From positions 1,142,264-1,206,263 of the forward strand of contig OW818647.1 of assembly GCA_942492855.1 (NCBI GenBank): 64,000 nucleotides of DNA. The letters are read 5' to 3'. Source of the DNA: Armatimonadota bacterium (lineage in GTDB: Bacteria > Armatimonadota > HRBIN16). The notes under the pieces are model-generated. The model saw only the letters and a list, made by a program, of their open reading frames with translations, was not told the DNA's origin and made no database searches. A program made the position numbers and the translations under genes. The stretch's first letter is position 1. The number at the start of each line of letters is the position of its first letter. Positions 1 through 64,000 of this stretch are shown here, piece after piece.

Positions 1-791
1 TCATCGCTGCGTATGTGCTGCTGCTTATGTTTGGGTTGGGCTTCATCGCCCGGTACAGTGGCATCAGCCTGATTGGCGCCAAGAAAACACAAGTCGCTTT
101 CACAAAGATCATCGACCAGTCGGGTGACAGCCAGGAGTTATACGAAGAAGCACTCAAGCGATTGGGTGACCGGGCCAGCATTACCAAACAAGAGCAGATA
201 CTGGGTATCCTCACAGAAATGTCCGCCTATCGTGCGGTCAGGATGGTGGCCAGCCAACTGCTCAGCCGACCCGAAGTCGCTAAAGACACGGTCAACCGAA
301 ACATGCTTCTGTCCATCAGGGGCACAGCGTCACTCGAAACCGGTTACCTTAAAGAGGGTTTGTCTGACTTGGAAGCCTACTGGAAGGCGAATTCAAGCAA
401 TGCCATGGCTAAAAACAATCTGGCCTATGCGTTGGTGTTAAACAAAGTGGACCTCGACCGTGCCGAAGGGCTAGCCGCGCAAGCTTATAACAGCAAAAAC
501 ATCCCCAGTTATGCCGATACACTGGGATGGATAGCCATCCACCAGGGGAACTATCACAATGGGCTACAGTTGCTGCTGGACGCTTCAGAAAGCAGCCCCG
601 ATGCTTACGAAGTGAGATACCACACCGGCGTAGCGTATTGGGCCACTGGGGATTTTGAGAAGGCCACCACGGAGTTATTACTGGCCACCCGGCTGTATAA
701 GACGAATCGCCATAAATCAAACCCTGCCTACCAGGCAGTATTGGATCTGGTGAAAGCAAAGACGCCGTTCAAGACAGAGTTGATCCCATAA
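1..791 (+). CDS. TPR-repeat-like protein, C-terminal part (reading frame is open to the window edge; the N-terminus lies outside the window)
   Basis: ORF 15..791 remains open upstream to position 3. The translation shows repeated helical Ala/Leu/Tyr-rich TPR-like units (e.g. AYALVLNKVDLDRAEGLAAQAY, GDFEKATTELLLATRLY). Confidence 0.45.
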   Translation, partial: IAAYVLLLMFGLGFIARYSGISLIGAKKTQVAFTKIIDQSGDSQELYEEALKRLGDRASITKQEQILGILTEMSAYRAVRMVASQLLSRPEVAKDTVNRNMLLSIRGTASLETGYLKEGLSDLEAYWKANSSNAMAKNNLAYALVLNKVDLDRAEGLAAQAYNSKNIPSYADTLGWIAIHQGNYHNGLQLLLDASESSPDAYEVRYHTGVAYWATGDFEKATTELLLATRLYKTNRHKSNPAYQAVLDLVKAKTPFKTELIP

Positions 792-829
792 GGTGAGTCT
801 ATAACCCACAAATTGGATAGTGGTGTTTT

Positions 830-1130
830 GTCGTTATTGATGATGAATGCCTACTCCACCGCGCCCTGAAGGACGGCGGCTTATTACCCGAAAATATCTA
901 CGGAGCCAGCAGTCGCCGATTCCGCGACATAAATGTCTCGGCTATTGAACACCAAGACTGCTGAAGCAGTCTTCATTAACGTTATCTTTGTCGGCAAGGA
1001 GCTCCGCAGCCCGGTTTTGCGGGCTTGTTGATCAGTAGCCGAGACATTTATGTCGCGGTACATGGTCGATACGATCCCAAAGTAAATTTGTGGGTAATAG
1101 ACTGTCCTTCAGGGCGCGGCGGTAGGACGG
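830..1130. repeat. Composite MITE-like intergenic repeat. Outer inverted repeats are CCGCGCCCTGAAGGACGGCGG / CCGTCCTTCAGGGCGCGGCGG. An inner inverted pair is CCGCGACATAAATGTCTCGGCTA / TAGCCGAGACATTTATGTCGCGG, plus the unit TTGTGGGTAATAGACTG.
   Basis: The inverted repeats are visible directly in the sequence. The same subunits recur at about 4540, 13630, 18430, 21790, 31370, 40985-41260 and 43820-43970. Confidence 0.6.
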
Positions 1131-1212
1131 GGTTATAAACTGCCCATGAGGTCTCCTAATACCGCTGTTTAGGGCATCAGATCAGGTATACCTGAAGTAG
1201 GGGTGAGCGAAA

Positions 1213-1710
1213 ATGCCAGACAACAGTTTACTGATAGATGACTTCGGTAGTAAAGACGGGAAGAGTGCGCGCGGATCTGTATGGACATGCATCACCGACC
1301 GCGTGATGGGTGGTGTGAGCAAGGGCTCGATTTCTTTTGAGGAGATCGACGGCAAGCGTTGCCTAAGGATGCAGGGCGATGTCTCGACCAAGAATAACGG
1401 CGGGTTTCTTCAGGCATATCTAGACCTAAAACGCCTGAACGGCAAGGAGTATAAAGGTCTGCGTATTCTGGTGCGTGGCAACAACCAGAAGTATGAGATG
1501 CATTTCCGAACGCCGCAAAACTGGTTCCCATGGCAATACTTCCATATGGAGTTTGAAGCGACCGATAAGTGGACCAGTGTTGACCTGCCATTTGCCAAGT
1601 TTAGCCCGGCACGAATGGATATCAAGAAACTGAACCGTGTGGCATTGGTGGCCATCAAGCGTGACTTCCATGCGGATGTCTCTTTAGCGCGGATCGAGCT
1701 CTACCGGTAG
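1213..1710 (+). CDS. CIA30-domain protein (complex I intermediate-associated protein 30-like)
   Basis: The 165-aa ORF shows typical CIA30 family features (DDFGSKDG...W...DRVMGG.S.G...G.F...). The ATG at 1213 is preceded by GGGGTGAGCGAAA. Confidence 0.6.
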   Translation: MPDNSLLIDDFGSKDGKSARGSVWTCITDRVMGGVSKGSISFEEIDGKRCLRMQGDVSTKNNGGFLQAYLDLKRLNGKEYKGLRILVRGNNQKYEMHFRTPQNWFPWQYFHMEFEATDKWTSVDLPFAKFSPARMDIKKLNRVALVAIKRDFHADVSLARIELYR

Positions 1711-1744
1711 GTGGCTTTGTGTCTGGTCGGGTTGGGAATGGGAT

Positions 1745-2290
1745 GGCCGTTGCCAGACTTCTGCAGAAGTCGGACCTTGGGTTGATGGAATCCGCGGGTG
1801 CTTTTCGTCTGAACCACGGATTACACGGATTAGTGGGATGATACGGATGGAGAGGGAGAGAGTGTGGAACCACAGAGGGCACAAAGGAACACCGAGGGGC
1901 GGTAACAGAGTGCTTCTCCCATCCGAACCTATCCGTGTCATCCGTGTAATCCGTGGTTCAGACAAAATCCCGGCGCGGTCCATGGGTTGCACACCATAGC
2001 GTAATCGACCGGCCCGGTTTTCCCTTTCCGGGCCGGTCTTTCGGTAAGCTCCGATCGAAGGTGCGGGGCCACGAAAATGCAGGCTATCCGCCAGACCGCG
2101 CCGGAGACGGGCTGCATAGCGGTTGTGAGCGTACTAAGAAACCGGCGCGGTCAAATACCCATGCGACTTATGCGCCTATGCGCCTTTGCATTGTGTTATT
2201 CGGTATCCGTGTCCATCTGTGTCATCTGTGGATGGTTCCTCCCTCTCCGCGTCTCCGCGTGAGACACACCCACAGGAGCCCACACCCCAG
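1745..2290. repeat. Composite intergenic repeat cluster. It contains an inverted pair GTCTGAACCACGGATTACACGGAT / ATCCGTGTAATCCGTGGTTCAGAC, the units GGCTATCCGCCAGACCGCGCCGG and GAGCGTACTAAGAAACCGGCGCGGTCA, and TCTGTGTCATCTGTGGA.
   Basis: The same modules recur in a permuted order upstream of gyrA (18600-18870) and in fragments at 13500-13600 and 21700-21790. Confidence 0.6.
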
Positions 2291-2292
2291 CG

Positions 2293-4047
2293 CTATATCC
2301 GCTCTGGGGTTCCCTTGCGCAGCTTCAACTTGTTGCCCTTCATGGTCAGCTCACGCGCGGGGGTGGCCGCTAACTCCACCGCGGCGGTGACGTCGCGCCG
2401 CTGGTCGCTCATCTCGTTATCGGAAATTGTGATCTGCTTGCATCGGGCAAGCCGGATCAGGGCCGCACGCCGGATGGTGGGTTTCTGCAGTGCGGTGCGG
2501 ATGGTGTTCTTGCGGATGGTCACTTTGGCGCACGCCTGCAGCGAGATCGCACAGCCGGGATAGTCGGTGAACGAGTTGCCCTCAATCAATATGTTGGTGG
2601 CGTAAGGTGTGACTGTGGGTGCGTATTTCGAGTCGATGGAGCCGATCTCAATCGCACCACTCTGTGGCGAGTTGCTATAGAACCGCCCCTTGCCCGTGCC
2701 GATGATCTTGTTGTTTCGGATGACCAGGTTGTTGGGGATGGGGCCTTCTGGCCAGCCCGGGTCGTTGTGGATGACGAGTGCCGTGCCGTTGGTGTCATTG
2801 ATGATGCAGTTCTCCACTATGCCGTTGCAGCCTTTCAGGTTAGCCGCGAACCGCCGATGCCCCTTCATGCTGCATCCAGTGATCTTATAGCCACTGCCGC
2901 TGGCGGACAGGTTGTAAAGCGTGTCGGCCTTTTGGTGGGTATCGCCGACCACCACGCCGTTGATGGGTGTGTCGAGGGTGATGGTGAGCTGCCCTGGCTG
3001 CTGATCCAGCTTGGTGACCCGCCCCTGACCGCGAACGACACCTTCGATACCGCTGAACACCTGCACCAGATCGCCCTGCTTCATGTTGCTCCAGCCCATT
3101 TTGAAGCGCAGTTGGTCAGGCGCGGGCTGCTCCGACACCACATACGCGGGGCAGTAGATGTTGATAGCGTCGTCGGCCATGCCCTCAAAGTGGCAGTTGC
3201 GGATGAGCGGACCCACGCGGTTGCTCTGGCAGTGGATGCCATCGGAGCAGGTGGTCAGCAGACGATTTGTGCCGGGGCGAATCTTCACGCGAAGATTTTC
3301 AATCAGCGTCTGGTCTTTCGCACCGACCAACGCCACGTTCAGGCTGCTGTAGCTGTAGATGAGTATGTTGCGGAACACCACTTTGCTGCTGTCGATGGCG
3401 TGCAGAACGCTCAATCCCAACCGGGCCAGCATCACATACAGGTCGCCGGCCACCACATTGTCCAGCACCCACCGGTTTTCGGGTGTGGTGTCCAGTTGCC
3501 AGTCCTGGCCACCCAGGTGGGTATATTTAACCACGGGGTAGTAGTCACCCGCGGAGTTCTTCGGGTTGCGTGTTTTGGGGTCCATCACCATGCCCCAGTT
3601 TTGGTAGGGCGGTTTGGCCTCTGCATACCACGGCTTATTGAAGTCCGGGTAGCCCTCATCCAGCCGGAGGTGCATGTTGCCCTCTTTGGCGTTGACCTTG
3701 GTGATCACACCCTGGCTGAAGGGCAGGGGGTCGCAGTCGAAAATCAGGTCTTTCACGGTGATGTTCTGGCAGTTCTGCAGCAGGATGCCCCAGTCACGCG
3801 GATCGGTGAAGATCAGCTCCGACTTGCCAGGCACGCCCTGCAGGGTGACATCTTTCATGCCATTCATCGTAAGGGTGTTTAGGTGGTTGGAACTGGGCTC
3901 GCAGTTCAGCAGATACCGGCCGGCCGGTACCTGGATGATCGTGGGAGTGCCAAGCTGCTTGGCTTTAGCCGCAGCGGCGCGCAGAGCGGGGCCTGCATCC
4001 GTGTTTGGTTGTGCACCGAAATCTGTGATCTTCAGAATAGTAGGCAT
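2293..4047 (-). CDS. Pectate-lyase-superfamily right-handed beta-helix protein. The N-terminus has the DFGA...G.Y motif and the body has parallel beta-helix repeats. It is a paralog of the N-terminal half of 60849..63644.
   Basis: The ORF track gives 2293..4104. I place the start at the internal ATG (MPTILKITDFGAQ) because AAGGA lies 7 nt upstream. The motif NCHFEGMADDAINI matches RCSFEGMADDAINV in the 931-aa paralog. Confidence 0.6.
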   Translation of the reverse strand: MPTILKITDFGAQPNTDAGPALRAAAAKAKQLGTPTIIQVPAGRYLLNCEPSSNHLNTLTMNGMKDVTLQGVPGKSELIFTDPRDWGILLQNCQNITVKDLIFDCDPLPFSQGVITKVNAKEGNMHLRLDEGYPDFNKPWYAEAKPPYQNWGMVMDPKTRNPKNSAGDYYPVVKYTHLGGQDWQLDTTPENRWVLDNVVAGDLYVMLARLGLSVLHAIDSSKVVFRNILIYSYSSLNVALVGAKDQTLIENLRVKIRPGTNRLLTTCSDGIHCQSNRVGPLIRNCHFEGMADDAINIYCPAYVVSEQPAPDQLRFKMGWSNMKQGDLVQVFSGIEGVVRGQGRVTKLDQQPGQLTITLDTPINGVVVGDTHQKADTLYNLSASGSGYKITGCSMKGHRRFAANLKGCNGIVENCIINDTNGTALVIHNDPGWPEGPIPNNLVIRNNKIIGTGKGRFYSNSPQSGAIEIGSIDSKYAPTVTPYATNILIEGNSFTDYPGCAISLQACAKVTIRKNTIRTALQKPTIRRAALIRLARCKQITISDNEMSDQRRDVTAAVELAATPARELTMKGNKLKLRKGTPERI

Positions 4048-4611
4048 GGCACCATCCTTTGGGTGGGTTGTGATTACCTGTATGATAGCAGAACGGCAGG
4101 TCAAGGGGTAGTTGGCGGTTATGTGGTGGAGGATTCATCCACAGATTATGCCGATGTCACAGACGAGGTGATGACCGGCTTTACTACCGATGACACGAAA
4201 CCACACCACCCCGCAAAAGGAGAACCGGCGTGGAGGGTCCGTGGGGCCCGGCGTGCATTAGGGTAGTCAATTGCCCACAGGTTGGATCACCGGGATATAG
4301 CGTTGTATAACGATGTATACCGGCCCTACCACGCGCTCAAGCACGTGGCTATTGACAGGCCAAGCCTGCTGAAGCAGGCTGCAGGGCTTCGCCCTGTTAG
4401 TGAAGCTGGCGCATGTAGCCATATGCAACGATATTAAAACTAACACCCGGAACTGATGGTACGGCGCGGTGTTCCGTAGGCCGCTTTAGCGGTCTTTTTT
4501 GTCAATAGCCATGTGCTTTAGCGCGTGGCGGTGCTTCAGATATATTTGTGGGTAATAGACTGGTGCATTAGGGCAAGGTATATGCGCAAATCGCCCCTCC
4601 TGACTCCTCCT

Positions 4612-5697
4612 CTACCCCCGCCCGCGAATCACCTCAGCGCAGTCGCGCGCAATGGAGGGCGTTCCGCCCATCTGCTCCGCCACAGCGGCGATGCGCTCGC
4701 ACTCCTCGATGGCCAACTGAGCATTCAGCTTGCGGGGTTCGCCGCCGAACAGCCGCTGAATATTGCCCCGCAATATCTTTTCGACTACCTCATCGGGTAG
4801 TTTCAAGCCGTGCATATTGCCGCTGCCGGTTTCGCCCAGCAGATAATCTGCTTCGGCGGGCACACCATACTGGTCATCGGTGGTCAGCCAGCGGGTTACG
4901 ATCTCCGAGCGGGCTCCCGCACCCGGCACATCCTGATCGGCCATGATGTCGGTGCCGAACACAATACGGTCGCTATACTTGATAAAGAACTCCCGTGCCT
5001 CCTGGTGTTTAAGGGACATGACGGTGTACATCTCGATGCCCGGGGTGAGGTCAAAATGCACGCCAGGGTAGGTGTCGAACAGCTCAGCGGCTTCCGGCAA
5101 GTGCTTAGACATAAAGAAGAAGTGCGCGAAGATCACCTTCAACTTCGGATGGCGCTTCAGCACGTTGGCCACCTCGGCATACACCATCTCAGGCGTGACG
5201 TCGGTGGGATGGTATCCCCAATCGTTCGCCTTCGCCCAGTCGGGGGTGGTGTCGGGGTTCCAGAACTCGTCGGGGTCGGCCACATGCCATACCATCGGCA
5301 GTCCAAGCTCTTCGATCCGCGCGAACATGGCGTCATAGTAGTCGCTGTCAATCGGTATGTCCAGCACGCGACGCTCGGTCGGCTTTGTCTCCAGAAGCTT
5401 CATCCCGTCGGCACCAATCGCCACCATGCGGTCTACCTGCTCCACCAGCGTGGGCGTGCTGACGGTGCCGCCGCTTAAGTAGGCACTGTGATCCAGCCCT
5501 GCACCGACATAGCACCAGTCGGGGTATGACGCTTTGGCCGCATAGCAGGCGGGGTTGTTGTTGACTTCCTTCTTATTGAAGACCGAAATCACCGTCATAT
5601 GCGAGGCGTTAAGCCTTTCGCGAATTAGCGGCATGTTGGGGATATCCGCTGCAGTGATGATATGCACATGGCCGTCGATGGGTTGAATATGTGTCAT
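4612..5697 (-). CDS. Amidohydrolase-2 family metal-dependent hydrolase (TIM-barrel)
   Basis: N-terminal IDGHVHI metal-binding motif, a 361-aa ORF of typical amidohydrolase length, and conserved His/Asp residues. Confidence 0.6.
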   Translation of the reverse strand: MTHIQPIDGHVHIITAADIPNMPLIRERLNASHMTVISVFNKKEVNNNPACYAAKASYPDWCYVGAGLDHSAYLSGGTVSTPTLVEQVDRMVAIGADGMKLLETKPTERRVLDIPIDSDYYDAMFARIEELGLPMVWHVADPDEFWNPDTTPDWAKANDWGYHPTDVTPEMVYAEVANVLKRHPKLKVIFAHFFFMSKHLPEAAELFDTYPGVHFDLTPGIEMYTVMSLKHQEAREFFIKYSDRIVFGTDIMADQDVPGAGARSEIVTRWLTTDDQYGVPAEADYLLGETGSGNMHGLKLPDEVVEKILRGNIQRLFGGEPRKLNAQLAIEECERIAAVAEQMGGTPSIARDCAEVIRGRG

Positions 5698-5732
5698 GGG
5701 AGACCTCCGATTTGATCGCGCTCTGCTCTATT

Positions 5733-6821
5733 CTACCTCACCAGGATATCAGGCCGGGCGATCGACTGCGTGGCACACATCGGCCAGCCTGCGATGGCAC
5801 TGATCACCTTCGGGCCATCCGAGGTGATGACTACGGTATCTTCGCTCTTGGTACCCGCGATGGAGGGGTTCCAGGCGTAGACCTGCCCTGTCTTGACCTC
5901 CCCGGCTACTGAAAGGCTGCCGCGGAATTCGCGCGCCTTATACCCGGTGGGGCCGCCCTGATGGTGATGATGCCATTCCCCTTCGAAACCCGCCTGCTTG
6001 TAGGCATCGATGCCAGCTTCAAACACCGATGCGATGGGCGTACCGGCTGTGGTGTGCGATATGAAGGCAGCGTCAACCTCCGCCACCGCGTCATGCCTGT
6101 GGCGCAGCTCCGCTGGTAAGGCGCCGAAGTGTACCAGCCGTGTCATGGAGACCACCAGTCCCCACTTACGTGCGCCGGTGACCAGCATCACCAGCTTCTC
6201 AACACGCTTTTCCGACGGGATGGGATGGCGGTATTTCGCGATGCGCTCATCAGAGGCGATCAGGCTGACCTGCGGCACGATCCCATGGTTGAGCAGTTCG
6301 CGGTTGAGCAGTGAAGCGATCTGGTGCTCGCTCATGCCGGGTTTCACGGCCAGGCAGGCGGTGTTCATGCTCTCGGCCGTCATGCGGCCAAGCTGATGGT
6401 AGCGCACGATCTCCTGCCCGCACAGCACCATCCGGAGGGGCATGAGCTGCGGCTCTAGGCTGGTCTTGCCGAACTGCCCTGTGTCGCTACCCCACTCTGC
6501 GCTGCCCACGAATTGGTCTATGGCAGTCGGCAGGGAGGCTTCCCACCAGTTCAGGCTGATCACTGGGCAGTCCAGCTCCTGCAGCTCCTCATCAAGAATG
6601 CGAGGCGCTTCGATGTTTTCGCACATCACCGCGCAGCGATCGGCGGTCACCACAAGATGCGCCACGCCCGCCTCGGTGGCGATGGAGACGTAGCTGCTGC
6701 CTCCGCAGGTGGCCCAGGCGAAGTTGGCCTGCGAGCTGATCACCAGCCCGTCCAGCTTCTGCTGCTCCAGGATGCTGCGCAGTTGCGACAGCTTCGTGTT
6801 GAATTCATGTTTACGGCTCAT
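5733..6821 (-). CDS. M24-family metallopeptidase (creatinase/Xaa-Pro aminopeptidase-like)
   Basis: Creatinase_N-like N-terminus with the pita-bread fold. Metal ligands are visible in the C-terminal half (HxxGH, E...E). Confidence 0.65.
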   Translation of the reverse strand: MSRKHEFNTKLSQLRSILEQQKLDGLVISSQANFAWATCGGSSYVSIATEAGVAHLVVTADRCAVMCENIEAPRILDEELQELDCPVISLNWWEASLPTAIDQFVGSAEWGSDTGQFGKTSLEPQLMPLRMVLCGQEIVRYHQLGRMTAESMNTACLAVKPGMSEHQIASLLNRELLNHGIVPQVSLIASDERIAKYRHPIPSEKRVEKLVMLVTGARKWGLVVSMTRLVHFGALPAELRHRHDAVAEVDAAFISHTTAGTPIASVFEAGIDAYKQAGFEGEWHHHHQGGPTGYKAREFRGSLSVAGEVKTGQVYAWNPSIAGTKSEDTVVITSDGPKVISAIAGWPMCATQSIARPDILVR

Positions 6822-6849
6822 GAGTTACTCCTTTATGGGACTTGAGCTA

Positions 6850-7300
6850 GTATCCGACGGATTCGACGGATCGGACCGATGATTGGTCTCGTCCTGCGAA
6901 CTTGGTTAGTAATTGGTGCCGGCGTAGGGGCCACCCTTGTGGTGGCCCTTGGGCAACCGGTCGGTCGCCCCCGAACAGGCGCCCACAAGGGGCGCCCCGG
7001 CTTACAAGCAACTGCCCGTGCTGACACAGCAGCCCAGGCTGTGACTGATACTGTCGTAGGGGCCACCCTTGTGGTGGCCCTTTTGGAAACGGGCAACCAC
7101 GGGGGGTTGCCCCTACCACAACGGGTCATATATACGGACGCACGTAGGGGCAAGCCCCCGTGCTTGCCCTTGGGCGCCCACAAGGGTGGCCCCTACGACC
7201 AACTACAATCACTCCACTCCCTGAACGCGGAAAACAACCCGGACGTCCAGGCTGTCTGGGTTGATGTCCCGCATAAACCCTTCTTCATCCTGCGGGTTTG
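6850..7300. repeat. Array of at least 4 GTAGGGGC-x-GCCCCTAC palindromic units (e.g. GTAGGGGCCACCCTTGTGGTGGCCC, GGGCAACCACGGGGGGTTGCCCCTAC)
   Basis: Palindromic 26-30-bp units are seen directly. The same family occurs at 13430-13510, 18365-18395, 27540-27660, 37720-37750 and 50280-50370. Confidence 0.65.
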
Positions 7301-7356
7301 CTAGACCCAAAACCGTCCGATCCGTCCAACAACAGCCACTTACCCGAATACCCAGC

Positions 7357-8394
7357 CTAGCCCATCGCCTGGCGGGCGAGTTTGAGGGCTGAGGCGAATA
7401 TCGAGGCGGTGGCGTCTGGCGATGTGGTGTATCCCTGCCCGCCGGTTCCTTGCCGCATGACGGCGATCTCCACGTCGCCCTCTTTCTTCAGCTCCACAAG
7501 CACATCACCGAAGCGCGGGATTTTGGCCTCTTTTTGGGTGTTCTTATCCTTGAGGCTTGTCAGTAGTCCGGCGAAGAGCCCTGAATCGGCCTTAGTCAAC
7601 AGCGGGCGGATGCGATTCACCAACCCAAATGAGGGCTTCGCGATGAGCACACAGTAGGTGTACGGGTATTTGGTGCTCTGCACCGTGTTCATGGTGGTTT
7701 GAACCTGGATGCCGTAGAAGTCCTCGGGTGCTGCCGTCAACTTCACCATCATCTTCACATCCACCGGCACGGAGCCGTTGGCGGTCTGCGCAACCTGGAT
7801 GCTGGGCTGGAAGGTGACATCCTTGATATCAGCCATCATGTCATATAGCGGCATGAGCTGGTTGATTTTCGTGCGCATCTCCACCGGCTCCCAGCTTTTC
7901 ACCACACCACTGATCCAGAGCGGCAGCAGCAGAGTCACCGCATCCATCACGAACAGAGTGCTCAGTGAGCCGCCCGCCATGATGGGCACCATCGGCGAGG
8001 GGTTGAAGTTATCTGAGCCCGAATTCATGAGGTTCGCGGCTGCGAACGCCAGCAGTATGATGATGCCGATGAACATCAAACAACCACCCGCTGAGCTCAG
8101 CGAAAACATACCCGCCGCTTTCTTCACATCGGTGCTTTCGCGCAGCATGGCAAGAAGTCCGTTGAACTCGTTGATGGTCACACTTTTCCATTCGCGGTCA
8201 CGGGTGAACTTGGGCACGTTGGAGCGGCCCTTTAGCATGCCCAGCAGTGCGGCGGCCAGCACCCCCACCCAGCCGATAATCGGCGCGATTGTGAACTGGA
8301 CGATGATGCCCACCACTGCGCATATCACCATCAATGCATATCGTGTCTGGATGGGCATCGAGTTGGCAATGACGAATTCAGGCGATTTGTTCAT
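7357..8394 (-). CDS. Polytopic membrane protein (about 5 N-terminal TM helices plus a soluble C-terminal domain). Function unknown. It is the last gene of the (ACHS)n/rSAM locus.
   Basis: The 345-aa ORF has hydrophobic segments. It lies immediately downstream of the IS-truncated rSAM gene on the same strand. Confidence 0.55.
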   Translation of the reverse strand: MNKSPEFVIANSMPIQTRYALMVICAVVGIIVQFTIAPIIGWVGVLAAALLGMLKGRSNVPKFTRDREWKSVTINEFNGLLAMLRESTDVKKAAGMFSLSSAGGCLMFIGIIILLAFAAANLMNSGSDNFNPSPMVPIMAGGSLSTLFVMDAVTLLLPLWISGVVKSWEPVEMRTKINQLMPLYDMMADIKDVTFQPSIQVAQTANGSVPVDVKMMVKLTAAPEDFYGIQVQTTMNTVQSTKYPYTYCVLIAKPSFGLVNRIRPLLTKADSGLFAGLLTSLKDKNTQKEAKIPRFGDVLVELKKEGDVEIAVMRQGTGGQGYTTSPDATASIFASALKLARQAMG

Positions 8395-8572
8395 GCTTTT
8401 CCCCCCGTTTTTGAAGGCTGGTCAGCTCCTGGTAACCCATCGCCTGCCAGTAGATCGGGCAGGCACCTGTGCAGATATCAAACTGTGCACAGGCTTTACA
8501 GATTTTGTGTGCATAGCGTTTGTCACGCCAATAGCGTGCCTGAACTTTGGCTATTTCATCGCATACAGCCAC
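8378..8572 (-). pseudogene. 3' remnant of the IS-disrupted radical SAM gene. It encodes the SPASM C-terminal motif C-x2-C-x5-C-x3-C (CKACAQFDICTGAC). The first 11 codons are read out of the IS end.
   Basis: The 64-aa ORF contains ARYWRDKRYAHKICKACAQFDICTGACP. The ARYWRD stretch is identical to the last residues (RARYWRD*) of the rSAM ORF 10430..11722. Confidence 0.7.
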
Positions 8573-9234
8573 GCAGGATATTGGTGAATTTCGGAGTTTT
8601 GACGGCTTCGTGTTTTGGAATTTGACATAGGATGTATCGACGCTTGTAGCCTTGACACGACATCCCCATAGTCACGCTCATTCGGCGAGTCAATTACCTC
8701 TTGCCTCATAAACATAGCCAATCGATTAGTCGATAACCTGCCATCAATCGTTCGACGCTGCCACTTAGGCCTGGGCAGCTCCTCATCCTTCACACCAGAA
8801 ATTATCGCAGCGAGATGCATTAAACTATATACCCATACCAGAAACGGAATGACATTGCAGACTGAGTTCTCACACCATACCTGCGGATCACCGATACCAA
8901 AGTAGCTTTTCTCCTCACGAAACGCCACCTCCTGCTCCCACCTCCAGATATATAACTGCACAACCTGTTCAATTGGCATATCTGGATCAGAACACAGGAC
9001 GTAAGCCGGGTTTCGATATAGTATCCTTCCGTTCTTCCTGAGTCTATATGGTGTTGGTGCAACCACGATCAGTCTGAAATCTTGAGCTCCTACCCCTCTC
9101 CATCTCACTCGGTCGACGGTCTTGATCCTCACAACGTGGAATTTGCCAGACGAGTAAACGCATATGTGTTCCCATTCATATGAATCGTCCTGTCGTATCA
9201 GGTCAGGCTTGGGGTACAGGGTCTCCATATACAC
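8551..9234 (-). CDS. DDE transposase, C-terminal ORF (carries the Y(2)R(3)E(6)K motif). It overlaps the N-terminal ORF in another frame, so the transposase is probably frameshift-inactivated.
   Basis: 227-aa ORF. The YIWRWEQEVAFREEK motif is typical of IS4-superfamily transposases. Confidence 0.6.
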   Translation of the reverse strand: MYMETLYPKPDLIRQDDSYEWEHICVYSSGKFHVVRIKTVDRVRWRGVGAQDFRLIVVAPTPYRLRKNGRILYRNPAYVLCSDPDMPIEQVVQLYIWRWEQEVAFREEKSYFGIGDPQVWCENSVCNVIPFLVWVYSLMHLAAIISGVKDEELPRPKWQRRTIDGRLSTNRLAMFMRQEVIDSPNERDYGDVVSRLQASIHPMSNSKTRSRQNSEIHQYPAWLYAMK

Positions 9235-10009
9235 GTCGCTTTCCAGTTTTTGGCTGCTTGTCTGGCAGTTTCGTCAACTTGGCATCACGACGTAACCGTC
9301 CAATGATCGTGGTGTTCTCCGGGATTTTAGTCAACATGGTCTTGTTCATGTAACCTCCATCTACCGTTAACACAAGCCGCCTGTGCCTTGAGTTTGGGTC
9401 CTCATCCATTCTTTCGCGTAGCTCCTTCATGGCGTCAGCCCCCACCTTGGTAACCCGGCAGGCCTTCTGGTCCGTCTTGTATTGGCTGCGCTGCTCGTCA
9501 GTCGCTTTCGGACCTGGCTTCTTGGGAGTAGGTGCGTGCAGCATGTTAATAGGGATAGCAGTGGCCCGGCTATGATATCCGTTGAAGGGGACAAGAGCTG
9601 ATAACTGAACACAACGCTGACCATGTATGAAGTTCGGGCGGTATTTTGGCCCTTGAGGGTCTCTACGTAAGGAGACGCCATGCCCCTTTGTCCCTTTGCG
9701 CGGGATTATCGTATCATCCATCGCGACAACAAACGGCATGTTCTCTGGAGTGAGGCTGATCGCTTGCTGTAAAACGGTGTCCCAGCACTGGGACACCGAG
9801 ATACGGTTTTGTTCAAAGATGCGGTAATACGCTGACCAGTCTTTGTCAGCCTGACCAGCTGTCTGGATGATCCCTGTGATTGTGTGTCTTCCGACGGTTG
9901 CCGTGGCCGCCAGAGCGATCTGCTGGGACTTTTCATAGGTTCGCTGTTGGTTAAACGCATCGCGTGCCAGTTCATAGAGAAGCATAAATGCAGGCAATAC
10001 TTTGCTCAT
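9203..10009 (-). CDS. DDE transposase, N-terminal ORF (DDE_Tnp_1-like; VVAMDDT and LTVDGGY Asp motifs)
   Basis: 268-aa ORF that overlaps the 8551..9234 ORF by 32 nt. Confidence 0.6.
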   Translation of the reverse strand: MSKVLPAFMLLYELARDAFNQQRTYEKSQQIALAATATVGRHTITGIIQTAGQADKDWSAYYRIFEQNRISVSQCWDTVLQQAISLTPENMPFVVAMDDTIIPRKGTKGHGVSLRRDPQGPKYRPNFIHGQRCVQLSALVPFNGYHSRATAIPINMLHAPTPKKPGPKATDEQRSQYKTDQKACRVTKVGADAMKELRERMDEDPNSRHRRLVLTVDGGYMNKTMLTKIPENTTIIGRLRRDAKLTKLPDKQPKTGKRRVYGDPVPQA

Positions 10010-10197
10010 CGCTCTTCATCCTCCGAAATGACAGCATTCGACCTGACCATCATCATGATGTTTTTGTCAATGATCACCCACTCCACGACTTCACCCTTTT
10101 GTAGCTCGATGGCATCAGCGACTGTGGCGGGGAAGTTGACATACCATTGGTGACGGCCTTTGTAGTTGATGTGCTGCACTCTCGTTTTGGCTCCCAT
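10006..10197 (-). CDS. Small AbrB/MazE-like putative DNA-binding protein carried inside the IS, upstream of the transposase
   Basis: The 63-aa ORF contains KGRHQWYVNFPATVADAIELQKGEVVEW, which resembles the looped-hinge-helix motif. It lies within the IS boundaries next to an AT-rich promoter-like stretch at 10200-10330. Confidence 0.3.
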   Translation of the reverse strand: MGAKTRVQHINYKGRHQWYVNFPATVADAIELQKGEVVEWVIIDKNIMMMVRSNAVISEDEER

Positions 10198-10429
10198 ATG
10201 GTTCCCTCCAATCTAGTTATCACTTATGAAATATCATACATTACAATAGATAATCAATAGCTTTATGGATAATATTCTGACGTTTGTGTGATATTTCAAA
10301 GATATGCTGTTACTAATAGAAATAACAGCTGGCGCGCTGGGCATACATCATGGGGTCGGTGTGTTTTCGAGTGGAGTGAAACGGTAGACTACAAGGTCGC
10401 TAGTGTGGAAACATTCAAAAGGCCAAAGC

Positions 10430-11626
10430 TCAGTCACGCCAATAGCGTGCGCGGCGCCCCTCCCACACCCGGTTGAACGGCGTGCGCAGCAGGTTCCCCA
10501 CGCTTTTGGGCAGGCTGGAGCAGGGCAGCACATCGCCGGTGGGCGATACGCTGAGCAGTCCGTCGCACGCGGCGCAGGACTTGCCGCCCAGTTGGGAGGC
10601 CACCGGATTAAACAGGCAGTATGGCGTGGGCGAGTACCACATAAACTCGATACCCTCATCACGAGCCGCCTGCTGAATGCCCGCCATCAGACCAGCCATC
10701 TCGGTGTAGCTGATGGTCACCTCTTCATCAGGCGCGCTGCCGCATGGGATCACCATGTTCATGGAAAGCCGCTTCATGCCGATGCTCTTCACGAAGGAGA
10801 TGAGCTCGGTCAGATGCGCCGAGTTCATGCGGTTCACCGTGGTGTTGGTATGCACATGGAGACCACTCCGCTTCAGCAGCTCCACACCCCGAACCGTGCG
10901 GTCGAATGAACCAGGGAGCTGCGTTAGACGGTCGTGAACCTCCGCATTCGGACCTTCCAGGCTGACCTGCGCGCTGCGTAGACCCGCGGCCTTCAATCCC
11001 GTGACCAGCTCCTCGGTGAGGTTGGTGCCGTTAGTGATGAGGTTCACACGGATACCCAGTTCGGTGGCGTAGGCGGTCAGTTCGACCAGGTCTTTACGTA
11101 GGGTGGGCTCACCGCCGGTCCAACTGACGCTGGGCACTTCGGCGTCCTGCTTAATGATCTGCAGCACCCGTTTGACTTCGTCCGTGCTCATTTCTTTGCA
11201 GTCTGGGAGTTTTTTGCACTGGCAGCCGGCGTAGCAAAAGCGGCAGCTCAGGTTGCAGCGGTATGTGAGTGCGATCTCCGATAGCACCGGCAGTGTGTTG
11301 AAGGGCCTTTGGTAGGGCACCACATCCACCGATATGCGGTCGTGACCCTCACCCAGGCAACCCATGACCATCGCACGGATGTCGCTGAAGAAGTCGCTGA
11401 TGTCCTTCAGCTTGGCATCATCATCCGCCATCTTCGTGCTGCGGCTACTGATCACCTCACGGATCGGCCGCCCTCTCAGCGTCTCCTTGAGCAGCAGCAG
11501 GCCCGTTTTATTGATCTTGTAGGCCTGGTTTGGCAGCAGGATGAGCAGGCTGTCGCGCTCGCGGACGGTCACGTGCGGTTTGATACTCTCCACAAAGCTG
11601 TCGATCCAGTCGATGCGGCTCTCCAT
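10430..11626 (-). CDS. Radical SAM enzyme with an N-terminal PqqD-like RRE and a SPASM domain. It is a RiPP-maturase-like protein. The IS insertion truncates it about 48 codons before its original end.
   Basis: CNLSCRFCY is the CxxxCxxC motif. The N-terminal region (90 aa) HVTVRERDSLLILLPNQAYKINKTGLLLLKETLRGRPIREV looks PqqD-like. Additional Cys clusters are present near the C-terminus. The likely start is MESRIDW at 11626, whose ATG overlaps the upstream stop in TGATG. The track ORF extends to 11722 through the repeat region in a different frame. Confidence 0.8.
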   Translation of the reverse strand: MESRIDWIDSFVESIKPHVTVRERDSLLILLPNQAYKINKTGLLLLKETLRGRPIREVISSRSTKMADDDAKLKDISDFFSDIRAMVMGCLGEGHDRISVDVVPYQRPFNTLPVLSEIALTYRCNLSCRFCYAGCQCKKLPDCKEMSTDEVKRVLQIIKQDAEVPSVSWTGGEPTLRKDLVELTAYATELGIRVNLITNGTNLTEELVTGLKAAGLRSAQVSLEGPNAEVHDRLTQLPGSFDRTVRGVELLKRSGLHVHTNTTVNRMNSAHLTELISFVKSIGMKRLSMNMVIPCGSAPDEEVTISYTEMAGLMAGIQQAARDEGIEFMWYSPTPYCLFNPVASQLGGKSCAACDGLLSVSPTGDVLPCSSLPKSVGNLLRTPFNRVWEGRRARYWRD

Positions 11627-13317
11627 CAGTGCGCGCCTCCGCTGACGCACGCGCTGTGACATGCCGAGTGGCACGCGCTGTGACAGGCACTGTGGCACGC
11701 GGAGTGGCAGGCACTGTGGCAAGCGTCATGACACGCGGTATGCACGTAGCACGCAGAGTGGCAGGCCTGCGAGCTCATAAAGGAGCTGAAGTCCTGGCTC
11801 TCGATCAGTTCATCGCCCTTGATGCCTTGCGCGATTTCATCCGGGCGGGAATCTACATACCGGTTGGTGGTGTGATAATGGGTGGTGCCATACCAGTAGT
11901 GCGCATAATACCGCGGATACCGGCGTTCATGCATCATGAAGCCCTCATCGCGTTGCTCTGGGGCCTCCTCCATTTTCTTGTATTGCTCGGCGATGACCTG
12001 CCGGTACCACTCCTTAGTCGCCTCCAGGTCGCAGTCCCACGCTTTGCGCTGGATTTGGTCCACCATATCCTGGAACATCGCCTCAAAATCGGCCGCCAAT
12101 AACGAGCCATCTCCACGGATGCGGCTGAGAAGCATCTCCTCATACCGGTTATCCGCTGACTGGTCAAGCGGGTAGAGCCGCTCCAGCTTGATAGGCTGCA
12201 CCTGCAGCACTTTCACCAACGCCACCGACTCCATGCGGGAGATCATCGCACCGAGAATGCGCGGCAGGGGCACCTCCAGCAGCATGGCCGCTTCGATCAT
12301 ATCCAGCTCAGCGATTTTGCCAGGGATGCGGTAGCTGGAGACCTCGATTTTCGGAGGAACCCACTCGCCGCGCTCCCAATCCACCTCACTCAGCTCACTT
12401 AACGCCGCCGTGGTGGACTTCATTTTGCGGCTGAGCAGCAGCAGCGAGACCACCACCACCCCAATCAGCAGGCCCCCTCCCAGCATCATGCGTCCCATGT
12501 TCTGCTGTACTCGTGGAATGTCGGGGAAACCCAGCTCATTCGCTACTCCGCCGTTTCCTGAGCCTGTTTGACCAACCAGCGGCTGATCGGACTGGGTTGC
12601 ACTAGAGGTCTGTTTCAACGTAAACAGGCTGGCGTTGATGTAGGTGGAGAGGCGCATGTGATATTGCGGCGGGGGGTTGTTTTTGTGGAAGCGCACCGTC
12701 AGCCAGTTCTTACCGTTGGCCGGTTGACCGTAATAGCTGATGAGATACTCCGAGTTGACATACTTCTCTGTGCGAAACCCAAGCTTCGTCAGCAGTTCTT
12801 GAGATACCGTCTTGCTGGCGGTGCTGATCGGATAGTGCAGATAAACCGTCATATGCTCAGCGGCTTCATCGAACTGGCACGGTGACCAGTTGAAATACAC
12901 CAGTTTCCCAAACTCGCTTTGGGTATACCCCATGTACCCGGCGGACACAAAGTCGGTGGCATAAGGGATGATGTAAGTGACCTCGCCGGAGCTCACAGAG
13001 GCCCCCTTGGCCAGCACCACGTCGAACTTGTTGCCCATATCCGTGATGGAGAGCCCGTATTTCCTGCCTGAGGAGTCGATCGCAGCCGCCTTGCCGTAGT
13101 CGAAGCGCGGGGCGGCGCTGCCAAAGCCCTCCAGGTAGAATCCGTGCAGCTCTCCGCTTAGAACCTTGTAACGAACTTTGTACACCACAATCGCCCGGCC
13201 GTCCTTTGTGGGCGAAACATCCACCTCAACCCACTTCAACACAGCCTCGGTGGCCATCGCACAGGTGGCCAGGATGCACAGACCGATGGCGATCAGCAGC
13301 TTACAGACATTTCTCAC
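11626..13317 (-). CDS. Secreted/membrane-anchored protein (signal peptide, beta-rich N-terminal domain, central TM helix, possibly DUF2207-like). The C-terminus is a Cys/His-rich tandem tetrapeptide repeat: ...ACHSACYVHTACHDACHSACHSACHSACHSACHSACHSACVSGGAH.
   Basis: 563-aa ORF. The signal peptide is MRNVCKLLIAIGLCILATCAMA, the TM segment is MMLGGGLLIGVVVVSLLLLS, and the C-terminal (ACHS)n tail is as shown. Its stop overlaps the rSAM start codon. Confidence 0.65.
   Translation of the reverse strand: MRNVCKLLIAIGLCILATCAMATEAVLKWVEVDVSPTKDGRAIVVYKVRYKVLSGELHGFYLEGFGSAAPRFDYGKAAAIDSSGRKYGLSITDMGNKFDVVLAKGASVSSGEVTYIIPYATDFVSAGYMGYTQSEFGKLVYFNWSPCQFDEAAEHMTVYLHYPISTASKTVSQELLTKLGFRTEKYVNSEYLISYYGQPANGKNWLTVRFHKNNPPPQYHMRLSTYINASLFTLKQTSSATQSDQPLVGQTGSGNGGVANELGFPDIPRVQQNMGRMMLGGGLLIGVVVVSLLLLSRKMKSTTAALSELSEVDWERGEWVPPKIEVSSYRIPGKIAELDMIEAAMLLEVPLPRILGAMISRMESVALVKVLQVQPIKLERLYPLDQSADNRYEEMLLSRIRGDGSLLAADFEAMFQDMVDQIQRKAWDCDLEATKEWYRQVIAEQYKKMEEAPEQRDEGFMMHERRYPRYYAHYWYGTTHYHTTNRYVDSRPDEIAQGIKGDELIESQDFSSFMSSQACHSACYVHTACHDACHSACHSACHSACHSACHSACHSACVSGGAH
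11632..11727 (-). repeat. Imperfect 12-nt tandem repeat (about 8 copies) that encodes the (Ala-Cys-His-Ser)n tail
   Basis: The plus strand reads GAGTGGCACGCG CTGTGACAGGCA CTGTGGCACGCG GAGTGGCAGGCA CTGTGGCAAGCG.... The copies differ mainly at synonymous positions (TGC/TGT, AGC/TCT/TCC/TCG, GCG/GCA/GCC). Confidence 0.8.
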
Positions 13318-13329
13318 GTCAGTATGTCC

Positions 13330-13740
13330 CCTTTGCTTAGAGTAAAGCGTATGTCATTATTCTGACATATCTACGCAGATTCCTGCGTGGGAATGAAAAC
13401 CAAGGTGGGGAAGGCACGGCAAGCCATCGTAGGGTCAGGCCATCGTAGGGGCGACCGGCCGGTCGCCCACCACTCTGCAGGGCGAACGGCCGTTCGCCCC
13501 TACCAATGACCGCGCCGGTTTTCCCTAACCGGGGCGGTCTGGCGGATAGCCCAGGGAATTGTCTGAACCACGGATGACACGGAGGATGGGGGGCGTTGCA
13601 GCATCCGCCTCGCAGCCAACCCGCCAGCCCCCCGCCGCGGCATAAATGCCACGGCTTATTAGCCGAAAAGCCGGCTGAAGCCGGCTGCCTGGGCACGCCA
13701 ATCGCCTGATTGGCCTCATATTTCACACACATCGCCGCTT
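13330..13740. repeat. Composite intergenic repeats (GTAGGGGC palindromes, the GGCGGATAGCC/GTCTGAACCACGGATGACACGGAGG module, and the GCCGCGGCATAAATGCCACGGC/GGCTGAAGCCGGCT hairpins)
   Basis: These are the same repeat subunits as at 1745-2290, 18340-18870 and 21650-21955. Confidence 0.55.
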
Positions 13741-13827
13741 CTGGTGTTATGTTGTAAAAACCGTCATAATGTAGTAGACAACTACCATCTATGTTTCATC
13801 ATGGTCTCATGGAGTGTAATATTCGTC

Positions 13828-13953
13828 ATGAACAGTTCTTCGATACGTGACAACCACCTTCACGGTACCGTAGGGGAATACGCCATCCCCGCCGAAGGCT
13901 GCCGTGTGATCGGTGTGTGTGTTGCGCTCACCCGCGGTAAGGGCGGGTTGTAG
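13828..13953 (+). CDS. Conserved micro-ORF copy 1 (...IPAEGCRVIGVCVALTRGKGGL*). It ends 11 nt before the Abi_C-like gene.
   Basis: A 22-codon C-terminal core is shared with the 16555..16635 micro-ORF (IPAEGCRVIGVGKALTRGKRGF). Nucleotide differences are concentrated at wobble positions. The true start is uncertain; the first in-frame ATG is at 13828. Confidence 0.3.
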   Translation: MNSSSIRDNHLHGTVGEYAIPAEGCRVIGVCVALTRGKGGL

Positions 13954-13964
13954 GGGAGATATAG

Positions 13965-14765
13965 ATGTTTGTAGAAGATTATCGTGAATGGCATGAATTG
14001 GATGATCATGAAAAGCTGAAGTTGGTTAAAAAGCTGAAGCAGATTGTAATAGAAGTAGTAAAAGGTGATGTCTACCCTCGGCAACATAATAGTGAATACA
14101 GCTACCTTCACTACAAGATCATGCGTGCACAAATCGACCTTGTTCCTGAGATTGTAGAGATGTGCAACAACGCAGCTGGGCTTATATCTTATCTTGAAAC
14201 TGAAACAAAATCTATCAGTGATGGAGCAGAAATAGTAAATACCCAGTTCGCTCCACTCCTTGCGGTCCTTAGCAGTTTTCCTGGTGATGATCCGATATCT
14301 GATGCCATCACGGGATTAGGGATTGACCAGATCAACAAGGTATGGTCAAGGTGTTTAGAGAGGCGAACAACCGAACCTGATGCGGCGATTACATCAGCTC
14401 GATCCCTAGTAGAAACGGTATGTAAGCACATAGTACTCGAACCTCAAGACGCAGATGATGAGGACCTTGACTTTGTCGTGCTATACAAAAAAGCAGTCAC
14501 CAAGCTAAACCTGCATCCTACTCAGGCTGTAGACAAACAATACAAACAACTACTACAAGGATGCCTAAGCATCATAAATCCTATTGGAACTATTCGTAAC
14601 TGGACGGCAGATTCCCATGGTAGTGATCCTAAAACCGTTCCTGTATCGGTGGATGAGGCAACGCTGATAGTAAATATAGCAGGCAGTATCGCGATGTTTT
14701 TGCTTACCAAGTGGCATAACGAACCGCTAAAACCAGCAGATAACCCATTCGGATTATCGTTTTAG
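13965..14765 (+). CDS. Abi_C-like protein (abortive-infection C-terminal domain motif RNWTADSHG), a putative phage-defence protein
   Basis: 266-aa ORF in an AT-rich island. It has a C-terminal R-N-x4-S-H-G motif and an acidic, helical N-terminal region. Confidence 0.4.
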   Translation: MFVEDYREWHELDDHEKLKLVKKLKQIVIEVVKGDVYPRQHNSEYSYLHYKIMRAQIDLVPEIVEMCNNAAGLISYLETETKSISDGAEIVNTQFAPLLAVLSSFPGDDPISDAITGLGIDQINKVWSRCLERRTTEPDAAITSARSLVETVCKHIVLEPQDADDEDLDFVVLYKKAVTKLNLHPTQAVDKQYKQLLQGCLSIINPIGTIRNWTADSHGSDPKTVPVSVDEATLIVNIAGSIAMFLLTKWHNEPLKPADNPFGLSF

Positions 14766-15054
14766 TGATTCCTCGAGATGTGTTACAATGAGGGAAATGA
14801 CAGACAGCCAACTGAGATGCAGTAATTACCCATGGGGAATACAGTTTACAGTTATAGATATGCCTCTCTATGAACACAATAACTACCATCTCTGGCAACC
14901 TTTCCGTTGTCATTATTACGGTTATGCACGAACGTACATATTTTTCTTCTTATTTTAAAATAAGTGGTTAAAGCGGATGGGAGTGTGGTTCTTTTACAAT
15001 CAAACGACATATCACCTGCCAACTAAGAGACCACGGTTGAACAGAGGTTGCTGC

Positions 15055-15645
15055 ATGAAAGACTTTCCCATGCATATCATAACAAAACCCCTTCTGGGTT
15101 TGGCACTCTGCGGGTCATTCCTACTGATTCGCATATTCACCCCGGGTCATCCGTTCTGGTTGAAATATCAGTCATTCACGGTGCCGTTTATAACAATTAC
15201 ATTGTTTTATGTTTTGTGGTCACTTGTTGAATACCGTAGTAACATATCTAGGGTATACCGAACTATCAGCTACAGGATAAGAAAATATCAAGAACGACGA
15301 TTGACTATGCAACTGAGCGAACTAACTGGTGAAGAACTGTTGCTAGCTTGCTGTCTGTCTTACAATGAGACGGTGAATTTACCTACCGACTACCAAGCTG
15401 TAAGAACACTCAGGAAGATACGACTAGTTAAACAGAGTCGCGTATCTGGTGATTCTTCAGTATATGCAACCAGGTTTTGCCGTCAATGGTATCTCGATAT
15501 CGCTCATATCGTGTTGCTAGAAAAAATCAAGACCCGTGACGAACTAGATGATATACAATGTCCGATTCTCGAGAGGATTGTACCTCATTTGAAAGATACG
15601 ATAATGTTTAACATAGATTATGCAAGAATCGTAAATGAATGGTAA
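15055..15645 (+). CDS. Hypothetical membrane protein (2 N-terminal TM helices)
   Basis: The track ORF is 14977..15645. I use the internal ATG (MKDFPMHIITKP) at 15055 because AGAGG lies 8 nt upstream. Confidence 0.4.
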   Translation: MKDFPMHIITKPLLGLALCGSFLLIRIFTPGHPFWLKYQSFTVPFITITLFYVLWSLVEYRSNISRVYRTISYRIRKYQERRLTMQLSELTGEELLLACCLSYNETVNLPTDYQAVRTLRKIRLVKQSRVSGDSSVYATRFCRQWYLDIAHIVLLEKIKTRDELDDIQCPILERIVPHLKDTIMFNIDYARIVNEW

Positions 15646-15985
15646 ACATCGCAGATTTCTTTCGGGTAAAATGCCCCTAGGGCAGTTAGCTTTCGTATCA
15701 CAGGAAAACTAGAGCGGCATAAGTCAGGGTGACTACATCGGCCTGGTGCACCGCGATCCGCATGATGGCGATGTGGTTCTGGTGGATACGCTCGACGGTC
15801 CGCGCCATGCCCGTTGGACCGATGGTATGACCGCCCTGGCCGTGTTTGAGGGGTTCTACAGCTACAGCGCAGAGTAGGGTGACTGGCTGGTCGCCCATGT
15901 GCCGAGCCAAACGAAAAGAAGGATTCCCCGCGTGCGATGGTGAAGGTTACCGCGCAACACATCGCCCGTTAAAGGAGCCTTCACC

Positions 15986-16555
15986 ATGAAAGCTATCGTG
16001 CCCATAATCGGCCTTGTAATCGTGGTCGTATTCATGGTCGTAATCTACAATGGCATCACGGCGTTCAACACAAAACGCGTATCACAGAAGGATGTATGGA
16101 AGCAGGCCCAGCTCATCACCACCGACCTGCTGTTAAGTCCAAAAACGGCACAATACCCCAAACTGGGTGAACGCGGCGTGGAAGTGGAAAACCGCGGAGA
16201 TTCCACATACTGGGTTAAGGGTTTCGTCGATTCGGCCAACGGCATGGGTGTTCCCGTGCGCACACGCTTCGAAGCAGTCATCCAGTGCCTTGGTGCCAAC
16301 AAGTGGAAGACCGTATCATACGACACTGAAGAAGCTAAAGCCATACGCAAGATTACAGAGGATGTTACAAAGGCGTTTGATGACGGCATGAAACAAGTCA
16401 ACGAGATCACGGCCAAGGCTGAGGCTGAACAGCAGCGAGCCGAACGCCAAGCCCAGATAGAGGCCGCGCAACTCGAAGCACAGCAGCGCCAGCTTGAAGC
16501 GCAGCAGGCACAACCAGCACCACAACCCGCCAGCAATTGGGGTGGATCGCAATGA
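15986..16555 (+). CDS. Hypothetical membrane-anchored protein with a C-terminal Gln/Ala-rich coiled-coil
   Basis: 189-aa ORF with an N-terminal TM helix (IVPIIGLVIVVVFMVVIY) and an EAEQQRAERQAQIEAAQLEAQQRQLEAQQAQ tail. AGGAG lies upstream. Confidence 0.5.
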   Translation: MKAIVPIIGLVIVVVFMVVIYNGITAFNTKRVSQKDVWKQAQLITTDLLLSPKTAQYPKLGERGVEVENRGDSTYWVKGFVDSANGMGVPVRTRFEAVIQCLGANKWKTVSYDTEEAKAIRKITEDVTKAFDDGMKQVNEITAKAEAEQQRAERQAQIEAAQLEAQQRQLEAQQAQPAPQPASNWGGSQ

Positions 16556-16635
16556 TGGATACCATCCCAGCCGAGGGCTGCCGTGTGATCGGCGTGGGTA
16601 AGGCACTTACGCGTGGAAAAAGGGGTTTTAAATGA
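16555..16635 (+). CDS. Conserved micro-ORF copy 2 (MDTIPAEGCRVIGVGKALTRGKRGFK). It is translationally coupled on both sides: a TGATG overlap upstream and an ATGA overlap downstream.
   Basis: The start ATG overlaps the stop of 15986..16555, and its own stop overlaps the ATG of 16632..17606. It is a paralog of the 13885-13953 segment. Confidence 0.35.
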   Translation: MDTIPAEGCRVIGVGKALTRGKRGFK

Positions 16636-17606
16636 TGGTGATAACTTTTATATTGGATGCAATCATGTGGTTTTTCAAGAACGTCATTCCGACGATGCTT
16701 GGTGTGTTCCTTGCATTTGCATTGGAAAACAAACGAGCTCACGATGTAAGGAACAATGAATTCAAGGTTAGTTTAGAGATGGCAATAAGGGAATGTACTA
16801 ACTTGAAAAAAACCATCGATGAAAATGTGGCACCTGTGAATGAGGAATTTAACATGCAGGGTGGCGGTATCCACACCGGCCAGGCGAGAATGCTTGAACC
16901 CACAGCTTTGCGGACCCTACTAAACTATCCTTCTGTGATCGGGCAGGAACTAGAGCAGGTGTACCAGATCATTGATGTATGTAAGACGCTAAACATGTAT
17001 TACAGTGCACGTTATGATCAGACAGTAGTCCGGATCGGATATAATCCCACCCAGTTGTCGGCAACAAACTTTTCTATCATAGGCTATACTAAACAAGCAA
17101 TTGAAGAAATCGATAAATTTGTCACTAGTATGAACCATTCGAATCACTGCATTAGTCGTGACAAGCCATTTTGGAGACGCATACTAATGAATGAACGAGC
17201 CAATATGTATACCGCTGTAGTGGTCTGTGGCGTCCTGTCCGGTTATGTCGGCGCAATGATAGCCATGGAACGCCCTATACGGCAGCTTAAGGTACAACAG
17301 ATCGACATCATAATCCATAACAAAGTAGTCGCCACGCTGGGCACAACCAAAGGATCAGGATGCCTATATCTAAACTACGATAATGGCCGACCGTTGATCG
17401 TTCTGGGGACAGCAAGCAAACAGCCTGGGCTGTCGTTGATGGACGAAAGAGGAAGGTCCAGAGTTGGGTCGGCTATTGGGAATGAAGGATCGGTAATTTG
17501 GCTGTCGAATGGTAAAGGGAAGGACCTCATCACGATCTGCGTCAAAGGTAACAATCCGTCTGTGACGTTGCGTGGGGCAAAGACCGAGAAGGAATACAAG
17601 CCGTAG
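16632..17606 (+). CDS. Hypothetical protein (N-terminal TM helix, a second hydrophobic segment MYTAVVVCGVLSGYVGAMIAM, and a C-terminal soluble region)
   Basis: 324-aa ORF. An internal 23-aa segment is duplicated at 34290-34380 on the minus strand. Confidence 0.5.
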   Translation: MMVITFILDAIMWFFKNVIPTMLGVFLAFALENKRAHDVRNNEFKVSLEMAIRECTNLKKTIDENVAPVNEEFNMQGGGIHTGQARMLEPTALRTLLNYPSVIGQELEQVYQIIDVCKTLNMYYSARYDQTVVRIGYNPTQLSATNFSIIGYTKQAIEEIDKFVTSMNHSNHCISRDKPFWRRILMNERANMYTAVVVCGVLSGYVGAMIAMERPIRQLKVQQIDIIIHNKVVATLGTTKGSGCLYLNYDNGRPLIVLGTASKQPGLSLMDERGRSRVGSAIGNEGSVIWLSNGKGKDLITICVKGNNPSVTLRGAKTEKEYKP

Positions 17607-17689
17607 AGCATATCTATGTCATTTGAATAGAATGATCATCTCATAAAGCGAGTGATCCGCATATAACCCAGTTTAGTAAGGACATATAG

Positions 17690-18000
17690 TTGAGTAGACT
17701 CAGTTGGAATCAAATCCGAGTAAATGCCGCACGCTTCGCCGATGAATGGAAACAAGCTCGGTATGAGCGCGGTGAAACTCAGAGCTTCTATAACGACTTC
17801 TTTGAGGTCTTCGGGGTGAATCGGCGCAAGGTGGCCACATTCGAAAAGCCTGTCAAGAAGCTCGGTGGCAAGCAGGGGTTCATCGACCTGTTCTGGAAGG
17901 GTGTGCTGATGGTTGAGCAGAAAAGCGCTGGACGCCAAAGGGCAGGGCTGCGAAGCCTACGAGCGCGAAATCAACGAACGCGTCGCCGCGCTATATGGGT
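17690..18000 (+). pseudogene. Remnant of an MmeI-family type IIG restriction-modification enzyme gene. The N-terminal 80 codons are joined, after a frame change, to a short C-terminal tail (...EREINERVAALYGL*). An internal deletion of several kb is inferred.
   Basis: The N-terminal segment WNQIRVNAARFADEWKQARYERGETQSFYNDFFEVFGVNRRKVATFEKPVKKLGGKQGFIDLFWKGVLMVEQKS is the conserved N-terminus of MmeI/YeeA-like methyltransferase-endonucleases. Homology stops after about 80 aa, and an alternative frame ends in a typical RM C-terminal tail. Confidence 0.55.
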
Positions 18001-18029
18001 TGTAGTTCATAATAATAAGGAGCACATCT

Positions 18030-18332
18030 ATGCATACAGACACGGGAACCTGCGTACTGTGCGAACACACACCGGTTACGATTAGTCAAGACGATACAAA
18101 CCGAAAGCCATTCTACGAGTACACTTGCCCCCATTGCGGTGTTTTCAATATCACCCATAGTTTCAAGGACTTTTTGCCAGGTTACATTGCTCGAGACCCC
18201 CTGTTAGTCAAACGACTGCAAAGGTATCTTAAGGAACATCCAGTCGAAAATGTGATATTCACCCAACTACCAGACCCTATCGATACCTACGTCGTTCTAG
18301 ATGCAACATCAGCGATGGCGTTGCCAGCCTAA
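18030..18332 (+). CDS. Small zinc-ribbon protein (CxxC...CxxC)
   Basis: 100-aa ORF with the Cys pairs CVLC and CPHC. GGAG lies upstream. Confidence 0.35.
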   Translation: MHTDTGTCVLCEHTPVTISQDDTNRKPFYEYTCPHCGVFNITHSFKDFLPGYIARDPLLVKRLQRYLKEHPVENVIFTQLPDPIDTYVVLDATSAMALPA

Positions 18333-18339
18333 TCACCAT

Positions 18340-18870
18340 TCTTCGCGATGGCATGATGCCGCAGGCCTAGGGGCAATCCCCCGTGGTTGCCCAGCCTAAC
18401 GGTGCGCAGCACCTCAGCCGGCTTCTAGCCGGCTTTTCGGCCAAATAGCCGTGGCATTTATGCCGCGGGGCCAGATCGTGCGGGGTGGCGGATGACCCAC
18501 TTCGGGGTAGGGTTCTTTGGCATCTTTTCCAGGGGTTACGCTGCGCTTACCCCTGGCTATAATGAATCGCACCCGCTTCGGGGTGCCCGGAATGCCAACA
18601 AACCCCGTTGGTATTTCCTCCCCATCCGTGTCATCCGTGTAATCCGTGGTTCAGACGATCCGGGGGCTATCCGCCAGACCGCGCCGGATGATATCTGCAT
18701 GGCGATTGCGAGCGTACTGACAAACCGGCGCGGTCATTACCAAATCTGCGTCATCTGTGTAATCTGTGGATTGATATTCCCTCCGCGCTCTCTGCGTCGT
18801 CACCTGCGGTGGCGCGTGAGACTTCCCCTCTGTGCCCTCTGTGGTTTTGACGCATTTCGTTACCATCCGG
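18340..18870. repeat. Composite intergenic repeat cluster upstream of gyrA (a permuted copy of the modules at 1745-2290)
   Basis: CCATCCGTGTCATCCGTGTAATCCGTGGTTCAGAC, GGCTATCCGCCAGACCGCGCCGG, GAGCGTACTGACAAACCGGCGCGGTCA, TCTGCGTCATCTGTGTAATCTGTGGA and CCTCTGTGCCCTCTGTGGTT are all present. Confidence 0.6.
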
Positions 18871-18976
18871 AGTTTTGCTGGGAAGCGGTTCAATCTGTTA
18901 TAATATAGTGGGAATTTTAGTCAATTTCTGCTTGTACAGGCCCATCTCCGCACCCACGAAAGGACGTCACGCACCG

Positions 18977-21589
18977 ATGCCAGAAGACGAAAGCCAACCA
19001 ATACCGCTCGCAAATATAGTCAATGTATCGCTAGAGAAGGAACTCGCCACGTCGTATCTCGGATACGCCATGAGCACCATTATTGCACGTGCATTGCCCG
19101 ATGTTCGAGATGGTATGAAGCCGGTGCAACGGCGTATCCTCTTCGCCATGCGCGAACAGGGAGTGGGGCCTAACTCGGCCCATGTGAAGTGTTCCGCCGT
19201 TGTCGGCGAAACCATGAAGCGCTTCCACCCGCACGGCGACGGTGCCATCTATATGACTCTAGCGCGTATGGCGCAGGAGTTCTCACTGCGATATCCGCTC
19301 ATCTCAGGACAGGGAAACTTCGGCTCCATTGACGGCGACAGCCCGGCCGCCATGCGGTATACGGAATGCCGCCTCAGCCAGGTTGCCATGGAGATGATGG
19401 AGGATATCGACAAGGAGACGGTCGACTGGGAAGACAACTACGACCAGTCCACCAAAGAACCCACCATCCTCACGGGTAAGTTCCCCAACTTCCTGTGCAA
19501 CGGTGGTCAGGGTATCGCCGTGGGTATGGCCACCAACCTGGCACCGCACAACCTGCGCGAAATTGTGGATGCGCTAACCCTGCTGATCGACCACCCTGAC
19601 AGCACCATCGCGGAGCTGATGCAGGTGGTCACCGGACCGGACTTCCCCACCTACGGCCTCATTTTGGGCACAAAGGGAATCCAGGGAGCCTACGAAAAAG
19701 GCCGCGGCCAGGTGATCATGCAGGCCAAAACGCAGTTCGAGCCGATGGACAACGGCAAACACTGCATCGTCATTACAGAGCTTCCTTACCAGGTGAACAA
19801 GGCGCGCTTAATTGAGCAAATTGCCGACCTGGTGAAACAGAAGCGTGTGGACGGCATCACTGGTCTAGACGACTTTACCGACCGAACCGGTATGCGCGTG
19901 GTGATCGAGCTTCGGCGCGACGCCAACCCGCACAAGATACTAAACTTCCTGCTCAAGCATACCCCGATGCGCAGCACCTTCGGCTTAATCATGCTGGCAC
20001 TCGATGCCAACACCCCGCGCGTCATGAATCTGAAGCAGGTGCTCAACCACTACCTGATGCACCGGCACCAGGTCATCACCCGCCGCACCATTTACGAAGT
20101 GTTCCGCGCTCAGCAGCGTGCCCATGTGCTGGAAGGCTTGCAGATTGTCGTCCGCGAACTGGATGAGATCATCAAGATCATCCGCCATTCGAGCAACCCG
20201 GAAGCCGCGCGCCGCGAGATCATGAAGCGGTTTGACCTCACCCAAATCCAGGCTGAGGCCATTCTAAGCATGCAGCTCCGCCAGTTGACCGGCCTGGAAC
20301 AGACACGCCTGGAAGACGAGTATAAGGATCTTCTGCGCACCATCGCCCACCTGGAAGACATCCTGGTTGATGATGCCCGCATCTGGGAGATTATCAAGGG
20401 CGAACTGAAGGAGATGCGCGACAAGTACGGCGACGACCGCCGCACCCGCATCATCGCCACCGAAGCCAGCGACATCGGCGAAGAGGATATGATCCCTGAA
20501 GAGGATATGCTGATCACCATCACCCGTGATGGCTACATCAAGCGTCTACCGATGGACTCGTTCAAAATCCAGCACCGAGGCGGTAAGGGTGTCATCGCAG
20601 CGAACAAGAAGGAAGAGGACAGCCTCGAGCATATCTTCCAGATCAGCACGCACCATTACATCCTGTTCTTCACCAACAGGGGCCGTGTCTACCGACTGAA
20701 GGCTTACGAAGTGCCCCAGTCCAGCAGACAAGCCAAGGGTATGCCCATCATCAACCTGATTCGCATTGAATCCGATGATGTGCTGACCGCTGTGGTGAGC
20801 GTGAAGGACTTCCGCGAAGACCGGTTCCTGATGATGGCCACCCAGAAGGGTGAAGTGAAACGCACCTCACTCAGCAACCTGGCGAACCTTCGGGCCAACG
20901 GCCTGTTCTGCTTCAACGTGGAAGAGGGCGATGAGCTGGGATGGGTAACTTGCACCGATGGCGACGAAGAGCTGGTGCTCATCACCGCCGAGGGCATGAG
21001 CCTTCGCTTTAAGGAGACCGATGTGCGCGCCTCCGGACGACAGTCTGGCGGTGTGCGCGGTATCCGGCTGGAAGACAACGACCAGCTTGTGGCGATGGTG
21101 AAGCTGCAGGAAGACCGCGATCTGCTGGTCATCAGCGAGAACGGCTTCGGCAAGCGGACCCCGTTGAATAGCTACCGTCAGCAAACGCGCGGCGGTAAGG
21201 GCATCATCACCATGAATGTCACCAGCAAGACGGGCACGGTTGTGGGCGCCCGAGCGGTAGTGCCCGATGAGCAGGTGATCCTGGTCACCGCGGGCGGTAA
21301 GGCGATCCGCTGCAGTGTGGGCGACATCCGGCAGAGCGGGCGCAACGCCTCTGGTGTGCGCATCATGCGCATAGGCGAAGGCGAACGGGTGAGTGCTGTG
21401 GCGAGAATTAACAACGCCATAGACGAAGAGAGCCCGGAAGCAGGAGCCGCACCGGCCGCTAAGAAGGCCAAGCCGGTCAGTGCCGATGATGACACCGAGT
21501 TGATGGACGATGTGGACATCATCGATGAAGAGCTTCTGGACGACGAGGAGCTTGAGGACATCGAGGATACCACAGAGGACGAAGAGTAG
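18977..21589 (+). CDS. gyrA: DNA gyrase subunit A
   Basis: Canonical GyrA motifs are present: the active-site region [10 protein letters not shown], six C-terminal beta-pinwheel blades and an acidic C-terminal tail. The start is placed at [10 protein letters not shown] (the track ORF begins at 18875). Confidence 0.93.
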
Positions 21590-21618
21590 TCTGGCGATTA
21601 CCGGCTAGACATCACAGC

Positions 21619-21647
21619 AGGGGCGGTTGAAAAACCGCCCCTTTTTG
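21619..21647 (+). terminator. Rho-independent terminator after gyrA (AGGGGCGGTT gaaa AACCGCCCCT TTTTG)
   Basis: A perfect 10-bp GC-rich stem followed by a T-run, 30 nt after the gyrA stop. Confidence 0.8.
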
Positions 21648-21649
21648 CG

Positions 21650-21955
21650 TACCGAGGGGTGTTTCACAGCCGGATGTATTTGCAGTTGATGATCCACAGA
21701 TCAGGAAACGACCGCGCCGGTTTTTTAACAAGATACCAATCGCCTAACAGCCCATCCCGGCGCGGTCTGGCGGACAGCCCACATCAGCAGCCCATCCCGC
21801 CGCGACATCAATGTCTCGGCTATTAGCCAATAAGCCTGCTGAAGCAGTCTGGGTCGCCGTTGGCGTGAATATCCTCAGCCCGTTTCAACGGGCTTCCGTT
21901 TAATTAGCCGTGGCATTCATGCCGCGGAATGGAAGGCGAGGCCCAAACTGAGCCC
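21650..21955. repeat. Composite intergenic repeats (GACCGCGCCGG, GGCGGACAGCC, the CCGCGACATCAATGTCTCGGCTA hairpin, the CCCGTTTCAACGGGCTTC hairpin and GCCGTGGCATTCATGCCGCGG)
   Basis: Shared subunits with 830-1130, 13630-13700 and 43820-43970. Confidence 0.55.
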
Positions 21956-21958
21956 CAG

Positions 21959-22906
21959 TTACCACACAAACACCGTGCCACGGAGCTTGTTCAGATCATC
22001 GCGTAGAGTGTCGTATATGCCTTTAGCCTGTTCCACCGGCACGATGTCCTGCATCAACGGTCCGATCTGCACCATACCGCGCGAAACGAGACGGCAGAGC
22101 TCCGCCAGGTCGGAGTTGTCAAAATGACTGTTCTGTTTGATGCACAGCTCATGACCCTGACCGATGTTGAAGTCATACTTCACCTCAAACCTGCCGGCAA
22201 TCAGCATCAAACGTCCCCGCGTAGCGGTCGCACCAATCAGGCGATCCTCCATACCGGGAACGCCCGCGAAGTCCGCCACCACCTGGTAGCTGAAGTCCTG
22301 GACGTTCTGTGCCCACCCCTCGCCAGCGGAGTTAAACACGTGCTCTGCAGCACCGATCTGACGGGCAAACTCCAGCCTGCCCTCGTCGATGTCACAGATA
22401 CTCACTTTTGCACCCATCACATTGAATATCTGCGTGGCCACCTGCCCGATATAACCGGCTCCTACCACCAAAACACGCTCACCCAGGCGCACATCGGCGT
22501 TACGGCAGGTGCGCATGGCTACGCTGGCCATACCGAACAAGGCCGCCTGCTTCGGGTCCACGCTTGAGGGCAATTTGGTCAAAAGCCAATCTTCGGGCAC
22601 GGTCGCATACTCCACATGATTCTCGCTTGAGAAGATGACATCGCCCACCTGCAGGATTTTGCAGTCCGGACCGGTCTCTATCACCTCTCCTACGTTCTGG
22701 TATCCCCACAATGCGGGCAGCCGTTCTGTAGGGGTGGCGTAGTTGCCTGCCATCAAGTCATTGCGCTCGGTGCCATTAGTGATTCCGGTGTATAGGGTGC
22801 GTGTCTTGACCTGGTTGCCCACGGGTGCCGCGGGTTCGGGCCAGTCCGTCACCATCACCTTTTCACGCAGACCGTCTTCTCGTAGTCGTGTGACCAGTGT
22901 TCTCAT
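21959..22906 (-). CDS. Medium-chain dehydrogenase/reductase family oxidoreductase (Zn-ADH-like)
   Basis: Rossmann GxGxxG motif (VVGAGYIGQ) and a GroES-like N-terminal domain. Confidence 0.55.
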   Translation of the reverse strand: MRTLVTRLREDGLREKVMVTDWPEPAAPVGNQVKTRTLYTGITNGTERNDLMAGNYATPTERLPALWGYQNVGEVIETGPDCKILQVGDVIFSSENHVEYATVPEDWLLTKLPSSVDPKQAALFGMASVAMRTCRNADVRLGERVLVVGAGYIGQVATQIFNVMGAKVSICDIDEGRLEFARQIGAAEHVFNSAGEGWAQNVQDFSYQVVADFAGVPGMEDRLIGATATRGRLMLIAGRFEVKYDFNIGQGHELCIKQNSHFDNSDLAELCRLVSRGMVQIGPLMQDIVPVEQAKGIYDTLRDDLNKLRGTVFVW

Positions 22907-22909
22907 CGG

Positions 22910-23599
22910 TTAGGACCTCCCCGCACACCAGCGAATGCCGTGTGCTAATACATGTCTGAAGTTGGGGTTTGCATACGCCGTATTATCATGACCGCTCTGG
23001 TAGCAGAACACCCTTGAAGCTCGATGCTGGCGGGTCCATGCGATCGCCTTCATGCTCTTTGGATGGTCAGCCGTGATCAGCACATGGCAATCATCGCCCG
23101 GTTCATCCATCGTGTAGCTCTCGTCTACCATCTGCCAGTCGGTAAGTCCAGATGTGATCGGGTGGTCACTATCGGCGACATGGTAATCCACCGTCTCTCC
23201 GATATGGTAACCGAAACCGCGGTTCTCTATCCCGATGATATCTGACCATATGGGCCAGTTGGGGTATGCCAGTATGGAGTGGTGAAGCATGAATATGCCC
23301 TGCTTCGTGTCGCCGAGTTGCTCAAGGCTAGCTTGAACCTGCGACTCCCACCAGCCCGCATCCTGGCCGGGTAGTTCCATGTGCATGTTGTAGAACATCA
23401 CCACATCATACTGTTCGCGAATTTCTTTGGGAGTTGTGTTCCAGTCATCCATATGTTGGATGTAGGTATTCACACCCTCAAGGCTGCGAAATGCGGAATG
23501 AAATCCGATCACATCATACGGATGCCGTCCGGTAATAACAGCGAGTCTGAGTTCTTCCATGTTGCTGTGCGACCGCCTTTCCACGGTAAATTGATTCAC
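22910..23599 (-). CDS. ThuA-family protein (class I glutamine-amidotransferase-like)
   Basis: 229-aa ORF with ThuA-like motifs (GFHSA, HHSILAYPNWP). Confidence 0.55.
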   Translation of the reverse strand: MNQFTVERRSHSNMEELRLAVITGRHPYDVIGFHSAFRSLEGVNTYIQHMDDWNTTPKEIREQYDVVMFYNMHMELPGQDAGWWESQVQASLEQLGDTKQGIFMLHHSILAYPNWPIWSDIIGIENRGFGYHIGETVDYHVADSDHPITSGLTDWQMVDESYTMDEPGDDCHVLITADHPKSMKAIAWTRQHRASRVFCYQSGHDNTAYANPNFRHVLAHGIRWCAGRS

Positions 23600-23633
23600 A
23601 GTCGCATTTTACCGGTGCATGGTAATGGCGTCT

Positions 23634-24590
23634 TTAGATGTTATGCGCAGGCTTTTGTCTAAAATCACTTTGGGGTGGTGGTTTTAGGGTGTTTCGGTAT
23701 GCCGCTGGGGATTTACCTGTGAGTTCAGTGAACATGCGCGTGAAGTGATGCACTGAGGTAAACCCCATCATATTTGCGATGACTTTCACGGGTAAATCTG
23801 TTTGGGTGAGGTATCGCCTGGCGGTTTCAATACGCATCTGGCGGAAATAGCGCATGGGGCTGGTTTGGTAATATTGTTTGAAACAGCGCAAAAAGTGTGA
23901 CACGCTCATATTGCTCATTTCAGCCAGCATGTCCAGATCAACAGAGTCGGCCATCTTCTCCGCCATATACCTGGAGACCTCGTCCAGAGTGTTCATGATA
24001 GAGGGCGATAGCAGTATGGTCTCATGTATCTGCTGGTAGTGATACAGGTGAGCAAGCAGGCGTGTCATCGCCGACTTGACCATCAGGCGGCTGTCCACAG
24101 TGGCGCGGGAGGTGTTGTTGAAGATGTCATAAAAGCATTGTTCATACACCAGCGGATCAAACCGCACGATTTTGTCAGGCAGTGCATAGTCAGGATATAA
24201 AGTGGGGTCAGGACGCATCAATTCCGTGTGAGACAGTGTCTCAGATACCGATGGGTAACCGGAAGGTATATGGGCACTGTTCGGCTGTTCCACGAAGTCA
24301 AAATGCAGGTTCAGCATCAACAGGCTGCTTCCGGTATCGGTGTGAAATGAGTGGGGAACTCCAGGGCGTATCAAGAAGAGGGTGTAGGGCTCCTGCCTGT
24401 ATACACGGTCTCCAATGCCCACCCATCCTGTGCCAGAGCGTGTGTAGAACAGCAAGTGATCGAATATCACACGGTGCTCCACTTGAAAGACGTCTCCAAC
24501 GGCGAAATGATGTGCCAGACGCACATAAGGCGACACCTGCATCATGAAGTCGTCTAGCGCCTTACCCTTCCTCTCATGGTCATTCTGCAT
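23634..24590 (-). CDS. AraC-family transcriptional regulator (N-terminal cupin plus C-terminal double HTH)
   Basis: The C-terminal region HFLRCFKQYYQTSPMRYFRQMRIETARRYL...FTSVHHFTRMFTELTGKSPAAYR matches the AraC HTH signature. Confidence 0.8.
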   Translation of the reverse strand: MQNDHERKGKALDDFMMQVSPYVRLAHHFAVGDVFQVEHRVIFDHLLFYTRSGTGWVGIGDRVYRQEPYTLFLIRPGVPHSFHTDTGSSLLMLNLHFDFVEQPNSAHIPSGYPSVSETLSHTELMRPDPTLYPDYALPDKIVRFDPLVYEQCFYDIFNNTSRATVDSRLMVKSAMTRLLAHLYHYQQIHETILLSPSIMNTLDEVSRYMAEKMADSVDLDMLAEMSNMSVSHFLRCFKQYYQTSPMRYFRQMRIETARRYLTQTDLPVKVIANMMGFTSVHHFTRMFTELTGKSPAAYRNTLKPPPQSDFRQKPAHNI

Positions 24591-24763
24591 ATCTCACCTC
24601 TTCAGCCATCGTAACACCTCATATTAACCATGCTGCGGTCATTACGCAAATATAGTGTTCTACCGACATGCCCGAAGCCGTCATATGCAAATCACCGTAT
24701 GGGTTACACTATTATGGGGCTGGTTTGGATGCCCCGTATCAATATGAATCAATTAGGAGTCTG

Positions 24764-25204
24764 ATGGATAAATCCGCTTTAGGCACCATTCTGACCGTAA
24801 CTTCAATCCTCGGGATTGGTCTATATGGTGTCAGTTTCAAGTATATATCGTTGAAGAGGCTGCATCTGCCCTCCGTCAATATCGGAATGTATGTCACATC
24901 CACTACAGCCATCGCCATAGCCGCCATGATGCTGGGCGGGTTCCCGCACACCTGGCAGTTTTACGCCTTCGGTATTGCCATGGGATTGGGTGCGTACGGC
25001 TTCGTCTCCTTCCTGCGAGTGGCCAGTTCGCTGGGCTCCACCGCGATCTGCTGGACGATCACGCAGATGGCCATCGTGATGCCTTTCCTGGCCTCTTTTC
25101 TGGTGTATCACGAGATGCCCAGGTGGAACCACTGGCTGGGCTTAGCCATCACTGGTATAGGTGTGGCCATGCTGGGTGCTGATGTGAAGGAAAAACAACA
25201 ATGA
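24764..25204 (+). CDS. EamA/DMT-superfamily half-transporter (4 TM helices), first of a translationally coupled pair
   Basis: The start MDKSALG was chosen because AGGAG lies 7 nt upstream. The ORF is entirely hydrophobic and its stop overlaps the next ATG (ATGA). Confidence 0.5.
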   Translation: MDKSALGTILTVTSILGIGLYGVSFKYISLKRLHLPSVNIGMYVTSTTAIAIAAMMLGGFPHTWQFYAFGIAMGLGAYGFVSFLRVASSLGSTAICWTITQMAIVMPFLASFLVYHEMPRWNHWLGLAITGIGVAMLGADVKEKQQ

Positions 25205-25626
25205 AATACATGCAAGCGGTGACCGCCGTGTTCCTGACCAACGGATTTGTGATGCTGCTGATGCAGTATCTGCCCAAAAGCGGTGTGACAGACGGATATG
25301 TGGTGCCGTGCCTGGCACTGATGTGCGGCACCGGTATGATATTCAGTTTCTTCGTGAAGGGCGAGAAGAAGCCCGATGACACTGCACCAAAGCTTGGCTC
25401 GGTGGGTGCCGGAGTAATAGCCGGGTTGTTCTGGGCCGCCGGATTAACTACGCAGGTGCTGGCCGTGCCGCTGGTGCCAGGTTACATTTTGTTTCCGGTG
25501 ATCGCCGGGGCCAACACGCTGATGGTCACTATCGTCTCTCGTTATGTGTTCAAAGAACACATCGGTAAGCGTGGGATGATCGGCATCGGCCTGTGTGTGC
25601 TGGCGATTGTGCTGCTAAGCGTATAA
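25201..25626 (+). CDS. EamA/DMT-superfamily half-transporter, second of the pair
   Basis: 141-aa hydrophobic ORF with 4 predicted TM segments and a 4-nt overlap with the upstream gene. Confidence 0.5.
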   Translation: MKYMQAVTAVFLTNGFVMLLMQYLPKSGVTDGYVVPCLALMCGTGMIFSFFVKGEKKPDDTAPKLGSVGAGVIAGLFWAAGLTTQVLAVPLVPGYILFPVIAGANTLMVTIVSRYVFKEHIGKRGMIGIGLCVLAIVLLSV

Positions 25627-25659
25627 CCGCGGATTACCGGGTGGGGTGAAGGCGGCCCC

Positions 25660-27492
25660 TTACCCCTGCAGCACCTTGATGGCGGTGTTCACATTGCCAA
25701 ATGGTGCGCTGACCTGGAAGCCTGCCACCACGTCGCCGATCTGCAGGCACATCTCGCGGGCAATCTCAATGCCCGTCTCGGCACCCTCCTGCTTGGTGTG
25801 GCAGCGGCGCATCCGCTCCATTAACTCATCAGGCACCACCACGCCGGGCACCTCGTTGCACATAAACTCCGCGTTCTTGAAGCTGGCAAACGGCCAAACC
25901 CCGGCCACAATCGGGATGTCGGAGAAGGCGCGTATCTGCTCAATGATCCGCAGCAGAGCCTCACTATCGAACACCGGCTGCGTGATGGCATACTCCGCAC
26001 CCGCGTCGATCTTCCGACGGAACCGCTCCAGCTCGCGGCTCAACTCCACCGCGCAGGGGTTCAGTCCCACACCGATCAAGATGCCCGTGGGGGGCACCAG
26101 CGGGTTTCCGCCCAGATCGACCCCGGCATTCAGGTTGCTGGCGAGTTGCGCCAGACCGATCGCATCCACATCGAATACACCCGTCACGTCGGGGTAATCC
26201 CCCAGTTTCGGAGGGTCGCCGGTAATCAGCAGGAAGTTGGTCAAACCCGCGCTAAACCCGCCCAGCAGGTCGCTTTGCATCCCGATCAGGTTGCGGTCAC
26301 GGCAGCAGTAGTGCAGCACCGGCTCGATTCCGACCTGCTGCTTGATGGCCACCGCGGCCATCATCGGCGAAATCCGTGCGCTGGCCCGGGGGCCGTCAGG
26401 GATGTTGATGGCGTCCACCCCCGCCAGGTAGCAGGTCTGCGCCTTCTGAAGCATCGAGCGGAGGTCACTGGATTTCGGCGGGAGGATCTCCACGCTGGAG
26501 ACGCGTTCGCCGCGGCTGAGCTTGGCGCCCATCCGGCTCTTCTGCGCCATGCTGAGGGGTTGCACATCGGGCGATTTCTGCTCAATCGGCTTCACTACCG
26601 CGGCGCGGCGCACGGTGCTGACCGCTTTCACCGCCCTGCTCATCTCGGCGATGTGCTCCGGAGTGGTGCCGCAGCATCCGCCTACCCCGCGCGCACCCAT
26701 CTGCACCATGCGCTTGGCGTATGAGGTGAAATACTCCGGGCTGGTCAGATACAGCATCCGCCCCTCAACCTGGCGCGGGCTGCCCGCGTTGGGCATCACC
26801 ACCACAGGCTTGGAGGTGCAGGCCATCACGCGCTTCAACAGATCGGTCAACGCCGCAGGCCCGCTTCCGCAGTTCATGCCCACGATGCTCACGCCATGAT
26901 GGGCGTCCATCTGCGTGGTGATCTGCTCGATGGTGCTACCGCGCGCGGTGCTGCCTGACTCATCGTAGGCGAAGGAGAGCATCACCGCGATATCCAGACC
27001 CTCTGCCGCCTGCAGCGCGAGTTTTGCTTCGTCCCAGTCGCTGAAGGTCTCCAGCAGGATAAAATCCGCGCCGGCCTCGGCAAGTGCCTGGATGCTTTCC
27101 TGGAAGGCGGCCAGAACATCCGCCCGGTTATCGGCTCCCAGATACTGCCCTGGCCGAAGGCATGGCCCCACCGAGGCGGCGACCAGACCCTCCACACCCA
27201 GCTCCTGCCGCGCGATGCGCACCGCCTCACGGCAGATGTCGACGCACCTCTCCGCCAGCCCAAACTCGGCCAGCTTGATGCGGTTCGCGCCAAAGCTGTT
27301 GGTGGTGATCACATCCGCACCGGCCTTCACATACGCGCGGTGTATCTCAGCAATTAGACCGGGGTTGCTCAGGCAAATCTCGTCAAAGCATTTGTTCAGG
27401 AACACCCCGCGCTGATATAGCATCGTGCCCATCGCGCCGTCGAATACGAGCGGTGTCTGCTGGATTCGGCTGATGATTTCTGCGGATGTCAT
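25660..27492 (-). CDS. yitJ: Bifunctional homocysteine S-methyltransferase / 5,10-methylenetetrahydrofolate reductase (YitJ-like)
   Basis: The N-terminal Hcy-binding domain has the Zn-ligand motif GGCCGTTPEH. The C-terminal half is MTHFR-like. Total length is 610 aa. Confidence 0.8.
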   Translation of the reverse strand: MTSAEIISRIQQTPLVFDGAMGTMLYQRGVFLNKCFDEICLSNPGLIAEIHRAYVKAGADVITTNSFGANRIKLAEFGLAERCVDICREAVRIARQELGVEGLVAASVGPCLRPGQYLGADNRADVLAAFQESIQALAEAGADFILLETFSDWDEAKLALQAAEGLDIAVMLSFAYDESGSTARGSTIEQITTQMDAHHGVSIVGMNCGSGPAALTDLLKRVMACTSKPVVVMPNAGSPRQVEGRMLYLTSPEYFTSYAKRMVQMGARGVGGCCGTTPEHIAEMSRAVKAVSTVRRAAVVKPIEQKSPDVQPLSMAQKSRMGAKLSRGERVSSVEILPPKSSDLRSMLQKAQTCYLAGVDAINIPDGPRASARISPMMAAVAIKQQVGIEPVLHYCCRDRNLIGMQSDLLGGFSAGLTNFLLITGDPPKLGDYPDVTGVFDVDAIGLAQLASNLNAGVDLGGNPLVPPTGILIGVGLNPCAVELSRELERFRRKIDAGAEYAITQPVFDSEALLRIIEQIRAFSDIPIVAGVWPFASFKNAEFMCNEVPGVVVPDELMERMRRCHTKQEGAETGIEIAREMCLQIGDVVAGFQVSAPFGNVNTAIKVLQG

Positions 27493-27519
27493 GGGTGTGC
27501 TCCTGTGGTGTGTATATTA

Positions 27520-27660
27520 ACTGGACGAGTTGATGGATGGTAGGGGCGACCGGCGGTCGCCCTAGGGCGGTTCTCGAACCGCCCCTACAAATATTTGGTA
27601 ACACCGGCACCGCATGCGATGCCCCTACAAGGGCGGTTCGCGAACCGCCCCGATGGCTGC
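27520..27660. repeat. Three GTAGGGGC-family palindromic units (TAGGGGCGACCGGCGGTCGCCCTA, GGGCGGTTCTCGAACCGCCCCTAC, CCCCTACAAGGGCGGTTCGCGAACCGCCCC)
   Basis: The palindromes are visible directly in the sequence. Confidence 0.6.
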
Positions 27661-27662
27661 GC

Positions 27663-27836
27663 CTAATCCAGCGGGTCGAATTCGCTCTTGCCCACGTAAC
27701 AGGTGGGGCATATCCAGTCATCCGGCAGGTCGTAGAACGCGGTGCCAGGCGCGATGCCGTTGTCAGGGTCACCCAGCTCGGGGTCATAAACATAGCCACA
27801 ATGGATGCAGATAAACTTGCCAGTATCAGGTGCCAA
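27663..27836 (-). CDS. Rubredoxin (57 aa) with a TTG start. It is absent from the ORF track.
   Basis: Minus-strand translation gives (M)[56 protein letters not shown]. It has both CxxCG motifs and the GDPDNGI/DLPDDW rubredoxin signature. AGGAG lies 5 nt upstream of the TTG. Every codon was checked by hand. Confidence 0.8.
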
Positions 27837-27845
27837 TGATGTCTC

Positions 27846-30284
27846 CTATACCGCGAAATATTTCGCCTGTGGGTGATGAACGATAATTGCTGAGGTGCTC
27901 ATCTCTGGCACCATCTCCATGTTTTCGGTGAGGCTGACCCCGATGCGCTCCGGCTGCAGCATCTGCCACATCGGGATGTGCGCCTCCATGTCGGGGCAAC
28001 TGGGGTATCCAAATCCGTAGCGCGAACCGCGATACTCCTGGGCCACCAGACCGGCTGTGTCCAGGCTCCGCTCCTCGCCGATGCCCATCTGACGGCGCAT
28101 CCGCTCATGCCAGAGCTCTGCCAGGGCGTCGGTTACCTCTACGCCGAAGCCGTGCCACATCAGGTAGTCATGGTAGGAGTTCTGTTCGAACAGCCGTTTC
28201 ACCTCTTCGGCAAGCCGTTCGCCAATGGTGACCACAAAGAACGCGGCCACATCCCCGCCCTCTTCCCGGGTGCGGAAGTAGTCGGCGATGCATATCTTCG
28301 GGGCGGTGCTGCGGCGCGGGAAGGAGAACGGCAGCCAGGAATCGCCATGCTGCACCATCACACTATCACCGTCGCGGTAGCACGGATAATAGCCGTAGGC
28401 CACTTTCGGTTGGAGCCAGCCTTCGGTCAGTGCCTGATCCTTCAACCGCTGGTAAAGTGGGTCCACGGTGTTCAAAAGCAGTTCGTCATACTGCTCTGCG
28501 CTGAGTTTGGCACGGCGGTATCCCCACCGCCCGCGGTAGAGCGCCTGCAGGTTCATATAAGGGAAGATATCTGCCGGATTAATCTGCTGCTCGATGGCAC
28601 TGCCCCAGAATGGCGGGGTAGGCACCTCAGAGAGAATCTCCACATCCAGCTCAGCGGTATGAGGGGTGGAAACCCGGCCAGAGCCGCGGTTCCACTCCGT
28701 ACTGTGCAGCCGACCCGCTTCGAAGTCGCGAACCGCCTTCAGACCGGCGAAGGCATCGGCACAGTAGACCACTTGATGGTCGTAACCGGGGACCACCTCT
28801 TCGGCCACGAATTTCTGGGTCAACGCCGCTCCGCCCAGCAAAATCGGCACATTCAGACCGGCCTCGCGGTACTGTACCATGCTCTCTTTCATCACAATCG
28901 CGCTCTTGACCAGCAGGCCTGACAGCCCCACCATGTCCACTTGGTGCTCTTTGGCCTTCGCGATGATGGTCTCCGCCGGCACCTTGATGCCGATGTTCAC
29001 CACCTGATAGCCGTTGTTGCTCAGGATGATGTCTACCAGGTTTTTGCCGATGTCATGAACATCGCCTTGCACGGTGGCCAGCAGGATTTTCAGTCCGGCC
29101 TTCTGCTGTGAGCGGTCCATGTACGGCTCGAGGTAGTTCACGGAGCGTTTCATCACTTCGGCCGACTGCAGCACAAACGGCAGCAGAATCTCGCCGCGTC
29201 CAAACAGCTCGCCAACCTGACGCATGGCCGGCACCAGCACGTTGTTGATAATGCTGAGCGGCGGCATACGGCGGATGAGTATGGACAACAGGTCCTCCAG
29301 ACCGTCCTTGTTGCCCTTGATCAACTGCTCCGCCAGGCTCTGTTCGGTCAGATTGCGTGTGTTATCAAGCTCCTCTGCGCTTTTCTCAGGCTGCGCCTTC
29401 TCAAAGTGCTCTATGAAGCTCATCAGCGGTGTCTCACCGAGGTTGTGCAGCAGGTTCAGGCTCAGCTCGCGCTCCTGCTCACCAATGCTGGCGTAGGGCA
29501 GCACCTTGACGGCATCCACAATCGCGGCATCAAGACCCGCCTGAACCGCCTCATGCAGGAACACGCTGTTGAGCACCTTGCGGCCCGCCGGGCGCAGCCC
29601 GAACGAGATGTTGCTCACCCCCAGCACGGTGTTCACGCCGGGCAGCTCCGCTTTGATCATGCGGATCGCCTTAACGGTCTGCACGGCGGCATCACGCAGC
29701 GTCTCGTCACCGGAACCCACCGTGAAGGTGAGCGCATCAAACAGCAGGTCGCTGGGCCTCAGACCGTGCACCTCCACCGCTTCGTGGTAGATCATTTTCG
29801 CGACGCGCAGCTTCTCATCGGCGGTCATCGCCATGCCCTCAGGCCCGATGGTCAAAGCCACCACCGCGGCGCCATACTTTTTGGCCAGCGCGCAGATTCG
29901 GTGCAGGTTCTTTCCGCCATCCTCCAGGTTGATGGAGTTGACGATGCACCGTCCCGGGTAGAGCTTAAGGCAGGCCTCGATGCAGTCCGGCGTGGTGCTG
30001 TCGATCATCAATACCGACCGGCACTGGTTCGCAAACAGCGGCACCAGACGGCAGAGGTCGTCCATCTCATTGCGGCCGGCATAGGCGGTGCAGAGGTCCA
30101 GCACCTGCGCGCCTTGCGCCTCCTGCTCGAGTGCCATACGCACACAGCCGTCGTCATCTTCCGCCAGCAGGCGCTCGCGGAACTTCTTGCTGCCGTTTGC
30201 GTTGCACCGCTCCCCGATCAGCAGCGGCGGGATGTCCTGCCGGATTTCGACCGACTGGTAGAGGCTGCTCAGGCTTGGCTTCAT
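27846..30284 (-). CDS. metH: Methionine synthase, C-terminal three-module part (pterin-binding, B12-binding with GDVHDIGKN, and AdoMet-activation domain)
   Basis: Collinear with E. coli MetH residues about 350-1227 (GERCNANGSKKF..., DVHDIGKN, C-terminal activation domain). I start it at MKPSLSSLYQ, whose ATG overlaps the upstream stop (ATGA). The track ORF begins earlier at 30368. Confidence 0.8.
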   Translation of the reverse strand: MKPSLSSLYQSVEIRQDIPPLLIGERCNANGSKKFRERLLAEDDDGCVRMALEQEAQGAQVLDLCTAYAGRNEMDDLCRLVPLFANQCRSVLMIDSTTPDCIEACLKLYPGRCIVNSINLEDGGKNLHRICALAKKYGAAVVALTIGPEGMAMTADEKLRVAKMIYHEAVEVHGLRPSDLLFDALTFTVGSGDETLRDAAVQTVKAIRMIKAELPGVNTVLGVSNISFGLRPAGRKVLNSVFLHEAVQAGLDAAIVDAVKVLPYASIGEQERELSLNLLHNLGETPLMSFIEHFEKAQPEKSAEELDNTRNLTEQSLAEQLIKGNKDGLEDLLSILIRRMPPLSIINNVLVPAMRQVGELFGRGEILLPFVLQSAEVMKRSVNYLEPYMDRSQQKAGLKILLATVQGDVHDIGKNLVDIILSNNGYQVVNIGIKVPAETIIAKAKEHQVDMVGLSGLLVKSAIVMKESMVQYREAGLNVPILLGGAALTQKFVAEEVVPGYDHQVVYCADAFAGLKAVRDFEAGRLHSTEWNRGSGRVSTPHTAELDVEILSEVPTPPFWGSAIEQQINPADIFPYMNLQALYRGRWGYRRAKLSAEQYDELLLNTVDPLYQRLKDQALTEGWLQPKVAYGYYPCYRDGDSVMVQHGDSWLPFSFPRRSTAPKICIADYFRTREEGGDVAAFFVVTIGERLAEEVKRLFEQNSYHDYLMWHGFGVEVTDALAELWHERMRRQMGIGEERSLDTAGLVAQEYRGSRYGFGYPSCPDMEAHIPMWQMLQPERIGVSLTENMEMVPEMSTSAIIVHHPQAKYFAV

Positions 30285-31201
30285 CGTGCGACCTCCCGCG
30301 TGCCGGGGGCCACGCCTGCGACTGTCTTGACCAACTCTTGGATGTGCTCGGGGGTGGTGCCGCAGCATCCGCCCAGCACGCTCACGCCCAGCTCCTGCAC
30401 GAACTCTTTCATCTGCTGCGCATAGTCCGTGGGGTTCATGGGGTATCGTGTGAGGCCATTCACCACCTCAGGCAGTCCCTGGTTGGGGATGCAGCTCAAA
30501 CGGCCCTCCCAGTTGTGGCTTAACCACTGCAAGTGCGAGCGCATATCACGCGGTCCGGTGGCACAGTTCAAGCCCAGGCTGAACACGGGGTAGGGCTCCA
30601 CCGTCGTCGCCACCGCGGCGATATCACTGCCGACCAGCATCGTGCCGGTTGCTTCTATAGTCACCGAAACAAACAGGGGGATGTCGCCGGCATCGGCGCC
30701 CAGCACATCCAGGCAGCTCACAAGAGCGGTCTTCAGTTGCAGCAGATCCTGGCATGTTTCCAAGATCAGCCCGTCGGCCCCTGCCGCCAGAAGCGCCTCC
30801 GCCTGCTGCCGGTAGGCGTTAGCCAAATCCTGCACGCTAATGTGCCCCAGCGAGGGCAGCTTCGTGCCGGGACCCATGCTGCCGATCACCAGTGACTGGT
30901 TACCCGCCGCGGCTTTGGCGTTCGCCACCGCCGCCTGGCAGATTTGGTGCACCTGGTCTTGCAGACCATACTCCGCTAACACGATGCTGTTGGCGCCGAA
31001 AGTGTTGGTCTCCAGCAACTGCGCTCCCGCCTGCACAAATGAGCGGTGGAGGCTCTGGATCACCTCAGGCGCAGTGACGTTCAGCAGCTCGTTGCAGCCC
31101 TCGCAGCCTTGCCAGGCACTGGGGGGGATTTCCATGTTCTGCAGGTTCGTGCCGCACGCCCCGTCGAATATCAGTACCGGCTGTTGGAATATTGGGTGCA
31201 T
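30281..31201 (-). CDS. Homocysteine S-methyltransferase domain protein (the MetH N-terminal module as a separate ORF)
   Basis: 306 aa. The GGCCGTTPEHI Zn-binding motif is present. It is translationally coupled to the downstream metH-C ORF. Confidence 0.8.
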   Translation of the reverse strand: MHPIFQQPVLIFDGACGTNLQNMEIPPSAWQGCEGCNELLNVTAPEVIQSLHRSFVQAGAQLLETNTFGANSIVLAEYGLQDQVHQICQAAVANAKAAAGNQSLVIGSMGPGTKLPSLGHISVQDLANAYRQQAEALLAAGADGLILETCQDLLQLKTALVSCLDVLGADAGDIPLFVSVTIEATGTMLVGSDIAAVATTVEPYPVFSLGLNCATGPRDMRSHLQWLSHNWEGRLSCIPNQGLPEVVNGLTRYPMNPTDYAQQMKEFVQELGVSVLGGCCGTTPEHIQELVKTVAGVAPGTREVAR

Positions 31202-31722
31202 AATGACCTCATGCTGCGAATTTGGTGGCGGAGCACCAAGAGTATTGTACCGTATCGCGTTTTCGGGATTTCCGGAAAGCGGCGGTGGGGTGGGGAGGGA
31301 TTCTCACGCGAAGGTTGGGGAGCAGAGGGTGGGGTGGGAGTGGCACACAAATCATGCGACGAGCTGCCGCGACATCAATGTCTCGGCTGGAAATGCCTTA
31401 TTCATCGGGGTAACGGCCAAACCTGTTCACATGCTACATGTAGTCCGGCACCCACGGAGTGGGTAGGATTCTTATGGCCAGGGGTAAGCGAAGCGCAACC
31501 CCTGGAAAAGGTTGTCCTATATTTACCCCGAAGTGGGTCGTACCATATTGTAACCGCCGAAGACCCACGTTCGTGGGTAGATGGTATAGGACTGCCTACC
31601 ACGGGTTACGCTAGCGCTCACCCGTGGCTATAAGAGTCCTACCCACTCAGTAGGTTCCCATAAGGGGCCTATATATCTCTGCGATTCGGAATTATATTCC
31701 ACCCACGCCACGGCAAGGACCT

Positions 31723-31757
31723 TAAAAACACAACGGGCGGCCTTTCAGCCGCCCGTT
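31723..31757 (-). terminator. Rho-independent terminator after recA (the minus strand reads AACGGGCGGC tgaaag GCCGCCCGTT GTGTTTTT)
   Basis: A 10-bp GC stem plus a T-run, 12 nt downstream of the recA stop. Confidence 0.75.
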
Positions 31758-31768
31758 AGCGATTATGC

Positions 31769-32809
31769 CTACTCGTCCTCTGGCTCCTCATCGTCTGTGC
31801 TGACGGGCCCCTCTACCGGGGTGCCGTTAAGGATGATGCGGGTCTTGGTGTCGATCTCGGCGAACACCTCGGGATTCTGGCTCAGGAAGTTACGGGCGTT
31901 CTCCCGACCCTGTCCCAGCCGGACCTCGCCGTAGGTGAACCAGGTGCCGCTCTTTTTAATGACATCTTTTTCCACGGCCATGTCCAGCACGCCGCCGATT
32001 TTGCTGATGCCCTTGCCAAACATGATGTCGAACTCCACCTGCCGGAAGGGCGGGGCCACCTTGTTCTTGACCACCTTCACACGCACGCGGTTGCCCACCA
32101 CATCGGTGCCCTGCTTCAGGCTGTCGACGCGGCGCACATCCAGGCGCACGCTGGCCCAGAACTTCAGCGCGCGGCCGCCAGGAGTGGTCTCGGGGTTGCC
32201 GTACATCACGCCGATTTTCTCGCGTAACTGGTTGATGAAGATCGCCACGGTGCCGGTCTTGCTGATGGAGCCGCCGATTTTACGCATCGCCTGGCTCATC
32301 AAGCGCGCCTGGATACCCACATGGGCGTCACCCATCTCGCCTTCGATTTCCGCCTTCGGCACCAGCGCCGCGACGCTGTCCAGCACGATCACATCAATCG
32401 CACCGGTGCGCACAAGAGCGTCCATGATCTCCAGCGCCTCTTCGCCCGTGCCTGGCTGCGAGACGTAGAGCTGGTCGATATTGACGCCGATATTGCGTGC
32501 ATAATCGGGGTCCAGCGCATGTTCCGCATCCACAAACGCGCAGATACCGCCGTTGAGCTGTGCTTCCGCCACTATCTGCAGTGCCAGGGTGGTTTTACCG
32601 GAGCTTTCCGCGCCGTATATCTCCACGATGCGTCCGCGAGGCACGCCACCGATGCCCAGCGCGTAGTCGAGTGCAATGGATCCGGTGGGGATCGACTCCA
32701 CCTGCATACCGGTTTTGTCGCCCAGTCGCATCACGGAGCCTTTGCCAAACTGCTTTTCAATGAGCCCGAGGGCGATATCTAATGCTTTCTGTTTGTCTTG
32801 TACGGCCAT
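31769..32809 (-). CDS. recA: Recombinase RecA
   Basis: Walker [13 protein letters not shown] and full-length collinearity with RecA, including an acidic C-terminus. GGAGG lies 8 nt upstream of the ATG. Confidence 0.95.
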
Positions 32810-32973
32810 GATGGGACCTCCGGATATAGTTTATATATGTATACGCAAATATAGTACCATATTGTGAAAGTAAATGCGTGATACAACCGGATAAATGATA
32901 CCCCAGAAGTGTGTAAATGTGTTTCTGCTCCTTGGGTGAGGGTGGAAGGAGTCTGGAGATAATGGCAGAAATG

Positions 32974-33429
32974 TTATGAAAGGAATAGGGAGGGGTTGGT
33001 GATTGTTGGTTGGCAGGCTTTCATGTTATATTTCTGTATGATTAAGCTGCCTAGACTGATAAAGTGACTGTCATAAGTGTGAAGTTCAGAAATAGATTTG
33101 GTATGAATGGATGTTGCCAGGATGATGGCATCACATGTATTCATCCCAACATCATTCGCGATCAGGGCAGCTTGTCGTGATATGAACCGTGTTACTGGTA
33201 CTACCTCAATATTCTTCGTGTTGAAAAACTTATCGAATGGTGTGATGTCAGAGGATTGCCCCAATTTCCTGCACTCTGTGACGCACACGGCAGAACACAT
33301 GATACCCACCTTATCCTGGCCGGTTAGCTTTATCCAATGGTCGAGTTCTGCGAAGCGGGCTGCATCTTGGGTAACGTATGAGATTATGCACGACGAATCC
33401 CAGCACACAATCAGCTTACTCATTATCAC
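32974..33429 (-). CDS. PIN-domain-like protein (putative nuclease/toxin), second gene of a two-gene module in an AT-rich islet
   Basis: Candidate acidic PIN residues: VCWDSS, TEC, CDAIILATSI. It overlaps the upstream gene by 14 nt. Confidence 0.35.
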   Translation of the reverse strand: MIMSKLIVCWDSSCIISYVTQDAARFAELDHWIKLTGQDKVGIMCSAVCVTECRKLGQSSDITPFDKFFNTKNIEVVPVTRFISRQAALIANDVGMNTCDAIILATSIHTKSISELHTYDSHFISLGSLIIQKYNMKACQPTITNPSLFLS

Positions 33430-34159
33430 GATCCCGCATATCGCTTATATATTTGTCGGGGTTAAAGTCTGGTCCAGCGTTTATGAACTCGTGATCTTCA
33501 ATGGAGACCTTAGGGAGCTCTTCGATGTGCTCGAGAGTGATCTTTACAATCTGCCCATGCTTGTTTAGGCTGGCTTTACCATATACCAAAACTCTGTGAT
33601 CAAACAGGTGGCTGTACCCAATCACCGTGTTTCTGTCCGTCACCACACATGCCACTGACTGCCCGTTGACCCTGGTTATCTTCAATTTCGGCGTGCCATG
33701 CAGGTCTAGCCCTTCGAGAACCCCAGTCAGCTCGGTGTATTCATAACTAACAGGGCGAACATGCTCATCAAGGTTGCGATAGTCTTTATAAGTAATCGGG
33801 TAGGCTTTCCCACCGACATCGATACTAGTCGATCCAATCTGGGCAGACTTCAGAAACAAATCACGGCAACTGCTGATTGCGGAGTAGGGAAGTCGGTCAA
33901 AAGAACGGGTGTCACCAGACAATATCGCTGGTAGATGCTCAGCAATACCTTTAATAGATGGTGCTTCGATGCCTATATGGAACGGGCTCGCTTTAGATAT
34001 CGAAGCAACTTTAAGCATGAGTTTCAGAGTGCGCCACTCATTGATATCTATCATCTCCAGCTCGCGATAGCACTTATTGAATTCTCCAAGAAACCCAGAG
34101 AGCTCTTCTATGCCGAATTCGCCATCTATTGTAATGACTATGTTTTCCATCAGTATCAC
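33416..34159 (-). CDS. Hypothetical protein, first gene of the PIN-like module
   Basis: 247-aa track ORF. The start is uncertain because my reading disagrees with the track by one base near 34140. Confidence 0.4.
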   Translation of the reverse strand: MILMENIVITIDGEFGIEELSGFLGEFNKCYRELEMIDINEWRTLKLMLKVASISKASPFHIGIEAPSIKGIAEHLPAILSGDTRSFDRLPYSAISSCRDLFLKSAQIGSTSIDVGGKAYPITYKDYRNLDEHVRPVSYEYTELTGVLEGLDLHGTPKLKITRVNGQSVACVVTDRNTVIGYSHLFDHRVLVYGKASLNKHGQIVKITLEHIEELPKVSIEDHEFINAGPDFNPDKYISDMRDRDNE

Positions 34160-34178
34160 CTAGCCTAATGTTACCATA

Positions 34179-34406
34179 TCAACAAGTGGTATTGCGCTCA
34201 GTGTTACTGCCCACCGCCCCAGTTGCTTGCAGGCACCGCCGGTGCTGTTTGCTCTGTCGGTTGAGGTGCTGGTTGCTGAGGCATGGCACCTCTTCTACCG
34301 TGGCTGTCATCGCACCAACATAACCTGACAGAACACTACAGACTACAACAGCGGTATACATATCGGCGCGTTTAGTCATATGGTTTACCGGGTTGTGGTC
34401 GACCAA
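34179..34406 (-). pseudogene. Relic fragment homologous to an internal segment of the island-1 gene 16632..17606 (...RADMYTAVVVCSVLSGYVGAMTAT...)
   Basis: About 70 bp at roughly 80% identity to 17195-17265. The flanking ORF has no other convincing features. Confidence 0.3.
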
Positions 34407-34463
34407 TAACGCTCAGGAGTTGCCATGAAATATGACTATTGTAGTGGCACCCCCTCCCTCCCT

Positions 34464-35492
34464 CTACTCTACCTCGCAGCTGCTGAAGGTGTAGCTATAA
34501 ACCTCAAACCCCTCGGCGTCGCTGCTCATGGTCAGCACATGCTCACCGTATTTGGCGTTGCTGGTCAGGTGATACATCCGCGGCTGTTTCAGCGCGATGA
34601 AGCTGTATCCGGCGGCGTCATACTGGATATCACTGCCGGCGTCTTGCTTGCGCACGGGCTGATCATCCTGCGTGACATACACCGTCAAGGCCGCACAGGA
34701 GGTGCTCTTCAGAACCGCGTTCGCCTCTTTCGCGTAGTAGCGGACAGTGATGGCGTCTTGATACCCTGCGGTCTTGGCTGGATGCCTCAGGCACTCCTCC
34801 AGGCACTGCCATCGGCCTTTGAGCACAATCTGACTGAGCGGTAGCGGGGGAGCCGGGGCATCAAACGCCACCACCTGGCCCTTACGCCACTGGCCTGACT
34901 GGGCGAACTGCCCGCTTTGGATTCCCCGCGAACCGCAGTAGAGCTCCGGGCTGGTGGGGTAGCAGACCGCGCCTTCCTTATCAGACCCTCGCACAGGGGC
35001 CAGCAGTGCAGGCAGTTTTACTTTTGGGTTCAATTTCCTAAGCAGCGACTGGATCATGGATTCGGTCTTCTGGTAACCGCCCTCGCCTGCATGATCATAC
35101 ACAATGCGGCCGGTGGGGTCGATCAGGTATTTCCGCGGCCAGTAACTGTTGGCGTAGGCGCGCCAGTTGCCGTATGCCGAGTCGACCAAAACGGGGTAGT
35201 TGATGCCGAATCGCTTCACTGCCTGAGCGACGTTCGCGCTGCTCTTCGCGAACTCAAACTCAGGGGTGTGAATGCCGACAATCACCAAACCTAGTTCGTG
35301 ATACCGGTCATGCCACTGTTTCACGTACGGCAGGGTGCGGATGCAGTTGACGCACGTATACTCCCAGAAATCCACCAAAACCACCTTGCCCTTGAGCGAG
35401 GCCATGGACAGTTTTGGGGAGTTGATCCACATTTCAGAGCCGCCAACAAACTCAGGGGCTCGGACTGGAGCGGAAGGGGTGTTTCCAAACAT
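34464..35492 (-). CDS. Thioredoxin-like (TlpA/redoxin) protein with a DipZ-type C-terminal domain
   Basis: The thioredoxin fold has the active-site motif WEYTCVNC. The C-terminal roughly 200 aa resemble the DipZ C-terminal domain. I start it at MFGNTPSAP because AGGAGG lies 8 nt upstream. The exact coordinate may be off by 1 nt. Confidence 0.55.
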   Translation of the reverse strand: MFGNTPSAPVRAPEFVGGSEMWINSPKLSMASLKGKVVLVDFWEYTCVNCIRTLPYVKQWHDRYHELGLVIVGIHTPEFEFAKSSANVAQAVKRFGINYPVLVDSAYGNWRAYANSYWPRKYLIDPTGRIVYDHAGEGGYQKTESMIQSLLRKLNPKVKLPALLAPVRGSDKEGAVCYPTSPELYCGSRGIQSGQFAQSGQWRKGQVVAFDAPAPPLPLSQIVLKGRWQCLEECLRHPAKTAGYQDAITVRYYAKEANAVLKSTSCAALTVYVTQDDQPVRKQDAGSDIQYDAAGYSFIALKQPRMYHLTSNAKYGEHVLTMSSDAEGFEVYSYTFSSCEVE

Positions 35493-35686
35493 AGAACGGT
35501 CCTCCTGTACTGAGTGTACCCTCCGGTGGTCGCCTATACTTGAGCAATGATGGTAATATCGTGCGGTGGTTCGATTAATCGCCACCATACCATTTGTGAA
35601 ACTGAATAAGGGTGCCTTTGTGGCAATGTCCTGTGGTCCGCGCCGATGCGATATCATATATCTACACCACTTTTAGAGGTATAAAC

Positions 35687-37636
35687 ATGCCATCCCAGAC
35701 CGACCCACCTACCGTCAAGCCGAAAGGAGTGAGCTTCAGAGCGATACTGCTCGGGCTGTTGTTAATACCGGGCATCGCCTGGTTCAACATGAGCGTGGAA
35801 GAGATACGCTATGCAGGCCAGCCCACGACCGTCGCCCCGATGCCGCACATCCTGGCACTTTTACTGATCATCGTGGGATTCAACTCTCTTGCTGGCCGTA
35901 TCAGGCCATCCTGGAAGATGAGCACAGGTGAGGTGCTCACGGTCTACTTCATGGCGTTCATGGGTGCCTCGATGAGTTCGCATGACCTGATCGCAGTCAT
36001 GACCCCCACCCTGACTTACGGCTACCAGTACGCCAACCCCGCCAACGGCTGGGCACGCGACATCCTGCCATACATCCCTAAATGGATGGCGGTGAGTGAT
36101 CCCCACGCTCTGCAAGCCTACTACACAGGCAATGTGAACTTCTGGCAGGCGAAGGAGATGGCGGTCTGGGTGAAGCCGCTGCTTATCTGGTCGGCATTCT
36201 TCAGCGTGCTGGCGTTTGGCACGATGTGCCTCGCTGCAGTGCTGCGTAAGCAGTGGACAGAGCGCGAGCGGTTGAGCTACCCTCTGGTGCAGTTCACCCT
36301 GGAGCTTCTGCAGCCCAAGCAGCCGGTTTTCCGCAACCCGCTGTTCTGGACCGCATTCGGCATCGCGGCCATCCACGACTGCTGGTTTGGTCTGGCCTCG
36401 TTATTCCCCACTATCCCTATTCCTTATACACGGATGCTGCAGCTTGAGACCTTCATCACCAGTCCGCCCTGGAACTCCGTAGGTTGGACCCCCATGGCCT
36501 TTTTCCCCTGGCTCTTAGGAATCGGCGTGCTGCTACCCACGGACCTGCTGTTTTCGCTCTGGTTCTTCTTTTGGGCCTGGAAACTGGAGCCGGTCATCGC
36601 CGCGCAGTACGGATGGAGCCAGATACCGGGCTTTCCGTATGTACAGCAGCAGATGATCGGGTGCATTTTCGCCATATCGGCATTCACCATCTACATGGCA
36701 CGCCATGCGCTGTGGAAGGGCCTTTCGGCGATCTGGCGGAAGAGCGACGGCGAGGACGCGAATGAGCCGCTGCCCTATCGGTGGGCGGCGTGGGGATTCA
36801 TCGCCGCGCAACTGGCACTATTCGGGTTCTTCTCGATCGCAGGGATGAGTGCCTGGATGATCTGCGCGGTGCTGGGCCTGTATCTGCTGATCTCCATCGC
36901 ATTCGCCCGTATGAGGGCGGAGCTGGGTGTGCCCGAGACCGAACAGGGAGAGGGTGCCCCCGACCGTCTGATCCCGGTTTTGTTCGGAACCACGAACATG
37001 ACCAACTCCGACATTGCGATGATCCCCTTCATCCATGGGTTCTGCCGTGGATTCCGCAGCAACCCCATGCCGCTGGCGGCGGAAAGCTACCGGGCGGCTG
37101 AGCGCACACATATTAATATGCGCGGCATGTTCTGGGCGGTTGCGCTGGCCGTGGTATGGGCGTGTGTCTGCGCCTTCTTTATTAATGTAGGGCTGCACTA
37201 CCAGTGGGGTGCCGCTGCCAAGGTGGACAGCCCATATGTGAGCATGATCTTCGGCAACGAGGGCTACACCATGGCGCAGACCGCCAAATCGGGTGCTCAG
37301 GGCGTTGTCCGGCAGGGAAATGTGCTGGCGGCGATGGCGGTCGGGTTCATCTCGACCATCTCCCTGTTTATCATCAGGCTTCAGATGGTTAGCTTCCCAC
37401 TGCACCCGGTTGGGCTGGCGGTAAGTGCCAACTGGGGCGGTGCGATGATCTGGTTCACCATGCTCATCGCCTGGACGTGTAAGGTCACGCTGCTCAAGAT
37501 AGGCGGCTTGAAGCTGTTCCAGCGCGCCTTGCCGTTCTTCCTGGGCCTCACGCTGGGCGAGTGTATGGTCGGCACCATGTGGTACCTCATCAGCGCCCTC
37601 ACCGGCACGAAGACCTTCATCATGTGGCCCTATTAG
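35687..37636 (+). CDS. Large polytopic membrane protein (more than 12 TM helices), function unknown
   Basis: 650 aa of hydrophobic segments. The start MPSQTDPPTVKPKG has AGAGG 8 nt upstream. Confidence 0.55.
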   Translation: MPSQTDPPTVKPKGVSFRAILLGLLLIPGIAWFNMSVEEIRYAGQPTTVAPMPHILALLLIIVGFNSLAGRIRPSWKMSTGEVLTVYFMAFMGASMSSHDLIAVMTPTLTYGYQYANPANGWARDILPYIPKWMAVSDPHALQAYYTGNVNFWQAKEMAVWVKPLLIWSAFFSVLAFGTMCLAAVLRKQWTERERLSYPLVQFTLELLQPKQPVFRNPLFWTAFGIAAIHDCWFGLASLFPTIPIPYTRMLQLETFITSPPWNSVGWTPMAFFPWLLGIGVLLPTDLLFSLWFFFWAWKLEPVIAAQYGWSQIPGFPYVQQQMIGCIFAISAFTIYMARHALWKGLSAIWRKSDGEDANEPLPYRWAAWGFIAAQLALFGFFSIAGMSAWMICAVLGLYLLISIAFARMRAELGVPETEQGEGAPDRLIPVLFGTTNMTNSDIAMIPFIHGFCRGFRSNPMPLAAESYRAAERTHINMRGMFWAVALAVVWACVCAFFINVGLHYQWGAAAKVDSPYVSMIFGNEGYTMAQTAKSGAQGVVRQGNVLAAMAVGFISTISLFIIRLQMVSFPLHPVGLAVSANWGGAMIWFTMLIAWTCKVTLLKIGGLKLFQRALPFFLGLTLGECMVGTMWYLISALTGTKTFIMWPY

Positions 37637-37991
37637 CAGGTTAGGCGGTAACACCGCTGACGAGGCTTGTAAGGGTGATTTCCGTTCGCAACTACGCCTG
37701 ACCGGGGCACGGTTTCCGTGCCCATGGGCGGTTCGCGAACCGCCCCTACACATTGGCTGGTAGACGGGCGAACCCCGACGTGCCGACGTGCCAGCCCATC
37801 AGTCCGATCCGTCCCATCCGTCGAACCGGTGTATAGAAAGCGGGCTAACCGAAAGACCAGCGCGGAGGTTATCTACTTAGTTAACGCAAGCGTGCCGAGA
37901 AACCGCGGGTCCCGTCTCCTCCCTCCTCCCTTGATTCCCGCCCGCGAATGGCATAGAATATAGACATAAATACACATATAAATGGTGAAGT

Positions 37992-40835
37992 ATGCCGCAA
38001 GAATTCATCGAGGTGCGTGGAGCACGTCAGCACAACCTGAAAAATATCGACGTTAAGATACCACGCGATAAGCTGGTGGTCATCACCGGCCTCTCCGGAT
38101 CCGGCAAGTCCAGCCTGGCATTTGACACCATCTACGCGGAAGGCCAGCGCCGCTATATGGAAAGCCTCAGCTCCTACGCGCGCATGTTCCTGGGGCAGAT
38201 GGACAAGCCCGACGTGGATGATATCATTGGGCTCTCCCCCGCGGTGAGTATCGACCAGAAATCCACCAGCCGCAACCCTCGTTCCACTGTGGCCACGGTC
38301 ACCGAAATCTATGACTATCTGCGGCTTCTATATGCCCGTATCGGCACACCGCGTTGCCCTCAGTGCGGCAAAGTGATCGCTGCGCAAACGGTGGAGCAGA
38401 TCACGGACACCCTCAGCGCGCTGCCTGTCGGCACCCGCATGCAGATACTCGCTCCCCTGATCAAAGGACGCAAGGGTGAATACCGGAAAGAGATTGAAGA
38501 GGCCCGCCGTAACGGCTACACACGCCTGCGGATTGACGGCGAGCAGTTGGACCTCACCACAGATGATATCCCTACCTTGGACAGATACAAAGCGCACGAC
38601 ATCGACCTGGTGCTGGACCGTCTGGTGGTCAAAGAGGGCATCGAGCGTCGGCTGTCCGACTCGGTGGAGACGGCCATGCGCATCGCGCAGGGCAGCGTCA
38701 TCGTCGATATGATGGAGCAGGGCGAACGCATCTTCAGCGACAAATTCGCGTGCGCCGACTGCGGCATCAGCCTGCCCGAGATTGAGCCGCGCAGTTTTTC
38801 GTTCAACAGCCCATTTGGTGCGTGTCCCGATTGCGCGGGGCTGGGCTTTCACTTCGAGTTTGACCCCGACTTGATCGTGCCGAACCCCAAGCTGAGCATC
38901 GCGAATGGGGCCATCGAAGCGCTGACCAATGCCAAAGGAGAGCTTCAAGGCAACTATGAGCGCGTGATAGGTACTGTGGCAAAACAGCACGGGTTTTCCA
39001 TCAAAACTCCGTATGAGGAGCTGGCTCCCGAGCACCAAAACATCATCATGCGGGGTGTTTCGGAGCATGTATCAGTCAGTGTGAAGAACCGCTGGGGACG
39101 CACCCACTATTTCGACACGCACTGGGAGGGTGTCTGCACCATCCTGCAGCGCCACCTGGACGAAACCGACAGCGACCGCATCAAAGAGGCACTCAACCGC
39201 TATCTCTCCGCCAAGCCGTGCGCCAAGTGCCAAGGAAAGCGACTGAAGCCCGAGTTCCTGGCGGTGCTGATCGATGAGCACAACATCAGCCAGATCGTGT
39301 GCATGAGCGTCGAGGAGGCCGTCGACTTCGTCGCGCAGCTCACGCCCAAACTGACCGAACGCCAAAACACCATCGCCCGGCAGTTGATCAAGGAGATACA
39401 CAACCGGCTGAGCTTTCTTAAGAATGTGGGGTTGAGCTACCTCACGCTGGACCGCTCGGCCGGCTCCTTGGCCGGCGGTGAAGCGCAGCGCATTCGGCTG
39501 GCTTCGCAGATCGGGTCGGGCCTGATGGGCGTGCTGTATATCTTGGATGAACCCAGCATCGGGTTGCATCAGCGCGACAATGGTCAGCTTATCAGAACTC
39601 TTACCCACCTCCGCGATATCGGCAACACCATCATAGTGGTGGAGCATGATGAAGAGACGATGATGGCCGCCGACTGGCTGATTGACGTCGGCCCCGGCGC
39701 AGGCGAACACGGCGGTGAGATAGTCTCCCAAGGCATCCCGCAGCATATTGTGGACGACCCGCTGAGCATTACAGGCCAGTATCTGAGTGGAGCACGCCGC
39801 ATCGCGGTGCCTTCAGAGCGCCGACAATGCGACGGCCGGATGGTCACCATCAAGGGAGCCAAGCAGAATAACCTGAAGAACGTCACGGTTAGCTTCCCGC
39901 TGGGCGTGTTGAGCTGCGTGACCGGCGTGTCCGGCTCCGGTAAGTCTACCCTGGTGCAGGAGACGCTATACCCACGGCTGCAGCACCACATCCATAACGC
40001 CCATCCCCGATGGGGGGTGCATGACGGAGTCGAGGGTATGGAGCATCTGGACAAGGTGGTCGATATCGATCAGTCGCCCATCGGACGCACACCGCGCTCG
40101 AACCCTGCCACCTATACCGGCGTGTTTGACCACATTCGCACCCTCTTCTCCGAGACGCAGGATGCCAAGATGCGCGGCTACACATCCGGGCGGTTCAGCT
40201 TCAATGTGAAGGGCGGCCGCTGCGAGGCATGCAGGGGTGACGGCATCATCAAAATCGAGATGCAGTTCATGCCCGATGTGTATGTGCCGTGCGAAGTCTG
40301 CAAAGGCCAGCGGTATAACCGTGAGACGCTGGAAGTGAAATTCAAGGGCAAGTCGATCGCACAGGTGCTGGAGATGACGGTGTCGGAGGCATTGGAGTTT
40401 TTCAAGGCCGTGCCCAGGATCTATCGCCGGCTGCAGACTATCCATGATGTCGGCCTGGATTACGTGCGCCTTGGGCAGCCCGCCACGCAGCTCTCTGGCG
40501 GAGAGGCACAGAGGGTGAAGCTGTCGACGGAGCTCAGCCGCCGCGCGACGGGTCGCACCATATACATACTCGATGAGCCCACCACCGGCTTGCACTTCGC
40601 GGATATCGAGAAGCTGCTGGGTGTGTTGCAGCGACTGGTCGATACCGGCAACAGCGTGCTGATTATCGAGCACAACCTGGACGTCATCAAGTGCGCGGAC
40701 TGGATCATCGACATGGGCCCCGAGGGCGGGCGCGATGGCGGTTCCGTGGTGGTGGAGGGCACGCCGGAGCAGGTCGCCGCCTGCGAGGCCAGCCACACTG
40801 GCCGGTATCTGAAGAAGCTGCTGGGACGCAAATAG
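37992..40835 (+). CDS. uvrA: Excinuclease ABC subunit A
   Basis: Two ABC ATPase modules ([14 protein letters not shown] and [11 protein letters not shown]), zinc-finger Cys clusters, and a length of 947 aa. Confidence 0.95.
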
Positions 40836-40839
40836 CTAC

Positions 40840-41540
40840 GGCGGGTTGATGTGGGGCGTTCTGTGGGCAACAACAATAGCCAGTGGCCCAGTGCCGCGCG
40901 GTGTAGGAACCCAGATGATTACCCACTAATATGTGTCGGGCCCACCTTCCGGCCGTAAATCGATTGTCGGCATGCCGCGGGTTTAGTCACCCCAGACTAT
41001 TACCCACATCTCCCCGCCGCGCCCTGAAGGACGGCGGCTTATTAGCCGGTAAGCCGGCTTGAAGCCGGCTGCAGCCATGAAATCTGGTTTGAGAACGTGT
41101 AGAAACGGTGAGGTATGGTGTCATTGCACTTGGTGTCTCGGTATTTCAGACGTCTTTAGACGGCTTTTCGGATAAGAAGCCGCCGTCCTTCAGGGCGCGG
41201 CGGAGTGGCATACACCATCATATAACGATAAAACATTACGTTCCGACATGTGGGTAATAGACTGGGCTGAAAGCCCTGCGGCTAACTAGGCTCGAAGCCG
41301 GCTACCGGAATCCTGTTGCCGGGTGTGAGATGGGCTTCTTACCAAAATGCGATGTATGGCGTACCCCAGCCGGCTTCGAGCCGGCTTTTCGGGTACGTAG
41401 CCGCAGGGCTTTCAGCCCGCGGCCGTCGGCGTAATCGGTCAGCGTTACTGATTTATCCCCGTAGTTATATATGGGTCATTGACTGGGTTTCGTCACCCAT
41501 CGGTAATGACGAATGAATATCACCGAACTCAACCAAGGAG
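40840..41540. repeat. 700-bp repeat-dense intergenic region that includes a nested MITE-like element. Its roughly 50-bp inverted termini are CCCAGACTATTACCCACAT...CCGCCGCGCCCTGAAGGACGGCGGCTTATT and AAGAAGCCGCCGTCCTTCAGGGCGCGGCGG...ATGTGGGTAATAGACTGGG.
   Basis: The long inverted repeats are at 40985-41045 and 41170-41260. Extra hairpins GCCGGCTTGAAGCCGGCT and AGCCGGCTTCGAGCCGGCT are present. Confidence 0.65.
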
Positions 41541-41549
41541 AACCCAACT

Positions 41550-42740
41550 ATGCTTATCGCCCTGATCTTAGCTATTCTTCTATTTGGTTATAACACCGCA
41601 TGCACCGCATCGCCATACCAGCCGGGTATGCTTGCTAAATCCATACAGCCCGCGATTGACAAACATCAAATCGCCGGTGCGGTGATGCTGGTCGCCAACA
41701 AAGAGAAGGTCCTGGCCATTGAATCGGTCGGATATGCGGACCTTGAGACAAAACGCCCTATGAAAGCCGACACGACTTTCGTCATTGCCAGCATGACGAA
41801 GGCCATGACGTGCACGGCTATCATGATGCTCGTTGATGAGGGCAAATTGAAGCTAGACGATCCTGTAGAAAAGTATCTGCCAGAGTTCAAGGGGCAGATG
41901 GTGCAGGTGGAAGGTGACGACGAGCACAAACTGCTGCGAAAGCCGAAAGCCCCCATCACCATCCTGCAGGCCCTCAACCACACCAGCGGCTTGCTGACCA
42001 ACTACCCGTATACCAACCTGGTAGATACGCCTTCACAGTACCAGCGCGTATTGGCGGCGGCCTTAACCCCGCTTCAGTTTTAACCTGGAAGCCAATTTTC
42101 CTATGGCAACTGCGGTTATGAAGTCGCGGGCCGCATCATCGAGGTCGTCACTGGCATGAGTTACGGCGACTTCTTGACAAAGCGCCTACTCAAACCGCTG
42201 GGTATGAGCCAAACCCGCTTCATACCGACCGCAGCACAGGTAAGCCGGCTTGCTAAGCTCTACACCCCAAATGAAGCAGGAACAAAGTTGGAGGAAACAC
42301 CATTTCCTGTCACATACCCCCTCACTGACCGAAACCGGGTACCATTTGCCGCCGGAGGATTGGTCTCAGACGCGAAAGACATAGCGAAATACTGCCAGAT
42401 GATGCTTAACGGCGGTGTATACAAGGGCGTGCGCGTGCTGTCGGAGCAGGCGGTCGGTCAATCGACCACCACCACGACGGGCCACCTACTGAACGATGGT
42501 GTGACGGAAACTGGCTACGGTCTGGGTTGGAACACGGGGCAATACTTCGTCAGCGGAGATCCATTGAGTCGAAAGCCATACACTCACAGCGGAGCATTCC
42601 GCACAGATATGTATATCGACCCGGAGAACGAGTTGATCTATGTGTTTATGGTTCAGGTTGGCAACATGACCGACAGCACGCCATTCACCACACCATTCCA
42701 CAAGGTTGCTCTGGAGTGTTTTGGGAAGGCTGGGCGGTAG
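41550..42740 (+). pseudogene. Beta-lactamase-fold serine hydrolase (S-x-x-K = SMTK; Y-G-N motif) interrupted by an in-frame TAA at 42081-42083
   Basis: Track ORFs 41550..42083 and 42156..42740 are in the same frame. The 72-nt gap translates without a stop as PGSQFSYGNCGYEVAGRIIEVVTG, which continues the fold. Confidence 0.6.
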
Positions 42741-42862
42741 CGCTTTGTAGTATGGGACGGTGGATAGTTGTGACATGGAAATCGTTGATGTACAAGAAGG
42801 ATTTTAGATAGTCACTATTGAATAGATGATTGGTAGCTAACCACATAACAAGGAGCCATGAT

Positions 42863-43189
42863 ATGATCCAAGCCAATGGCGAATACGCCTGTCCAAAGTG
42901 CCATTTCACCCAGCCGTCGTCTACACCATACTGTCCACAATGCGGCCATCCTCAAGATCAACATGCCGAAGCCTCAAACGCCAGCAACGGATCACAGACG
43001 GTCTGGGAAGCACAAACCGAACTGCTTCGGTACGCCAAACTGAACCACCTGCTTAATAAATGGTGTTTGGCGTTGTTAGCGACACCAATTCTCTTCGGAT
43101 TAGTGGGTGCCATAATCGGTGTCTTATTCGCAGGTTGGTTTTCTCATGCGGTCAACGGAATAGTTCCGCAGTTTCCACTTGATGAATGA
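42863..43189 (+). CDS. Small zinc-ribbon membrane protein (CPKC...CPQC, then an AQTELL motif, then a C-terminal TM helix). It is a paralog of 63716..>64000.
   Basis: The start MIQANGEYACPKCHF has AAGGAG 7 nt upstream. The TM segment is ATPILFGLVGAIIGVLFAG. Confidence 0.5.
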   Translation: MIQANGEYACPKCHFTQPSSTPYCPQCGHPQDQHAEASNASNGSQTVWEAQTELLRYAKLNHLLNKWCLALLATPILFGLVGAIIGVLFAGWFSHAVNGIVPQFPLDE

Positions 43190-43263
43190 AATCGTTGGTT
43201 ACTGCAACAGAGGCGCCGTTTATGTAGGTAACCGCTCTGGCCAGGAATACTGGATCGGTTTTC

Positions 43264-43719
43264 TTGTTAGAGGAAACACCATTTCCTGTCACATTACCGC
43301 TTACTGACCGAAACCGGGTACCGTTTGCCGCCGGAGGATTGGTCTCAGACGCGAAAGACATCGCGAAATACTGCCAGATGATGCTGAACGGTGGTGTATA
43401 CAAGGGCGTGCGTGTTCTGTCGGAGCAGGCGGTCGGTCAATCGACCACCACCACGACGGGCCATATATTGAACGATAGCGTGGCGGAAACCGGCTACGGT
43501 CTAGGCTGGAACACGGGGCAGTATTTCGACAGCAGTAATCCGCTCAGCCGAAAGCCATATACCCACAGCGGAGCATTCCGCACAGACATGTATATCGACC
43601 CGGAGAACGAGTTGATCTATGTGTTTATGGTTCAGGTTGGCAACATGACCGACAGCACGCCATTCACCACACCATTCCACAAGGTTGCTCTGGAATGTTT
43701 TGGGAGGGCTGGGCTCTAG
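43264..43719 (+). pseudogene. Tandem partial duplicate of the 3' half of the beta-lactamase-family gene (matches 42290-42740 at about 95% identity)
   Basis: Its translation differs from residues 45-194 of ORF 42156..42740 at only a few positions. It has no N-terminal catalytic half. Confidence 0.6.
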
Positions 43720-43729
43720 ACTAATGGCT

Positions 43730-44010
43730 TATCGGACGGATCATTCAGATCCGTCCGATGCTACGCCTCACATGCTCAAAACCCAGTCATTTACCCACAT
43801 ATTTATACAGAGCCATTATGTCACCAATTCCGCGACATAAATGTCTCGGCTACTGAACAACAAGACTGCTGAAGCAGTCTGTGATGTCGTTATTAATATC
43901 GGTGCAGCGTTCCGAAGCCCGTTTCAACGGGCTTGATGATCAATAGCCGAGACATTGATGTCGCGGCACTAGATGGGTACGACCCCAATCTGTATTGGCA
44001 GGTAATCGGC
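43730..44010. repeat. Composite intergenic repeat (the CCGCGACATAAATGTCTCGGCTA...TAGCCGAGACATTGATGTCGCGG inverted pair, AAGACTGCTGAAGCAGTCT and CCCGTTTCAACGGGCTT hairpins)
   Basis: Near-identical to the element at 900-1070. Confidence 0.6.
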
Positions 44011-44020
44011 TGGCTAAAAC

Positions 44021-44416
44021 CTACGGTTCGCTCACATGCCCGACGGTACACCGCACATCCATACCACCGCGGATGTTGTATTTGGTCACCACCTGCAGCT
44101 CATCGGTGAGCAGTACCCTCTTCATATCTTCAAATATCCGCTTGGTGGCACCCTCCTGGTAGATGCCCACATCGCGATAGGAAATGAAGTAGTACTTCAA
44201 GCTCTTCAGTTCGATGATTTTGCCGCCAGTGGGTTTGTATTTGATCTGCACCGTCGCCACGTCGGGCAAGCCGGAGAAGGGGCAGACCGCCGAGAACTCT
44301 TTCGTCTCGATCTCGATCAACTGCTGAGGCATATCGAAGTCGACTACCTCCAGCGCTGCCGTGTCGATGGCATCCTCGGCCTTCAAATCGTAAATGCGTC
44401 CCTCTGCGTATGGCAT
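44021..44416 (-). CDS. queF: NADPH-dependent 7-cyano-7-deazaguanine reductase (QueF, YkvM type)
   Basis: The [20 protein letters not shown] region and the C-terminal IRGG motif are present. The start MPYAEG lies 1 nt after the queC stop, with GAGGAG upstream. Confidence 0.8.
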
Positions 44417-44417
44417 G

Positions 44418-45068
44418 TTATTCCGTCTCCTCATATTGTGTTGGATCAAAACCGCCAAGGGCCTCGCGCCGCTCCACGCAGGTACCGCATCTGCCGCAGT
44501 GCTTCTCACCACCCTTGTAGCAACTCCACGTCTGGCTGAAATCCACTCCAAGCTGCTGACCAACCAAGGCGATCTGCCGTTTGGTGAGCTCGGTGTAGGG
44601 CGCCATCAGCTCAATCCCGACATATGTGCCGTGATGGATCGCCTGATCCATGCTGTTGATGAAGGCGGTGGTGCAGTCAGGGTAGATGGCGTGGTCACCG
44701 GCGTGGTTGGCGATCCCAACCGCAGAGCAGTTCATATCCTCGGCGATCCCTGCGGCGATCGCCAGCATGATGCCGTTGCGGAAAGGTACCACTGTATTGC
44801 GCATCGACTCGTCGGTGTAGTGCCCCTCAGGAACCACCAGCGAATCGGTGGTCAGCGAGCTGTGGAACAGCTTCATGAAGTCCAGCGATATGACCCGCCG
44901 AGTGATCCCCAGCCGGTCGCAGTTCAACTCCGCCATGCGGCTTTCCTGCGCATTATGTTTTGCGCCATAATCGAACGACAACGCGAGTGCGATCTCATCG
45001 CGGTATTCATGCAGGAACACCGTGCTATCCATTCCACCGCTGTATACCAGCACGATTTTGGCCATCAA
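44418..45068 (-). CDS. queC: 7-cyano-7-deazaguanine synthase (QueC)
   Basis: N-terminal PP-loop SGGMDS and C-terminal zinc-binding motif CxxxxxxxCGRCGTC. Confidence 0.85.
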
Positions 45069-45252
45069 GCTTCCTTACTGTGCTCCCTTGTGTTGCGGGC
45101 ACATTTCATTTTACCTTCGCATGCAGGAATGTCAGAGGGCCAGCACATCTCAATAGAACACCGCCTGCGGTTCCCAGCCCCTCCCCATAAGGTAATATGT
45201 TATTGAAGCATATTCACGCGCGGTTCGCCGCAACACCTTAAGGAGCTACTAA

Positions 45253-46500
45253 ATGTCTGCAAATAGCAATCGCAAAGCCGTCATCCTCATCGGCGATGGA
45301 ATGGGCGACCGCCCCTGTCCAGAGCTGGGAGGCAAGACGCCCCTCGAAGCCGCCAACACCCCCAACCTGGACGCCATGGCCTCCAAGGGGATCAATGGCC
45401 TGATGGACCTCATCGCACCCGGCGTGCGCGTCGGCTCTGACACCGGCCACCTGGCTGTTCTCGGGTTTGACCCCTACGTGGTCTACACTGGCCGCGGACC
45501 TTTCGAAGCTGCTGGCATCGGCCTCAGCGTAAAGCCCGGCGACGTGGCTTTCCGTTGTAACTTCAGCACCGTCGAAGCGGATATGATGATCACCGACCGA
45601 CGTGCCGGACGCATCGAAGAGGGTACCGATCAGTTGGCTGCCGAGGTCAATGATGTGATGATCGAAGATGTAAAAATCCTCTTCAAGGAGAGTGTGGCAC
45701 ACCGCTGCGCGCTGGTTCTGCGCGGCCCAGGACTCAACGCACTCGTCACCGACAGTGACCCCCATGTCACCGGTGAAAAGGTGCTGGAAGTCAAGGCAAT
45801 CACCCCGGGTGATGCCGCTGGCGAAAAGACCGCACGCATTCTGAACGCCTTCATCAAGCTGAGCTTTGAGAAGCTGGACGTGCATCCCGTCAATGTGGCA
45901 CGCAAGCAGCAGGGGCTGAACCCTGCCAATATCATCCTGCCCCGCGGCGCTGGTCAGGCTCCCAACATCCCCAGTTTCAACGAGAAGAACCTGCTGCACG
46001 GTGCCTGCGTGGCCGAAACCGGCTTGATTAAGGGTATCGCTGACTTCGTGGGTCTTGACATTATGGACGCCCCAGGCGCGACTGGCGGCTTGGACAGCGA
46101 TGTGATGTCGATGGGCAACACTGTGCTGAAGGCGCTGGAGACACACGACTTCGTGCTGTGCAACGTCAAGGGACCGGATGTGGCCGCACACGATGGCAAC
46201 CCTGTGGCTAAAGTGGCGATCATTGAGAAGATCGACGCGATGGTGGGTATGCTTCTCGAGAAGATGGGCGACCAGACCTATCTGGCCGTCACCGCCGACC
46301 ATACCACCTCCTGCAGCTTTGGCGACCACACCGGTGAGCCTGTGCCAATCGTGATCTACGGCCCAGAAGTGCTGACGGACGATGTGCATACCTTCGGCGA
46401 ACGCCCAGCTCAGAAGGGCGGACTTTGTCGGTTCAGCGGGAAACACCTGGTAAACATGCTGACCAGCTTGATGAACGTCCAAGAAAAATACGGGGCGTAA
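45253..46500 (+). CDS. apgM: 2,3-bisphosphoglycerate-independent phosphoglycerate mutase, archaeal-type (ApgM)
   Basis: N-terminal ILIGDGMGD, metalloenzyme-superfamily motifs and a length of 415 aa. Confidence 0.8.
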   Translation: MSANSNRKAVILIGDGMGDRPCPELGGKTPLEAANTPNLDAMASKGINGLMDLIAPGVRVGSDTGHLAVLGFDPYVVYTGRGPFEAAGIGLSVKPGDVAFRCNFSTVEADMMITDRRAGRIEEGTDQLAAEVNDVMIEDVKILFKESVAHRCALVLRGPGLNALVTDSDPHVTGEKVLEVKAITPGDAAGEKTARILNAFIKLSFEKLDVHPVNVARKQQGLNPANIILPRGAGQAPNIPSFNEKNLLHGACVAETGLIKGIADFVGLDIMDAPGATGGLDSDVMSMGNTVLKALETHDFVLCNVKGPDVAAHDGNPVAKVAIIEKIDAMVGMLLEKMGDQTYLAVTADHTTSCSFGDHTGEPVPIVIYGPEVLTDDVHTFGERPAQKGGLCRFSGKHLVNMLTSLMNVQEKYGA

Positions 46501-46504
46501 GTCG

Positions 46505-47494
46505 ATGCACGTCGGCATCTTGGGGGCGGGCTCTTGGGGCACCGCCCTCGCCATACACCTGGCGAAAAAGGGAACGACCGTCACCCTGTGGGACCGTAAC
46601 CCCGAACATGCGACGACCCTTCAGAAGGAGCGGGAGAACGCCCGTTACTTAAGTGGGTATGCATTCCCGGAGTGCATCAACGTGGTGACGGAGATCGCAG
46701 AAGCCGTCAGCGGTTGTGAGCAGATCATCTTCGCGGTGCCGGTGGTAGGTGTGACCGATGTCGCAATTGACTGCAAGCCACACCTCAAAAACCAGCCCAT
46801 CGTCATCAGCGCCGCCAAGGGGCTGACTGATGAAGGCAAGCGGCCCTCTGAAGCGATCTCCGAGGTATTGGGACAGAGCATCAGTGCCATCGTGGCACTG
46901 TCTGGCCCCAACCTGGCTTTGGAACTCGCCCGGGAAGCTCCGTCTGCCACCGTGGCCGCCAGCCGCAGTCTGGTTGCGGCGAAGGCGACCCAGCAGATGC
47001 TGATGAACGATACCTTCCGTGTCTACACCAATCCTGATGTGATCGGTGTGGAGCTGAGCGGGGCTATTAAGAACGTGTTCGCTATCGCAGCCGGCATCAG
47101 CGACGGACTGGGGTTCGGCGATAACACCAAAGCGGTGCTGATCACCCGCGGCCTGGCCGAGATGACCCGTATGGGCATCGCGCTGGGAGCTCAGGAGCGC
47201 ACATTCATCGGACTGGCAGGCGTGGGCGACCTCGTGGCCACGGCCAGCAGTCGGCTGAGCCGAAACTACCGCGTCGGGCATTTTCTGGCAGATGGTCTGA
47301 ACCTGTTCCAGGCCCTTCAGGAGCTGCGCCAGGTTGCGGAAGGTGTCCCCACCAGCTATGCCGTGTGTGATCTGGCCGCCAGGCTGGACATCGAGATGCC
47401 CTTATGCCAGGTTGTGCGCAATGTGGTTGATGGCGGAATGAACATCCATCAGGCTGTATTTGAGCTGATGACACGCCCTCCGAAGCAAGAGTAA
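46505..47494 (+). CDS. gpsA: NAD(P)H-dependent glycerol-3-phosphate dehydrogenase
   Basis: N-terminal GAGSWGTALA Rossmann motif, GAIKNV, and a length of 329 aa. Confidence 0.88.
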   Translation: MHVGILGAGSWGTALAIHLAKKGTTVTLWDRNPEHATTLQKERENARYLSGYAFPECINVVTEIAEAVSGCEQIIFAVPVVGVTDVAIDCKPHLKNQPIVISAAKGLTDEGKRPSEAISEVLGQSISAIVALSGPNLALELAREAPSATVAASRSLVAAKATQQMLMNDTFRVYTNPDVIGVELSGAIKNVFAIAAGISDGLGFGDNTKAVLITRGLAEMTRMGIALGAQERTFIGLAGVGDLVATASSRLSRNYRVGHFLADGLNLFQALQELRQVAEGVPTSYAVCDLAARLDIEMPLCQVVRNVVDGGMNIHQAVFELMTRPPKQE

Positions 47495-48075
47495 GCCGCT
47501 ACCTTTCATCGGTCGGATCAGCGTGATCCGACCGATCTATTCCCTGTAAAACAGCCGCATATGCCCCGTGTTTATTGGCCCCCTATACTAATAGTATTTG
47601 GGTGACTGCTCAGCCCCGGCAATGGTTATTCATTATTACCCGCATGCGTCGCGGCGGTTTCCTGCGCCGGCCGGAGCGAAGCGACACCGGCCGCTAATGA
47701 TCTTCCACGCGGTGCAGGAACCCGCACTGGACGCAGTTCCCGGAGCGTCAGCTCCCGGAACGTAGTCGTGTGGGTGACTAAACCCGTGGCACGGTGGCTA
47801 GTCGTCTACAATCAGCACCGCCGGCCTTTGGCGACGGGTTCCGTGGCCCGTCCGTGACTGCGTCCCGGTACGGGCACTGTCACCCATCGCTGATCAATAT
47901 CGGCCCCCTTCTGCGGGCTGTCACCCATCAGACCGGAGTGGGCCTGAGACCTCTGCCACCGCTGGCGACGCGCCAGACCGTCGCGGACATTGCCATTCAA
48001 GGCTGAGAAGTTACGTATTTGGGGTATAATCAAACTGATCATTCACCTGTTTGCACACAAACACGGGAGGCTACG

Positions 48076-50277
48076 ATGGATCGACGCAAGTTTCTACTCT
48101 CTGGGGCCACGGCTATCGGCACGGGCATACTCGGCGCAGCCGCAGTGGCTGAGGCCAAAGAGAAGGGTGCCGGGCAGACGCTCACACCTGGGCTAAGCAC
48201 CCCGGTCGTCACCCTGCCGCACCAGATGCACCTCTGCGATGACACCATCCGCCTCGCCACCAAGGCAGTGATGGGCGAATGGGGCCGCGAGATGAAGCCT
48301 CTGCCCTTTAAGCTGGAAGATAAAGTCGATGTCACCGGCATGAGCGAATATATGAAGTATGCGCACAGCATCCGGCTGATTTCCGAAAATGCCCCCCTCC
48401 GATTTGAACCCGGTATGCGCCTGATCGGCAGTGCCACCGTGCTGGAGGCCGCCGGACATCAGGTGCCGCTATACAACCAGAGCAGCGTCAGCCACACCAC
48501 GTTTGGCTACGAACAGGCCCTGAAATCCGGCCACAGCGCCATCCGTGCCAAGCTGGAAGCCCGTCTGAAAGACACTGACCTCAGCAAGAAACAGCGTGAC
48601 TACTTGGAGTCGATGCGTATCTGCCTGGACGCCTACGGTGCCTGGCACAAACGCAATATGGAATTGGCCGCGAAGAACGGCGCAACCCAGATCGTGGCCG
48701 CGATGAAACGAGTGCCCGAGATGCCCCCGAGTAACTTCTTCGAGGCCGTGCTCTCGCTGCACCTGAGCTGGGCGTGGACCCGCCTATGCGGCAACTGGAG
48801 CGGTATAGGCCGCATCGACAAGATGCTTGGCCCCCTGCTTGCCAAAGACCTCAATGCCGGTAAGATCACGCTGGATGAGGCCCGCGAGCTGGTGGCGCAC
48901 TTCTGGCTGATGGGTGCCGAGTGGACCCGTCCTGTCGGCCCGGGCAGCGGTGATGCGCAGTTTTACCAGAACATCATTTTGGGCGGGATCGACGAAAAAG
49001 GCGTAGAGGTCACCAACCCGGTCACTTACCTCGTGCTGGATGTGGTGGAAGAGCTTCGCATGAGCGACTTCCCGATTGCGGTACGTCTGAACCCCAAAAC
49101 GCCCGAACTGCTTCTGAAGCGCATCGCACAGGTGCAGCGGCTGGGCGGCGGGATCATCGCCACCTACAATGAGCCGGTGGTGATTGAGGCGATGACGAAG
49201 CTGGGATATCCGCTGGAAGAGGCGCGCAACTTCACCAATGACGGTTGCTGGGAGGTGCTGGTGCCGGGCAAAACCGCCTTCACCTACGTGCCTTTTGATA
49301 CCCTGCAGCTTCTTCAGGATGCCATGGGCCTCACAAACGCCAACGCACTGATCCCACAATACGCCAGTTTTGAGAACCTGTATGCGGCGTTCGAGCAGCG
49401 GCTGGCCACCCACGTCAAGTGGCATCACGATATCGCCGATGGCTGGCAGATAGGCGGCTTACCGGCCACGGTGCCCTCTCTGTTCGTCGAGGGCTGCATT
49501 GAGAAGGCCGCCGACTACAACGACCGCGGATCGAAATACTGCCAACTGGCCTGCCATGCCGGCGGGATGGCCGATACTGCCAATAGCCTGATGGCCATCA
49601 AACATGCCGTTTATGACGCCAAGCTGATCAGTTGGAATGACATTGTAACCGCCATGCGCAACGACTGGCGCGACAACGAAAGCCTGCGACGGATGATCGC
49701 CAGTCGAGTGCCCGCATACGGCAACGACAACGACCAGGCGGACGCCATGGCGCAGCGGGTCTACAACAGCTTCACCGGTTTGGTGGCCGAGACCAAGTTC
49801 CGCAAGGGAGTGTTCCGCCCGGCGGGTATCAGCACGTTTGGCCGCGAGCTTGAGTGGAGCCCGCTCCGCAAGGCCACCGCGGATGGGCATCACGCTGGCG
49901 ACATCTTGGCCACGAACTTCTCGCCATCACCAGGCACCGACAAATACGGGCCGACCGCGGCTCTGTGCAGCTACTGCAAGATGGACTTCACCAACATGCC
50001 CGGCATCGGCGCATTTGAGTTGAAGATCATGCCAGGCAGCGTCAAGGGAGAGAAGGGCATTCAGACGATGGTCAGCTTGCTCAAGGGCTTCCAGAAGATG
50101 GGCGGTTGCTTCCTGCATATTGATGTCGTGGATTCCGCCGTGCTGCTGGATGCTCAGAAGCACCCGGAGAAGTATCCCAACCTCGCGGTACGAGTGGCTG
50201 GATGGAGTGCCCGTTTCGCCACGCTGAACAAGCAGTGGCAGGATATGATCATCAACCGCACCCAGCAGGTGGTGTAG
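48076..50277 (+). CDS. Pyruvate formate-lyase-like glycyl radical enzyme with an N-terminal twin-arginine (Tat) signal peptide
   Basis: The C-terminal glycyl-radical motif is RVAGWSARFATLNKQWQDMIINRT. An internal GCWE motif marks the catalytic Cys. The N-terminus MDRRKFLLSGATAIGTGILGAAAVAEA is a Tat signal, and GGGAGG lies 6 nt upstream. The track ORF starts at 48019. Confidence 0.7.
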   Translation: MDRRKFLLSGATAIGTGILGAAAVAEAKEKGAGQTLTPGLSTPVVTLPHQMHLCDDTIRLATKAVMGEWGREMKPLPFKLEDKVDVTGMSEYMKYAHSIRLISENAPLRFEPGMRLIGSATVLEAAGHQVPLYNQSSVSHTTFGYEQALKSGHSAIRAKLEARLKDTDLSKKQRDYLESMRICLDAYGAWHKRNMELAAKNGATQIVAAMKRVPEMPPSNFFEAVLSLHLSWAWTRLCGNWSGIGRIDKMLGPLLAKDLNAGKITLDEARELVAHFWLMGAEWTRPVGPGSGDAQFYQNIILGGIDEKGVEVTNPVTYLVLDVVEELRMSDFPIAVRLNPKTPELLLKRIAQVQRLGGGIIATYNEPVVIEAMTKLGYPLEEARNFTNDGCWEVLVPGKTAFTYVPFDTLQLLQDAMGLTNANALIPQYASFENLYAAFEQRLATHVKWHHDIADGWQIGGLPATVPSLFVEGCIEKAADYNDRGSKYCQLACHAGGMADTANSLMAIKHAVYDAKLISWNDIVTAMRNDWRDNESLRRMIASRVPAYGNDNDQADAMAQRVYNSFTGLVAETKFRKGVFRPAGISTFGRELEWSPLRKATADGHHAGDILATNFSPSPGTDKYGPTAALCSYCKMDFTNMPGIGAFELKIMPGSVKGEKGIQTMVSLLKGFQKMGGCFLHIDVVDSAVLLDAQKHPEKYPNLAVRVAGWSARFATLNKQWQDMIINRTQQVV

Positions 50278-50367
50278 GGCGTAATACGTGTAGGGGCAAC
50301 CCCCGTGGTTGCCCCAAATAGTCACCAAAGTTACAGGGCACCCACAGGGGGGTGCCCCTACGTTTTA

Positions 50368-51234
50368 TTAGCCCCGCATCGCGCCTTTTTGCCCGCACAC
50401 AAGCGCGCCGCGCTGGTTCGCGGCCTCATTGATCGCCTCCAGGGATTCCCCCCGCCACAACGCCATGCTCATCGCCGCGGTGAAGGCATCGCCGGCGCCG
50501 ACGGTATCGACCACCTTAACCTGTAGACCCGGGTGCTCCGCGCTCTGATCTCGGGTGACCAGCAGACTGCCATTGGCACCCCGCGTGTAGGCGCACATTT
50601 GCAGATCGTAATCTCGGCAGAATCGTCTCAGTAGCGGCTCGGGTTCGGCATCTGGCCAGCCCAGCAGCCTGGTCACTGTCAGCAACTCCGCATCGCTGAT
50701 TTTGAAGACCGTGGCCACCTTCAGCGATTGCTCGATCAGCTCCCTGCTGTAGTAATGCTGCCTGAGGTTCACATCGAACACGCGGATACTGTCCTTCGGC
50801 ATCGCATGCACGAAAGCCATGATGCTGGCCCGGCTGACCGTGCTCCGTTGTGCCAGACTGCCGAAGCATGCGATCTGGCTGCTTTTAGCAAGCTCCAGAG
50901 CCTCCGGGCTACATGATATGTAATCCCACGCCACCCCCTCATGGATGACGAAATGCGCCACACCCTCATCATCCAACTGCGCTTCCGCGATGCCGGTGGG
51001 ATGTTCCGTGTCACGCTGAACATACTCCGATGACAGCCCGTTTTCCGCCAGTATCTGAATGGCCGAGTCACCCAGTTCATCACAGCCGACGCGGCTGATG
51101 ACCGTGCTCTGGCCGCCCAGGCAGGAAGCGTGGAACGCGAAGTTGGCCGGGGCTCCGCCCAGAGCCTTCCCCTGGGGGAGCACATCCCAGAGCAGCTCCC
51201 CGATGCCGCAAACGATGGGTTTGGCTTCTGTCAT
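50368..51234 (-). CDS. PfkB-family carbohydrate kinase
   Basis: GG motif near the N-terminus and the C-terminal DTVGAGDAF motif. Confidence 0.75.
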   Translation of the reverse strand: MTEAKPIVCGIGELLWDVLPQGKALGGAPANFAFHASCLGGQSTVISRVGCDELGDSAIQILAENGLSSEYVQRDTEHPTGIAEAQLDDEGVAHFVIHEGVAWDYISCSPEALELAKSSQIACFGSLAQRSTVSRASIMAFVHAMPKDSIRVFDVNLRQHYYSRELIEQSLKVATVFKISDAELLTVTRLLGWPDAEPEPLLRRFCRDYDLQMCAYTRGANGSLLVTRDQSAEHPGLQVKVVDTVGAGDAFTAAMSMALWRGESLEAINEAANQRGALVCGQKGAMRG

Positions 51235-52253
51235 ACGAGGTCCACGAACACCTTCATCGACTTATCGGCGGATTGCTCGATGAAATGATAGGCCTCCAGG
51301 AACTGCTCGAAGGGGAAGTGTTTGGTCTCCAGCGGAGCGGTTTGGATACGTCCGTCGGCGATCCACTGCACCGCCTCTGCGTAGTCCTCATGGCGATACA
51401 TCAGCGTGCCGACCAGGCTGATCTCATGCTCACCCATGTTGGCCATATCGATGGCTGGCTTCTTGCCGAAAACGCCCAGCACCACGATCGTGCCGCCTTT
51501 GCCGATGGTAGTGATCGCGGCGTTCATACTCTGCTCGGAGGCAGCGGCCTCCATCGCCAGGTCGAATCCCTCGTCACCGAACACCCGACGGCTGGCCTCG
51601 GGCAGCGTCTCACGCGAGGCGTTGCTGACCTCATCGATGCCCACCTGCTTGGCGATGTCCAAGCGGTAGTCGCTGAGGTCGACGATCAGAACCTTCTTGG
51701 CACCACGGACTCGGCACGCCTGGGCCGCAAAGATGCCGATGGGCCCTGCGCCTAGTACCACCACATTTTCGCCCTTGATTTTACCTGCCCGACCGGTGCT
51801 GTGAACCGCCACCGCCACGGGCTCTACGAAAGCGCCCTGCTCCAACGTGAAGTTATCCGGCAGCGGTACGATCTTGTCCGCCTCGGTGACGTACACATCC
51901 TGCGCCACACCGGGGGCCTGGAAGCCGCGCACCTTCAGCTTCTCGCAGACATTGTACTGGCCCCGCAGGCAGGGTCGGCATTGGCCGCAGACCTCTTGCG
52001 GGGTTGCGGTGACCTTCTGGCCGATGTGGATCCCGGTCACACCCGGGCCGATGGCCTCGATCACCGCGCTATACTCATGGCCCTGCACGATGGGGTAGCT
52101 GGTGAAGGGGTGCGTGCCGTGGTAGACGTGCATGTCGCTGCCGCAGATGCCGATCCGCTGAATGCGCATCGCCACCTGTCCTGGTCCAGGGGTCGGGGTG
52201 GGAACATCGCGAAACTCGATAATTCCTGGTGAAGTCATGATCGCTTGTCGCAT
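51231..52253 (-). CDS. Zinc-dependent alcohol dehydrogenase (L-iditol/threonine dehydrogenase-like MDR)
   Basis: The catalytic zinc ligand lies within GICGSDMH, the structural zinc motif is CGQCRPC, and the Rossmann motif is GAGPIG. Confidence 0.75.
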   Translation of the reverse strand: MRQAIMTSPGIIEFRDVPTPTPGPGQVAMRIQRIGICGSDMHVYHGTHPFTSYPIVQGHEYSAVIEAIGPGVTGIHIGQKVTATPQEVCGQCRPCLRGQYNVCEKLKVRGFQAPGVAQDVYVTEADKIVPLPDNFTLEQGAFVEPVAVAVHSTGRAGKIKGENVVVLGAGPIGIFAAQACRVRGAKKVLIVDLSDYRLDIAKQVGIDEVSNASRETLPEASRRVFGDEGFDLAMEAAASEQSMNAAITTIGKGGTIVVLGVFGKKPAIDMANMGEHEISLVGTLMYRHEDYAEAVQWIADGRIQTAPLETKHFPFEQFLEAYHFIEQSADKSMKVFVDLV

Positions 52254-52675
52254 AGTGTGAGCTCCTTATTGGGTGGAATGGCGAACGCTTAAGGATAGTA
52301 TACAGGGAGATAGGAGGCAAGAAGAAGAGGAGTTAGGAGAAGCTGGCGCATGGGGGCTGGCGGTTGTGTTATGGTGTTCTACCGCCTGCTTTCAGATAGG
52401 AGTTTTTAGCGGTTTATTTTTTAGGTGTATACAGGCACCCCAGCTGAAGCTGCACGTATATTTTGTTCTGTCGCCAATTCAACGCACCTACCGAAGCCTA
52501 ACTGCATGTGACATAAATCTCTCTATACAGCCTTCATAGTTGATGAATGTAGGGGGCATATACATATCGATTGCTGTTAGTAGATGTATAATCATACTGG
52601 CGGTCACAATCGGTCACAATACTGCCAAATACAATCTTTGTCAGACACAACTATTGAGGTAATGAGGTTATTGTT

Positions 52676-55300
52676 ATGTGTGATGTATATAGCGATATTT
52701 TAACATGGTCTAAAACCATTCCTGTATGGCAACGGGATGCTTTGCGCCGTCTTCTTAATGATTCACTGTCGCAAACCGACTATGATGAGTTAGTCGATCT
52801 TTGCTTGGTGGAAAATGGTATAGAATCTCAATTACCATCTCCTCTGTCATCTATCCCTCTGTCTGAAGATCATTTACCCGTTAGGGATGTCATTACTGGG
52901 CCTGTCACGCTGACATCGATACATCATGCAACGAATGTGAATAAACTAGACCCTTCGTCTATGTTGCAGTTCAATCCTGCTGGTCTGACTGTGATATATG
53001 GTATGAATGGTTCGGGTAAATCAGGTTATTCACGTATACTCAAACAAGTATGCCGGTCAAGACATTCTGATGTTCGTGTATATCCCAATGTTTATGATGC
53101 TGCCACTGCTACCGTCCCATCAGCCATTATTGATTATCAAAACGGGGCTCTACCGTCTAGTTGTTCGTGGTGTCACGGTCAGCCATCAGATCCTGCGCTA
53201 TCATCCGTAACAGTATTCGATTCTAGATGTGCACAGGTCTATGTCACCCATAGTAACGAGGTTGCATACCGTCCATTTGGCCTCGATATTTTGGATAAAC
53301 TAGCCGCTACTGTCGATGAATTAAAGCGCACAATCACATCACTTGCGAACAGTGTTGTAGTTGACGTGGTCATTCCTCCTGATAAGATCAAGCAACATCT
53401 AGCATCATCAGGTTTATTGCCCATCAACCACTCAACCGATATGAAACGTGTTCACGCGTCAGCACGATTTGATGCGTCAGATGAAACTGCGCTTAATACT
53501 CTCATCAAGCAAATGGATGTCGCCAACCCGACAGAGAAAATCGCAGAAATAAACATCATAATCAAGAACATATCAGAGTTACGTCTTCAACTAAAAACTT
53601 TGAATGGTTTATATTCGGATGAAGCCTATTCAGAACTATCTTCACATATCGAAGCCCTGAAACTTGCTCGTGAGATATACATACTATCTCAATCGGTCTT
53701 TATTGCCGATTTACCAGGTACCGGAACTGATCCATGGCGTAAAATGTGGGATCATGCTAGAGAGTTTCATACAAAGCATGCATATCCCGACAAGCCATTT
53801 CCGAATATAGATTCGGATGCGAAATGTTTGTTGTGTCAGCAACCTCTTGACACGCTTAGTCGCTCTAGGCTAAGTCGTTTTGAAGAATTCGTTTTGAATA
53901 AAGCTTCGTCTGTATTGGCAGATAGTGAAGCCACTATAGCCACTGACCAAAAAAAATACCTGGATAATCCGAATCTGTCAGTGGACGAAGCGCTGCTTAA
54001 AGTCATTTCGTCAATGTGTCCCAATCTTGACGAGGCGATTCGTATATTCATGGATAGTGTTAAGGGTGAACGAGAACGGATATTACCGAATATCGAGAGT
54101 TGCATTGATGTAAAATACACAAAATGTTGTTTCGACATCAAGCCGATAGACCGGTTAATCGCCTCCTATAACGATCAGATATCGGCTCTAGAGCAAGCCC
54201 AAAATCCGGGGGCATCTGCAGCTATGGAAGCTAGTCACCTAGAACTCATCACTGGTCAATGGTTACTTCAGAATATTGCATCCATAGATTCTGCATATAA
54301 CAAGTTGAAATATAAGCATTCATTGCTACAGATTGCCGATTCGCTACGAACAAACGCGATCACGACGCTATCTACTGCACTTTCTCATAAGTATATTACT
54401 GCCAATCTAAAAAATTCAATTCTCACAGAATGCGATGCGCTCAATATCTACAGCATGAAGGTTGTTGCGGAATTTACCGGTAATAAAGGATCATCGAAGA
54501 TGTCTCTAAATCTCGATCGTAAATTACTTACCAATGCACCGATCAATGACATCATTAGTGAGGGAGAATTCCGAGCCATTTCGTTAGCTACATTCTTCGC
54601 GGAAATATCCCAGTCAGATGATAAATCGGCCATAGTTCTAGATGACCCAGTTTCTTCCCTTGATCATCATTTCAGAAATCTGGTTGCCTCCAGGATTGTT
54701 CGCGAAGCTGCAAACCGTCAGGTTATCGTATTTACCCATGACTTAGTTTTTGTAGATAGCCTCATAACTGAATGCGACATTATGGATTATACGGCTCCTA
54801 CCATATATAGTCTTTTTTGCACAGGACTATTTACGGGCTACACAAATCCAGGCCTTCCCTTCATAGGAATGAAAGCTAGAGATCGCGTGGTCTTCCTTCA
54901 GCACCATGTTGATAGTATCCGTGACCTGTATGCTAATGATCCCAGTCAATATGAATATGAGGTATATGTTTTCTATAATAACGTACGAAGAACATGGGAG
55001 CGTGTTGTTGAGGAGTTGTTACTCAATAGTATTGTACTTCGCCATTCAGATTCTATTCAAACCGAAAGGTTGGAAAATCTGGCTGATGATATAACAAGAG
55101 ACGATTGGTTGAAAGTACATGGCAGTATAAAACGAGCTTCGGGTATCATCGAAGCTCATGACCATTCAAACGCCACTGGGACTCGTCTGCCACCTCCGGC
55201 TCAGTTAGTAGCAGATCTCAAGGTTATACGAGATTACATCACCGAACTTAATAGACGTGCTCGCAGCTCTCGAAAACAACTCCCTGCGTCATCCGGTTAG
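52676..55300 (+). CDS. AAA_13-family Rad50/SMC-like ABC ATPase with a coiled-coil insertion and a CxxC zinc hook (RloC/PrrC-like architecture). The C-terminal 230-aa domain is of unknown function. A defence-island protein.
   Basis: Walker A is GMNGSGKS, the zinc hook is KCLLCQQPLD in mid coiled-coil, the Walker B/D-loop is VLDDPVSSLD, and the H-loop is FTHD. The region is AT-rich. Confidence 0.65.
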   Translation: MCDVYSDILTWSKTIPVWQRDALRRLLNDSLSQTDYDELVDLCLVENGIESQLPSPLSSIPLSEDHLPVRDVITGPVTLTSIHHATNVNKLDPSSMLQFNPAGLTVIYGMNGSGKSGYSRILKQVCRSRHSDVRVYPNVYDAATATVPSAIIDYQNGALPSSCSWCHGQPSDPALSSVTVFDSRCAQVYVTHSNEVAYRPFGLDILDKLAATVDELKRTITSLANSVVVDVVIPPDKIKQHLASSGLLPINHSTDMKRVHASARFDASDETALNTLIKQMDVANPTEKIAEINIIIKNISELRLQLKTLNGLYSDEAYSELSSHIEALKLAREIYILSQSVFIADLPGTGTDPWRKMWDHAREFHTKHAYPDKPFPNIDSDAKCLLCQQPLDTLSRSRLSRFEEFVLNKASSVLADSEATIATDQKKYLDNPNLSVDEALLKVISSMCPNLDEAIRIFMDSVKGERERILPNIESCIDVKYTKCCFDIKPIDRLIASYNDQISALEQAQNPGASAAMEASHLELITGQWLLQNIASIDSAYNKLKYKHSLLQIADSLRTNAITTLSTALSHKYITANLKNSILTECDALNIYSMKVVAEFTGNKGSSKMSLNLDRKLLTNAPINDIISEGEFRAISLATFFAEISQSDDKSAIVLDDPVSSLDHHFRNLVASRIVREAANRQVIVFTHDLVFVDSLITECDIMDYTAPTIYSLFCTGLFTGYTNPGLPFIGMKARDRVVFLQHHVDSIRDLYANDPSQYEYEVYVFYNNVRRTWERVVEELLLNSIVLRHSDSIQTERLENLADDITRDDWLKVHGSIKRASGIIEAHDHSNATGTRLPPPAQLVADLKVIRDYITELNRRARSSRKQLPASSG

Positions 55301-55718
55301 TTGTTGTTTATCCGCCTGCCGCGGTATAAGTCACACCGCAGATACCCCATGTCGGTCCAAACCGGTAAGGGGCATGGCGTGCCGTCCCTGGCGCCCGCTT
55401 CAGCGGGCCACTCACTGATCAGCCGTGCGGTGAGGAAACCCGCTTCAGCGGGTGCCTGAACCCGCGGCCACCTGGCCACTCTACCAGTTGGTATTGGATC
55501 CTGCTAGTCGCCTCTACCATAGGTCCATGGGTGAGAATCTCATACCTCTCATATGGGGTGTCGCACTAGATGCTCTCGTCGTCAACAACGTGTATATAAT
55601 GTACTGGGTTTCGTTTCGCGGCTGAGATATGACGAAACTCTTAAACAGCCTAGTAGTGTTCTTCAGTGTATTGCGGTTTTCAACAAACGATCAGTTATGT
55701 TAATGATAAGGGCTAAAA

Positions 55719-56619
55719 ATGCATAATCCGGTAAGCATACCTGTTAACTACACAAAACCTCACATGAGTTATGATGATCAAGCGCATTTGCTTGTAAAAA
55801 GAGGATTGTCTGGTGATTTTACAAAGATCAAGAATGCACTTCAGTGCATTAACTACTACAGACTTTTCTGCATACTGGTATATATACCGTATAAATAACA
55901 ATGGCAAGGATATTCAGCCAGGAATCACAATCGATCATATTTTGGATTTGTATGAATTCGATCGAAACCTGAGGCTATTAGTTTTAGATGCCATTGAACG
56001 AATTGAGATTGCTTTACGTACAGACATTGCATACTATCATTCGAAAGACTATGGCCCATTTGGCTACATAAACTCGATATCTTGTAGCAAGGACACAGAC
56101 CTTATCGATCGATTAAGGCAATGCAGAGACAACGTCAATAATTCGCATTCTGATTTCTACCGCCACTATAGAGGAAAGTATCAGAACCAAGACTTTCCCA
56201 TCTGGATGTTGGTGGAGACTATCAGTTTTGATCTACTTGTGCGGGTATACAAAATACTTCCCAAACAGATGAAGTTCGCCATAGCTAATAAGTATGGCTT
56301 GCCAGCTCGCACATATAGCTCATGGATGTCAACACTGAAAAGTGTAAGGAATACATGTGCTCATCACGGCCGATTATGGAATACAAAACTATCTACAAGA
56401 CCACAAATGCCGGGTAATATGAGCACGTGGCAATCAAATATACAGGATAGTGATTCTATTTTCATGTTATTGACCGTATGCAAGTATTTTCTTGACTTCA
56501 TTGATCCAAATAATACATGGCGCCAGAAGGCGATTGATCTTATCAGCGTTCGTCCCAATGATCAGCTACAACAAATGGGTGTACCGCAAAACTGGGCCAA
56601 TAGCCCGATGTGGAAGTAA
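55719..56619 (+). pseudogene. Abi_2-family (AbiD/AbiF-like) abortive-infection gene with a +1 frameshift near 55860
   Basis: In one frame the N-terminus reads MHNPVSIPVNYTKPHMSYDDQAHLLVKRGLSGDFTKIKNALQCINYYRL. In the track frame (55813..56619) the remainder reads SAYWYIYR...RNTCAHHGRLWN, which carries the Abi_2 signature. Confidence 0.6.
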
Positions 56620-56827
56620 ACACCAGCATTTTTTCCAAATTTACATAAAATGTATTGACATTTTGTATTGCAAAGTGTAATATTAGAGATACGAACACTC
56701 TAACAGTCCAACGATTTGGAACACCAAATCTGGGCTCTGGCTTAGAGTATTTTAGGAAAACAATTATGCGGGCCAAAGCTCTTTGGCCCGCATTAATGTT
56801 TTCTTCACTGTATCATCTGATGATATA

Positions 56828-57217
56828 TTAAAAAGCCATCAGTTTCCCGGGTTTCCTCTTCTCTTTTTCGTCTCGTGTCTTTTCAAGAAAGTCGTGCCCT
56901 TGCCAAGTCAACAGTGTTTGTTTTGGCACTTTTTTAATATAGTTTGCCGTTTCTAAAAGATGAATATGGTAACTGACGATACGCTCATCATATTTACCAC
57001 GTATCTCATCGCTATCCATTATGCCATTCAGACTGTCGTGAACTTCAACATAGGCTAATAGTGCGGTAGCGAGGGTCATGTCACGGGTCATGTCTTTTCT
57101 CCTGATGTAAATTTGGAATTCGTTATCCACCTGTATTGTAACTGCGAATCTAGGTTTACACACCCCTATGTCGTAAATATACCAAACATCACATATCTCA
57201 ACCTGCACCGTTACCAC
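56828..57217 (-). CDS. Hypothetical protein (island gene)
   Basis: 129-aa ORF in an AT-rich island. I recognise no motifs. Confidence 0.3.
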   Translation of the reverse strand: MVTVQVEICDVWYIYDIGVCKPRFAVTIQVDNEFQIYIRRKDMTRDMTLATALLAYVEVHDSLNGIMDSDEIRGKYDERIVSYHIHLLETANYIKKVPKQTLLTWQGHDFLEKTRDEKEKRKPGKLMAF

Positions 57218-57343
57218 CGCGCGCTACCATAATGCTACATCCGCATCATTTTGCCCTTCTCCTCCGCTCTCCCCATTCGCCCTCCCTCGCCTTTTTCTGC
57301 TACAATACCCGTGGAATGCAAACGTCACTTAATGAGGGTTTCG

Positions 57344-57985
57344 ATGCCTGGAGCACCCACAACTAAAAGACAGTGGATTTATATGGATGAAGCAGGGGAC
57401 CCAGGCTTCAAACTAGGCAATGGGTCATCCTCGCACTTTATTCTGGGTATGTGCATCTTCGATGACCATACCGAGGCGGCGGCGACATCGCAGAGTATCA
57501 TCCAGGCAGCCCAACGTCTTGGCTACAAGGATGAATTCCACGGCAAAAATGCGCAGGCCACAGTAAGTACAGAGTTTTTCAACAGCATCGTGGCTCATCA
57601 CTTTAAAACTCGCCTCATTTTCGTGGACAAGAGTATTATATGGAGCCCTAACTTTAAATCAGACCCAAAACTCTTCTACCGGTCCATTGCAGGCATGTTC
57701 TTCAGGTATAACGGCGGCTTAATAGATAATGCAAAGATCTTCATCGATGGCGGTATAGATTCTAGGTTGGAAGCGGAAATAAAAACATCAGTGAACAACC
57801 TGACTTCTGGGCAAATACTGGATATCTAATTCGTTGATTCAAAAACCCACAGGCTCATCCAACTTGTCGATATGGTTGTCACCGCGGCCTATAAAGGTCG
57901 TATACATAAAAATCCTCGATGGCTCCAGCACTGGAACCAGCTAAGACGTGCCGGCCGTATAGATGATGAATGGTGGTTCCACTAA
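57344..57985 (+). pseudogene. DUF3800-family gene with an in-frame TAA at 57827-57829
   Basis: The N-terminal motif is WIYMDEAGDPGF. After the TAA the same frame continues for 51 codons as FVDSKTHRLIQLVDMVVTAAYKGR...WWFH*, which contains the DUF3800 C-terminal IQLxD motif. Confidence 0.55.
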
Positions 57986-58632
57986 AAATAGTGCGACCCT
58001 CTATCCTATCTGCCGTAGGCAGAGGTTGACGTCGTAGACGCTTTTCGGATAGAGGGCCATTTGCATCTTTATATTACCACAGTCTGTATACTTAAGATGT
58101 TAAATATCCAGGCATTTTTACCATATTTCCATAGGTTCAAAATCACTGTTACTCATCGACCTTATCCGCATACAGTATGCTCCTACTTTTAGTCTCAGTG
58201 AGGTGACTGCCAACGACACGGGCACTAATACTTTAGTTGGCTGAAGTTAGACTTAAGTTCAACTCGATTCTGAGTCAGTAATACCAGATTTTGTGCTTAA
58301 AACTGCTGATTCTGTATTGATGACAAGATGTTCTAATACGTAATTAACTGCTGATTTTTATGTAAGTTTACTAAAATGTGACTCATTTTGTGCTTGAAAT
58401 CTAGGAAATATGGCCAGTCTATTCAGTAATTATTCAACAATAAATAAGTAATTAATCGGTGAGGTTCGCTTTTCGCACCCCCCATCACACCAAGGACACG
58501 GTACGCCATGTCTCTACCTCCGCGTCCTCCTCGCCTCCTCCACTCCTATCCTATTCCCTCCCCCCTTTGCGCCAGCACGACAGATGCACCATAATACACA
58601 TAAGACCACCATCCGAAAGGAAGACCATTCCA

Positions 58633-60825
58633 ATGAGCAGTGCAAACATCACCCGCAGGAAACCAGCCGCCGTGAAGTTCGTGAAATACCACGGCGTGCC
58701 CACGCTCACCATCAACGGCAAGCCGCACCCCGGCACGATGTGCATCTACTACGGCAACTCGCCGGAGTATATCCGCTACTTCTCCAAGGCGGGGGTGAAG
58801 CTGTTTGACTTCACCAACACGGCCTCGGCGCCGTTCTGGGAGGGGTTTGGCGGGCAGCTTTGGTCGGCGCCGGACAAGTTGGACTACACGAGCTTTGACA
58901 ACATGGTGGCGGGGGTGCTCAAGGCCGATCCGGAGGCGTACATCCTGCCGAGGCTGGACATCCGCGCACCCGACTGGTGGCTGGACTCGCACCCAGACGA
59001 CCTCTCGATCTACGAGGCGGACGACGGCACCCGTAAGCTGATGCCATCGCAAAGCTATGTGGATGGCCTGGTGAATGCCGGCTTCGCATTGAACTCGTCC
59101 ATGACGAAGCCGATGCCCAGTTGGGCCTCCGAAGCGTGGCGGACCGACACCTGCAAGGCCCTCCGGGAGCTGGTGAAGCACGTCGAACAGTCGCCGTATG
59201 CGGATCGGGTGATCGGCTTCCACCTCGCCAGCGGGGCCAGCCAGGAGTGGTTCATGTGGCAAAGCGAGTTTGAAGGCATCACCACCGACTTCTGCAAGGC
59301 CAACACCACACTCTTTCGGACGTGGCTGAGCACAAAATACCGCACCGACAGGGCACTTCAGATCGCCTGGAGGCAGCCCAACGTTACATTCGAAACCGCC
59401 GTCCCCCCACCCTCGAGTGTCCGCAGGAAGACCGAGTTTGGCCAATTGCGCGACCCCGCGAAGGAGCAGTGGACGATCGACTACCTCATCTACAACTCGT
59501 GGATGACGGCAGACACCATCGAGTGCCTGGCGCAGGCTGTCAAGAACGCCTCCGGCGGCAGTAAACTCGTCGGGGCGGCATATGGCTATGTGGTCGGACT
59601 GGCCGGTGAGCCCCGGCAGCAGAACTCCGGTCACCATGACCTCGATCGGCTTCTGCACAGCCCGAACATCGACTTCCTGTATAGCCCGGCGTTGTATTGG
59701 GAGTTCCGCGCACTCGGCGTGGGTACCCCCGCCACGATGTCCCTGCCAGGCAGCGTCGCGCTGCACGCGAAGGGCTGGATCAACGAGACCGACTTCGTCA
59801 CCTCTATCACAGAGAAGGGCTACAGCGAGGCGTCGGGCGTGGATGAGGACTCTCTGCAGCAGCGCCGCGCACAGGGCTGGATCATGGCAAACGGCATCAT
59901 GCAGGGTTGGTTCAACGTGGGTAACATCAACTATGAGCACCCACTGCTTCAAAAAGAGATCGCCAATCTGACATCTCTCGCGCAACGGGCGCAGACCTGC
60001 GACCGGTCACCGGTGGATAAAATGGCTTTTGTAGTCGATCCGAAGAGCGTGTTCTATCATGGAATCGGCGGCCTGATGGGGCGCGAACTGCTGATGATGC
60101 AGTTACCAGCACTCGTCCGTTATGGCGGCGCGTCTGGCGCCTACTCGCTATCTGACCTGGACAAAATCCGGAAACATAAAGTGTTCCTGTTCGCGAATGT
60201 CATGGCGCCGACCGATGCGGAGCGCAGGCAGATCGACGCGCTCAAGCGCGACGGCAACATCCTGATCTTCCTGTATGCCCCTGGGGCCTACCGCCATGAT
60301 ACGATCGACATGGGTGCGATGCGGGCGATGACGGGCATCGAGATCAAACGGGGTGGACCATCGGCGAACTTGCACATCACCATCAAGAACGACGACGCGG
60401 CCTATTCCAGCTTGAACGGCCTCGGCTACGGCACCATGCGGAAAGTGGATCCCGTGTTTGTAGCTGATGATCCTGACGCCGTGGTTCTGGGCCGCCTTGA
60501 TGACGGTCGGCCAGGGCTGGTCGTCAAACGGCACAGCCACTGGACCTCGATATACTCATCGTCGCCGTTAATACCGGCGGAGCTGATTAGAGCGATCGCC
60601 GCAGAAGCGAATATCCACATGTACGCGAAGGCGGGCGATGCGCTCTGGGCCACAAAAGAGGTGGTCACCATCTCGGTGAACGAGGCGGGTGAGCGTGAGA
60701 TCCTTCTGCCCGAGAAGCGTCGCGTTTATGATGCCTACGATGCGCGTGATCTTGGCATCACCGACCGCTTTACAGTCAATATCGCCAAGAAGGACACGCG
60801 GGTGTTCTTCACCACGCGTTCATAA
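58633..60825 (+). CDS. Glycoside hydrolase, GH42/beta-galactosidase-like family (tentative)
   Basis: A 730-aa TIM-barrel-like N-terminal half and a trimerisation-like C-terminal half. I start it at MSSANITRR; the track ORF begins at 58459. Confidence 0.45.
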   Translation: MSSANITRRKPAAVKFVKYHGVPTLTINGKPHPGTMCIYYGNSPEYIRYFSKAGVKLFDFTNTASAPFWEGFGGQLWSAPDKLDYTSFDNMVAGVLKADPEAYILPRLDIRAPDWWLDSHPDDLSIYEADDGTRKLMPSQSYVDGLVNAGFALNSSMTKPMPSWASEAWRTDTCKALRELVKHVEQSPYADRVIGFHLASGASQEWFMWQSEFEGITTDFCKANTTLFRTWLSTKYRTDRALQIAWRQPNVTFETAVPPPSSVRRKTEFGQLRDPAKEQWTIDYLIYNSWMTADTIECLAQAVKNASGGSKLVGAAYGYVVGLAGEPRQQNSGHHDLDRLLHSPNIDFLYSPALYWEFRALGVGTPATMSLPGSVALHAKGWINETDFVTSITEKGYSEASGVDEDSLQQRRAQGWIMANGIMQGWFNVGNINYEHPLLQKEIANLTSLAQRAQTCDRSPVDKMAFVVDPKSVFYHGIGGLMGRELLMMQLPALVRYGGASGAYSLSDLDKIRKHKVFLFANVMAPTDAERRQIDALKRDGNILIFLYAPGAYRHDTIDMGAMRAMTGIEIKRGGPSANLHITIKNDDAAYSSLNGLGYGTMRKVDPVFVADDPDAVVLGRLDDGRPGLVVKRHSHWTSIYSSSPLIPAELIRAIAAEANIHMYAKAGDALWATKEVVTISVNEAGEREILLPEKRRVYDAYDARDLGITDRFTVNIAKKDTRVFFTTRS

Positions 60826-60848
60826 CAAACACAGAGGTCAAACAGCAG

Positions 60849-63644
60849 ATGCGGTTTTTCGTAGATGATTTCAAGCAGGGCACCAGCGGTGACGATGGAG
60901 CGGCGATCCGCAAGGCGATCGAGGCCGCGATCGCATCCAAAAAGGCCTCTGAGGTGGTGTTTGACGCCCGCAAATACCGCGTGGCACCCTTACCCGATGA
61001 GGCAAACTTCGAGATGGGTTCTCTGTTCATCCGGAATGGCTCCAATATCACACTGCGCGGCGCGGGTGAAGCCACCACGCTGGTCTTCACCAACCCTCTT
61101 GCGGGCGGAGTGGCGTTTGAGAAATGCCGCAACGCGGTCATCCGTGACCTGCAGATCGACTGGGAGCCGGTGCCCTACGCCTTCGGCACGGTGGTGAGCG
61201 TGGACGAAAAAGGCGACAGCTACGATCTGGAGCTGGACGCGGCATCCATGGACTTCAACCACGAGGCCTTCACCAAGGCGCGGCTGCAGTTCGCTATGAC
61301 GGTCAAGCCCGATGCGGAATATGGCGTCGTGCGATATGGTCCGGGTGTGATTCAAGGCGTGACGATGAAGCACATCACAGGCCGTCGCTGGCGGGTGAGC
61401 AAGCTGAGCGATGTGCCAGCGTGGTTCCGTCCGACGATCACCCCCGGTGCCGGGTATGTCCACCTCACGCGGTCATACTCGGGTTCCGGCGTCTGCTTCT
61501 CTGAGTGTACGGATGCGAAAGCGGAGCGTGTGCATATTTTATCGTCTCCTGCGCTCTGCTTCTATCCGACCAACAACGACGGCAACATATCCTATCTTGA
61601 TTGCCATGTGAAGGTTGGGAAAGGCCACCTGATCTCCACCAATGCCGACGGCGTGCATGCGCCTGGCAACCGCGGCGTGCTTCGGATCGAGCGCTGCTCA
61701 TTTGAGGGCATGGCAGACGACGCCATCAACGTGCGCGGTACCACGCTGCTGCTCAACCAGGTGATTTCACCGACCGAGGTGGCCATTTCGCGCTTGAACT
61801 ACGAGCCCAAACTTGGCATGAAGATGATCATCTACGATGGCCGTACCCTGAAGGAGAAGGCGCGGGTCACCGTCGCTTCGGCCGATCCGGTGGCCGCGCT
61901 GACCCGCGTGCGCTTTACGGAGCCGGTGGAGGGCATGGTGGGCGGCAGCTCCTTCGCCGATGGCGACCGTATCTACAACCTGCCTGTCTCGAAGACGCCC
62001 TTCATCGTGCGCAACTGCCGCTTCAAGGCGTTTCGGGGACGCGGGATTTTGGCCAGTTCCATCGGCGGGGTGATCGAGCACAACCTGTTTGAAAACAACG
62101 AAGGGTGGGGCATCGACCTGGGATTTGGTGAGCGCATCTGGGGCGAGGGGCCAGCACCTCAGAACCTGTTGATTGCACACAACCGGTTCGTGGGCCGGGG
62201 CGGATATCTGGCCTCCATCACCGTGCGGGTGAGTGCCGCGGAGTATATCGACGCACCAGAAAACAGCGGTCGGATACTAATGGATAACCTGACGGTTCGC
62301 GACAACCGCTTCGAAAACCTGACCGCTCCGGCGTTACAGCTCAGAAGCGTGGCGGGGGTCGTGTTGGAGAACAACAGGCTGGTGGGGAGCCGCGATAAAC
62401 GGCGGGTCACGCACCAGTACTTCGCTGGGCCGGCAACGGCGGTCGATATGGACTACTGCTCCGGTGTGACGGTGGAGGGCCTGAAGGTTCAAGACCCGCT
62501 ATATAAACTCGACATGCGGGTGGGTAGTCTGGTGCCCGCCGGAAAGGACGGCCTCATCGTGAAGCAAACGGGGCTGCGCATCAAGGACGAACGGATTGAC
62601 ACCGTGGGCGTGACGATGGGTGTCATCCGCTGGGATGCGTGGTTCACCGATGCCTTCAATCCGTATGCCGATAATCTGGCCGACAAACGCTGGCACGGAC
62701 GGCTGCCTTTCTACGCCAAAGTACTCTCCGACACCAAGGTGCAGATATACGGCGACACTCAGAAGGTGGTCGATCAAGAAATCGCCTACGCCAAAAACGG
62801 CGGTGTGGACTACTTCGTGTTCCCCTTCCACTACCCGGATGTGCGTGAGGACGGCTTCCGGCACGACAAGATGATCAAGGCGAGAGAGCTCTACCTGGCA
62901 AGCAAGCATAAAGATGATGTGAAATTCTGCATGCTGGACAGCCCTGGCCATGCCTATCAGCTATACAAGACCGACCCCCGCAACCCCAACGACAAGCGGA
63001 CGCAAGAACTGATCGGTTTAATGAAGCGGCCGAACTATCAAACCGTGGCAGGCGGACGCCCGCTGCTCTATCTGATGTTCTGGAACCCCGATGAGCGGCT
63101 GGGTGGGGGCACGAAAGTCTCCTTCTTTGATACCGCGGAGAACGGCCGCGGCTGGCTGGATGCTCTTCGCAAGCGGGTGATGGAGGCCGGTCTGCCGAAC
63201 CCCTACCTGGTCGCGCTGGCGCAGACGCCTGAAGGCGGGGCTTCGATCACCACGGACGGCGGTCTGGATGCCATCAGTGCCTACACCAGTTGGGGTGGGC
63301 CCGACTACGCAGGTCTGTGTGCGGCGCATGTGCGGTTCTGGGATGCCATGAAGGCCACCGGTATGAAGGTGATACCCAACCTTGGTGCAGGTTGGGGTGG
63401 TCCCCGCGATGGCTCTGGCGACAAGCTGCAGCCCAAACCGGGTGAGATTGGGGCGCATTTGACGTCCGCCCTCAAGTGGATCGACGCCAACCCCAAATCC
63501 GCCGAAGCCAGGACGATGCTGTGGTATGCCTGGAACGAGATCGACGAGGGCGGCTGGCTGATCCCCGACAAGGGCCAGGGCACAGCGAAGCTGGACGAGA
63601 CCGGCCGCGTGATGCGGGTGTATCGCGGGGATAGGGGGCGGTAG
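60849..63644 (+). CDS. Pectate-lyase-superfamily beta-helix protein with an extra C-terminal alpha/beta domain of about 370 aa (GH-like). Paralog of 2293..4047.
   Basis: The N-terminal motif DDFKQGTSGDDGAAIRKAIEAA matches the PF12708-like N-terminus. RCSFEGMADDAINV matches the paralog, and beta-helix repeats run through about residue 560. Confidence 0.6.
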   Translation: MRFFVDDFKQGTSGDDGAAIRKAIEAAIASKKASEVVFDARKYRVAPLPDEANFEMGSLFIRNGSNITLRGAGEATTLVFTNPLAGGVAFEKCRNAVIRDLQIDWEPVPYAFGTVVSVDEKGDSYDLELDAASMDFNHEAFTKARLQFAMTVKPDAEYGVVRYGPGVIQGVTMKHITGRRWRVSKLSDVPAWFRPTITPGAGYVHLTRSYSGSGVCFSECTDAKAERVHILSSPALCFYPTNNDGNISYLDCHVKVGKGHLISTNADGVHAPGNRGVLRIERCSFEGMADDAINVRGTTLLLNQVISPTEVAISRLNYEPKLGMKMIIYDGRTLKEKARVTVASADPVAALTRVRFTEPVEGMVGGSSFADGDRIYNLPVSKTPFIVRNCRFKAFRGRGILASSIGGVIEHNLFENNEGWGIDLGFGERIWGEGPAPQNLLIAHNRFVGRGGYLASITVRVSAAEYIDAPENSGRILMDNLTVRDNRFENLTAPALQLRSVAGVVLENNRLVGSRDKRRVTHQYFAGPATAVDMDYCSGVTVEGLKVQDPLYKLDMRVGSLVPAGKDGLIVKQTGLRIKDERIDTVGVTMGVIRWDAWFTDAFNPYADNLADKRWHGRLPFYAKVLSDTKVQIYGDTQKVVDQEIAYAKNGGVDYFVFPFHYPDVREDGFRHDKMIKARELYLASKHKDDVKFCMLDSPGHAYQLYKTDPRNPNDKRTQELIGLMKRPNYQTVAGGRPLLYLMFWNPDERLGGGTKVSFFDTAENGRGWLDALRKRVMEAGLPNPYLVALAQTPEGGASITTDGGLDAISAYTSWGGPDYAGLCAAHVRFWDAMKATGMKVIPNLGAGWGGPRDGSGDKLQPKPGEIGAHLTSALKWIDANPKSAEARTMLWYAWNEIDEGGWLIPDKGQGTAKLDETGRVMRVYRGDRGR

Positions 63645-63715
63645 TCAAGAAGGATTCCAACCAATCGATGGGGAAACAAGCCATGTAGTTGAATAATCGT
63701 CAAAGGAGTTATCAA

Positions 63716-64000
63716 ATGGGCCTAGATTCAGGTGGCTACATTTGTCCCAGGTGCCAATTCAAACAGGGGTATTATACGCCGTTCTGTCCAAACTGCGGCC
63801 GAGATCATGGTGGGTCTGATGGCCCAAACAAGGTAAATGACCCACCGCCGGAGCTTAACGCCCAGACGGAGCTGCTCTATGTAGCGAAACAGAACAACAC
63901 CCTTCTCAGAATCTGCCTGGCGATATTAGTTGTACCGCTGGTGTTAAAGGTAGTGGGGATGATTATCATGTATCTATTCGAAAATTCAATCAGCAGGTCT
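63716..64000 (+). CDS. Small zinc-ribbon membrane protein (CPRC...CPNC, AQTELL, TM helix). Paralog of 42863..43189. It is open at the window end.
   Basis: The start MGLDSGGYICPRCQF has AAAGGAG 8 nt upstream. No stop is reached before position 64000. Confidence 0.5.
   Translation, partial: MGLDSGGYICPRCQFKQGYYTPFCPNCGRDHGGSDGPNKVNDPPPELNAQTELLYVAKQNNTLLRICLAILVVPLVLKVVGMIIMYLFENSISRS

What the first reader, a model, noticed from the sequence alone, without database searches (positions are those of the whole stretch)
8522..10450. IS4-superfamily element inserted into the radical SAM maturase gene; it duplicates six codons (ARYWRD) and is probably itself inactivated
The 18-bp sequence GTCACGCCAATAGCGTGC occurs at 8522-8539 and again at 10433-10450. 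It immediately flanks the imperfect inverted repeats TGAACTTTGGCTATTTC and CAAAAGGCCAAAGCTCA. At protein level the rSAM ORF ends ...RARYWRD* just inside the element. The downstream 64-aa ORF resumes ...ARYWRDKRYAHKICKACAQFDICTGACP..., the rest of the SPASM domain. The element carries a DDE transposase with the Y(2)R(3)E(6)K signature, split into two overlapping ORFs, plus a small AbrB-like ORF. So the maturase is truncated in this strain and the element looks decayed. An 18-bp TSD is long for most IS4 members. Only the IS1634/IS1182-like groups give long or variable TSDs.
Basis: seen in the sequence. Interest (0 to 1): 0.6.

Follow-up and report, generated by a model that had tools for sequence, protein, structure and literature searches.

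The report
Hairpin-duplicating insertion sequence in rSAM gene
A 1.9-kb jumping gene has landed inside a radical-SAM enzyme gene, and its unusually long 17-bp flanking duplication is one whole small DNA hairpin; dozens of related elements follow the same rule, which points to a transposase that chooses targets by DNA shape rather than by sequence.

Summary
An 1894-bp insertion sequence (window 8540-10433, genes on the minus strand) interrupts a radical SAM/SPASM gene. Removing it and one repeat copy restores a 445-aa ORF. That ORF is 96% identical, without gaps, to an intact 445-aa orthologue in a syntenic Armatimonadota MAG that has a single copy of the target. The duplication is 17 bp rather than 18, because the extra base belongs to the element's conserved terminus CTnnnnTTTGGC. 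The transposase belongs to the IS701 family by NCBI's curated model, not to IS4 proper, IS1634 or IS1182. It is split by one extra C in a CCC run, which is absent from six close relatives that have an intact 485-aa gene. A conserved 63-aa upstream ORF is only weakly AbrB/MazE-like. The main new result concerns the duplicated sequence, which is a complete stem-loop. In 47 insertions of related elements from several phyla the duplication is 17-34 bp long and spans one hairpin to within 0-1 nt in 42 cases. Documented IS701 members make 4-9-bp duplications. IS1272 also targets hairpins but deletes them. I infer that the element ends join at the 5' feet of a hairpin or cruciform. This is a new variant of a known kind of element.

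The parts
8540..10433 (-). Insertion sequence, 1894 bp, IS701-family clade, with termini CTGAGCTTTGGC (left, at 10433 reading down) and CTGAACTTTGGC (right, at 8540 reading up)
   Evidence: It aligns end to end at 89% identity with 10 metagenome copies and at 94-99% with L018-L023. The terminus motif CTnnnnTTTGGC is shared across the clade. G+C drops inside the element. The element is absent from the syntenic relative L103.
8523..8539 (.). Target-site duplication, copy next to the right end of the IS. On the minus strand it reads GCACGCTATTGGCGTGA, a hairpin with stem CACGC/GCGTG and a 5-nt loop.
   Evidence: Folded as DNA it gives -5.5 kcal/mol, z = -4.3, and 0 of 200 shuffles fold as well.
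10434..10450 (.). Target-site duplication, copy next to the left end of the IS
   Evidence: The relative L103 has a single copy at the empty site, GCACGCTATTGGCGCGA.
10412..10433 (-). Left terminal inverted repeat (IRL), CTGAGCTTTGGCCTTTTGAATG
8540..8561 (+). Right terminal inverted repeat (IRR), CTGAACTTTGGCTATTTCATCG when read inward
10198..10411 (-). AT-rich 5' non-coding region of the IS. It holds a promoter-like site (10299-10271) and a 14-nt inverted repeat (10227-10240 / 10285-10298).
   Evidence: These are consensus matches only, and their count in the scanned region is about two standard deviations above shuffles, which is not decisive.
10006..10197 (-). 63-aa ORF whose stop overlaps the transposase start by 4 nt. 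It is conserved across the clade and is a candidate AbrB/MazE-type (SpoVT-AbrB) DNA-binding protein.
   Evidence: It is present in 102 of 103 related loci and in all 10 contigs. PF04014 gives E = 0.002-0.06 in 6 of 7 members, which is below threshold. Structure prediction and PDB searches were inconclusive.
9203..10009 (-). Transposase N-terminal ORF, 268 aa, with the first two catalytic Asp residues (AMDDT, VDGGY). It ends prematurely at GDPVPQA*.
   Evidence: DDE_5 E = 2e-17. NF049999 gives 130.9 bits over profile positions 18-238.
9211..9214 (.). Frameshift site: GGGG on the plus strand (CCCC in the gene), where six related copies have CCC
   Evidence: alignment A1
8551..9234 (-). Transposase C-terminal ORF in the +1 frame, carrying Y(2)R(3)E(6)K (YIWRWEQEVAFREEK). 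Real coding resumes at about 9213.
   Evidence: NF049999 gives 62.8 bits over profile positions 241-379. The corrected fusion is 89% identical over 100% of its length to the intact 485-aa P0001.
10434..11626 (-). 5' fragment of the radical SAM/SPASM gene (codons 1-398). The third base of the last Asp codon (10433) and the stop TGA (10432-10430) are supplied by the IS end.
8378..8539 (-). 3' fragment of the radical SAM/SPASM gene. It begins with the duplicated ARYWR codons and then encodes the last 47 codons, including the C-terminal SPASM motif CKACAQFDICTGAC.
11626..13317 (-). Context: upstream 563-aa gene with a C-terminal (ACHS)n Cys/His repeat. Its stop overlaps the rSAM start codon (TGATG).
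   Evidence: The gene is syntenic in L103.
7357..8394 (-). Context: downstream 345-aa membrane-protein gene that overlaps the rSAM 3' end by 17 nt. It is now separated from its operon by the IS.

Best explanation
An 1894-bp insertion sequence of an uncharacterised clade of the IS701 family transposed into the 3' part of a radical SAM/SPASM gene of an Armatimonadota-like genome. The clade has a small AbrB/MazE-like ORF followed by a DDE transposase of about 485 aa, and termini CTnnnnTTTGGC. The insertion cuts off the last 47 residues of the enzyme, including the final SPASM cysteine cluster motif, and separates the downstream gene from its operon. The enzyme is therefore almost certainly non-functional in this strain. 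The target was a small palindrome that lies by chance in the coding sequence (G-CACGC-tattg-GCGTG-A), and the whole palindrome was duplicated, giving a 17-bp target-site duplication. This is how the clade behaves in general. Its members insert at short G+C-rich hairpins (REP-like elements and terminator-like stem-loops) of many different sequences. The duplication is the stem-loop plus 0-1 nt on each side, so its length (17-34 bp) is set by the hairpin and not by a fixed stagger. Inferred mechanism: the two 3'-OH ends of the element are joined to opposite strands at the 5' feet of the palindrome. These two positions are far apart in B-DNA but adjacent once the palindrome is folded as a hairpin or cruciform, possibly with protein help. 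Gap repair then copies the stem-loop onto both sides. The copy in the window carries a 1-nt insertion that splits the transposase after its second catalytic Asp, so it is probably not autonomous. What is shown: the insertion, the duplication, the empty site, the family assignment, the frameshift relative to close copies, and the hairpin rule. What is inferred: the cruciform or foot-attack chemistry, any role of the small protein, and loss of enzyme function.
For: Insertion and duplication: the repeat is exact and unique. Excision restores a 445-aa ORF that is 96% identical to P0131 over 445/445 residues with no gaps. In L103 the same three-gene cassette is uninterrupted and the target is present once.

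Boundaries: the element aligns end to end with 10 independent contigs, and all of them have C before TGAAC.

Family: NF049999 gives 214.5, 183.1, 186.6 and 199.0 bits against a cut-off of 170 for intact relatives. The two window halves hit adjacent parts of that profile.

Frameshift: the window has CCCC where L018-L022 and L001 have CCC. An intact 485-aa gene is present in 10 of 10 contigs.

Hairpin rule: L011, on a 113-kb contig, has a 25-bp duplication GCACGCGCGCGTAACGCGCGCGTGA. In the Bryobacterales chromosome OZ252030.1, 37 of 52 copies have duplications of 18-34 bp. All 5 Armatimonadetes MAG copies have 24-31 bp. Two delta-proteobacterial copies have 24 and 26 bp, and L032 has 22 bp. Over the 47 duplications there are 39 distinct sequences with stems of 5-15 bp, and the hairpin reaches to within 0-1 nt of each end in 42 of 47. 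By chance this happens in 0.6% of window 17-mers and 0.14% of Bryobacterales 22-mers. Folding z-scores run from -3.4 to -7.9.

Clade specificity: relatives at 25-28% identity on rhizobial plasmids share the terminus but have no hairpin flanks and no small ORF. Published IS701 duplications are 4, 4-5 or 4-9 bp (PMC2266710, PMC8024623).

Mechanistic precedent: Wan et al. 2017 (PMC5678879, Fig. 13, pathway b) drew exactly this outcome as a theoretical alternative for attack at the 5' feet of a cruciform.
Against: The closest relatives of the window element (P0001 type, 89% identity) were seen only on 2-3-kb short-read contigs. There the left and right flanks are different hairpins. I attribute this to chimeric assembly through a multi-copy repeat, because the same flank pairs with different partners: L001/L006 share a left flank with different right flanks, and L004/L005 share a right flank with different left flanks. 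This was not proven, so for this exact element the window copy is the only verified duplication.

Fifteen of the 52 Bryobacterales copies lack a matched duplication.

The window hairpin has only a 5-bp stem. Stems of 5-8 bp are not expected to extrude as cruciforms on their own, so the structural step needs a helper or transiently single-stranded DNA.

Nothing here tests catalysis.

The frameshift lies in a homopolymer and could be an assembly error.
Confidence: 0.85

Rival explanations
1. The long duplication is a fixed or loosely variable stagger typical of an IS1634- or IS1182-like element, and its palindromic nature is coincidence.
For: Weak hits to the IS1634 model (18-27 bits) and to IS4 models appear. 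Taken alone, a 5-bp stem occurs by chance in 1.8% of window 17-mers.
Against: The IS1634 and IS4 models score far below their cut-offs of 100-250, and no IS1182 model is listed, while NF049999 (IS701) is passed. In 47 insertions the duplication length follows the hairpin length from 17 to 34 bp, and the hairpin spans the duplication in 42 of 47.
Confidence: 0.03
2. The transposase is intact and the apparent frameshift is a homopolymer error of the assembly, so this copy is an active element.
For: The only lesion is one extra base in a run of C. The source appears to be a single 5.3-Mb contig, which suggests a long-read assembly, and such assemblies are prone to homopolymer indels. The rest of both ORFs is 89% identical to P0001 with no other disruption.
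Against: The window holds many long uninterrupted ORFs of 600-950 aa, so indel errors are not rampant. A second copy in the same genome is truncated in the same frame by what looks like a different change, a 2-nt deletion. That change is not a homopolymer error (inferred from protein sequence only).
Confidence: 0.2
3. The frameshifted copy still makes some full-length transposase by +1 ribosomal slippage on CCC-C. The P-site tRNA-Pro would re-pair one base downstream, and this restores exactly the ...VPKPDLIRQ... frame.
For: The sequence GTA CCC CAA G allows perfect re-pairing of tRNA-Pro in the +1 frame, and the shifted frame is the correct one. CCC-C is a known shift-prone site (established knowledge).
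Against: Close relatives have no frameshift, so it is not a conserved programmed signal. No stimulatory element was seen. The second copy (GDPTQA*) would not offer the same slippery site.
Confidence: 0.07
4. Palindromes are recognised as hairpins on transiently single-stranded DNA, at replication forks or in transcription bubbles, and not as cruciforms in supercoiled duplex DNA. An alternative version is that the small AbrB-like protein melts and presents them.
For: Stems of 5-8 bp are too short for spontaneous cruciform extrusion (established knowledge). Many targets look like terminators or REP elements in transcribed intergenic DNA. The small ORF is found with the hairpin-targeting clade and is missing from short-duplication relatives.
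Against: A duplication requires joining to both strands at staggered positions. That is easier to picture on a four-way junction than on a single-stranded hairpin, where attack at both feet of one strand would delete the hairpin, as in IS1272. No data here discriminate between the two versions.
Confidence: 0.25

Closest known systems
IS701 family, classical members (IS701; ISGka1/ISGka2; the rhizobial and Microvirga plasmid elements seen in L105 and L106)
   Same: The DDE transposase has Pfam DDE_5 and passes NCBI's curated IS701 model NF049999. Terminal inverted repeats have the same style (CTCGACTTTG... in L105/L106 against CTnnnnTTTGGC here). The size is similar, at 1.5-1.9 kb.
   Different: Classical members have a single ORF and make duplications of 4-5 bp, or 4-9 bp for ISGka1/2 (PMC2266710, PMC8024623). 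Most lack the Tyr of YREK. The window element has a complete Y(2)R(3)E(6)K motif, a second conserved small ORF, and hairpin-spanning duplications of 17-34 bp.
IS1272 / TnSha1 (IS1182 family) of staphylococci
   Same: Both target stem-loop-forming inverted repeats of varied sequence and size, often terminators and occasionally inside genes. Both have been explained by cruciform models (PMC5678879, PMC4923244).
   Different: IS1272 removes the stem-loop and leaves no duplication, which implies attack at the 3' feet or blunt cuts. Here the stem-loop is duplicated. The transposase families differ: no IS1182 model appears among the NCBIfam matches listed.
REP-targeting insertion sequences (IS1397/ISKpn1 of IS3; IS621, ISPpu9/10 and ISPa11 of IS110; ISRm22)
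   Same: Both prefer repetitive extragenic palindromes. Many Bryobacterales copies sit at one REP-like family, GCGYGGAC-N4-GTCCRCGC.
   Different: Those elements break the REP at a fixed internal position and make direct repeats of 0-6 bp, and they show sequence specificity (PMC1525189). Here the hairpin stays whole on both sides, and 39 different sequences are used.
IS1634/IS1549-type elements with long, variable duplications
   Same: They are IS4-related DDE transposases whose duplications can be much longer than 10 bp and vary between copies.
   Different: I know of no hairpin rule for them. The curated IS1634 model scores 18-27 bits against a cut-off of 100.
Cas1-Cas2 spacer integration into CRISPR repeats (an analogy from established knowledge, not homology)
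   Same: Two staggered transesterifications at the two borders of a repeat that is often palindromic, followed by gap repair, duplicate the whole repeat.
   Different: The enzyme is unrelated and the leader-repeat site is sequence-defined. It is not a transposon end-joining reaction.

Membership tests
IS701 family | Transposase matches a curated IS701 family model above its cut-off | tested here: met
   NF049999 (cut-off 170): P0001 scores 214.5, P0005 183.1, the Bryobacterales copy 186.6 and the Armatimonadetes copy 199.0. The window halves score 130.9 and 62.8 on adjacent profile segments. Each half is below the cut-off only because the gene is split.
IS701 family | Target-site duplication of 4 bp (4-5 bp; up to 9 bp in ISGka1/2) | tested here: not met
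   17 bp here and 17-34 bp in 47 related insertions. Literature values are from PMC2266710 and PMC8024623.
IS701 family | Single transposase ORF between terminal inverted repeats | tested here: not met
   Inverted repeats are present. However, a second conserved 63-66-aa ORF precedes the transposase in 102 of 103 loci.
IS701 family | Variant YREK motif (the Tyr is absent in most members, per PMC2266710) | tested here: not met
   A complete Y(2)R(3)E(6)K is present in YIWRWEQEVAFREEK. Four of 27 classical members also keep the Tyr, so this feature is not exclusive.
IS4 family (sensu stricto) | Match to curated IS4 models; duplications of about 8-13 bp | tested here: not met
   The IS4 models give 22-40 bits against cut-offs of 115-250. 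The duplication is 17 bp and is defined by a hairpin.
IS1634 family | Match to the curated IS1634 model | tested here: not met
   NF033559 gives 18.3-26.8 bits against a cut-off of 100.
IS1182 family (IS1272-like) | Match to an IS1182-type transposase model; hairpin target with deletion or a variable duplication | tested here: not met
   No IS1182 model appears among the NCBIfam matches listed at E <= 0.01 or 1e-5. Hairpins are targeted, but they are duplicated rather than deleted.
Radical SAM / SPASM enzymes | Radical_SAM core with CxxxCxxC, plus a C-terminal SPASM iron-sulfur domain | tested here: met
   For the restored ORF, PF04055 gives 108 bits and PF13186 gives 37.8 bits, both above their cut-offs. 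CNLSCRFC is present. No equivalog-level family is reached: the best is TIGR04545 at 174.6 bits against a cut-off of 500. The substrate and any 'maturase' role are therefore not established.
SpoVT/AbrB (MazE_antitoxin, PF04014) DNA-binding domain | Match to PF04014 above the gathering score, or a swapped-hairpin beta-barrel fold | tested here: inconclusive
   The scores are 14.8 bits (window) and 13.9-18.6 bits (relatives) against a cut-off of 24.7, always over the same profile segment 12-45, in 6 of 7 proteins. The AlphaFold2 single-sequence model has pLDDT 65 and Foldseek found no match at E <= 0.001. The best PDB profile hit is 7xi6 C56 at E = 0.31.

The most novel reading that the evidence does not exclude
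The conserved small AbrB/MazE-like protein is a structure-specific targeting subunit. It would bind or stabilise folded palindromes (hairpin or cruciform feet) and deliver the IS701-type transposase to them. This would turn a 4-bp-duplication family into one that reads DNA shape, uses terminators and REP elements as safe landing sites, and regenerates them on both sides. It would be a two-protein, structure-guided target-selection system in a minimal insertion sequence.
Probability: 0.3. Interest if true: 0.75.

Novelty: new variant of a known kind. Interest (0 to 1): 0.6.

Why it matters
For this genome, the result shows that the rSAM/SPASM gene of a conserved three-gene cassette is disrupted, so the cassette is probably inactive in this strain. 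The cassette consists of a protein with a Cys/His repeat, the rSAM enzyme and a membrane protein.

At least 281 loci were found in one-genome-per-species bacterial collections, and one Bryobacterales chromosome carries more than 50 copies. The target of this clade is any small DNA hairpin, and its duplication equals the hairpin.

This has three consequences. First, it supplies natural examples of the 'whole stem-loop duplication' outcome that had only been drawn as a theoretical pathway. Second, it gives a clean system for asking how a DDE transposase senses DNA structure. Third, it matters for annotation. IS-finding tools that expect short fixed duplications, or that extend inverted repeats into the flanking palindromes, will mis-call the ends. 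My own inverted-repeat finder did exactly this.

Duplicating terminators and REP elements instead of destroying them may also explain how such elements reach high copy number at low cost to the host.

Tried and rejected
- Scanning genome contigs with P0001 found no close relative, so the source genome is not in that collection.
- A 38-sequence alignment was too diverse for the locus search. A 10-sequence alignment worked.
- The second copy in the source genome (P0002) could not be retrieved as DNA.
- Ten metagenome contigs of the closest relative gave no duplication. The flanks are hairpins but differ between left and right, and the same flank recurs with different partners. I treat these contigs as chimeric through the repeat and did not use them for the statistics.
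- A generic terminal-inverted-repeat finder failed because the flanking hairpins extend the apparent inverted repeat. It was replaced by anchoring on CTnnnnTTTGGC.
- For the small ORF, Pfam was below threshold. The single-sequence AlphaFold2 model had low confidence and Foldseek found nothing. The PDB profile search was not significant. The homologue search returned only its own cluster.
- Rfam found nothing in or around the element. The promoter and terminator scan was not informative.
- No other copy or fragment of the IS lies in the 64-kb window.
- Literature searches for IS701 combined with palindromic or hairpin duplications found no description.
- The plasmid collection holds only relatives at 31% identity or less, with short duplications.
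- I considered a programmed frameshift and rejected it as the main reading, because close relatives have no shift.

Full report
**1. The observation**

The 18-mer GTCACGCCAATAGCGTGC is present exactly twice in the window, at 8522-8539 and 10433-10450. No match occurred in 100 shuffles, even with two mismatches allowed. Directly inside the two copies lie imperfect inverted repeats, CTGAACTTTGGCTATTT at 8540-8556 and CTGAGCTTTGGCCTTTT at 10433-10417 on the minus strand. These are the only two matches in the window, against 0.02 expected. G+C drops from about 0.60 to 0.41-0.54 between them. Deleting 8540-10450 joins the 430-aa and 64-aa minus-strand ORFs into one ORF. From its ATG this ORF is 445 aa long and carries Radical_SAM (108 bits) and SPASM (37.8 bits) domains. 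The truncated product ends at ...RARYWRD. The IS end supplies the stop codon and the third base of the last Asp codon.

**2. Independent proof of insertion**

The restored protein has an intact 445-aa relative, P0131, named 'radical SAM protein [Armatimonadota bacterium]' by NCBI. The two share 429 of 445 identical residues with no gaps. The contig encoding P0131 (L103, GCA_054606775.1) has the same three genes in the same order and with the same overlaps, encoding proteins of 563, 445 and 345 aa.

At the DNA level the window aligns to L103 on both sides of the element. The two alignments overlap by 18 nt in L103. L103 holds a single copy of the target, GCACGCTATTGGCGCGA. This is a genuine empty site. 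The window therefore comes from an Armatimonadota-like genome in which this gene was hit. That origin is an inference from 96% protein identity and 86-89% DNA identity.

The insertion removes the last 47 residues, KRYAHKICKACAQFDICTGACP..., which include the C-terminal SPASM cysteine motif. Loss of function is inferred and was not tested.

**3. The element**

It encodes, on the minus strand:
- a 63-aa ORF (10006-10197), whose stop overlaps the transposase start by 4 nt;
- a transposase split into 268 aa (9203-10009) and 227 aa (8551-9234).

The two halves hit adjacent parts (positions 18-238 and 241-379) of NCBI's curated model NF049999, 'IS701 family transposase'. The N-terminal half also hits Pfam DDE_5.

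A frameshift-corrected fusion finds P0001, 485 aa, at 89% identity over its full length. Ten contigs encoding P0001 carry the same 63-aa ORF followed by a 485-aa gene, and they align with the window element from first base to last. All of them have C before TGAAC and end in GTTCAG. The element is therefore 1894 bp (8540-10433) and the duplication is 17 bp. The 18th base is the first base of the IS.

Intact relatives pass the NF049999 cut-off, at 183-214 bits against 170. The IS4 and IS1634 models stay far below theirs, and no IS1182 model appears among the listed matches. No other copy lies in the window. The identical N-terminal ORF (P0121) and a 96%-identical 267-aa version (P0002) are both recorded on one 5,316,669-bp NCBI contig, so the source genome has at least two copies.

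**4. Is the copy dead?**

Alignment with six related copies shows one difference that matters: ACCCCAAG in the window against ACCCAAG in all the others. Three of these copies are 98-99% identical to the window element. The extra base lies in GGGG at 9211-9214 on the plus strand. It truncates the protein after the second catalytic Asp and before the Glu of the YREK region.

The copy is thus probably non-autonomous, while the lineage itself is alive. There are three caveats:
- The lesion is a homopolymer indel and the source looks like a long-read assembly. Against this, the window is full of long intact ORFs.
- CCC-C is a classic +1 slippery site, and slippage there would restore the correct frame.
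- The second genomic copy ends at GDPTQA*, which is what a 2-nt deletion of the intact sequence would give. That would be an apparently independent frameshift into the same frame within 8 nt. I cannot explain this.

**5. Why 17 bp?**

The duplicated sequence is itself a hairpin, G-CACGC-tattg-GCGTG-A. Folded as DNA it gives -5.5 kcal/mol, z = -4.3, and 0 of 200 shuffles fold as well. Only 0.6% of window 17-mers hold a stem of at least 5 bp that spans them. The relative's empty site has CGC where the window has CGT, a synonymous difference, and folds no better than shuffles (z = -0.5). The better hairpin is therefore specific to the lineage that was hit.

In the metagenome contigs every flank of the element is a short G+C-rich hairpin abutting the end. 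A relative at 41% identity on a 113-kb contig (L011) has termini CTTGAGTTTGGC...GCCAAACTCAAG and a perfect 25-bp duplication, G-CACGCGCGCG-taa-CGCGCGCGTG-A.

A locus search with a family alignment found at least 281 relatives in species-representative genomes. More than 50 of them are copies at over 99% identity in one 8.55-Mb Bryobacterales chromosome. I anchored on the shared terminus CTnnnnTTTGGC. The results were as follows:
- 37 of 52 Bryobacterales copies have duplications of 18-34 bp, with a mode of 22 bp.
- All 5 copies in an Armatimonadetes MAG have 24-31 bp.
- Two delta-proteobacterial copies have 24 and 26 bp.
- L032 has 22 bp.

Over 47 duplications, including the window, there are 39 different sequences. 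Stems are 5-15 bp and the loop is usually 4 nt. The stem-loop reaches to within 0-1 nt of each end of the duplication in 42 of 47. Such spanning hairpins occur in 0.14% of random 22-mers from the same flanks. Length follows the hairpin, so this is not a fixed stagger.

The 15 Bryobacterales copies without a matched duplication still have a hairpin on each side. Some swap hairpins reciprocally with other copies (L052/L059, L053/L085). Some have the right hairpin as the exact reverse complement of the left (L065, L067, L071). Several sit in IS-hairpin-IS arrays. Recombination among copies located in a multi-copy REP family would produce this pattern, but I did not test it. The REP-like motif GCGYGGAC-N4-GTCCRCGC occurs 45 times in these loci, 38 of them abutting an IS end.

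**6. Mechanism**

Shown: the insertion leaves one complete copy of the target stem-loop on each side. Targets share structure and not sequence. The joints lie 0-1 nt outside the stem.

Inferred: palindromy without sequence conservation can only be read through intrastrand pairing. The transposase, or a partner, must therefore act on a folded palindrome. If the two 3'-OH ends are joined to opposite strands at the 5' feet, each arm remains attached to one flank as a single-stranded hairpin. Gap repair then duplicates the whole palindrome.

This is precisely 'pathway b' of the scheme drawn for IS1272 by Wan et al. (PMC5678879, Fig. 13). That paper and Furi et al. (PMC4923244) found that IS1272 itself deletes the hairpin and makes no duplication.

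The weak point is that stems of 5-8 bp should not extrude spontaneously. Protein-assisted folding, or strands exposed by transcription or replication, are alternatives. A plausible benefit is that terminators and REP elements are neutral landing sites and are regenerated on both sides. The window case is the rare costly hit on a hairpin inside a gene.

**7. The small ORF**

It is present in 102 of 103 related loci, always just upstream of the transposase, and it has invariant residues. Six of seven members give sub-threshold PF04014 (MazE/SpoVT-AbrB) matches over the same profile segment, at E = 0.002-0.06. Structure prediction and PDB searches were inconclusive.

Distant relatives on rhizobial and Microvirga plasmids (25-28% identity) share the terminus (CTCGACTTTG...). 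They lack this ORF, have no flanking hairpins, and show short CTTAG/CTCAG-type flanks of the classical IS701 kind. The small ORF thus occurs together with hairpin targeting. That is a lead for its function, not evidence.

**8. Comparison with what is known**

By its transposase the element is a member of the IS701 family. It fails three descriptive features of that family:
- a 4-5-bp duplication (PMC2266710; 4-9 bp in PMC8024623);
- a single ORF;
- a usually incomplete YREK motif.

It behaves most like IS1272 (IS1182 family) in choosing hairpins, but with the opposite outcome. It differs from REP-targeting IS3, IS110 and ISRm22 elements, which break the REP at a fixed point and make repeats of 0-6 bp (PMC1525189). 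Eight full-text searches found no description of hairpin-spanning duplications for IS701-like elements. ISfinder and TnPedia could not be consulted, so prior curation cannot be excluded.

**9. Verdict**

As an event, an IS insertion in a gene is ordinary. The added value is the explanation of the odd duplication and the recognition of a widespread clade with structure-directed targeting. I rate it a new variant of a known kind, with moderate-to-high interest for specialists in mobile DNA.

Noticed in passing
window 11626-13317 (minus strand), with 7357-8394 and the rSAM gene: The gene upstream of the rSAM enzyme encodes a 563-aa protein with an N-terminal signal-like segment. Its C-terminus is [36 protein letters not shown], conserved in the relative L103. 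Its stop overlaps the rSAM start (TGATG), and a 345-aa membrane-protein gene overlaps the rSAM 3' end. Neither neighbour matches any Pfam or NCBIfam model. The Cys/His repeat looks like a candidate substrate for the SPASM enzyme. The rSAM protein has thousands of homologues in Armatimonadota, Abditibacteriota, Planctomycetota and other phyla.
   Followed up: partly
window 6900-7200: An intergenic array holds about six REP-like hairpins of the type GTAGGGGCCACC-CTTG-TGGTGGCCC. The same style of hairpin abuts the IS in a JGI contig (L104: gtagggatgacc-cttg-tggtcatcc|CTGAAC). These are probably the natural targets of the element, and they are unoccupied here.
   Followed up: partly
source genome, outside the window (proteins P0002 and P0121): A second copy of the IS on the same 5.3-Mb contig has its transposase truncated at the same stop and in the same frame (GDPTQA*). 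The cause looks like an independent 2-nt deletion rather than the window's 1-nt insertion. That makes two frameshifts within 8 nt. The cause could be a hotspot, selection for a truncated N-terminal product, or systematic assembly error.
   Followed up: partly
L037-L097 (Bryobacterales chromosome OZ252030.1), e.g. L050, L052, L059, L065, L067, L071: Tandem IS-hairpin-IS arrays are present. Pairs of copies have reciprocally exchanged flanking hairpins. In four copies the right hairpin is the reverse complement of the left, with the loop flipped. This is consistent with recombination or inversion between copies sitting in a multi-copy REP family, but it was not tested.
   Followed up: partly
window 10434-10450 compared with L103 around 6177-6194: A synonymous Arg codon difference (CGT in the window, CGC in the relative) turns a 3-bp stem into a 5-bp stem at the target. 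The hairpin that attracted the IS is therefore lineage-specific.
   Followed up: yes
L103 7431-8804 compared with window about 6830-7357: The relative carries a 457-aa SLFN_AlbA_2/HATPase_c_4/HTH_24 gene directly after the 345-aa gene. The window has the REP-like hairpin array at that position instead, and the two sequences do not align there.
   Followed up: no
L105 (S. meliloti GR4 pRmeGR4b) and L106 (Microvirga ossetica plasmid): Distant relatives of the transposase (25-28% identity) in cultured alphaproteobacteria keep a similar terminus (CTCGACTTTG...). They have no small ORF and no flanking hairpins, which marks the boundary of the hairpin-targeting clade.
   Followed up: partly

Follow-up and report, generated by a model that had tools for sequence, protein, structure and literature searches.

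Genes and repeats of the island

The window, that is, the whole stretch of 64,000 nucleotides that was analysed, contains an island at about 13.74-18.41 kb, and GC falls to 42-50% across 14-18 kb. All features described below lie on the plus strand, the REP-like interspersed repeats apart, which have no strand assigned. These repeats form the left edge of the low-GC island (13505..13687), have an inverted partner at 18415-18738 (inverted repeats I1-I6) and recur at 1.8-2.1 kb, 21.76-21.93 kb and 41.0-41.4 kb of the window. The long inverted repeats flanking the island were considered as ends of a composite transposon and rejected, because members of this REP-like family are dispersed elsewhere in the window. 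No tRNA or tmRNA att sites were found in the window, and Pfam detected neither a divergent cro-like gene nor further prophage genes between 13.3 and 18.9 kb; the locus is therefore a remnant and not a prophage.

The 41-codon ORF at 13828..13953 is chimeric, with 15 unrelated codons joined to the first copy of a repeated segment (relic 1, 13871..13953), which corresponds to the last 27 codons and the stop of a cI-like HTH_3/Peptidase_S24 gene (GEYAIPAEGCRVIGVCVALTRGKGGL*), and its product is identical to the predicted protein P0005 (NCBI source). Directly downstream of relic 1 lies an AbiJ/Abi_C (HEPN-type) abortive-infection-like gene (13965..14765; Pfam Abi_C 5.7e-16, PADLOC AbiJ 6.9e-18, phrog_23253 1e-35). 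The next gene is orf222 (14977..15645), the cargo of a variable slot, whose 222-aa product reads as a membrane protein from its sequence and has no family match in Pfam, PADLOC or PHROG. At about 15650..15877 we found the relic of a second, different HTH-type repressor, namely its C-terminal 75 codons, interrupted in frame by a TAG (15710-15712); tblastn aligned it to residues 118-192 of the 192-aa HTH_3 protein P0006 (61% identity, E = 3.8e-27) with the stop within the alignment, and an intact gene of this second family is present in the related locus L005. The right border of the slot is a 66-nt intergenic element (15914..15979, GAAGGATTCC...TTAAAGGAGCC), which holds the ribosome-binding site of the next gene. 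This element is kept in the related loci L001, L003 and L004 and diverged in L005, the genes after it differ, and 10/12 of its predicted base pairs were invariant in a covariation check.

Behind the element lies orf189 (15986..16555), a phage-associated gene (phrog_13160, 3.6e-10) whose 189-aa product has a membrane helix at the N-terminus as well as a Q-rich coiled region, and a homologue occupies the same position in L004 (8780-9291, 57-72% aa identity by tblastx). The second copy of the repeated segment follows (relic 2, 16550..16635), composed of about 22 cI-tail codons and a diverged junction, and contains a 26-codon micro-ORF (16555-16635, ATG 16555 to TGA 16635). The micro-ORF ATG shares TGATG with the stop of orf189, while its TGA shares ATGA with the start of orf324 (16632..17606). 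The latter is an ORFan whose 324-aa product has a hydrophobic segment at its N-terminus; no homologues were found at E <= 0.001 among 5.8 billion proteins and no family matches in Pfam, PADLOC or PHROG, and an exact-sequence look-up of its product, of the AbiJ-like protein and of P0005 returned no record. Further to the right, a decayed defence gene (17690..18085) encodes the 131-aa N-terminal fragment of a type IIG MmeI-like restriction-modification enzyme (Pfam MmeI_N 3.9e-18; PADLOC REase_MTase_IIG 4.6e-20, profile positions 3-119 of 912).

Similarity and codon pattern of the repeated segment

An earlier, sequence-only reading of this DNA had described two segments about 75% identical, with substitutions concentrated at codon third positions, and both observations were borne out. 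A repeat search of the window aligned 13883-13949 with 16562-16628 (67 nt, 76% identity), local blastn of the window gave a 35-nt core of 91% identity (E = 1e-10), and the exact 17-mer GGCTGCCGTGTGATCGG occurs twice in the window, once per copy. No third or further copy was found in the window by 17-mer look-up, blastn or tblastn. When each peptide was searched against the window by tblastn, the sole strong match was the other copy (21 aa, 86% identity, E ~1e-7 to 1e-8), the remaining matches having E values of 0.007 or weaker; there are thus two copies, with a different gene after each. Third codon positions take 13/17 differences in the 66-nt core (22 shared codons; hypergeometric P = 3e-5), and the codon changes between copy 1 and copy 2 are 10 synonymous and 4 non-synonymous, so that coding DNA evolution was correctly recognized. 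The complete 26-codon ORF of copy 2 with its TGATG and ATGA overlaps is likewise read directly from the sequence, and copy 1 does end 11 nt before the Abi_C-like gene (stop 13951-13953, ATG 13965).

As to the extents, the repeat is real, but 13885 is not the start of copy 1, for which homology to the parent gene begins at about 13870-13873 (GEYA...). Upstream of 13870 homology was not above shuffles, and a colinear TTCTTCG..GACAAC match back to about 13835 was not significant. For copy 2, the alignment placed the start of homology at about 16550 (CAATGA) when small deletions were allowed for; this left junction is common to the second tail of L004 (L004_B), and from AATGA to ATCCC relic 2 is shorter than intact cI by 11 nt.

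Homology to full-length repressors

A degenerate-pattern scan with the motif GEYAIPAEGCRVIGVGVALTRGKGG over 185,579 genomes gave two matches only, both in one Armatimonadota MAG and both at the C-terminus of 218-aa ORFs with HTH_3 and Peptidase_S24; a third full-length 218-aa repressor is present in L003. The full-length repressors of L001, L002 and L003 matched Pfam Peptidase_S24 at E = 2e-8 to 1e-10, plus HTH_3, and the 218-aa ORFs matched phrog_4 'transcriptional repressor' and had 25-28% identity to annotated CI-like repressors of temperate phages. Within the Peptidase_S24 domain, the repeated motif is the counterpart of the final beta-strands. At the S24 nucleophile position the full-length relatives have Cys, not Ser (TG[VI]CMEP).

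The window tails are 86-93% identical in amino acids, and 71-89% in nucleotides over the 66-nt core, to the last 22-27 codons of the 218-aa proteins, and blastn of the tails to the full-length genes gave up to about 90% nucleotide identity over 74-81 nt. Relic 1 matched residues 192-218 of the full-length cI of L002 by tblastn (93% identity, E = 3e-11) and had 86-90% nucleotide identity to L001, L002 and L004, while relic 2 matched cI residues 197-218 (86-90% identity, E ~2-3e-6). Residues 192-218 and 197-218 were all that tblastn of the full-length proteins returned, no other repressor parts being found in the window, and the N-terminal HTH domain and a complete S24 domain, with its general-base Lys and its nucleophile, are both absent from the window tails. 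On the 5' side of the tails, neither sequence is related to the other or to cI. When intact repressor alleles were compared, third positions took 10/11 and 13/15 of the differences, a bias equally strong as that between the tails.

We therefore consider it probable, at roughly 80%, that both copies are 5'-truncated 3' ends of cI/LexA-type prophage repressor genes, a scar of prophage mosaicism and not a small gene, and the peptides encoded by them would have no function of their own. We observed homology to the repressor C-terminus, truncation, variable genes downstream and the loss of ORF integrity in the counterpart of copy 2.

Third-position bias, neat start and stop overlaps at copy 2, and the fact that copy 1 is known as a predicted 41-aa protein (NCBI source) would also suit an autonomous conserved micro-protein (leader peptide, small toxin or antitoxin), and a structured RNA or a recombination site unrelated to any larger gene could be imagined in its place. 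These readings are largely refuted and we leave them next to no probability: the motif forms the C-terminus of a 218-aa repressor, the ORF is not kept in L004_B or in the L002 relic, and there is no constant partner gene. Pfam returned no match for the 26- and 41-aa peptides even at E <= 10, Rfam none in 13828-16635 at E <= 1, and folding of the two repeats gave no extra stability compared with shuffled sequence (z = -0.84 and -0.27). Nor was a junction of the integron attC type indicated, as the repeat has no significant hairpin and the scanned ORFs lack integrase and recombinase domains, and neither an attenuator structure nor a rare-codon run was seen at copy 2.

Several proposals of the sequence-only reading have to be abandoned accordingly. 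An autonomous micro-ORF encoding a leader or regulatory peptide is contradicted by the identity of the motif with the repressor C-terminus and by the non-homologous start codons and 5' ends of the copies, and a tiny toxin/antitoxin component does not agree with a different downstream gene at every locus. Nor is a translationally coupled mini-cistron conserved, because the L004 counterpart of copy 2 has +1/-1 indels and an in-frame TGA despite the common CAATGA junction. A conserved junction of cassette-like modules, also suggested there, came close to the truth, yet the junction is the tail of a repressor gene. The start and stop overlaps of copy 2 are exactly as expected of a coupled mini-cistron, an observation that speaks against the relic view.

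Related loci and the evolution of the tails

Only five related loci were found in the searched collections, which makes the statistics weak. Motif scans, and profile-guided locus searches with the full-length repressor, gave no relatives in metagenome and viral contig collections, and the repressor family is rare in the searched data. In L001 a divergent cro-like HTH_3 gene is present at 4051-4254 and the SieB gene begins at the repressor stop codon. From the repressor stop to the next start there is a 1-nt overlap in L001, 4 nt in L003 and 6 nt in L002, and from the tail stop to the next start in the window there are 11 nt at copy 1 and a 4-nt overlap at copy 2. The gene after the tail differs at each locus (SieB, orf174, orf208, AbiJ, orf324, orf261); AbiJ/Abi_C after copy 1 and SieB in L001 are of the exclusion or abortive-infection kind, while orf324, orf208, orf174 and orf261 have weak or no matches, that of orf174 being a weak Sie-related PHROG match. 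The AbiJ-like gene has no homology to orf261 of L004, and a HEPN-like R-x4-H motif read in orf261 had no Pfam support. L004, from another MAG, has the order tail A, slot, 66-nt element, orf189 homologue, tail B (L004_B) and another gene, the next long ORF after tail B starting about 70-90 nt on, behind its own AGGAGG. In L002 an extra internal cI fragment follows the accessory gene and has lost both ends, including the C-terminal ALTRGK.

The following course of events would account for the truncated repressor genes. In intact relatives the repressor is followed, 0-7 nt apart and on the same strand, by a variable accessory gene that would belong to the superinfection-exclusion or abortive-infection kind and is presumably co-transcribed with it as rexAB and bstA are with cI. 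Modules may then have been rearranged or assembled by illegitimate or homeologous recombination with breakpoints inside the repressor gene, and a short repressor tail would therefore stay before each surviving accessory gene. The two window tails would stem from two different repressor alleles, and their differences would be mostly synonymous for this reason, the coding signature having been gained within full-length genes.

Purely neutral decay of the tails is opposed by their preservation. Copy 2 and L004_B are 78.5% identical, with 11/14 differences at third positions, and their protein identity (85% over 20 aa) is above that of the adjoining orf189 (57-72%). More decay would be expected of purely neutral relics of equal age, and the preservation requires gene conversion or replacement from intact alleles, or constraint. 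In the three gene-preceding relics (copy 1, copy 2 and L004_B) indels are confined to the DNE..EYAIP part, and the last ~20 codons are without any.

Constraint would be provided if the tails, once derived from repressor genes, had been retained to serve expression of the downstream gene, with a Shine-Dalgarno sequence held in the KGG/KRG codons and copy 2 acting as a translated spacer cistron that leads from orf189 to orf324 by termination-reinitiation. Agreeing with this are the indel-free last codons, the TGATG and ATGA overlaps at copy 2, and G-rich Shine-Dalgarno-like strings that lie within the tail or directly behind it, 6-9 nt ahead of the next gene's start (AAAAGGGG-TTTTAA-ATG in copy 2, TAGGGGAG-ATATAG-ATG after copy 1, and AAGGGCGG ahead of GTG or ATG in L001 and L003). 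We regard such retention as unlikely, since the L004_B tail is untranslatable as a unit owing to its in-frame TGA and the next long ORF there has its own AGGAGG, the two window ORFs begin at non-homologous start codons, and the need for a Shine-Dalgarno sequence covers at most the last ~15 nt, not 66 nt.

Conversion, the other route to preservation, leads to a possibility that we hold tentatively: the repressor tail to the left of the slot and the 66-nt element to its right may have been homology arms for the swapping of accessory or defence genes, the donors being superinfecting or co-resident related phages, and conversion from intact alleles would keep the tails coding-like. Indeed, the genes in the slot between tail and element vary among the window, L001, L003 and L004, and L004_B is less similar to its positional counterpart, copy 2 (78.5%), than to copy 1 (89%) or the intact L002 allele (92%). 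The relics also switch sharply from an indel-rich 5' part to a clean 3' part, and the L002 accessory gene has cI 3' sequence on both sides as direct repeats. Moreover, the site that follows cI is a known mosaic hotspot (PMC8585504). However, tails of 60-80 nt with 74-92% identity are a poor substrate for homologous recombination, the loci are too few for breakpoint mapping, and independent illegitimate events could give the same pattern. Such anchoring would be an evolutionary process, not a function under selection, and does not conflict with the origin of the tails from truncated repressors.

A small integrative element targeting the repressor 3' end and bringing a replacement tail could leave direct repeats of the attL/attR type, and the tails do enclose, as direct repeats, 2.6 kb of the window and 1.2 kb of L004, and L002 has the order tail, gene and tail fragment. 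We judge this very improbable: the ORFs of at least 100 aa at about 13.3-18.9 kb contain no recombinase or integrase Pfam domain, the longest identical core varies (17 nt in the window vs 23 nt elsewhere in the L004 tail), and the tail lengths (~22, 27 and 49 codons) and left junctions differ.

More speculative than the anchoring itself, and rather doubtful, is the idea that the tails and the 66-nt element are portable homology arms by which an island or decayed prophage captures defence genes from superinfecting related phages. If so, the island would be an integron-like array of tail and defence-gene cassettes without a dedicated integrase, in which repeated conversion from intact alleles would keep the tails coding-like and the tails might add translational coupling.

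Comparison with known systems

In lambda, cI is followed by rexAB, and in BTP1 and its relatives by bstA. Similar to a lambda-type immunity region, L001 has a cI-like HTH and S24 repressor with a divergent cro-like gene, and the next gene on the same strand is of the Sie/Abi kind (SieB in L001, AbiJ/Abi_C after relic 1). Unlike such a region, the window has the repressor reduced to 22-27 codons, has no other prophage genes and carries three relic-and-gene modules stacked in a 4.7-kb chromosomal island of Armatimonadota, whose genes can no longer be co-transcribed from the repressor promoter. Previous work described the site directly after cI as a hotspot of mosaic diversity, where rexAB and bstA are found (PMC8585504).

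The full-length relatives, with Peptidase_S24 and HTH_3, resemble the LexA / lambda cI / UmuD family, whereas the window copies are fragments of about 10-12% of the protein and therefore cannot be members of it. The P2/P4 hotspots contain variable defence genes between conserved phage genes. Likewise, the repressor tail and the 66-nt element flank a slot with unrelated, partly defence-like cargo across genomes; the phage lineage and flanking genes are others, one flank is only a gene fragment here, and the window locus appears to be a decayed remnant and not an active prophage. Coupled mini-cistrons and leader peptides share with copy 2 the stop/start overlaps on both sides, but the ORF is not kept in L004_B and descent from a longer gene explains its sequence.

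Implications

When a short repeated ORF has a strong codon-position signature, it can have inherited this from a longer parent gene, and the signature is therefore alone no demonstration of a functional micro-protein. The main value of the analysis is this correction, the 41-aa sequence being already a predicted protein from an NCBI source. The island is a patchwork of modules, each with a repressor 3' relic and a lysogeny accessory or defence gene, and the window at 13.74-18.41 kb can be described as a prophage immunity-region patchwork with an AbiJ-like gene, two membrane proteins, three repressor relics and a truncated MmeI-type enzyme. Armatimonadota is a poorly studied phylum, and our results suggest that there, as in lambdoid phages, cargo has a hotspot in the slot behind the repressor, which makes orf222, orf189 and orf324 candidate exclusion or defence genes by their position alone.

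Origin of the repeated segment

A repeat search of the window aligned 13883-13949 with 16562-16628 (67 nt, 76% identity), and blastn gave a 35-nt core common to both copies (91% identity, E = 1e-10), which bore out the two similar segments of the sequence-only reading. The 17-mer GGCTGCCGTGTGATCGG had two sites in the 64 kb, only in copies 1 and 2, and tblastn of the window with either copy's peptide returned the other copy only (E ~1e-7 to 1e-8), with no further copies. Over the 22 common codons, 13 of the 17 differences lay at third positions (P = 3e-5), as had been claimed, with 10 synonymous and 4 non-synonymous codon changes. Direct reading of the sequence likewise confirmed that copy 2 overlaps its neighbours (TGATG at 16553-16557, ATGA at 16632-16635) and that 11 nt separate copy 1 from the next gene. 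The 8-mer AATGATGG is present at both copy 2 ends (16551-16558 and 16631-16638), and removal of the 80 nt between them would make orf189 run into orf324 through an ordinary ATGA overlap; L004, a locus of another MAG, did not show such an arrangement. The pair may be due to chance, or could mark an insertion or duplication junction.

When the back-translated conserved core was scanned against one genome per species (185,579 species), two matches were found, both in one Armatimonadota MAG (OY781964.1), and in both a 218-aa ORF had the motif as its C-terminus (...GEYAIPAEGCRVIGVGVALTRGKGG[IL]*). These ORFs possess HTH_3 and Peptidase_S24 domains, match phrog_4 'transcriptional repressor', and are 25-28% identical to CI-like repressors annotated in temperate phages of Streptococcus and Lactobacillus. 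The full-length repressors are located at L001 3292-3948 (-) and L002 2416-3072 (+), and a third copy at L003 2-625 (Logan assembly). A cro-like HTH gene is divergently transcribed 102 nt from the L001 repressor, at whose stop codon a SieB (superinfection exclusion) gene begins; the gene after the L002 repressor encodes a membrane protein of 174 aa that weakly matches a superinfection-exclusion PHROG, and an unrelated 208-aa gene lies 4 nt downstream in L003. In all three repressors the catalytic Ser position is Cys (TG[VI]CMEP) and the Lys (MIKRS) is retained; either the LexA/cI self-cleavage site may exist here as a Cys-Lys variant, or the domain may be inactive.

Copy 1 consists of the last 27 repressor codons, with homology beginning at 13870-13873 and no significant similarity upstream of 13870, and copy 2 of the last ~22; no other pieces of the repressor were found in the window. 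Between the junction AATGA and ATCCC, copy 2 has 11 nt fewer than the intact gene, and in the alignment its ATG arises at this deletion junction. The repeats descend from the repressor C-terminus, are truncated and precede variable downstream genes; the window copies are fragments derived from the S24 repressor family, not members of it. The RNA structure check gave no RNA family match and no fold signal, and support for other readings was found neither there nor from a tRNA or integrase.

A layout shared with a second genome

A tail-profile search returned two short predicted proteins, P0005 (NCBI contig), which is exactly the 41-aa copy 1 ORF, and P0004, a chimera of 79 aa whose locus, L004, belongs to another Armatimonadota MAG. 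There, tail A (49 repressor codons, 8088-8240) is followed by a short slot, a 66-nt element (8707-8774) matching window 15914-15979, a split orf189 homologue, tail B (~9385-9475) and a 261-aa gene differing from that of the window. A 13-nt tandem duplication (CAAGGGTTACGTC x2, 9010-9040) divides the homologue into ORFs 8780-9091 and 9052-9387; the island is decaying in this genome as well. The flanking sequences of L004 and of the window are unrelated; the layout is the same, with ORF integrity lost in the counterpart. Tail B meets the orf189 end at CAATGA, the same junction as copy 2, and has an in-frame TGA besides one +1 and one -1 indel; therefore L004 has no equivalent of the 26-codon mini-cistron. 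An extra internal repressor fragment (RKGRRYFVPDNEDAGEYAIPTEG), without the ALTRGK end, is also present downstream of the accessory gene in L002.

Third positions account for 10 of 11 differences between the intact alleles L001 and L002 and for 13 of 15 between L002 and L003. Because intact alleles differ in the same way, the codon signature is no evidence for a micro-protein. The window tails are 74% identical to each other and the intact alleles mutually 77-91%, and the simplest reading of these sequences is that the tails represent two repressor alleles that would have diverged under selection within full-length genes. The conserved micro-ORF first proposed did not hold up, since the motif ends 218-aa repressors and the ORF is broken in the L004 counterpart. 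The differing extents and broken frames of the relics resemble scars and do not resemble a conserved small gene.

Copy 2 and tail B, which have a common junction, are 78.5% identical (11 of 14 differences at third positions), a conservation exceeding that of the adjoining orf189, and tail B is nearer to the intact L002 allele (92%) than to window copy 2. Among the three gene-preceding relics, indels are confined to the DNE..EYAIP part, with none in the last ~20 codons. With five loci to compare, two non-exclusive readings may account for this pattern: the distal tail and downstream gene would be replaced or gene-converted from intact alleles, with the tail as homology anchor, or the tail would be constrained since it holds the Shine-Dalgarno sequence of the next gene and a coupling function; AAAAGGGG sits 6 nt before the orf324 ATG.

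Modules and borders of the island

A second HTH-type repressor relic (last 75 codons, 15650-15877 (+), in-frame TAG at 15710-15712) begins directly after the orf222 stop, lies a short distance upstream of the 66-nt element and is 61% identical to P0006, a 192-aa HTH_3 protein (E = 3.8e-27). In the intact locus L005, the P0006 gene precedes a diverged version of this element and a gene for a zinc-ribbon membrane protein. With this third relic, of another repressor, the island is made up of three modules of one type: repressor tail with the AbiJ/Abi_C gene and orf222, second repressor relic with the 66-nt element and orf189, and repressor tail with orf324. The 66-nt element (GAAGGATTCC...TTAAAGGAGCC; also L001 2666-2734 (-), L003 1281-1349 and, diverged, L005 ~607-673) is kept upstream of unrelated genes of orf189 or zinc-ribbon type. 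In a possible hairpin, GGAUUCC would pair with the Shine-Dalgarno sequence GGAG; usable covariation was not found, all but 2 of 12 predicted pairs being invariant, and the element may act in translational control or simply form a conserved 5' UTR.

The island has 42-50% GC (57-60% in its surroundings) and is bracketed by inverted REP-like repeats (13505-13687 and 18415-18738), which are also found elsewhere in the window (~1807-2104, 21757-21927, 41012-41392). Palindromic units occur in this family, such as GGGCGACCGGCCGGTCGCCC at 13449-13503 and 15877-15897, and the ORFs inside the repeats (13337-13732 (-) and 18492-18908 (+)) are probably not genes. An MmeI-like type IIG restriction-modification stump (N-terminal ~131 aa, profile positions 3-119/912) occupies 17690-18085 (+), and this truncated defence gene adjoins gyrA (18875-21589). 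A few kb upstream of the island, a DDE_5 transposase ORF (9203-10009) is overlapped by a 227-aa ORF (8551-9234) within 8551-10009 (-), and the two may together represent an IS transposase that is split or frameshifted. At 10430-13317 (-), an unannotated 563-aa ORF lies beside a radical SAM/SPASM protein of 430 aa. The L002 repressor is also adjoined by a radical SAM gene, and no relation between the two was detectable (no tblastx match at E <= 1e-4).

Proposed mechanism

The position downstream of cI has been described as a mosaic-diversity hotspot (PMC8585504). During lysogeny, the parent phages would express their accessory gene together with the repressor, as is the case for rexAB and bstA. 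A rearrangement sparing the accessory gene would have to break upstream of its ribosome-binding site, that is, within the repressor 3' end, and surviving modules would carry a repressor tail because viable breaks fall there. The window locus derives from the cI and accessory gene arrangement of temperate phages and works in the same manner, but is a remnant rather than a prophage. Systems of this kind are known; this instance, with stacked relic modules in Armatimonadota, is new, and it cautions that a short repeat can inherit its codon-position bias.

Follow-up and report, generated by a model that had tools for sequence, protein, structure and literature searches.

A large family of predicted glycyl radical dehydratases carrying a Tat-type leader

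The window analyzed here, a stretch of 64,000 nucleotides from an Armatimonadota bacterium, encodes a glycyl radical enzyme (GRE) with a leader of the twin-arginine (Tat) type at its N-terminus. The gene is under strong purifying selection and functional, and its leader is translated and under selection. On balance, we consider it probable that the product is a functional GRE of the dehydratase/1,2-eliminase class within a large uncharacterized subfamily defined by its Tat leader, and that the enzyme would be activated in the cytoplasm and then exported by Tat in the folded state. The catalysis is predicted from conserved residues, and the export and the order of events are read from the leader and from what is known of GREs and Tat. 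An earlier sequence-only reading of the same DNA had treated the gene as an oddity, a GRE with an export signal and no activating enzyme nearby. Both observations stand, the leader being real and an activase being absent from the neighborhood. Neither is a quirk of a single gene, however, as the leader is found clade-wide and the activase gene is usually adjacent in the clade.

Glycyl radicals are destroyed by oxygen, and GRE activases act on the folded enzyme. Since the Sec pathway exports unfolded chains, a GRE could be exported only by Tat, the one general pathway for folded proteins. We know of no precedent for an extracytoplasmic GRE; to our knowledge, every GRE characterized so far works in the cytoplasm, which supplies the SAM, the reductant and the activase that it needs. 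No published account of a signal-bearing or Tat-exported GRE was found in the accessible literature, a coverage that leaves out most subscription journals.

The gene and its translation start

The GRE gene and the elements around it are located as follows.

46505-47494: gpsA, flanking gene
48003-48030, + strand: promoter-like site, CTGAGA and TATAAT with a 16-nt spacer (10 of 12 consensus matches; consensus match only)
48064-48069, + strand: Shine-Dalgarno sequence GGGAGG, 6 nt before ATG 48076 (direct sequence reading)
48076-50277, + strand: GRE coding sequence, complete, 733 amino acids plus stop
48076-48156, + strand: Tat-type leader, residues 1-27, with n-region MD, motif RRKFLL and h-region SGATAIGTGILGAAAVA
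48157-48201, + strand: disordered linker, residues 28-42, from the leader to the folded body (pLDDT <50)
50336-50357, + strand: GC-rich, terminator-like hairpin with a T-rich tail, in the interval from the GRE gene to the convergent PfkB gene (consensus match only)
50368-51234, - strand: PfkB kinase, flanking gene
51231-52253, - strand: Zn-dependent alcohol dehydrogenase (Zn-ADH), flanking gene

These coordinates bear out the neighbors named previously, gpsA, a PfkB kinase and an alcohol dehydrogenase. The two genes on the minus strand, PfkB and Zn-ADH, probably form a polyol or sugar unit of their own that has nothing to do with the GRE. Terminator-like hairpins such as the one downstream of the GRE gene were found no more often than in shuffled sequence, and the search for a riboswitch upstream of the gene returned none, only a sub-threshold match to the radC RNA.

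The promoter-like site, with its TATAAT at 48025-48030, lies 46 nt upstream of the ATG at 48076. The sole in-frame start upstream of this ATG is the TTG at 48019, which is unlikely to be transcribed because the TATAAT falls downstream of it. In the paralog L006, a stop codon lies four codons upstream of MDRRKF. The Shine-Dalgarno sequence, the place of the promoter and the stop codon in the paralog therefore led us to reject an upstream start. A true start downstream of the RR motif, which would have removed the leader from the protein, is not what we found either: GGGAGG precedes ATG 48076, and the leader evolves with dN below dS. Among close relatives, the leader shows a dN of 0.05-0.31 against a dS of 0.46-2.0, and residues 1-21 hardly vary across five relatives, although each pair differs by 8-12 synonymous codon changes. 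For the GRE as compared with close relatives, ω is 0.03-0.07, with no frameshifts or stops. An ortholog with 96% identity is encoded on the 5.22-Mb chromosome OY781964.1.

The Tat-type leader and its distribution in the family

The N-terminus of the window protein reads MDRRKFLLSGATAIGTGILGAAAVAEAKE, as in the earlier reading. Its motif D-R-R-K-F-L-L conforms to RRxFL, with L replacing the K of the S/T-R-R-x-F-L-K consensus. The h-region comprises 17 uncharged residues (SGATAIGTGILGAAAVA; the family median is 16) and is followed by EA-KE, with candidate cleavage sites between AVA and E or between AEA and K. Residues 1-42, that is the leader and the linker, have a pLDDT below 50 in the AlphaFold model.

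Neither of the curated HMMs for Tat signals, PF10518 and TIGR01409, matched the window leader; its very short n-region and the L in place of K after RRxFL are the probable cause. Among the non-Bacteroidales relatives tested, five of six reach 16.9-30.6 bits against the TIGR01409 cutoff of 16.7 bits, and two non-Bacteroidales relatives pass the PF10518 cutoff of 22.7 bits, scoring 27.5 and 30.9 bits; precomputed PF10518 annotation is present for the relatives P0028 and P0035. The RK, RS and RA variants of Bacteroidales remain below the thresholds of the Tat HMMs. The earlier description as a "textbook Tat signal" was thus right in that the leader is a real, translated RR-type leader, but slightly overstated for a sequence that scores below both thresholds.

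Relatives of the window GRE occur in more than 580 species genomes. The hosts include Armatimonadota, Planctomycetota, Hydrogenedentota, and gut and rumen Bacteroidales, among them the cultured Alistipes hominis New-7 (locus L058). The search for homologs sharing the N-terminal extension was productive: an [S/N/D]RR[D/E]F[L/V/I]K leader, with a median of 16 uncharged residues after it, is present in 81 of the 121 sampled proteins, and the RR motif is invariant in these 81 proteins across several phyla. Outside Bacteroidales, the leaders combine a short charged n-region, RRxFLK, an uncharged Gly/Ala-rich h-region of 13-23 residues and a c-region of small residues. In many Bacteroidales members, the RR pair is changed to RK, RA or RS, and the surrounding SRxxFLK and the h-region are kept. 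Only Tat-type leaders, and no other leader type, were seen in the family. In the tree, the leader-bearing clade adjoins a leaderless sister clade, whose members have 5-25 residues ahead of the conserved RRLS-type motif that comes after the linker (after Met51). The leader is thus, judging from its distribution over the tree, a trait of a large phylogenetically coherent clade and not a single-gene oddity. When only the N-terminal domain was searched against 1.84 billion representatives, 59 matches resulted, mostly fragments, which are uninformative on the size of the family.

Sixteen long members have a LamG-type Pfam match (concanavalin-A-like lectin; PF13385, in some also PF02210). The RR leader is present in 15 of them, and the one exception is N-terminally truncated. 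RR-leader sulfatases adjoin LamG-type members, and both features hint at an extracytoplasmic role. The lectin-like inserts in some leader-bearing members also hint at chemistry on glycan-derived substrates that are not imported.

Catalytic residues, fold and class

The domains and catalytic elements of the protein map to the window as follows.

48460-49824, + strand: PFL-like barrel domain, residues 129-583 (Pfam PF02901, 6e-90)
48493-48495, + strand: codon of His140 in the invariant SVSHTT motif, aligning with His164 of glycerol dehydratase and the equivalent His of HypD
49237-49254, + strand: Cys loop NDGCWE, residues 388-393, with Cys391 as the thiyl-radical site and Glu393 as the general base (as in 1,2-eliminase GREs)
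49909-50217, + strand: glycine radical domain, residues 612-714 (Pfam PF01228 Gly_radical, 1.9e-22)
50188-50217, + strand: glycyl radical loop VRVAGWSARF, residues 705-714, with the radical site Gly709 at 50200-50202

The assignment as a PFL-like GRE, made previously from the VRVAGWSARF loop and the GCWE motif, is corroborated by both profile matches and by the fold search, and both motifs were located in the protein. The HMM scan matched the PFL-like as well as the Gly_radical profile, in support of a GRE fold. The AlphaFold (AF2) model of the window protein has a pLDDT of 85.4 and a pTM of 0.86, and Foldseek aligned it with a dozen solved GREs, including HypD and the propanediol and glycerol dehydratases, at TM scores of 0.80-0.84.

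His140, Cys391, Glu393 and Gly709 are invariant columns in the family alignment A1. The glycyl loop follows the consensus R[I/V][A/S]GWSARF, with the radical glycine in all 121 sequences; NDGCWE is essentially invariant across the 121 family proteins, and GCWE is found in all the sequence variants printed. Cys391 aligns with the catalytic cysteine of HypD, glycerol dehydratase and propanediol dehydratase, GCWE aligning with GCVE. These residues suggest that the window GRE carries out eliminase chemistry.

None of the curated NCBIfam equivalogs accommodates the protein. It scores 300 bits against a cutoff of 678 for TIGR01774, 298 against 1100 for HypD, 225 against 1050 for CutC and 86 against 994 for PFL. 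As it stays below every curated equivalog cutoff (TIGR01774, HypD, CutC, HpsG and others), the protein belongs to a separate unnamed family within the dehydratase class. Where glycerol and propanediol dehydratases bind their substrate, the window protein has a GNWSGIGRID motif of its own. An amine substrate is unlikely because the amine-binding Asp of HypD aligns with Ser242 here, in an alignment of about 23% identity. The substrate is probably a hydroxylated, carbohydrate-derived compound.

Genomic context and activase linkage

The previously reported lack of an adjacent activase extends to the entire window: tblastn with four family activases found none in the 64 kb, the best match having an E value of 0.39. 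The sole radical SAM gene of the window (10430-11722, - strand, 37 kb away) was considered and rejected as the activase; it is of the SPASM type, with CxxxCxxC at about residue 156, has no similarity to the family activases and adjoins a gene for a Cys/His-repeat protein. No activase was found within 10 kb of four close homologs (L005-L008) either. Among the top 120 homologs of the activase from locus L009, a listing that covers homologs of at least about 52% identity, none was placed on the 5.2-5.3 Mb chromosomes of the window's clade.

Elsewhere in the family, an activase gene adjoins the GRE gene in about 35 of 80 related loci. It is adjacent in 28 leader-type loci and absent within 10 kb in 8, and the leaderless loci divide into 7 with an activase and 15 without. 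At locus L002 the activase gene overlaps the GRE gene by 4 bp, the pair spanning positions 10001-13140 of that locus. The family activases are radical SAM enzymes with a ferredoxin-like insert, the same type as the partners of glycerol and propanediol dehydratases. Since the activase is usually adjacent in the leader clade, the missing linkage is specific to the small clade of the window and is no argument against radical activation. If the window enzyme is radical-activated as proposed, the activase of its lineage must be encoded elsewhere in the genome. E. coli TdcE, reportedly activated by PflA encoded elsewhere, is likewise a GRE whose gene lacks an adjacent activase of its own and relies on an unlinked one, as we infer for the clade of the window; it differs in being a cytoplasmic keto-acid formate-lyase with a Cys-Cys motif.

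The activase gene is the only widely conserved neighbor of the family GREs (29 loci). Other neighbors vary, with a sulfatase in 8 loci and a PfkB kinase in 3, and the Bacteroidales members do not reside in recognizable SusC/SusD loci. Assigning a substrate from gene context was therefore abandoned. No TatA or TatC gene lies in the 64-kb window. With BMC-H and BMC-P probes (PF00936, PF03319), tblastn at E≤1e-3 detected no shell gene of a bacterial microcompartment, either in the window or in the 10-kb surroundings of about 80 related loci.

Comparison with known systems

The B12-independent glycerol and 1,2-propanediol dehydratases (PDB 1r8w, 5i2a/5i2g, 9rco) share with the window protein the 10-stranded barrel (TM about 0.8), the RVxG[F/W/Y] glycyl loop, the Cys-x-Glu arrangement, the histidine aligned with His164 (GVGH164 of 1r8w) and the same activase type. 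The window protein differs from them by its low sequence identity (20-25%), GCWE in place of their GCVE, a shorter N-terminus and the predicted Tat leader, which no characterized GRE carries. HypD (trans-4-hydroxy-L-proline dehydratase, PDB 6vxc) is the best single-sequence match (4e-67) and has an equivalent fold, in which the catalytic Cys, Glu and His align (PGH of HypD with SVSHTT of the window protein). Unlike the exported enzyme proposed here, HypD is cytoplasmic, and the 298 bits against its 1100-bit equivalog cutoff and the replacement of its amine-binding Asp by Ser242 set the window protein apart.

As for export, the closest parallels are Tat substrates with a cofactor, such as TorA, the small subunits of hydrogenases and the glucose-fructose oxidoreductase of Zymomonas, which have an S/T-RR-x-F-L-K leader and a weakly hydrophobic h-region. 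They also share the rationale, as the catalytic "cofactor" would be gained while the protein is folded in the cytoplasm and folded export would follow. Here, however, the role of the "cofactor" would fall to a glycyl radical on the protein, introduced by a radical SAM enzyme, instead of to a metal or nucleotide. A second parallel is anSME, a cytoplasmic radical SAM enzyme that modifies sulfatases before their export, and RR-leader sulfatases adjoin some family members. The product of anSME is a stable covalent change, formylglycine, in a stretch of peptide; in the GRE, by contrast, a reactive radical enclosed in the folded barrel would have to be taken through the membrane.

Discussion

We propose that the GRE folds in the cytoplasm, where a conventional radical SAM GRE activase would install the glycyl radical on the folded protein. 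The activase would come from the adjacent, sometimes overlapping gene in most relatives and from elsewhere in the genome in the lineage of the window. Tat would then move the enzyme, folded and already carrying its radical, either into the periplasm or onto the outward side of the inner membrane, and radical elimination on a hydroxylated, probably carbohydrate-derived substrate would take place outside the cytoplasm in strictly anoxic habitats. Sequence alone does not separate the three options offered by the sequence-only reading (cryptic signal, membrane anchor or periplasmic enzyme); the evidence speaks more for a place outside the cytoplasm, whether by export or by anchoring through the signal, than for a cryptic signal. 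Counting against export, an enzyme that was quenched outside would stay inactive, as SAM, reductant and activase are all missing there. The further prediction, that Tat carries a glycyl radical across the membrane and that periplasmic radical chemistry then acts on non-imported glycan-derived substrates in anaerobes, is a tentative one, and we hold it to be possible but doubtful.

The leader might alternatively serve the GRE inside the cytoplasm, as a Tat-like or remnant peptide to which, for example, a chaperone or the activase docks, much as NarJ binds the vestigial Tat motif of NarG; or it might bind TatBC with no translocation following. This reading would be in line with the cytoplasmic location of all characterized GREs, the scores of the window leader and of the RK/RA/RS variants below the Tat HMM thresholds, the retention of SRxxFLK and the h-region in those Bacteroidales variants, and the tight coupling of leader-bearing genes to an activase, which would fit a role in activation. 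We nevertheless regard it as rather unlikely. The leaders outside Bacteroidales have the full export-competent anatomy, whereas remnant motifs of the NarG type lack the hydrophobic h-region. Moreover, the leaderless enzymes of the sister clade also pair with activases (the 7 loci above), and the leader is therefore not needed for activation. The LamG-type domain is typical of secreted proteins, and its carriers bear the leader apart from the truncated one. Another possibility is that the lineage of the window exports a protein that is no longer a radical enzyme and has turned to binding or non-radical catalysis, or that the gene is an incipient pseudogene. The long branch of its clade in the tree and the absence of an activase, in the window, near the four close homologs and among the activase homologs searched, could be read in this way, as sister lineages have an adjacent activase. 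Such a loss appears improbable to us, given that neither paralog in either genome has lost Gly709, the RVAGWSARF loop, NDGCWE or His140, that the low ω comes with an uninterrupted reading frame, and that unlinked activases have a precedent in the TdcE/PflA pair.

Two further readings concern the N-terminus itself. If the leader were an annotation artifact and translation began downstream, for example at Met51, the product would be a leaderless cytoplasmic GRE, structurally complete since the leaderless relatives begin 5-25 residues before the motif that follows this residue. We consider this very improbable: no Shine-Dalgarno sequence precedes the Met51 codon, whereas GGGAGG precedes ATG 48076, and the leader has been kept through many synonymous changes, with dN below dS and with RR invariant in 81 proteins. 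The extension could also be pictured as an encapsulation peptide for a bacterial microcompartment, as some GREs of the propanediol dehydratase/choline lyase type reportedly carry N-terminal encapsulation extensions and propanediol dehydratase is among the closest structures. The absence of shell-protein genes from the window and the roughly 80 related loci effectively refutes this idea, and the leader is of the Tat type instead of an amphipathic helix.

The preferred reading, cytoplasmic activation followed by folded export, is testable, as leader-reporter fusions are possible, the GRE-activase pairs form two-gene modules and at least one host has been cultured. If the leader does not drive export, it would represent a new case of a Tat-like peptide in cytoplasmic use. 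If the proposal is true, the enzyme would be the first extracytoplasmic radical enzyme and a new class of Tat cargo, possibly opening an anaerobic radical route for carbohydrates outside the cytoplasm. Export would mean that Tat can treat a protein radical as a "cofactor" of its cargo and that radical enzymology extends to the periplasm, and it would give a large enzyme family of anaerobic polysaccharide degraders a defined cellular location.

The glycyl radical enzyme gene and its surroundings

The glycyl radical enzyme (GRE) is encoded by a single unbroken open reading frame of 733 codons, and the gene looks monocistronic.

Features around the GRE gene and a separate Abi_C gene (window positions)
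13965-14765: Abi_C gene, apart from the defence-like island
46505-47494, + strand: gpsA, upstream flank of the GRE gene
48003-48030, + strand: promoter-like site, -10 element TATAAT at 48025-48030
48076-50277, + strand: GRE gene, ATG 6 nt downstream of GGGAGG
50336-50357: GC-rich hairpin with a T-rich tail, downstream of the GRE stop codon
50368-52253, - strand: PfkB kinase and Zn-ADH pair, convergent with the GRE gene

gpsA and the GRE gene are separated by 580 bp (47495-48075), compared with ~1.8 kb at locus L001, a relative of 96% identity. An Rfam search upstream of the GRE gene found no riboswitch and returned only a sub-threshold radC RNA match (17.5 bits vs. a cutoff of 40).

The rest of the window carries housekeeping genes (gyrA, recA, metH, MTHFR, uvrA, queC, queF, and apgM) and some β-helix or GH-like genes. 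The only CxxxCxxC protein in the window is a radical SAM/SPASM enzyme (10430-11722, - strand), located directly 3' of a gene for a 563-residue protein (11626-13317, - strand) that has no Pfam match and ends in an (ACHS)n C-terminal repeat. This pair (10430-13317) looks like a maturase with its Cys/His-repeat substrate, unrelated to the GRE. Between the Zn-ADH gene and a GH42-like gene resides a defence-like island (52676-57829) encoding an AAA_13 ATPase (874 residues), an Abi_2 protein (268 residues), and a DUF3800 protein; the syntenic relative L001/L005 lacks the island and has only a 140-residue gene at that position. At 41550-43719 (+ strand), a beta-lactamase-fold gene (PF00144) is seemingly split into ORFs of 177, 194, and 151 residues with a small zinc-ribbon-like ORF in between, and may be frameshifted or decaying. 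The corresponding position in L001 holds ORFs of 285 and 103 residues.

The enzyme belongs to the eliminase class

The sequence-only reading had recognized a PFL-like GRE from the glycyl-radical loop and a GCWE motif, an assignment that Pfam, Foldseek, and the invariant catalytic residues bear out. Pfam matched the PFL-like domain (6e-90, residues 129-583) and the Gly_radical domain (1.9e-22, residues 612-714). The closest solved structures by sequence are the hydroxyproline dehydratase HypD (6vxc), propanediol dehydratase (5i2a), and B12-independent glycerol dehydratase (1r8w), with E-values of ~1e-64 to 1e-67, reaching 1e-111 to 1e-115 with a family profile. We modeled the protein with AlphaFold2 using a 25-sequence family alignment (mean pLDDT 85.4, pTM 0.86), and Foldseek aligned the model to the same three dehydratases with TM scores of 0.80-0.84 at 20-25% identity. 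All four catalytic residues are present, namely Gly709 in VRVAGWSARF, Cys391 and Glu393 in NDGCWE, and His140, and they are invariant in the family alignment. NDGCWE aligns with the GCVE of 1,2-eliminases and His140 with His164 of glycerol dehydratase. The scores against every NCBIfam model lie far under the curated cutoffs (e.g., TIGR01774, 300 vs. 678; HypD, 298 vs. 1100). We therefore assign the protein to the eliminase class but to no named family: it resembles the glycerol/propanediol/hydroxyproline dehydratase group in working and fold, although it falls short of the membership thresholds of all of them. The Cys-x-Glu motif and the His suggest that the enzyme carries out a 1,2-elimination and that its substrate is hydroxylated. 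In an alignment of only ~23% identity, the amine-binding Asp of HypD aligns with Ser242, which argues against an amine substrate; the family gene neighbors indicate no substrate.

The twin-arginine leader is translated and conserved

Residues 1-27 read MD-RRKFLL-SGATAIGTGILGAAAVA-EA, followed by KE, and residues 1-42 are disordered in the AlphaFold2 model. We compared the leader with those of L005 and L006, a paralog pair from an Armatimonadota chromosome of 5.22 Mb (OY781964.1), and of L007 and L008 from a second MAG (CAZFLA01). Within the window's clade, every genome has two leader-bearing GRE paralogs, which share 81-86% identity with the window protein. Across L005-L008, residues 1-21 hardly vary, even though 8-12 of the 27 leader codons are synonymously changed per pair (dN 0.05-0.31 vs. 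dS 0.46-2.0).

A true start downstream of the RR motif would turn the leader into an artefact. We reject this possibility and uphold ATG 48076, given its Shine-Dalgarno sequence, the lower dN than dS in the leader, the absence of a Shine-Dalgarno sequence before the next Met (Met51), and a stop codon four codons upstream of MDRRKF in L006, which fixes the start there. The sole in-frame start further upstream, TTG 48019, sits just 5' of the -10 element and so is probably untranscribed. What had been called a textbook Tat signal is a translated, conserved RR leader, but the curated Tat-signal HMMs PF10518 and TIGR01409 do not match the window's own leader. Leaders of relatives do pass (TIGR01409, 16.9-30.6 bits vs. 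a cutoff of 16.7; PF10518, 27.5 and 30.9 bits vs. 22.7).

Distribution of the leader in the family

The leader observation is solid and family-wide. The protein search listed 120 homologs with 48-96% identity, mostly of ~750 residues. The motif [S/N/D]-R-R-[D/E]-F-[L/V/I]-K occurs in 81 of 121 proteins, counting the query; the median stretch ahead of it is 8 residues, and a Gly/Ala-rich run of uncharged residues comes after it, with a median length of 16. Scanning a single genome for each species gave relatives in 583 or more stretches, from Armatimonadota, Chthonomonadales, Planctomycetota/Phycisphaerae, Hydrogenedentota, Sumerlaeia, Lentisphaerota, Kiritimatiellia, Chloroflexota, and many Bacteroidales, including the cultured Alistipes hominis. 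A search with the N-domain only against 1.84 billion representatives gave only 59 matches, mostly fragments.

Reading the sequence 5' of each match back to the preceding stop distinguished two N-terminal forms: leader-bearing, and leaderless with a start 5-25 residues before the conserved RRLSxxTHxLA motif. The two forms are sister clades in a neighbor-joining tree of the C-terminal 560 residues (midpoint-rooted, without support values), which implies a single ancient gain or loss of the leader followed by stable inheritance across phyla. Many Bacteroidales members have RK, RA, or RS in place of the RR pair, with SRxxFLK and the hydrophobic h-region kept (SRKEFLK, SRAEFLK, and SRSEFLK in loci L038, L044, L047, L052, L053, L057, L058, L063, L066, L071, L072, and L079). 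These leaders score under the Tat HMM thresholds, reflecting either relaxed specificity or a different use of the leader in that clade. Leaderless Lentisphaerota/Victivallales members (L069, 5094-7715; L078; L082) carry an insert of ~170 residues near the N-terminus, distinct from the LamG insert of other members and without a Pfam match.

The activase is a conserved neighbor, a linkage lost in the window's clade

The lack of an activase near the GRE gene, already seen in the sequence-only reading, extends to the whole 64-kb window, where tblastn with four family activases found none (best E 0.39). In L002 (60% identity, RR leader), the end of the GRE gene shares 4 bp with a gene for a 297-residue Radical_SAM, Fer4_12, and Fer4 protein, and tblastn placed an activase-type gene within ~2 kb of the GRE in ~35 of 80 loci. 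Among loci with sufficient flanking sequence, the activase is adjacent in 28 with a Tat-type leader and absent within 10 kb in 8; the leaderless loci number 7 and 15, respectively. It is the only family-wide conserved neighbor (29 loci), followed by sulfatases (8 loci), an uncharacterized family of 288-residue ORFs (8 loci), and PfkB (3). Family activases have the usual cytoplasmic N-terminus without a signal.

The GRE-activase linkage is lost in the window's clade: none of the L005-L008 paralogs has an adjacent activase, and the clade's 5.19-5.32 Mb chromosomes are not matched among the best 120 homologs of the activase from locus L009 (down to ~52% identity). Unlinked activases have a precedent in TdcE and PflA of E. 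coli. That this lineage retains a non-radical protein is an explanation weakened by an ω of 0.03-0.07 over 731 codons and the catalytic motifs, all intact in both paralogs, which indicate that the gene is not decaying.

A possible route to an extracytoplasmic site

GRE activases act on the folded GRE: its Gly loop swings out of the barrel and the activase removes the glycine hydrogen, a step that requires SAM and reduced flavodoxin or ferredoxin. Tat transports folded cargo, whereas Sec transports unfolded chains. An extracytoplasmic GRE must therefore be activated first and then exported via Tat, and Tat-type leaders are the only type seen in the family. The GRE would fold and be activated in the cytoplasm, pass through Tat with the radical buried within the barrel, and then act in the periplasm; with an uncleaved leader, it would instead act on the outer face of the inner membrane. 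If the h-region inserted in the membrane, the positive-inside rule would place the catalytic domain outside.

Hints of such a site come from LamG inserts and neighboring sulfatases with RR-type leaders. LamG-type Pfam matches (concanavalin-A-like lectin; PF13385, some also PF02210) occur in 16 longer members (889-981 residues); the RR leader is present in 15 of them and missing from one N-terminally truncated protein. The Laminin_G_3 domain is inserted into the GRE past residue ~170 (residues 219-347 in the family protein P0097; also in L070, L073, L077, L081, and L084) in members from Hydrogenedentota and Planctomycetales. A few kb away from LamG-insert GREs are sulfatase-like genes whose products have RR-type leaders (L070, 15518-16999; L073, 7931-9568). 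Sulfatases near family GREs may merely mirror sulfatase-rich genomes.

Alternatively, the leader could be a cytoplasmic docking peptide or a remnant Tat peptide, a reading supported by the RK, RA, and RS variants and the lack of precedent for an extracytoplasmic GRE; the partially covered full-text literature yielded no account of a GRE with a signal or in the periplasm. What weakens this explanation is that the leaders have a complete n-h-c anatomy and that leaderless relatives are paired with activases too. Targeting to a microcompartment was rejected because shell genes are absent from the window and from ~80 loci.

In concept, the closest parallel to radical-SAM maturation ahead of export is the anSME/sulfatase system, in which anSME matures sulfatases before their export. 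As Tat cargo, the GRE is akin to cofactor-containing Tat redox enzymes, except that its "cofactor" would be a protein radical. Activation followed by Tat export is how this GRE most likely works, with both the export step and the hydroxylated substrate inferred.

Follow-up and report, generated by a model that had tools for sequence, protein, structure and literature searches.

A probable gene-turnover hotspot with an RloC-like ATPase and two seemingly inactivated genes in an Armatimonadota bacterium, and a conserved structured element behind DUF3800

RloC is a Rad50-like anticodon nuclease with a zinc hook that excises the wobble nucleotide (PMC2610378, PMC3458546), and its triad was defined as Arg-X3-Glu-X36-52-His (PMC2610378). 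AbiD and AbiF of Lactococcus (Abi_2, PF07751) are abortive-infection proteins of the HEPN type, whose motif is defined as Rx4-6H (PMC3710099). For DUF3800 a QxxD motif has been described (PMC7736814), and genes of this family are known with the associated RNA motifs DUF3800-I to XI (Weinberg et al. 2017, PMC5737381). The PADLOC family PDC-S06 is a candidate defence family only; in the literature we found computational mentions of it and no experimental validation. Relatives of these systems meet at a single locus of an Armatimonadota bacterium, which lies in a 64,000-nt stretch of DNA referred to as the window. Its features are compiled in Table 1.

A first-pass annotation of the sequence had proposed an AT-rich block of about 6 kb that carries phage-defence genes between GC-rich dehydrogenase and glycoside-hydrolase genes and shows neither tRNA nor integrase at its borders. 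The compositional part of this proposal is well founded. The GC content of the island is 0.426 against 0.566 in the remaining window, and no other stretch of its size is as low (mean 0.551, sd 0.038). Sliding 1-kb segments range from 0.40 to 0.49 between 52 and 59 kb and from 0.58 to 0.62 on either side. The same holds for the third codon positions, with GC3 values of 0.36 for the ATPase, 0.42 for DUF2513, 0.43 for Abi_2 and 0.52 for DUF3800 versus 0.74 to 0.79 for the flanking genes. Pfam confirms the nature of both flanks, the glycoside hydrolase by a weak match. The only close relative found (L001, ~90% nucleotide identity) has the identical flanking gene pair with just 1.5 kb of mostly different DNA in between; of the island genes, ATPase, Abi_2 and DUF2513 are missing there altogether and DUF3800 for the most part. 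Inside the island only positions 57895-58109 are common to both genomes, and the remnant kept by L001 comprises about 30 last codons of DUF3800 together with its 3' element. Since the comparison comprises a single close relative, gain is not cleanly separable from loss.

Table 1. Features of the locus (positions refer to the window).
Feature	Position	Strand	Evidence and remarks
Left flank, zinc-dependent alcohol dehydrogenase, native	51231..52253	-	Pfam ADH_N + ADH_zinc_N; GC3 0.79; 99% identity to L001 orthologue
Variable AT-rich island, from dehydrogenase to glycoside hydrolase	52374..58510		GC; homology to L001 ends at 52373 and restarts at 58511
Intact 874-aa ABC/SMC-type ATPase, PDC-S06 (AAA_13), RloC-like layout	52676..55300	+	PADLOC, Pfam, alignments, AF2 model
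Walker A GMNGSGKS, G109-S116	53000..53023	+	G109, N111, G114, K115, S116 invariant
Putative zinc hook CxxC (C384-L-L-C387) in helical insert	53825..53836	+	C384, C387 invariant in 30 homologues
Signature SEGE (628-631), Walker B/D-loop DDPVSSLDH (656-664), H-loop (T687, H688)	54557..54739	+	Invariant columns
C-terminal helical domain, R771-x3-E775-x52-H828 + R789	54986..55159	+	R, E, R, H invariant in 101 sequences
Host-like spacer, GC-rich (0.60), containing nested hairpins	55301..55560		CCCGCTTCAGCGGG present in two copies
Abi_2/AbiD-like (HEPN) pseudogene, +1 frameshift	55719..56619	+	Profiles; full-length alignment
Abi_2 frameshift site, TTTT	55864..55867	+	Sequence reading and alignment; TTT restores R-L-S-A-Y-W
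Intact HEPN R-x4-H motif of Abi_2, RNTCAHH	56347..56367	+	R210, N211, C213, A214, H215, H216 invariant
Bidirectional intrinsic terminator between convergent Abi_2 and DUF2513	56756..56803		12-bp stem, 7 GC pairs, T-tracts on both strands
Intact DUF2513 gene, 87 aa from M43	56828..57091	-	Pfam, phrog_585; AGGAG 8 nt upstream
Promoter/leader of DUF3800 cassette, TACAAT box	57287..57343	+	85% identity over 41 nt to L048 9943-9983 (paralogous locus)
DUF3800 (RNase H-like) pseudogene, single nonsense codon	57344..57982	+	Pfam; end-to-end alignment to paralogue
TAA nonsense codon, CAA/Gln in paralogue	57827..57829	+	Alignment; QLVD (57860-57871) 11 codons downstream
Conserved 79-nt structured element, three-way junction, directly 3' of DUF3800	57994..58072	+	Identity, folding
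AT-rich (0.38) non-coding DNA specific to the window, upstream of glycoside hydrolase	58111..58510		Without L001 homology
Right flank, glycoside-hydrolase-like gene, native	58633..60825	+	Weak Glyco_hydro_42 (23.4 bits); L001 orthologue 93% identical over 751 aa

Two genes of the island are disrupted, each at one position. The N-terminus of Abi_2 (from 55719) and its body (55813-56619) occupy different frames, as the first-pass annotation had recognized, and the cause is an extra T. The frame-repaired protein matches Abi_2 in Pfam (E 4.6e-52, 177.4 bits, cut-off 25.6) and AbiD in PADLOC (E 2.2e-66), and 97% of its length aligns to homologues of 294-310 aa across the junction, which falls into the invariant NYYRLS. 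It thereby belongs to the length class of AbiD/AbiF, with strong profile matches and an intact Rx4H motif, but unlike the Lactococcus genes it is frameshifted after codon 49, so that at best an N-terminally truncated product can be expected. The repaired DUF3800 protein (PF12686; E 2.3e-13, 51.5 bits vs. a cut-off of 21) aligns end-to-end with an intact 213-aa paralogue located elsewhere in the relative (P0242, 71% identity), as well as with proteins of the family that are about 205 aa long. In line with the initial reading, the gene is cut by TAA yet readable beyond it to its natural end at 57982; the DE (MDEAG, 57383) and QxxD motifs are both present and separated by the nonsense codon. The small opposite-strand gene noticed earlier could be identified as DUF2513 (PF10711; E 6e-11, 43 bits vs. 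a cut-off of 29.6), a small regulator-like gene. The designation "decayed defence island" thus applies in part: two of the four genes carry a lesion, and the ATPase and DUF2513 are intact.

As read from the assembled sequence, both lesions appear to be single and recent. An unlikely reading, even if it accounts for several observations, is that the island is fully functional and that errors of assembly or consensus in a long-read metagenome-assembled genome produced the Abi_2 frameshift and perhaps also the DUF3800 stop. Homopolymer indels are the commonest error of long-read assemblies, the frameshift is one additional base in a TTTT run, the sequence comes from one single contig of 5.3 Mb, as is typical of long-read assembly, and apart from their lesions both genes are perfectly conserved, including the residues downstream. 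However, native orthologous genes compared with L001 over about 14 kb of coding sequence stay in single frames with zero indels, thus indicating that indel errors are rare in this assembly. Four bases is moreover a short run for such an error, polished assemblies rarely contain substitutions such as the lesion in DUF3800, and the gene calls of the depositors are likewise truncated (268 aa and 161 aa).

The tRNA and Rfam searches of the whole 64-kb window yielded zero matches, the domain search found no integrase in any island ORF, and neither flanking direct repeats of at least 14 nt nor a target duplication were found at the island borders. The locus therefore differs from genomic islands of the integrase/tRNA type in lacking a tRNA/tmRNA target, an integrase gene and flanking direct repeats, in agreement with the empty borders reported at the outset. 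It resembles defence islands and hotspots between core genes in its clustered defence-type genes, foreign composition, pseudogenes and differing content in the relative (n=1 comparison genome), but the mobile-element hallmarks are absent from its borders. The notion of one island block is borne out by the low GC and by the difference from L001 and fails with respect to its unity, since the island is composite: GC is uneven, reaching 0.60 at 55301-55560 and 0.53 at 57218-57343, and DUF3800 is genus-resident and predates the split from the relative. The first of these stretches is a host-like spacer that sets the ATPase apart from the other island genes. It has no Rfam or Pfam match, and over 41 nt it shares 83% identity with a GC-rich repeat native to L001. 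A GC-rich repeat also occupies the position in L001 that corresponds to the AT-rich stretch at 58111-58510. An origin of the block from a prophage or integrative element that has since degraded is improbable, somewhat more so than assembly error. Abi_2, DUF2513 and, weakly, DUF3800 match phage families (phrog_2158, phrog_585, phrog_9243) in a block that is AT-rich and contains pseudogenes, but an att-like direct repeat and any structural or replication gene are missing along with integrase and tRNA. The heterogeneous composition including the host-like spacer, the presence in the relative of a separate DUF3800 cassette at a locus outside prophages, and the isolation of the ATPase homologues, which are lone genes amid housekeeping genes, likewise speak against this origin.

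The ATPase is intact and matches its initial description as an 874-aa Rad50/RloC-like AAA_13 protein, with a CxxC as putative zinc hook. Residues 5-862 cover positions 4-857 of the 858 positions of the PDC-S06 profile PDLC04891 (E 3.4e-186), the Pfam match to AAA_13 has an E value of 1.2e-24, and every invariant column of alignments of 30 and 101 sequences is retained. The end-to-end match, the single-gene organization and the mobile, patchy distribution agree with PDC-S06, whereas the nearest relatives are only about 35% identical. No partner gene is conserved across the window, two other Armatimonadota loci (L020, L021) and plasmid pPSR1, where the neighbouring genes differ. Homologues were found on 286 plasmids, and those of other Armatimonadota have a GC content below that of their surroundings.

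The comparison with RloC reveals a similar layout. The length of the ATPase lies within the RloC range of 658-897 aa, a helical insert that carries an invariant CX2C interrupts the series of ABC ATPase motifs, the C-terminal domain contains an invariant Arg-X3-Glu-X52-His (a pattern match only), and the gene stands alone, unlinked to a restriction-modification system. In the AF2 model (pLDDT 81.8), whose structural matches are SMC/Rad50 heads, the insert spans approximately residues 204-590 and the CxxC lies in the loop joining helices 352-369 and 393-429. There are also differences. No similarity of the C-terminal domain to the PrrC and RloC models was detected by sequence or by profile, the residue before the His is Ala or Gly in this family but Ser in RloC, some 75 aa at the N-terminus form an additional, conserved helical domain (W11, W18, D21, R25), and the model builds the insert from many short helices instead of one long coiled coil. 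The C-terminal domain is modelled with a pLDDT of 88.8, and its best PDB matches are HEPN toxins at non-significant values (E at least 0.17, TM 0.31-0.42). That the protein is a DNA-repair or chromosome-maintenance ATPase of the Rad50/SbcC/RecN kind and no immune effector is the least likely of the alternatives: its fold and profile matches cover only Rad50, SMC and RecN heads and Rad50 too has a CxxC in a helical insert, but no Mre11/SbcD-type partner adjoins it here or at the loci of its relatives, it is missing from L001, its codon usage is foreign, its homologues are often plasmid-borne, it matches a candidate family derived from defence islands over the full length, and its additional conserved C-terminal domain bears an R/E/H triad that Rad50 lacks. 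As an immune effector, the ATPase may act like RloC, with the head and the CxxC-tipped insert restraining a C-terminal HEPN-like RNase domain. Infection or DNA damage would provide the cue for its release, whereupon the R771/E775/H828 site would cleave tRNA or another RNA, so that translation is aborted.

Taken as a whole, the locus is with good probability a hotspot of composite build with piecemeal defence cargo, comprising an RloC-like ATPase and two inactivated genes. It would represent a site of chromosomal gene turnover between two conserved metabolic genes, at which horizontally acquired defence-type cargo accumulated without dedicated integration machinery, and where Abi_2 would have been inactivated by the additional T and DUF3800 by a CAA-to-TAA change upstream of the catalytic QxxD. 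DUF3800 is part of a genus-resident cassette of 0.8 kb that consists of promoter, ORF and the conserved 3' structured element. We infer an order of acquisition in which this cassette already resided at the locus in the common ancestor with L001. The family that DUF3800 matches, PDC-M04A, is a candidate defence family only, and a defence role of the stand-alone gene is putative.

The 79-nt element is 97.5% identical to the copy behind P0242, compared with 67% for the coding sequences, and it persists in L001, where the DUF3800 gene is deleted. Both observations, drawn from three loci of one genus, are indicative of selection on the element in its own right. Its predicted fold has a minimum free energy of -32.7 kcal/mol (z -4.2) with one compensatory pair. 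A stand-alone DUF3800 gene that codes for about 210 aa, contains the DE and QxxD motifs and adjoins a strongly conserved structured element resembles the genes with known RNA motifs (PMC5737381) in its arrangement. Nevertheless, the gene copy has a nonsense codon here and the element lies outside the Rfam DUF3800 motifs: searches against Rfam, including DUF3800-I to XI, gave no match at E values up to 1 for the island or up to 10 for 57900-58200. We tentatively propose two alternatives: the element could add a twelfth class to the structured RNAs associated with DUF3800, or it could mark the end at which a small, mobile DUF3800 cassette recombines. The locus is otherwise an ordinary variable defence hotspot, and it is this undescribed and unusually conserved element that sets it apart.

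The AT-rich block between an alcohol dehydrogenase gene (51231–52253, minus strand) and a glycoside-hydrolase-like gene (58633–60825, plus strand) is a real island, and its reading as a decayed defence island in the first-pass annotation is supported. The sliding-window GC content is 0.40–0.49 over ~52.3–58.5 kb versus 0.58–0.62 on either side, and the island as a whole (52374–58510; GC 0.426) represents the minimum for a stretch of this length in the window (mean 0.551, sd 0.038), in agreement with the low GC that had been claimed. Third-codon-position GC (GC3) divides the cargo from the native genes more sharply than overall GC. The composition is uneven inside the island, with a host-like value of 0.60 at 55301–55560 and 0.53 at 57218–57343. 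Two further low-GC stretches of the window (13750–17500 and 32750–34250; GC 0.40–0.47) are probably the other “AT-rich islands” of the first-pass annotation. Profile searches identified one flank as a zinc-type alcohol dehydrogenase and the other as a protein with weak similarity to Glyco_hydro_42, in line with the proposed dehydrogenase and glycoside hydrolase. The reported lack of tRNA and integrase genes at the borders also holds: no tRNA was found in the 64-kb window and no integrase-like ORF among the ORFs of the island. Rfam searches at the gathering threshold and at permissive E-values gave no match in the window or the island, and the borders lack att-like direct repeats and terminal inverted repeats beyond short, probably chance matches such as the 21-nt arms at 56630 and 58356.

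Features of the island and of related loci (positions refer to the window unless a locus is named; L001, close relative; L020, locus with an ATPase homologue; L048, locus with the intact DUF3800 paralogue P0242)
Feature	Position	GC3	Remark
Dehydrogenase, glycosidase and neighbours		0.74–0.79	native
ATPase ORF	52676–55300	0.36	874 aa; Pfam AAA_13, E 1.2e-24
ATPase N-terminal region	W11, W18, D21, R25		invariant
ATPase Walker A	G109, N111, G114, K115, S116		invariant
ATPase CxxC	C384-x2-C387		invariant
ATPase SEGE	628–631		invariant
ATPase DDP and following residues	DDP 656–658; D663, H664; T687, H688		invariant
ATPase C-terminal domain	R771, E775, R789, H828		invariant
Abi_2		0.43	
Bidirectional terminator	56756–56803		strong; between convergent Abi_2 and DUF2513
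DUF2513		0.42	opposite strand
DUF3800 cassette	57287–58075; L048 9943–10727		
Promoter/leader of cassette			~80% nucleotide identity to P0242 locus
DUF3800 coding sequence	57344–57982	0.52	67% nucleotide identity to P0242 locus
3' element, 79 nt, just past the stop	57994–58072 (+); L001 8950–9030 (-); L048 10650–10727 (+)		97.5% nucleotide identity to P0242 locus
Direct repeat, 82 nt	L048 9789–9869, 10895–10976		89% identity
GC-rich repeat, ~320–380 nt	47537–47918; L001 8597–8913, 14815–15211		81–90% identity
Second repeat, ~225 nt	882–1104, 43778–44021, 21800–21927; L001 14510–14753		
Hairpins related to that of the spacer	4365, 13671, 21879, 43918, 47904		
158-aa ORF	L001 9155–9631 (-)		
Mrr_cat/NA-iREase1-like gene	L020 10706–11518 (-)		

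A genome collection scanned with the dehydrogenase yielded one useful relative, the Armatimonadota MAG chromosome OY781964.1 (L001), whose dehydrogenase shares 99% protein identity with that of the window; the sequence of a further locus (L002) ends at the gene, and a metagenome scan with the same query returned nothing closer than 76% identity. Both flanks are ~90% identical at the nucleotide level (BLAST), and the relative has ~1.5 kb where the window has the 6.1-kb island, with homology stopping at 52373 on the left side and restarting at 58511 on the right. Within the island only 57895–58109 is common to both (83–85% identity), and in the relative this piece comprises the final ~30 DUF3800 codons (…RIHQNPRWLRHWNQLIHAGLIDDEWWFH) and the 3' flank. 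The retention of this remnant indicates that DUF3800 was present at the locus in the common ancestor and that the content has diverged since, as expected of a turnover hotspot. The remainder of the interval in the relative consists of a GC-rich native repeat and an unrelated 158-aa ORF. This ORF, located in place of the island cargo, has a predicted N-terminal hydrophobic segment; searches of Pfam, PHROGs, NCBIfam and the window gave no match to it.

Profile searches confirmed every gene assignment of the first-pass annotation, namely an intact ATPase, a frameshifted Abi_2, a DUF3800 gene with an in-frame stop and a small opposite-strand gene, which belongs to the DUF2513 family (43 bits, cut-off 29.6) and likely starts at M43 (57091) behind an AGGAG motif. 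The small ORFs of the spacers have no Pfam match. Abi_2 is split over two frames, and the joined product matches Abi_2 with E 4.6e-52 and PADLOC AbiD with E 2.2e-66; after repair, homologues of 294–310 aa align over 97% of its length. The junction lies inside the invariant NYYRLS(A/G)YW motif, and shortening the TTTT run (55864–55867) by a single T converts AGA CTT TTC TGC… to AGA CTT TCT GCA TAC TGG (R L S A Y W). The HEPN Rx4H motif RNTCAHH (56347–56367) is preserved, as is every other invariant residue. In DUF3800, the TAA at 57827–57829 stands opposite a Gln codon (CAA) of the intact 213-aa paralogue P0242 (71% identity), 11 codons ahead of the QxxD motif of the family (QLVD). The gene is readable beyond the stop to its natural end, with QLVD and the remaining invariant residues intact, and scores 51.5 bits after repair (cut-off 21). 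The otherwise intact residues in both genes thus indicate one recent lesion per gene. Programmed frameshifting or transcriptional slippage in Abi_2 was judged unlikely, because the TTTT run is too short. An assembly error is another alternative at a homopolymer site, but native coding sequence totalling ~14 kb aligns with its L001 orthologues in single frames without indels. Indel errors are therefore rare in this assembly, and the Abi_2 frameshift, a homopolymer indel seen in assembly-level sequence only, is probably real. The depositors' annotation likewise shows truncated products (268 aa and 161 aa).

The ATPase matches the PADLOC candidate defence family PDC-S06 end-to-end (E 3.4e-186, model positions 4–857 of 858). 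An identical protein occurs once in the protein database; the closest non-identical ones there are just 35% identical, and contigs labelled Armatimonadota are among the sources of the three best of these matches. All columns that are invariant in alignments of 30 and of 101 sequences are kept, and the protein is therefore under constraint and intact, the latter in agreement with its earlier description as an intact Rad50/RloC-like ATPase. The AlphaFold model (pLDDT 81.8) shows an ABC head interrupted by a helical insert (~residues 204–590) with the CxxC in a loop between helices. Foldseek relates the head to SMC, Rad50, RecN and JetC (E 1e-8 to 1e-4), and a sequence search of the PDB matched only the signature region (Rad50, AriA, RLI). 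A conserved N-terminal helical domain (residues 1–75, window 52676–52900) is unmatched in Pfam and resembles PADLOC PtuA models only weakly; a role as sensor or partner-binding module of PDC-S06 is conceivable. PDC-S06 is widely distributed: there are more than 1500 homologues, and 286 plasmid records carry one under the sole label “AAA family ATPase”. The homologues stand alone, surrounded by housekeeping genes, and in two other Armatimonadota loci the GC of the gene is also below that of its surroundings. In L020, from another Armatimonadota genome, a Mrr_cat/NA-iREase1 restriction-endonuclease-like gene adjoins the closest homologue (35% identity), which again hints that PDC-S06 occurs in a defence context.

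The RloC family is defined by ABC ATPase motifs, a coiled-coil insert with CX2C and a C-terminal Arg-X3-Glu-X36-52-His motif, and its members range from 658 to 897 aa (PMC2610378). All three defining features fit the ATPase, including R771-x3-E775-x52-H828. The C-domains of PrrC and RloC are classed as divergent HEPN RNases, and further ABC-HEPN fusions are known (PMC3710099). The C-domain of the ATPase is modelled confidently (pLDDT 88.8), and the PDB entries closest to it are MNT-type HEPN toxins, at non-significant scores (E 0.17–0.5); searches with PrrC and RloC profiles gave no match to it. By analogy, the protein would be an RNase gated by the ATPase and the zinc hook that shuts down translation upon infection, a mode of action to which we give somewhat less than even credence. 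We do not class the ATPase as a proven RloC member, and the support for PDC-S06 in the searched literature is computational only.

DUF3800, a predicted RNase H-like nuclease that occurs with retrons and Cas12a2, belongs to a broad protein family (516 representatives at E up to 1e-3), whose nearest member outside the genus is 38% identical. Together with its conserved promoter/leader and the 3' element, the ORF forms a 0.8-kb cassette, which the genus carries at two unrelated loci. The second locus is located between the AICARFT and CstA genes, both in the genome of the relative and in a sister assembly. There the cassette is flanked by an 82-nt direct repeat, part of a GC-rich motif also present upstream of other genes, e.g., at window 58482–58541 before the glycosidase. 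A strict requirement of DUF3800 for a DUF2513 partner was ruled out, since no DUF2513 gene lies beside the intact paralogue. The 3' element is 97.5% identical in L001 as well, despite the deletion of DUF3800 there. It folds into a three-way junction with a 10-bp outer stem and two hairpins (MFE -32.7 kcal/mol, z -4.2; reverse strand z -4.7), and one compensatory pair (U-A to C-G) was found in L001. No Rfam family matches the element, even with the E-value limit relaxed to 10, and viral contigs scanned with its core contained no copy. Eleven unrelated structured RNA motifs of unknown function have been reported beside DUF3800 genes by Weinberg et al. (PMC5737381). The 3' element, present at three loci in one genus, may be another motif of this sort, or it may mark one end of a mobile cassette.

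The ATPase and Abi_2 are separated by the GC-rich spacer 55301–55560, in which the hairpin CCCGCTTCAGCGGG occurs twice, in exact copies nested within a larger one; the folding excess of the spacer is moderate (z ~-3.1, either strand). With up to two mismatches the pattern has nine matches in the window versus 0.6 expected, and related hairpins occur at five sites (see table). A 41-nt stretch of the spacer resembles a native GC-rich repeat of the relative. Derivation of the whole spacer from the native repeat 47537–47918 was rejected, as only 41 nt are similar and the two are at best distant or partial relatives. For the history of the island, this suggests either at least two acquisition events or the insertion of a native repeat. 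The ~320–380-nt repeats form an intergenic family with no Rfam match, and in L001 one copy takes up the “empty” side of this locus of the island. A second family of ~225 nt matches itself on both strands and is thus palindromic and MITE-like; its copy at ~43.8–44.0 kb marks the edge of another lower-GC stretch (41–44 kb).

The island is a small integrase-less hotspot of the defence type, in which one candidate effector is intact and two genes have been inactivated recently. It is an ordinary defence island, of known kinds, and it adds an example of a hotspot turning over without integrases from the Armatimonadota, a phylum in which hardly any phage-defence biology has been characterised. PDC-S06 gains a testable RloC-like hypothesis, based on the invariant CxxC and the R-x3-E-x52-H triad, with the N-terminal domain as a possible sensor. 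The DUF3800 cassette provides a clean natural case for the open puzzle of unrelated structured RNAs accompanying DUF3800 genes, in which the candidate RNA is far better conserved than the gene and outlasts it.
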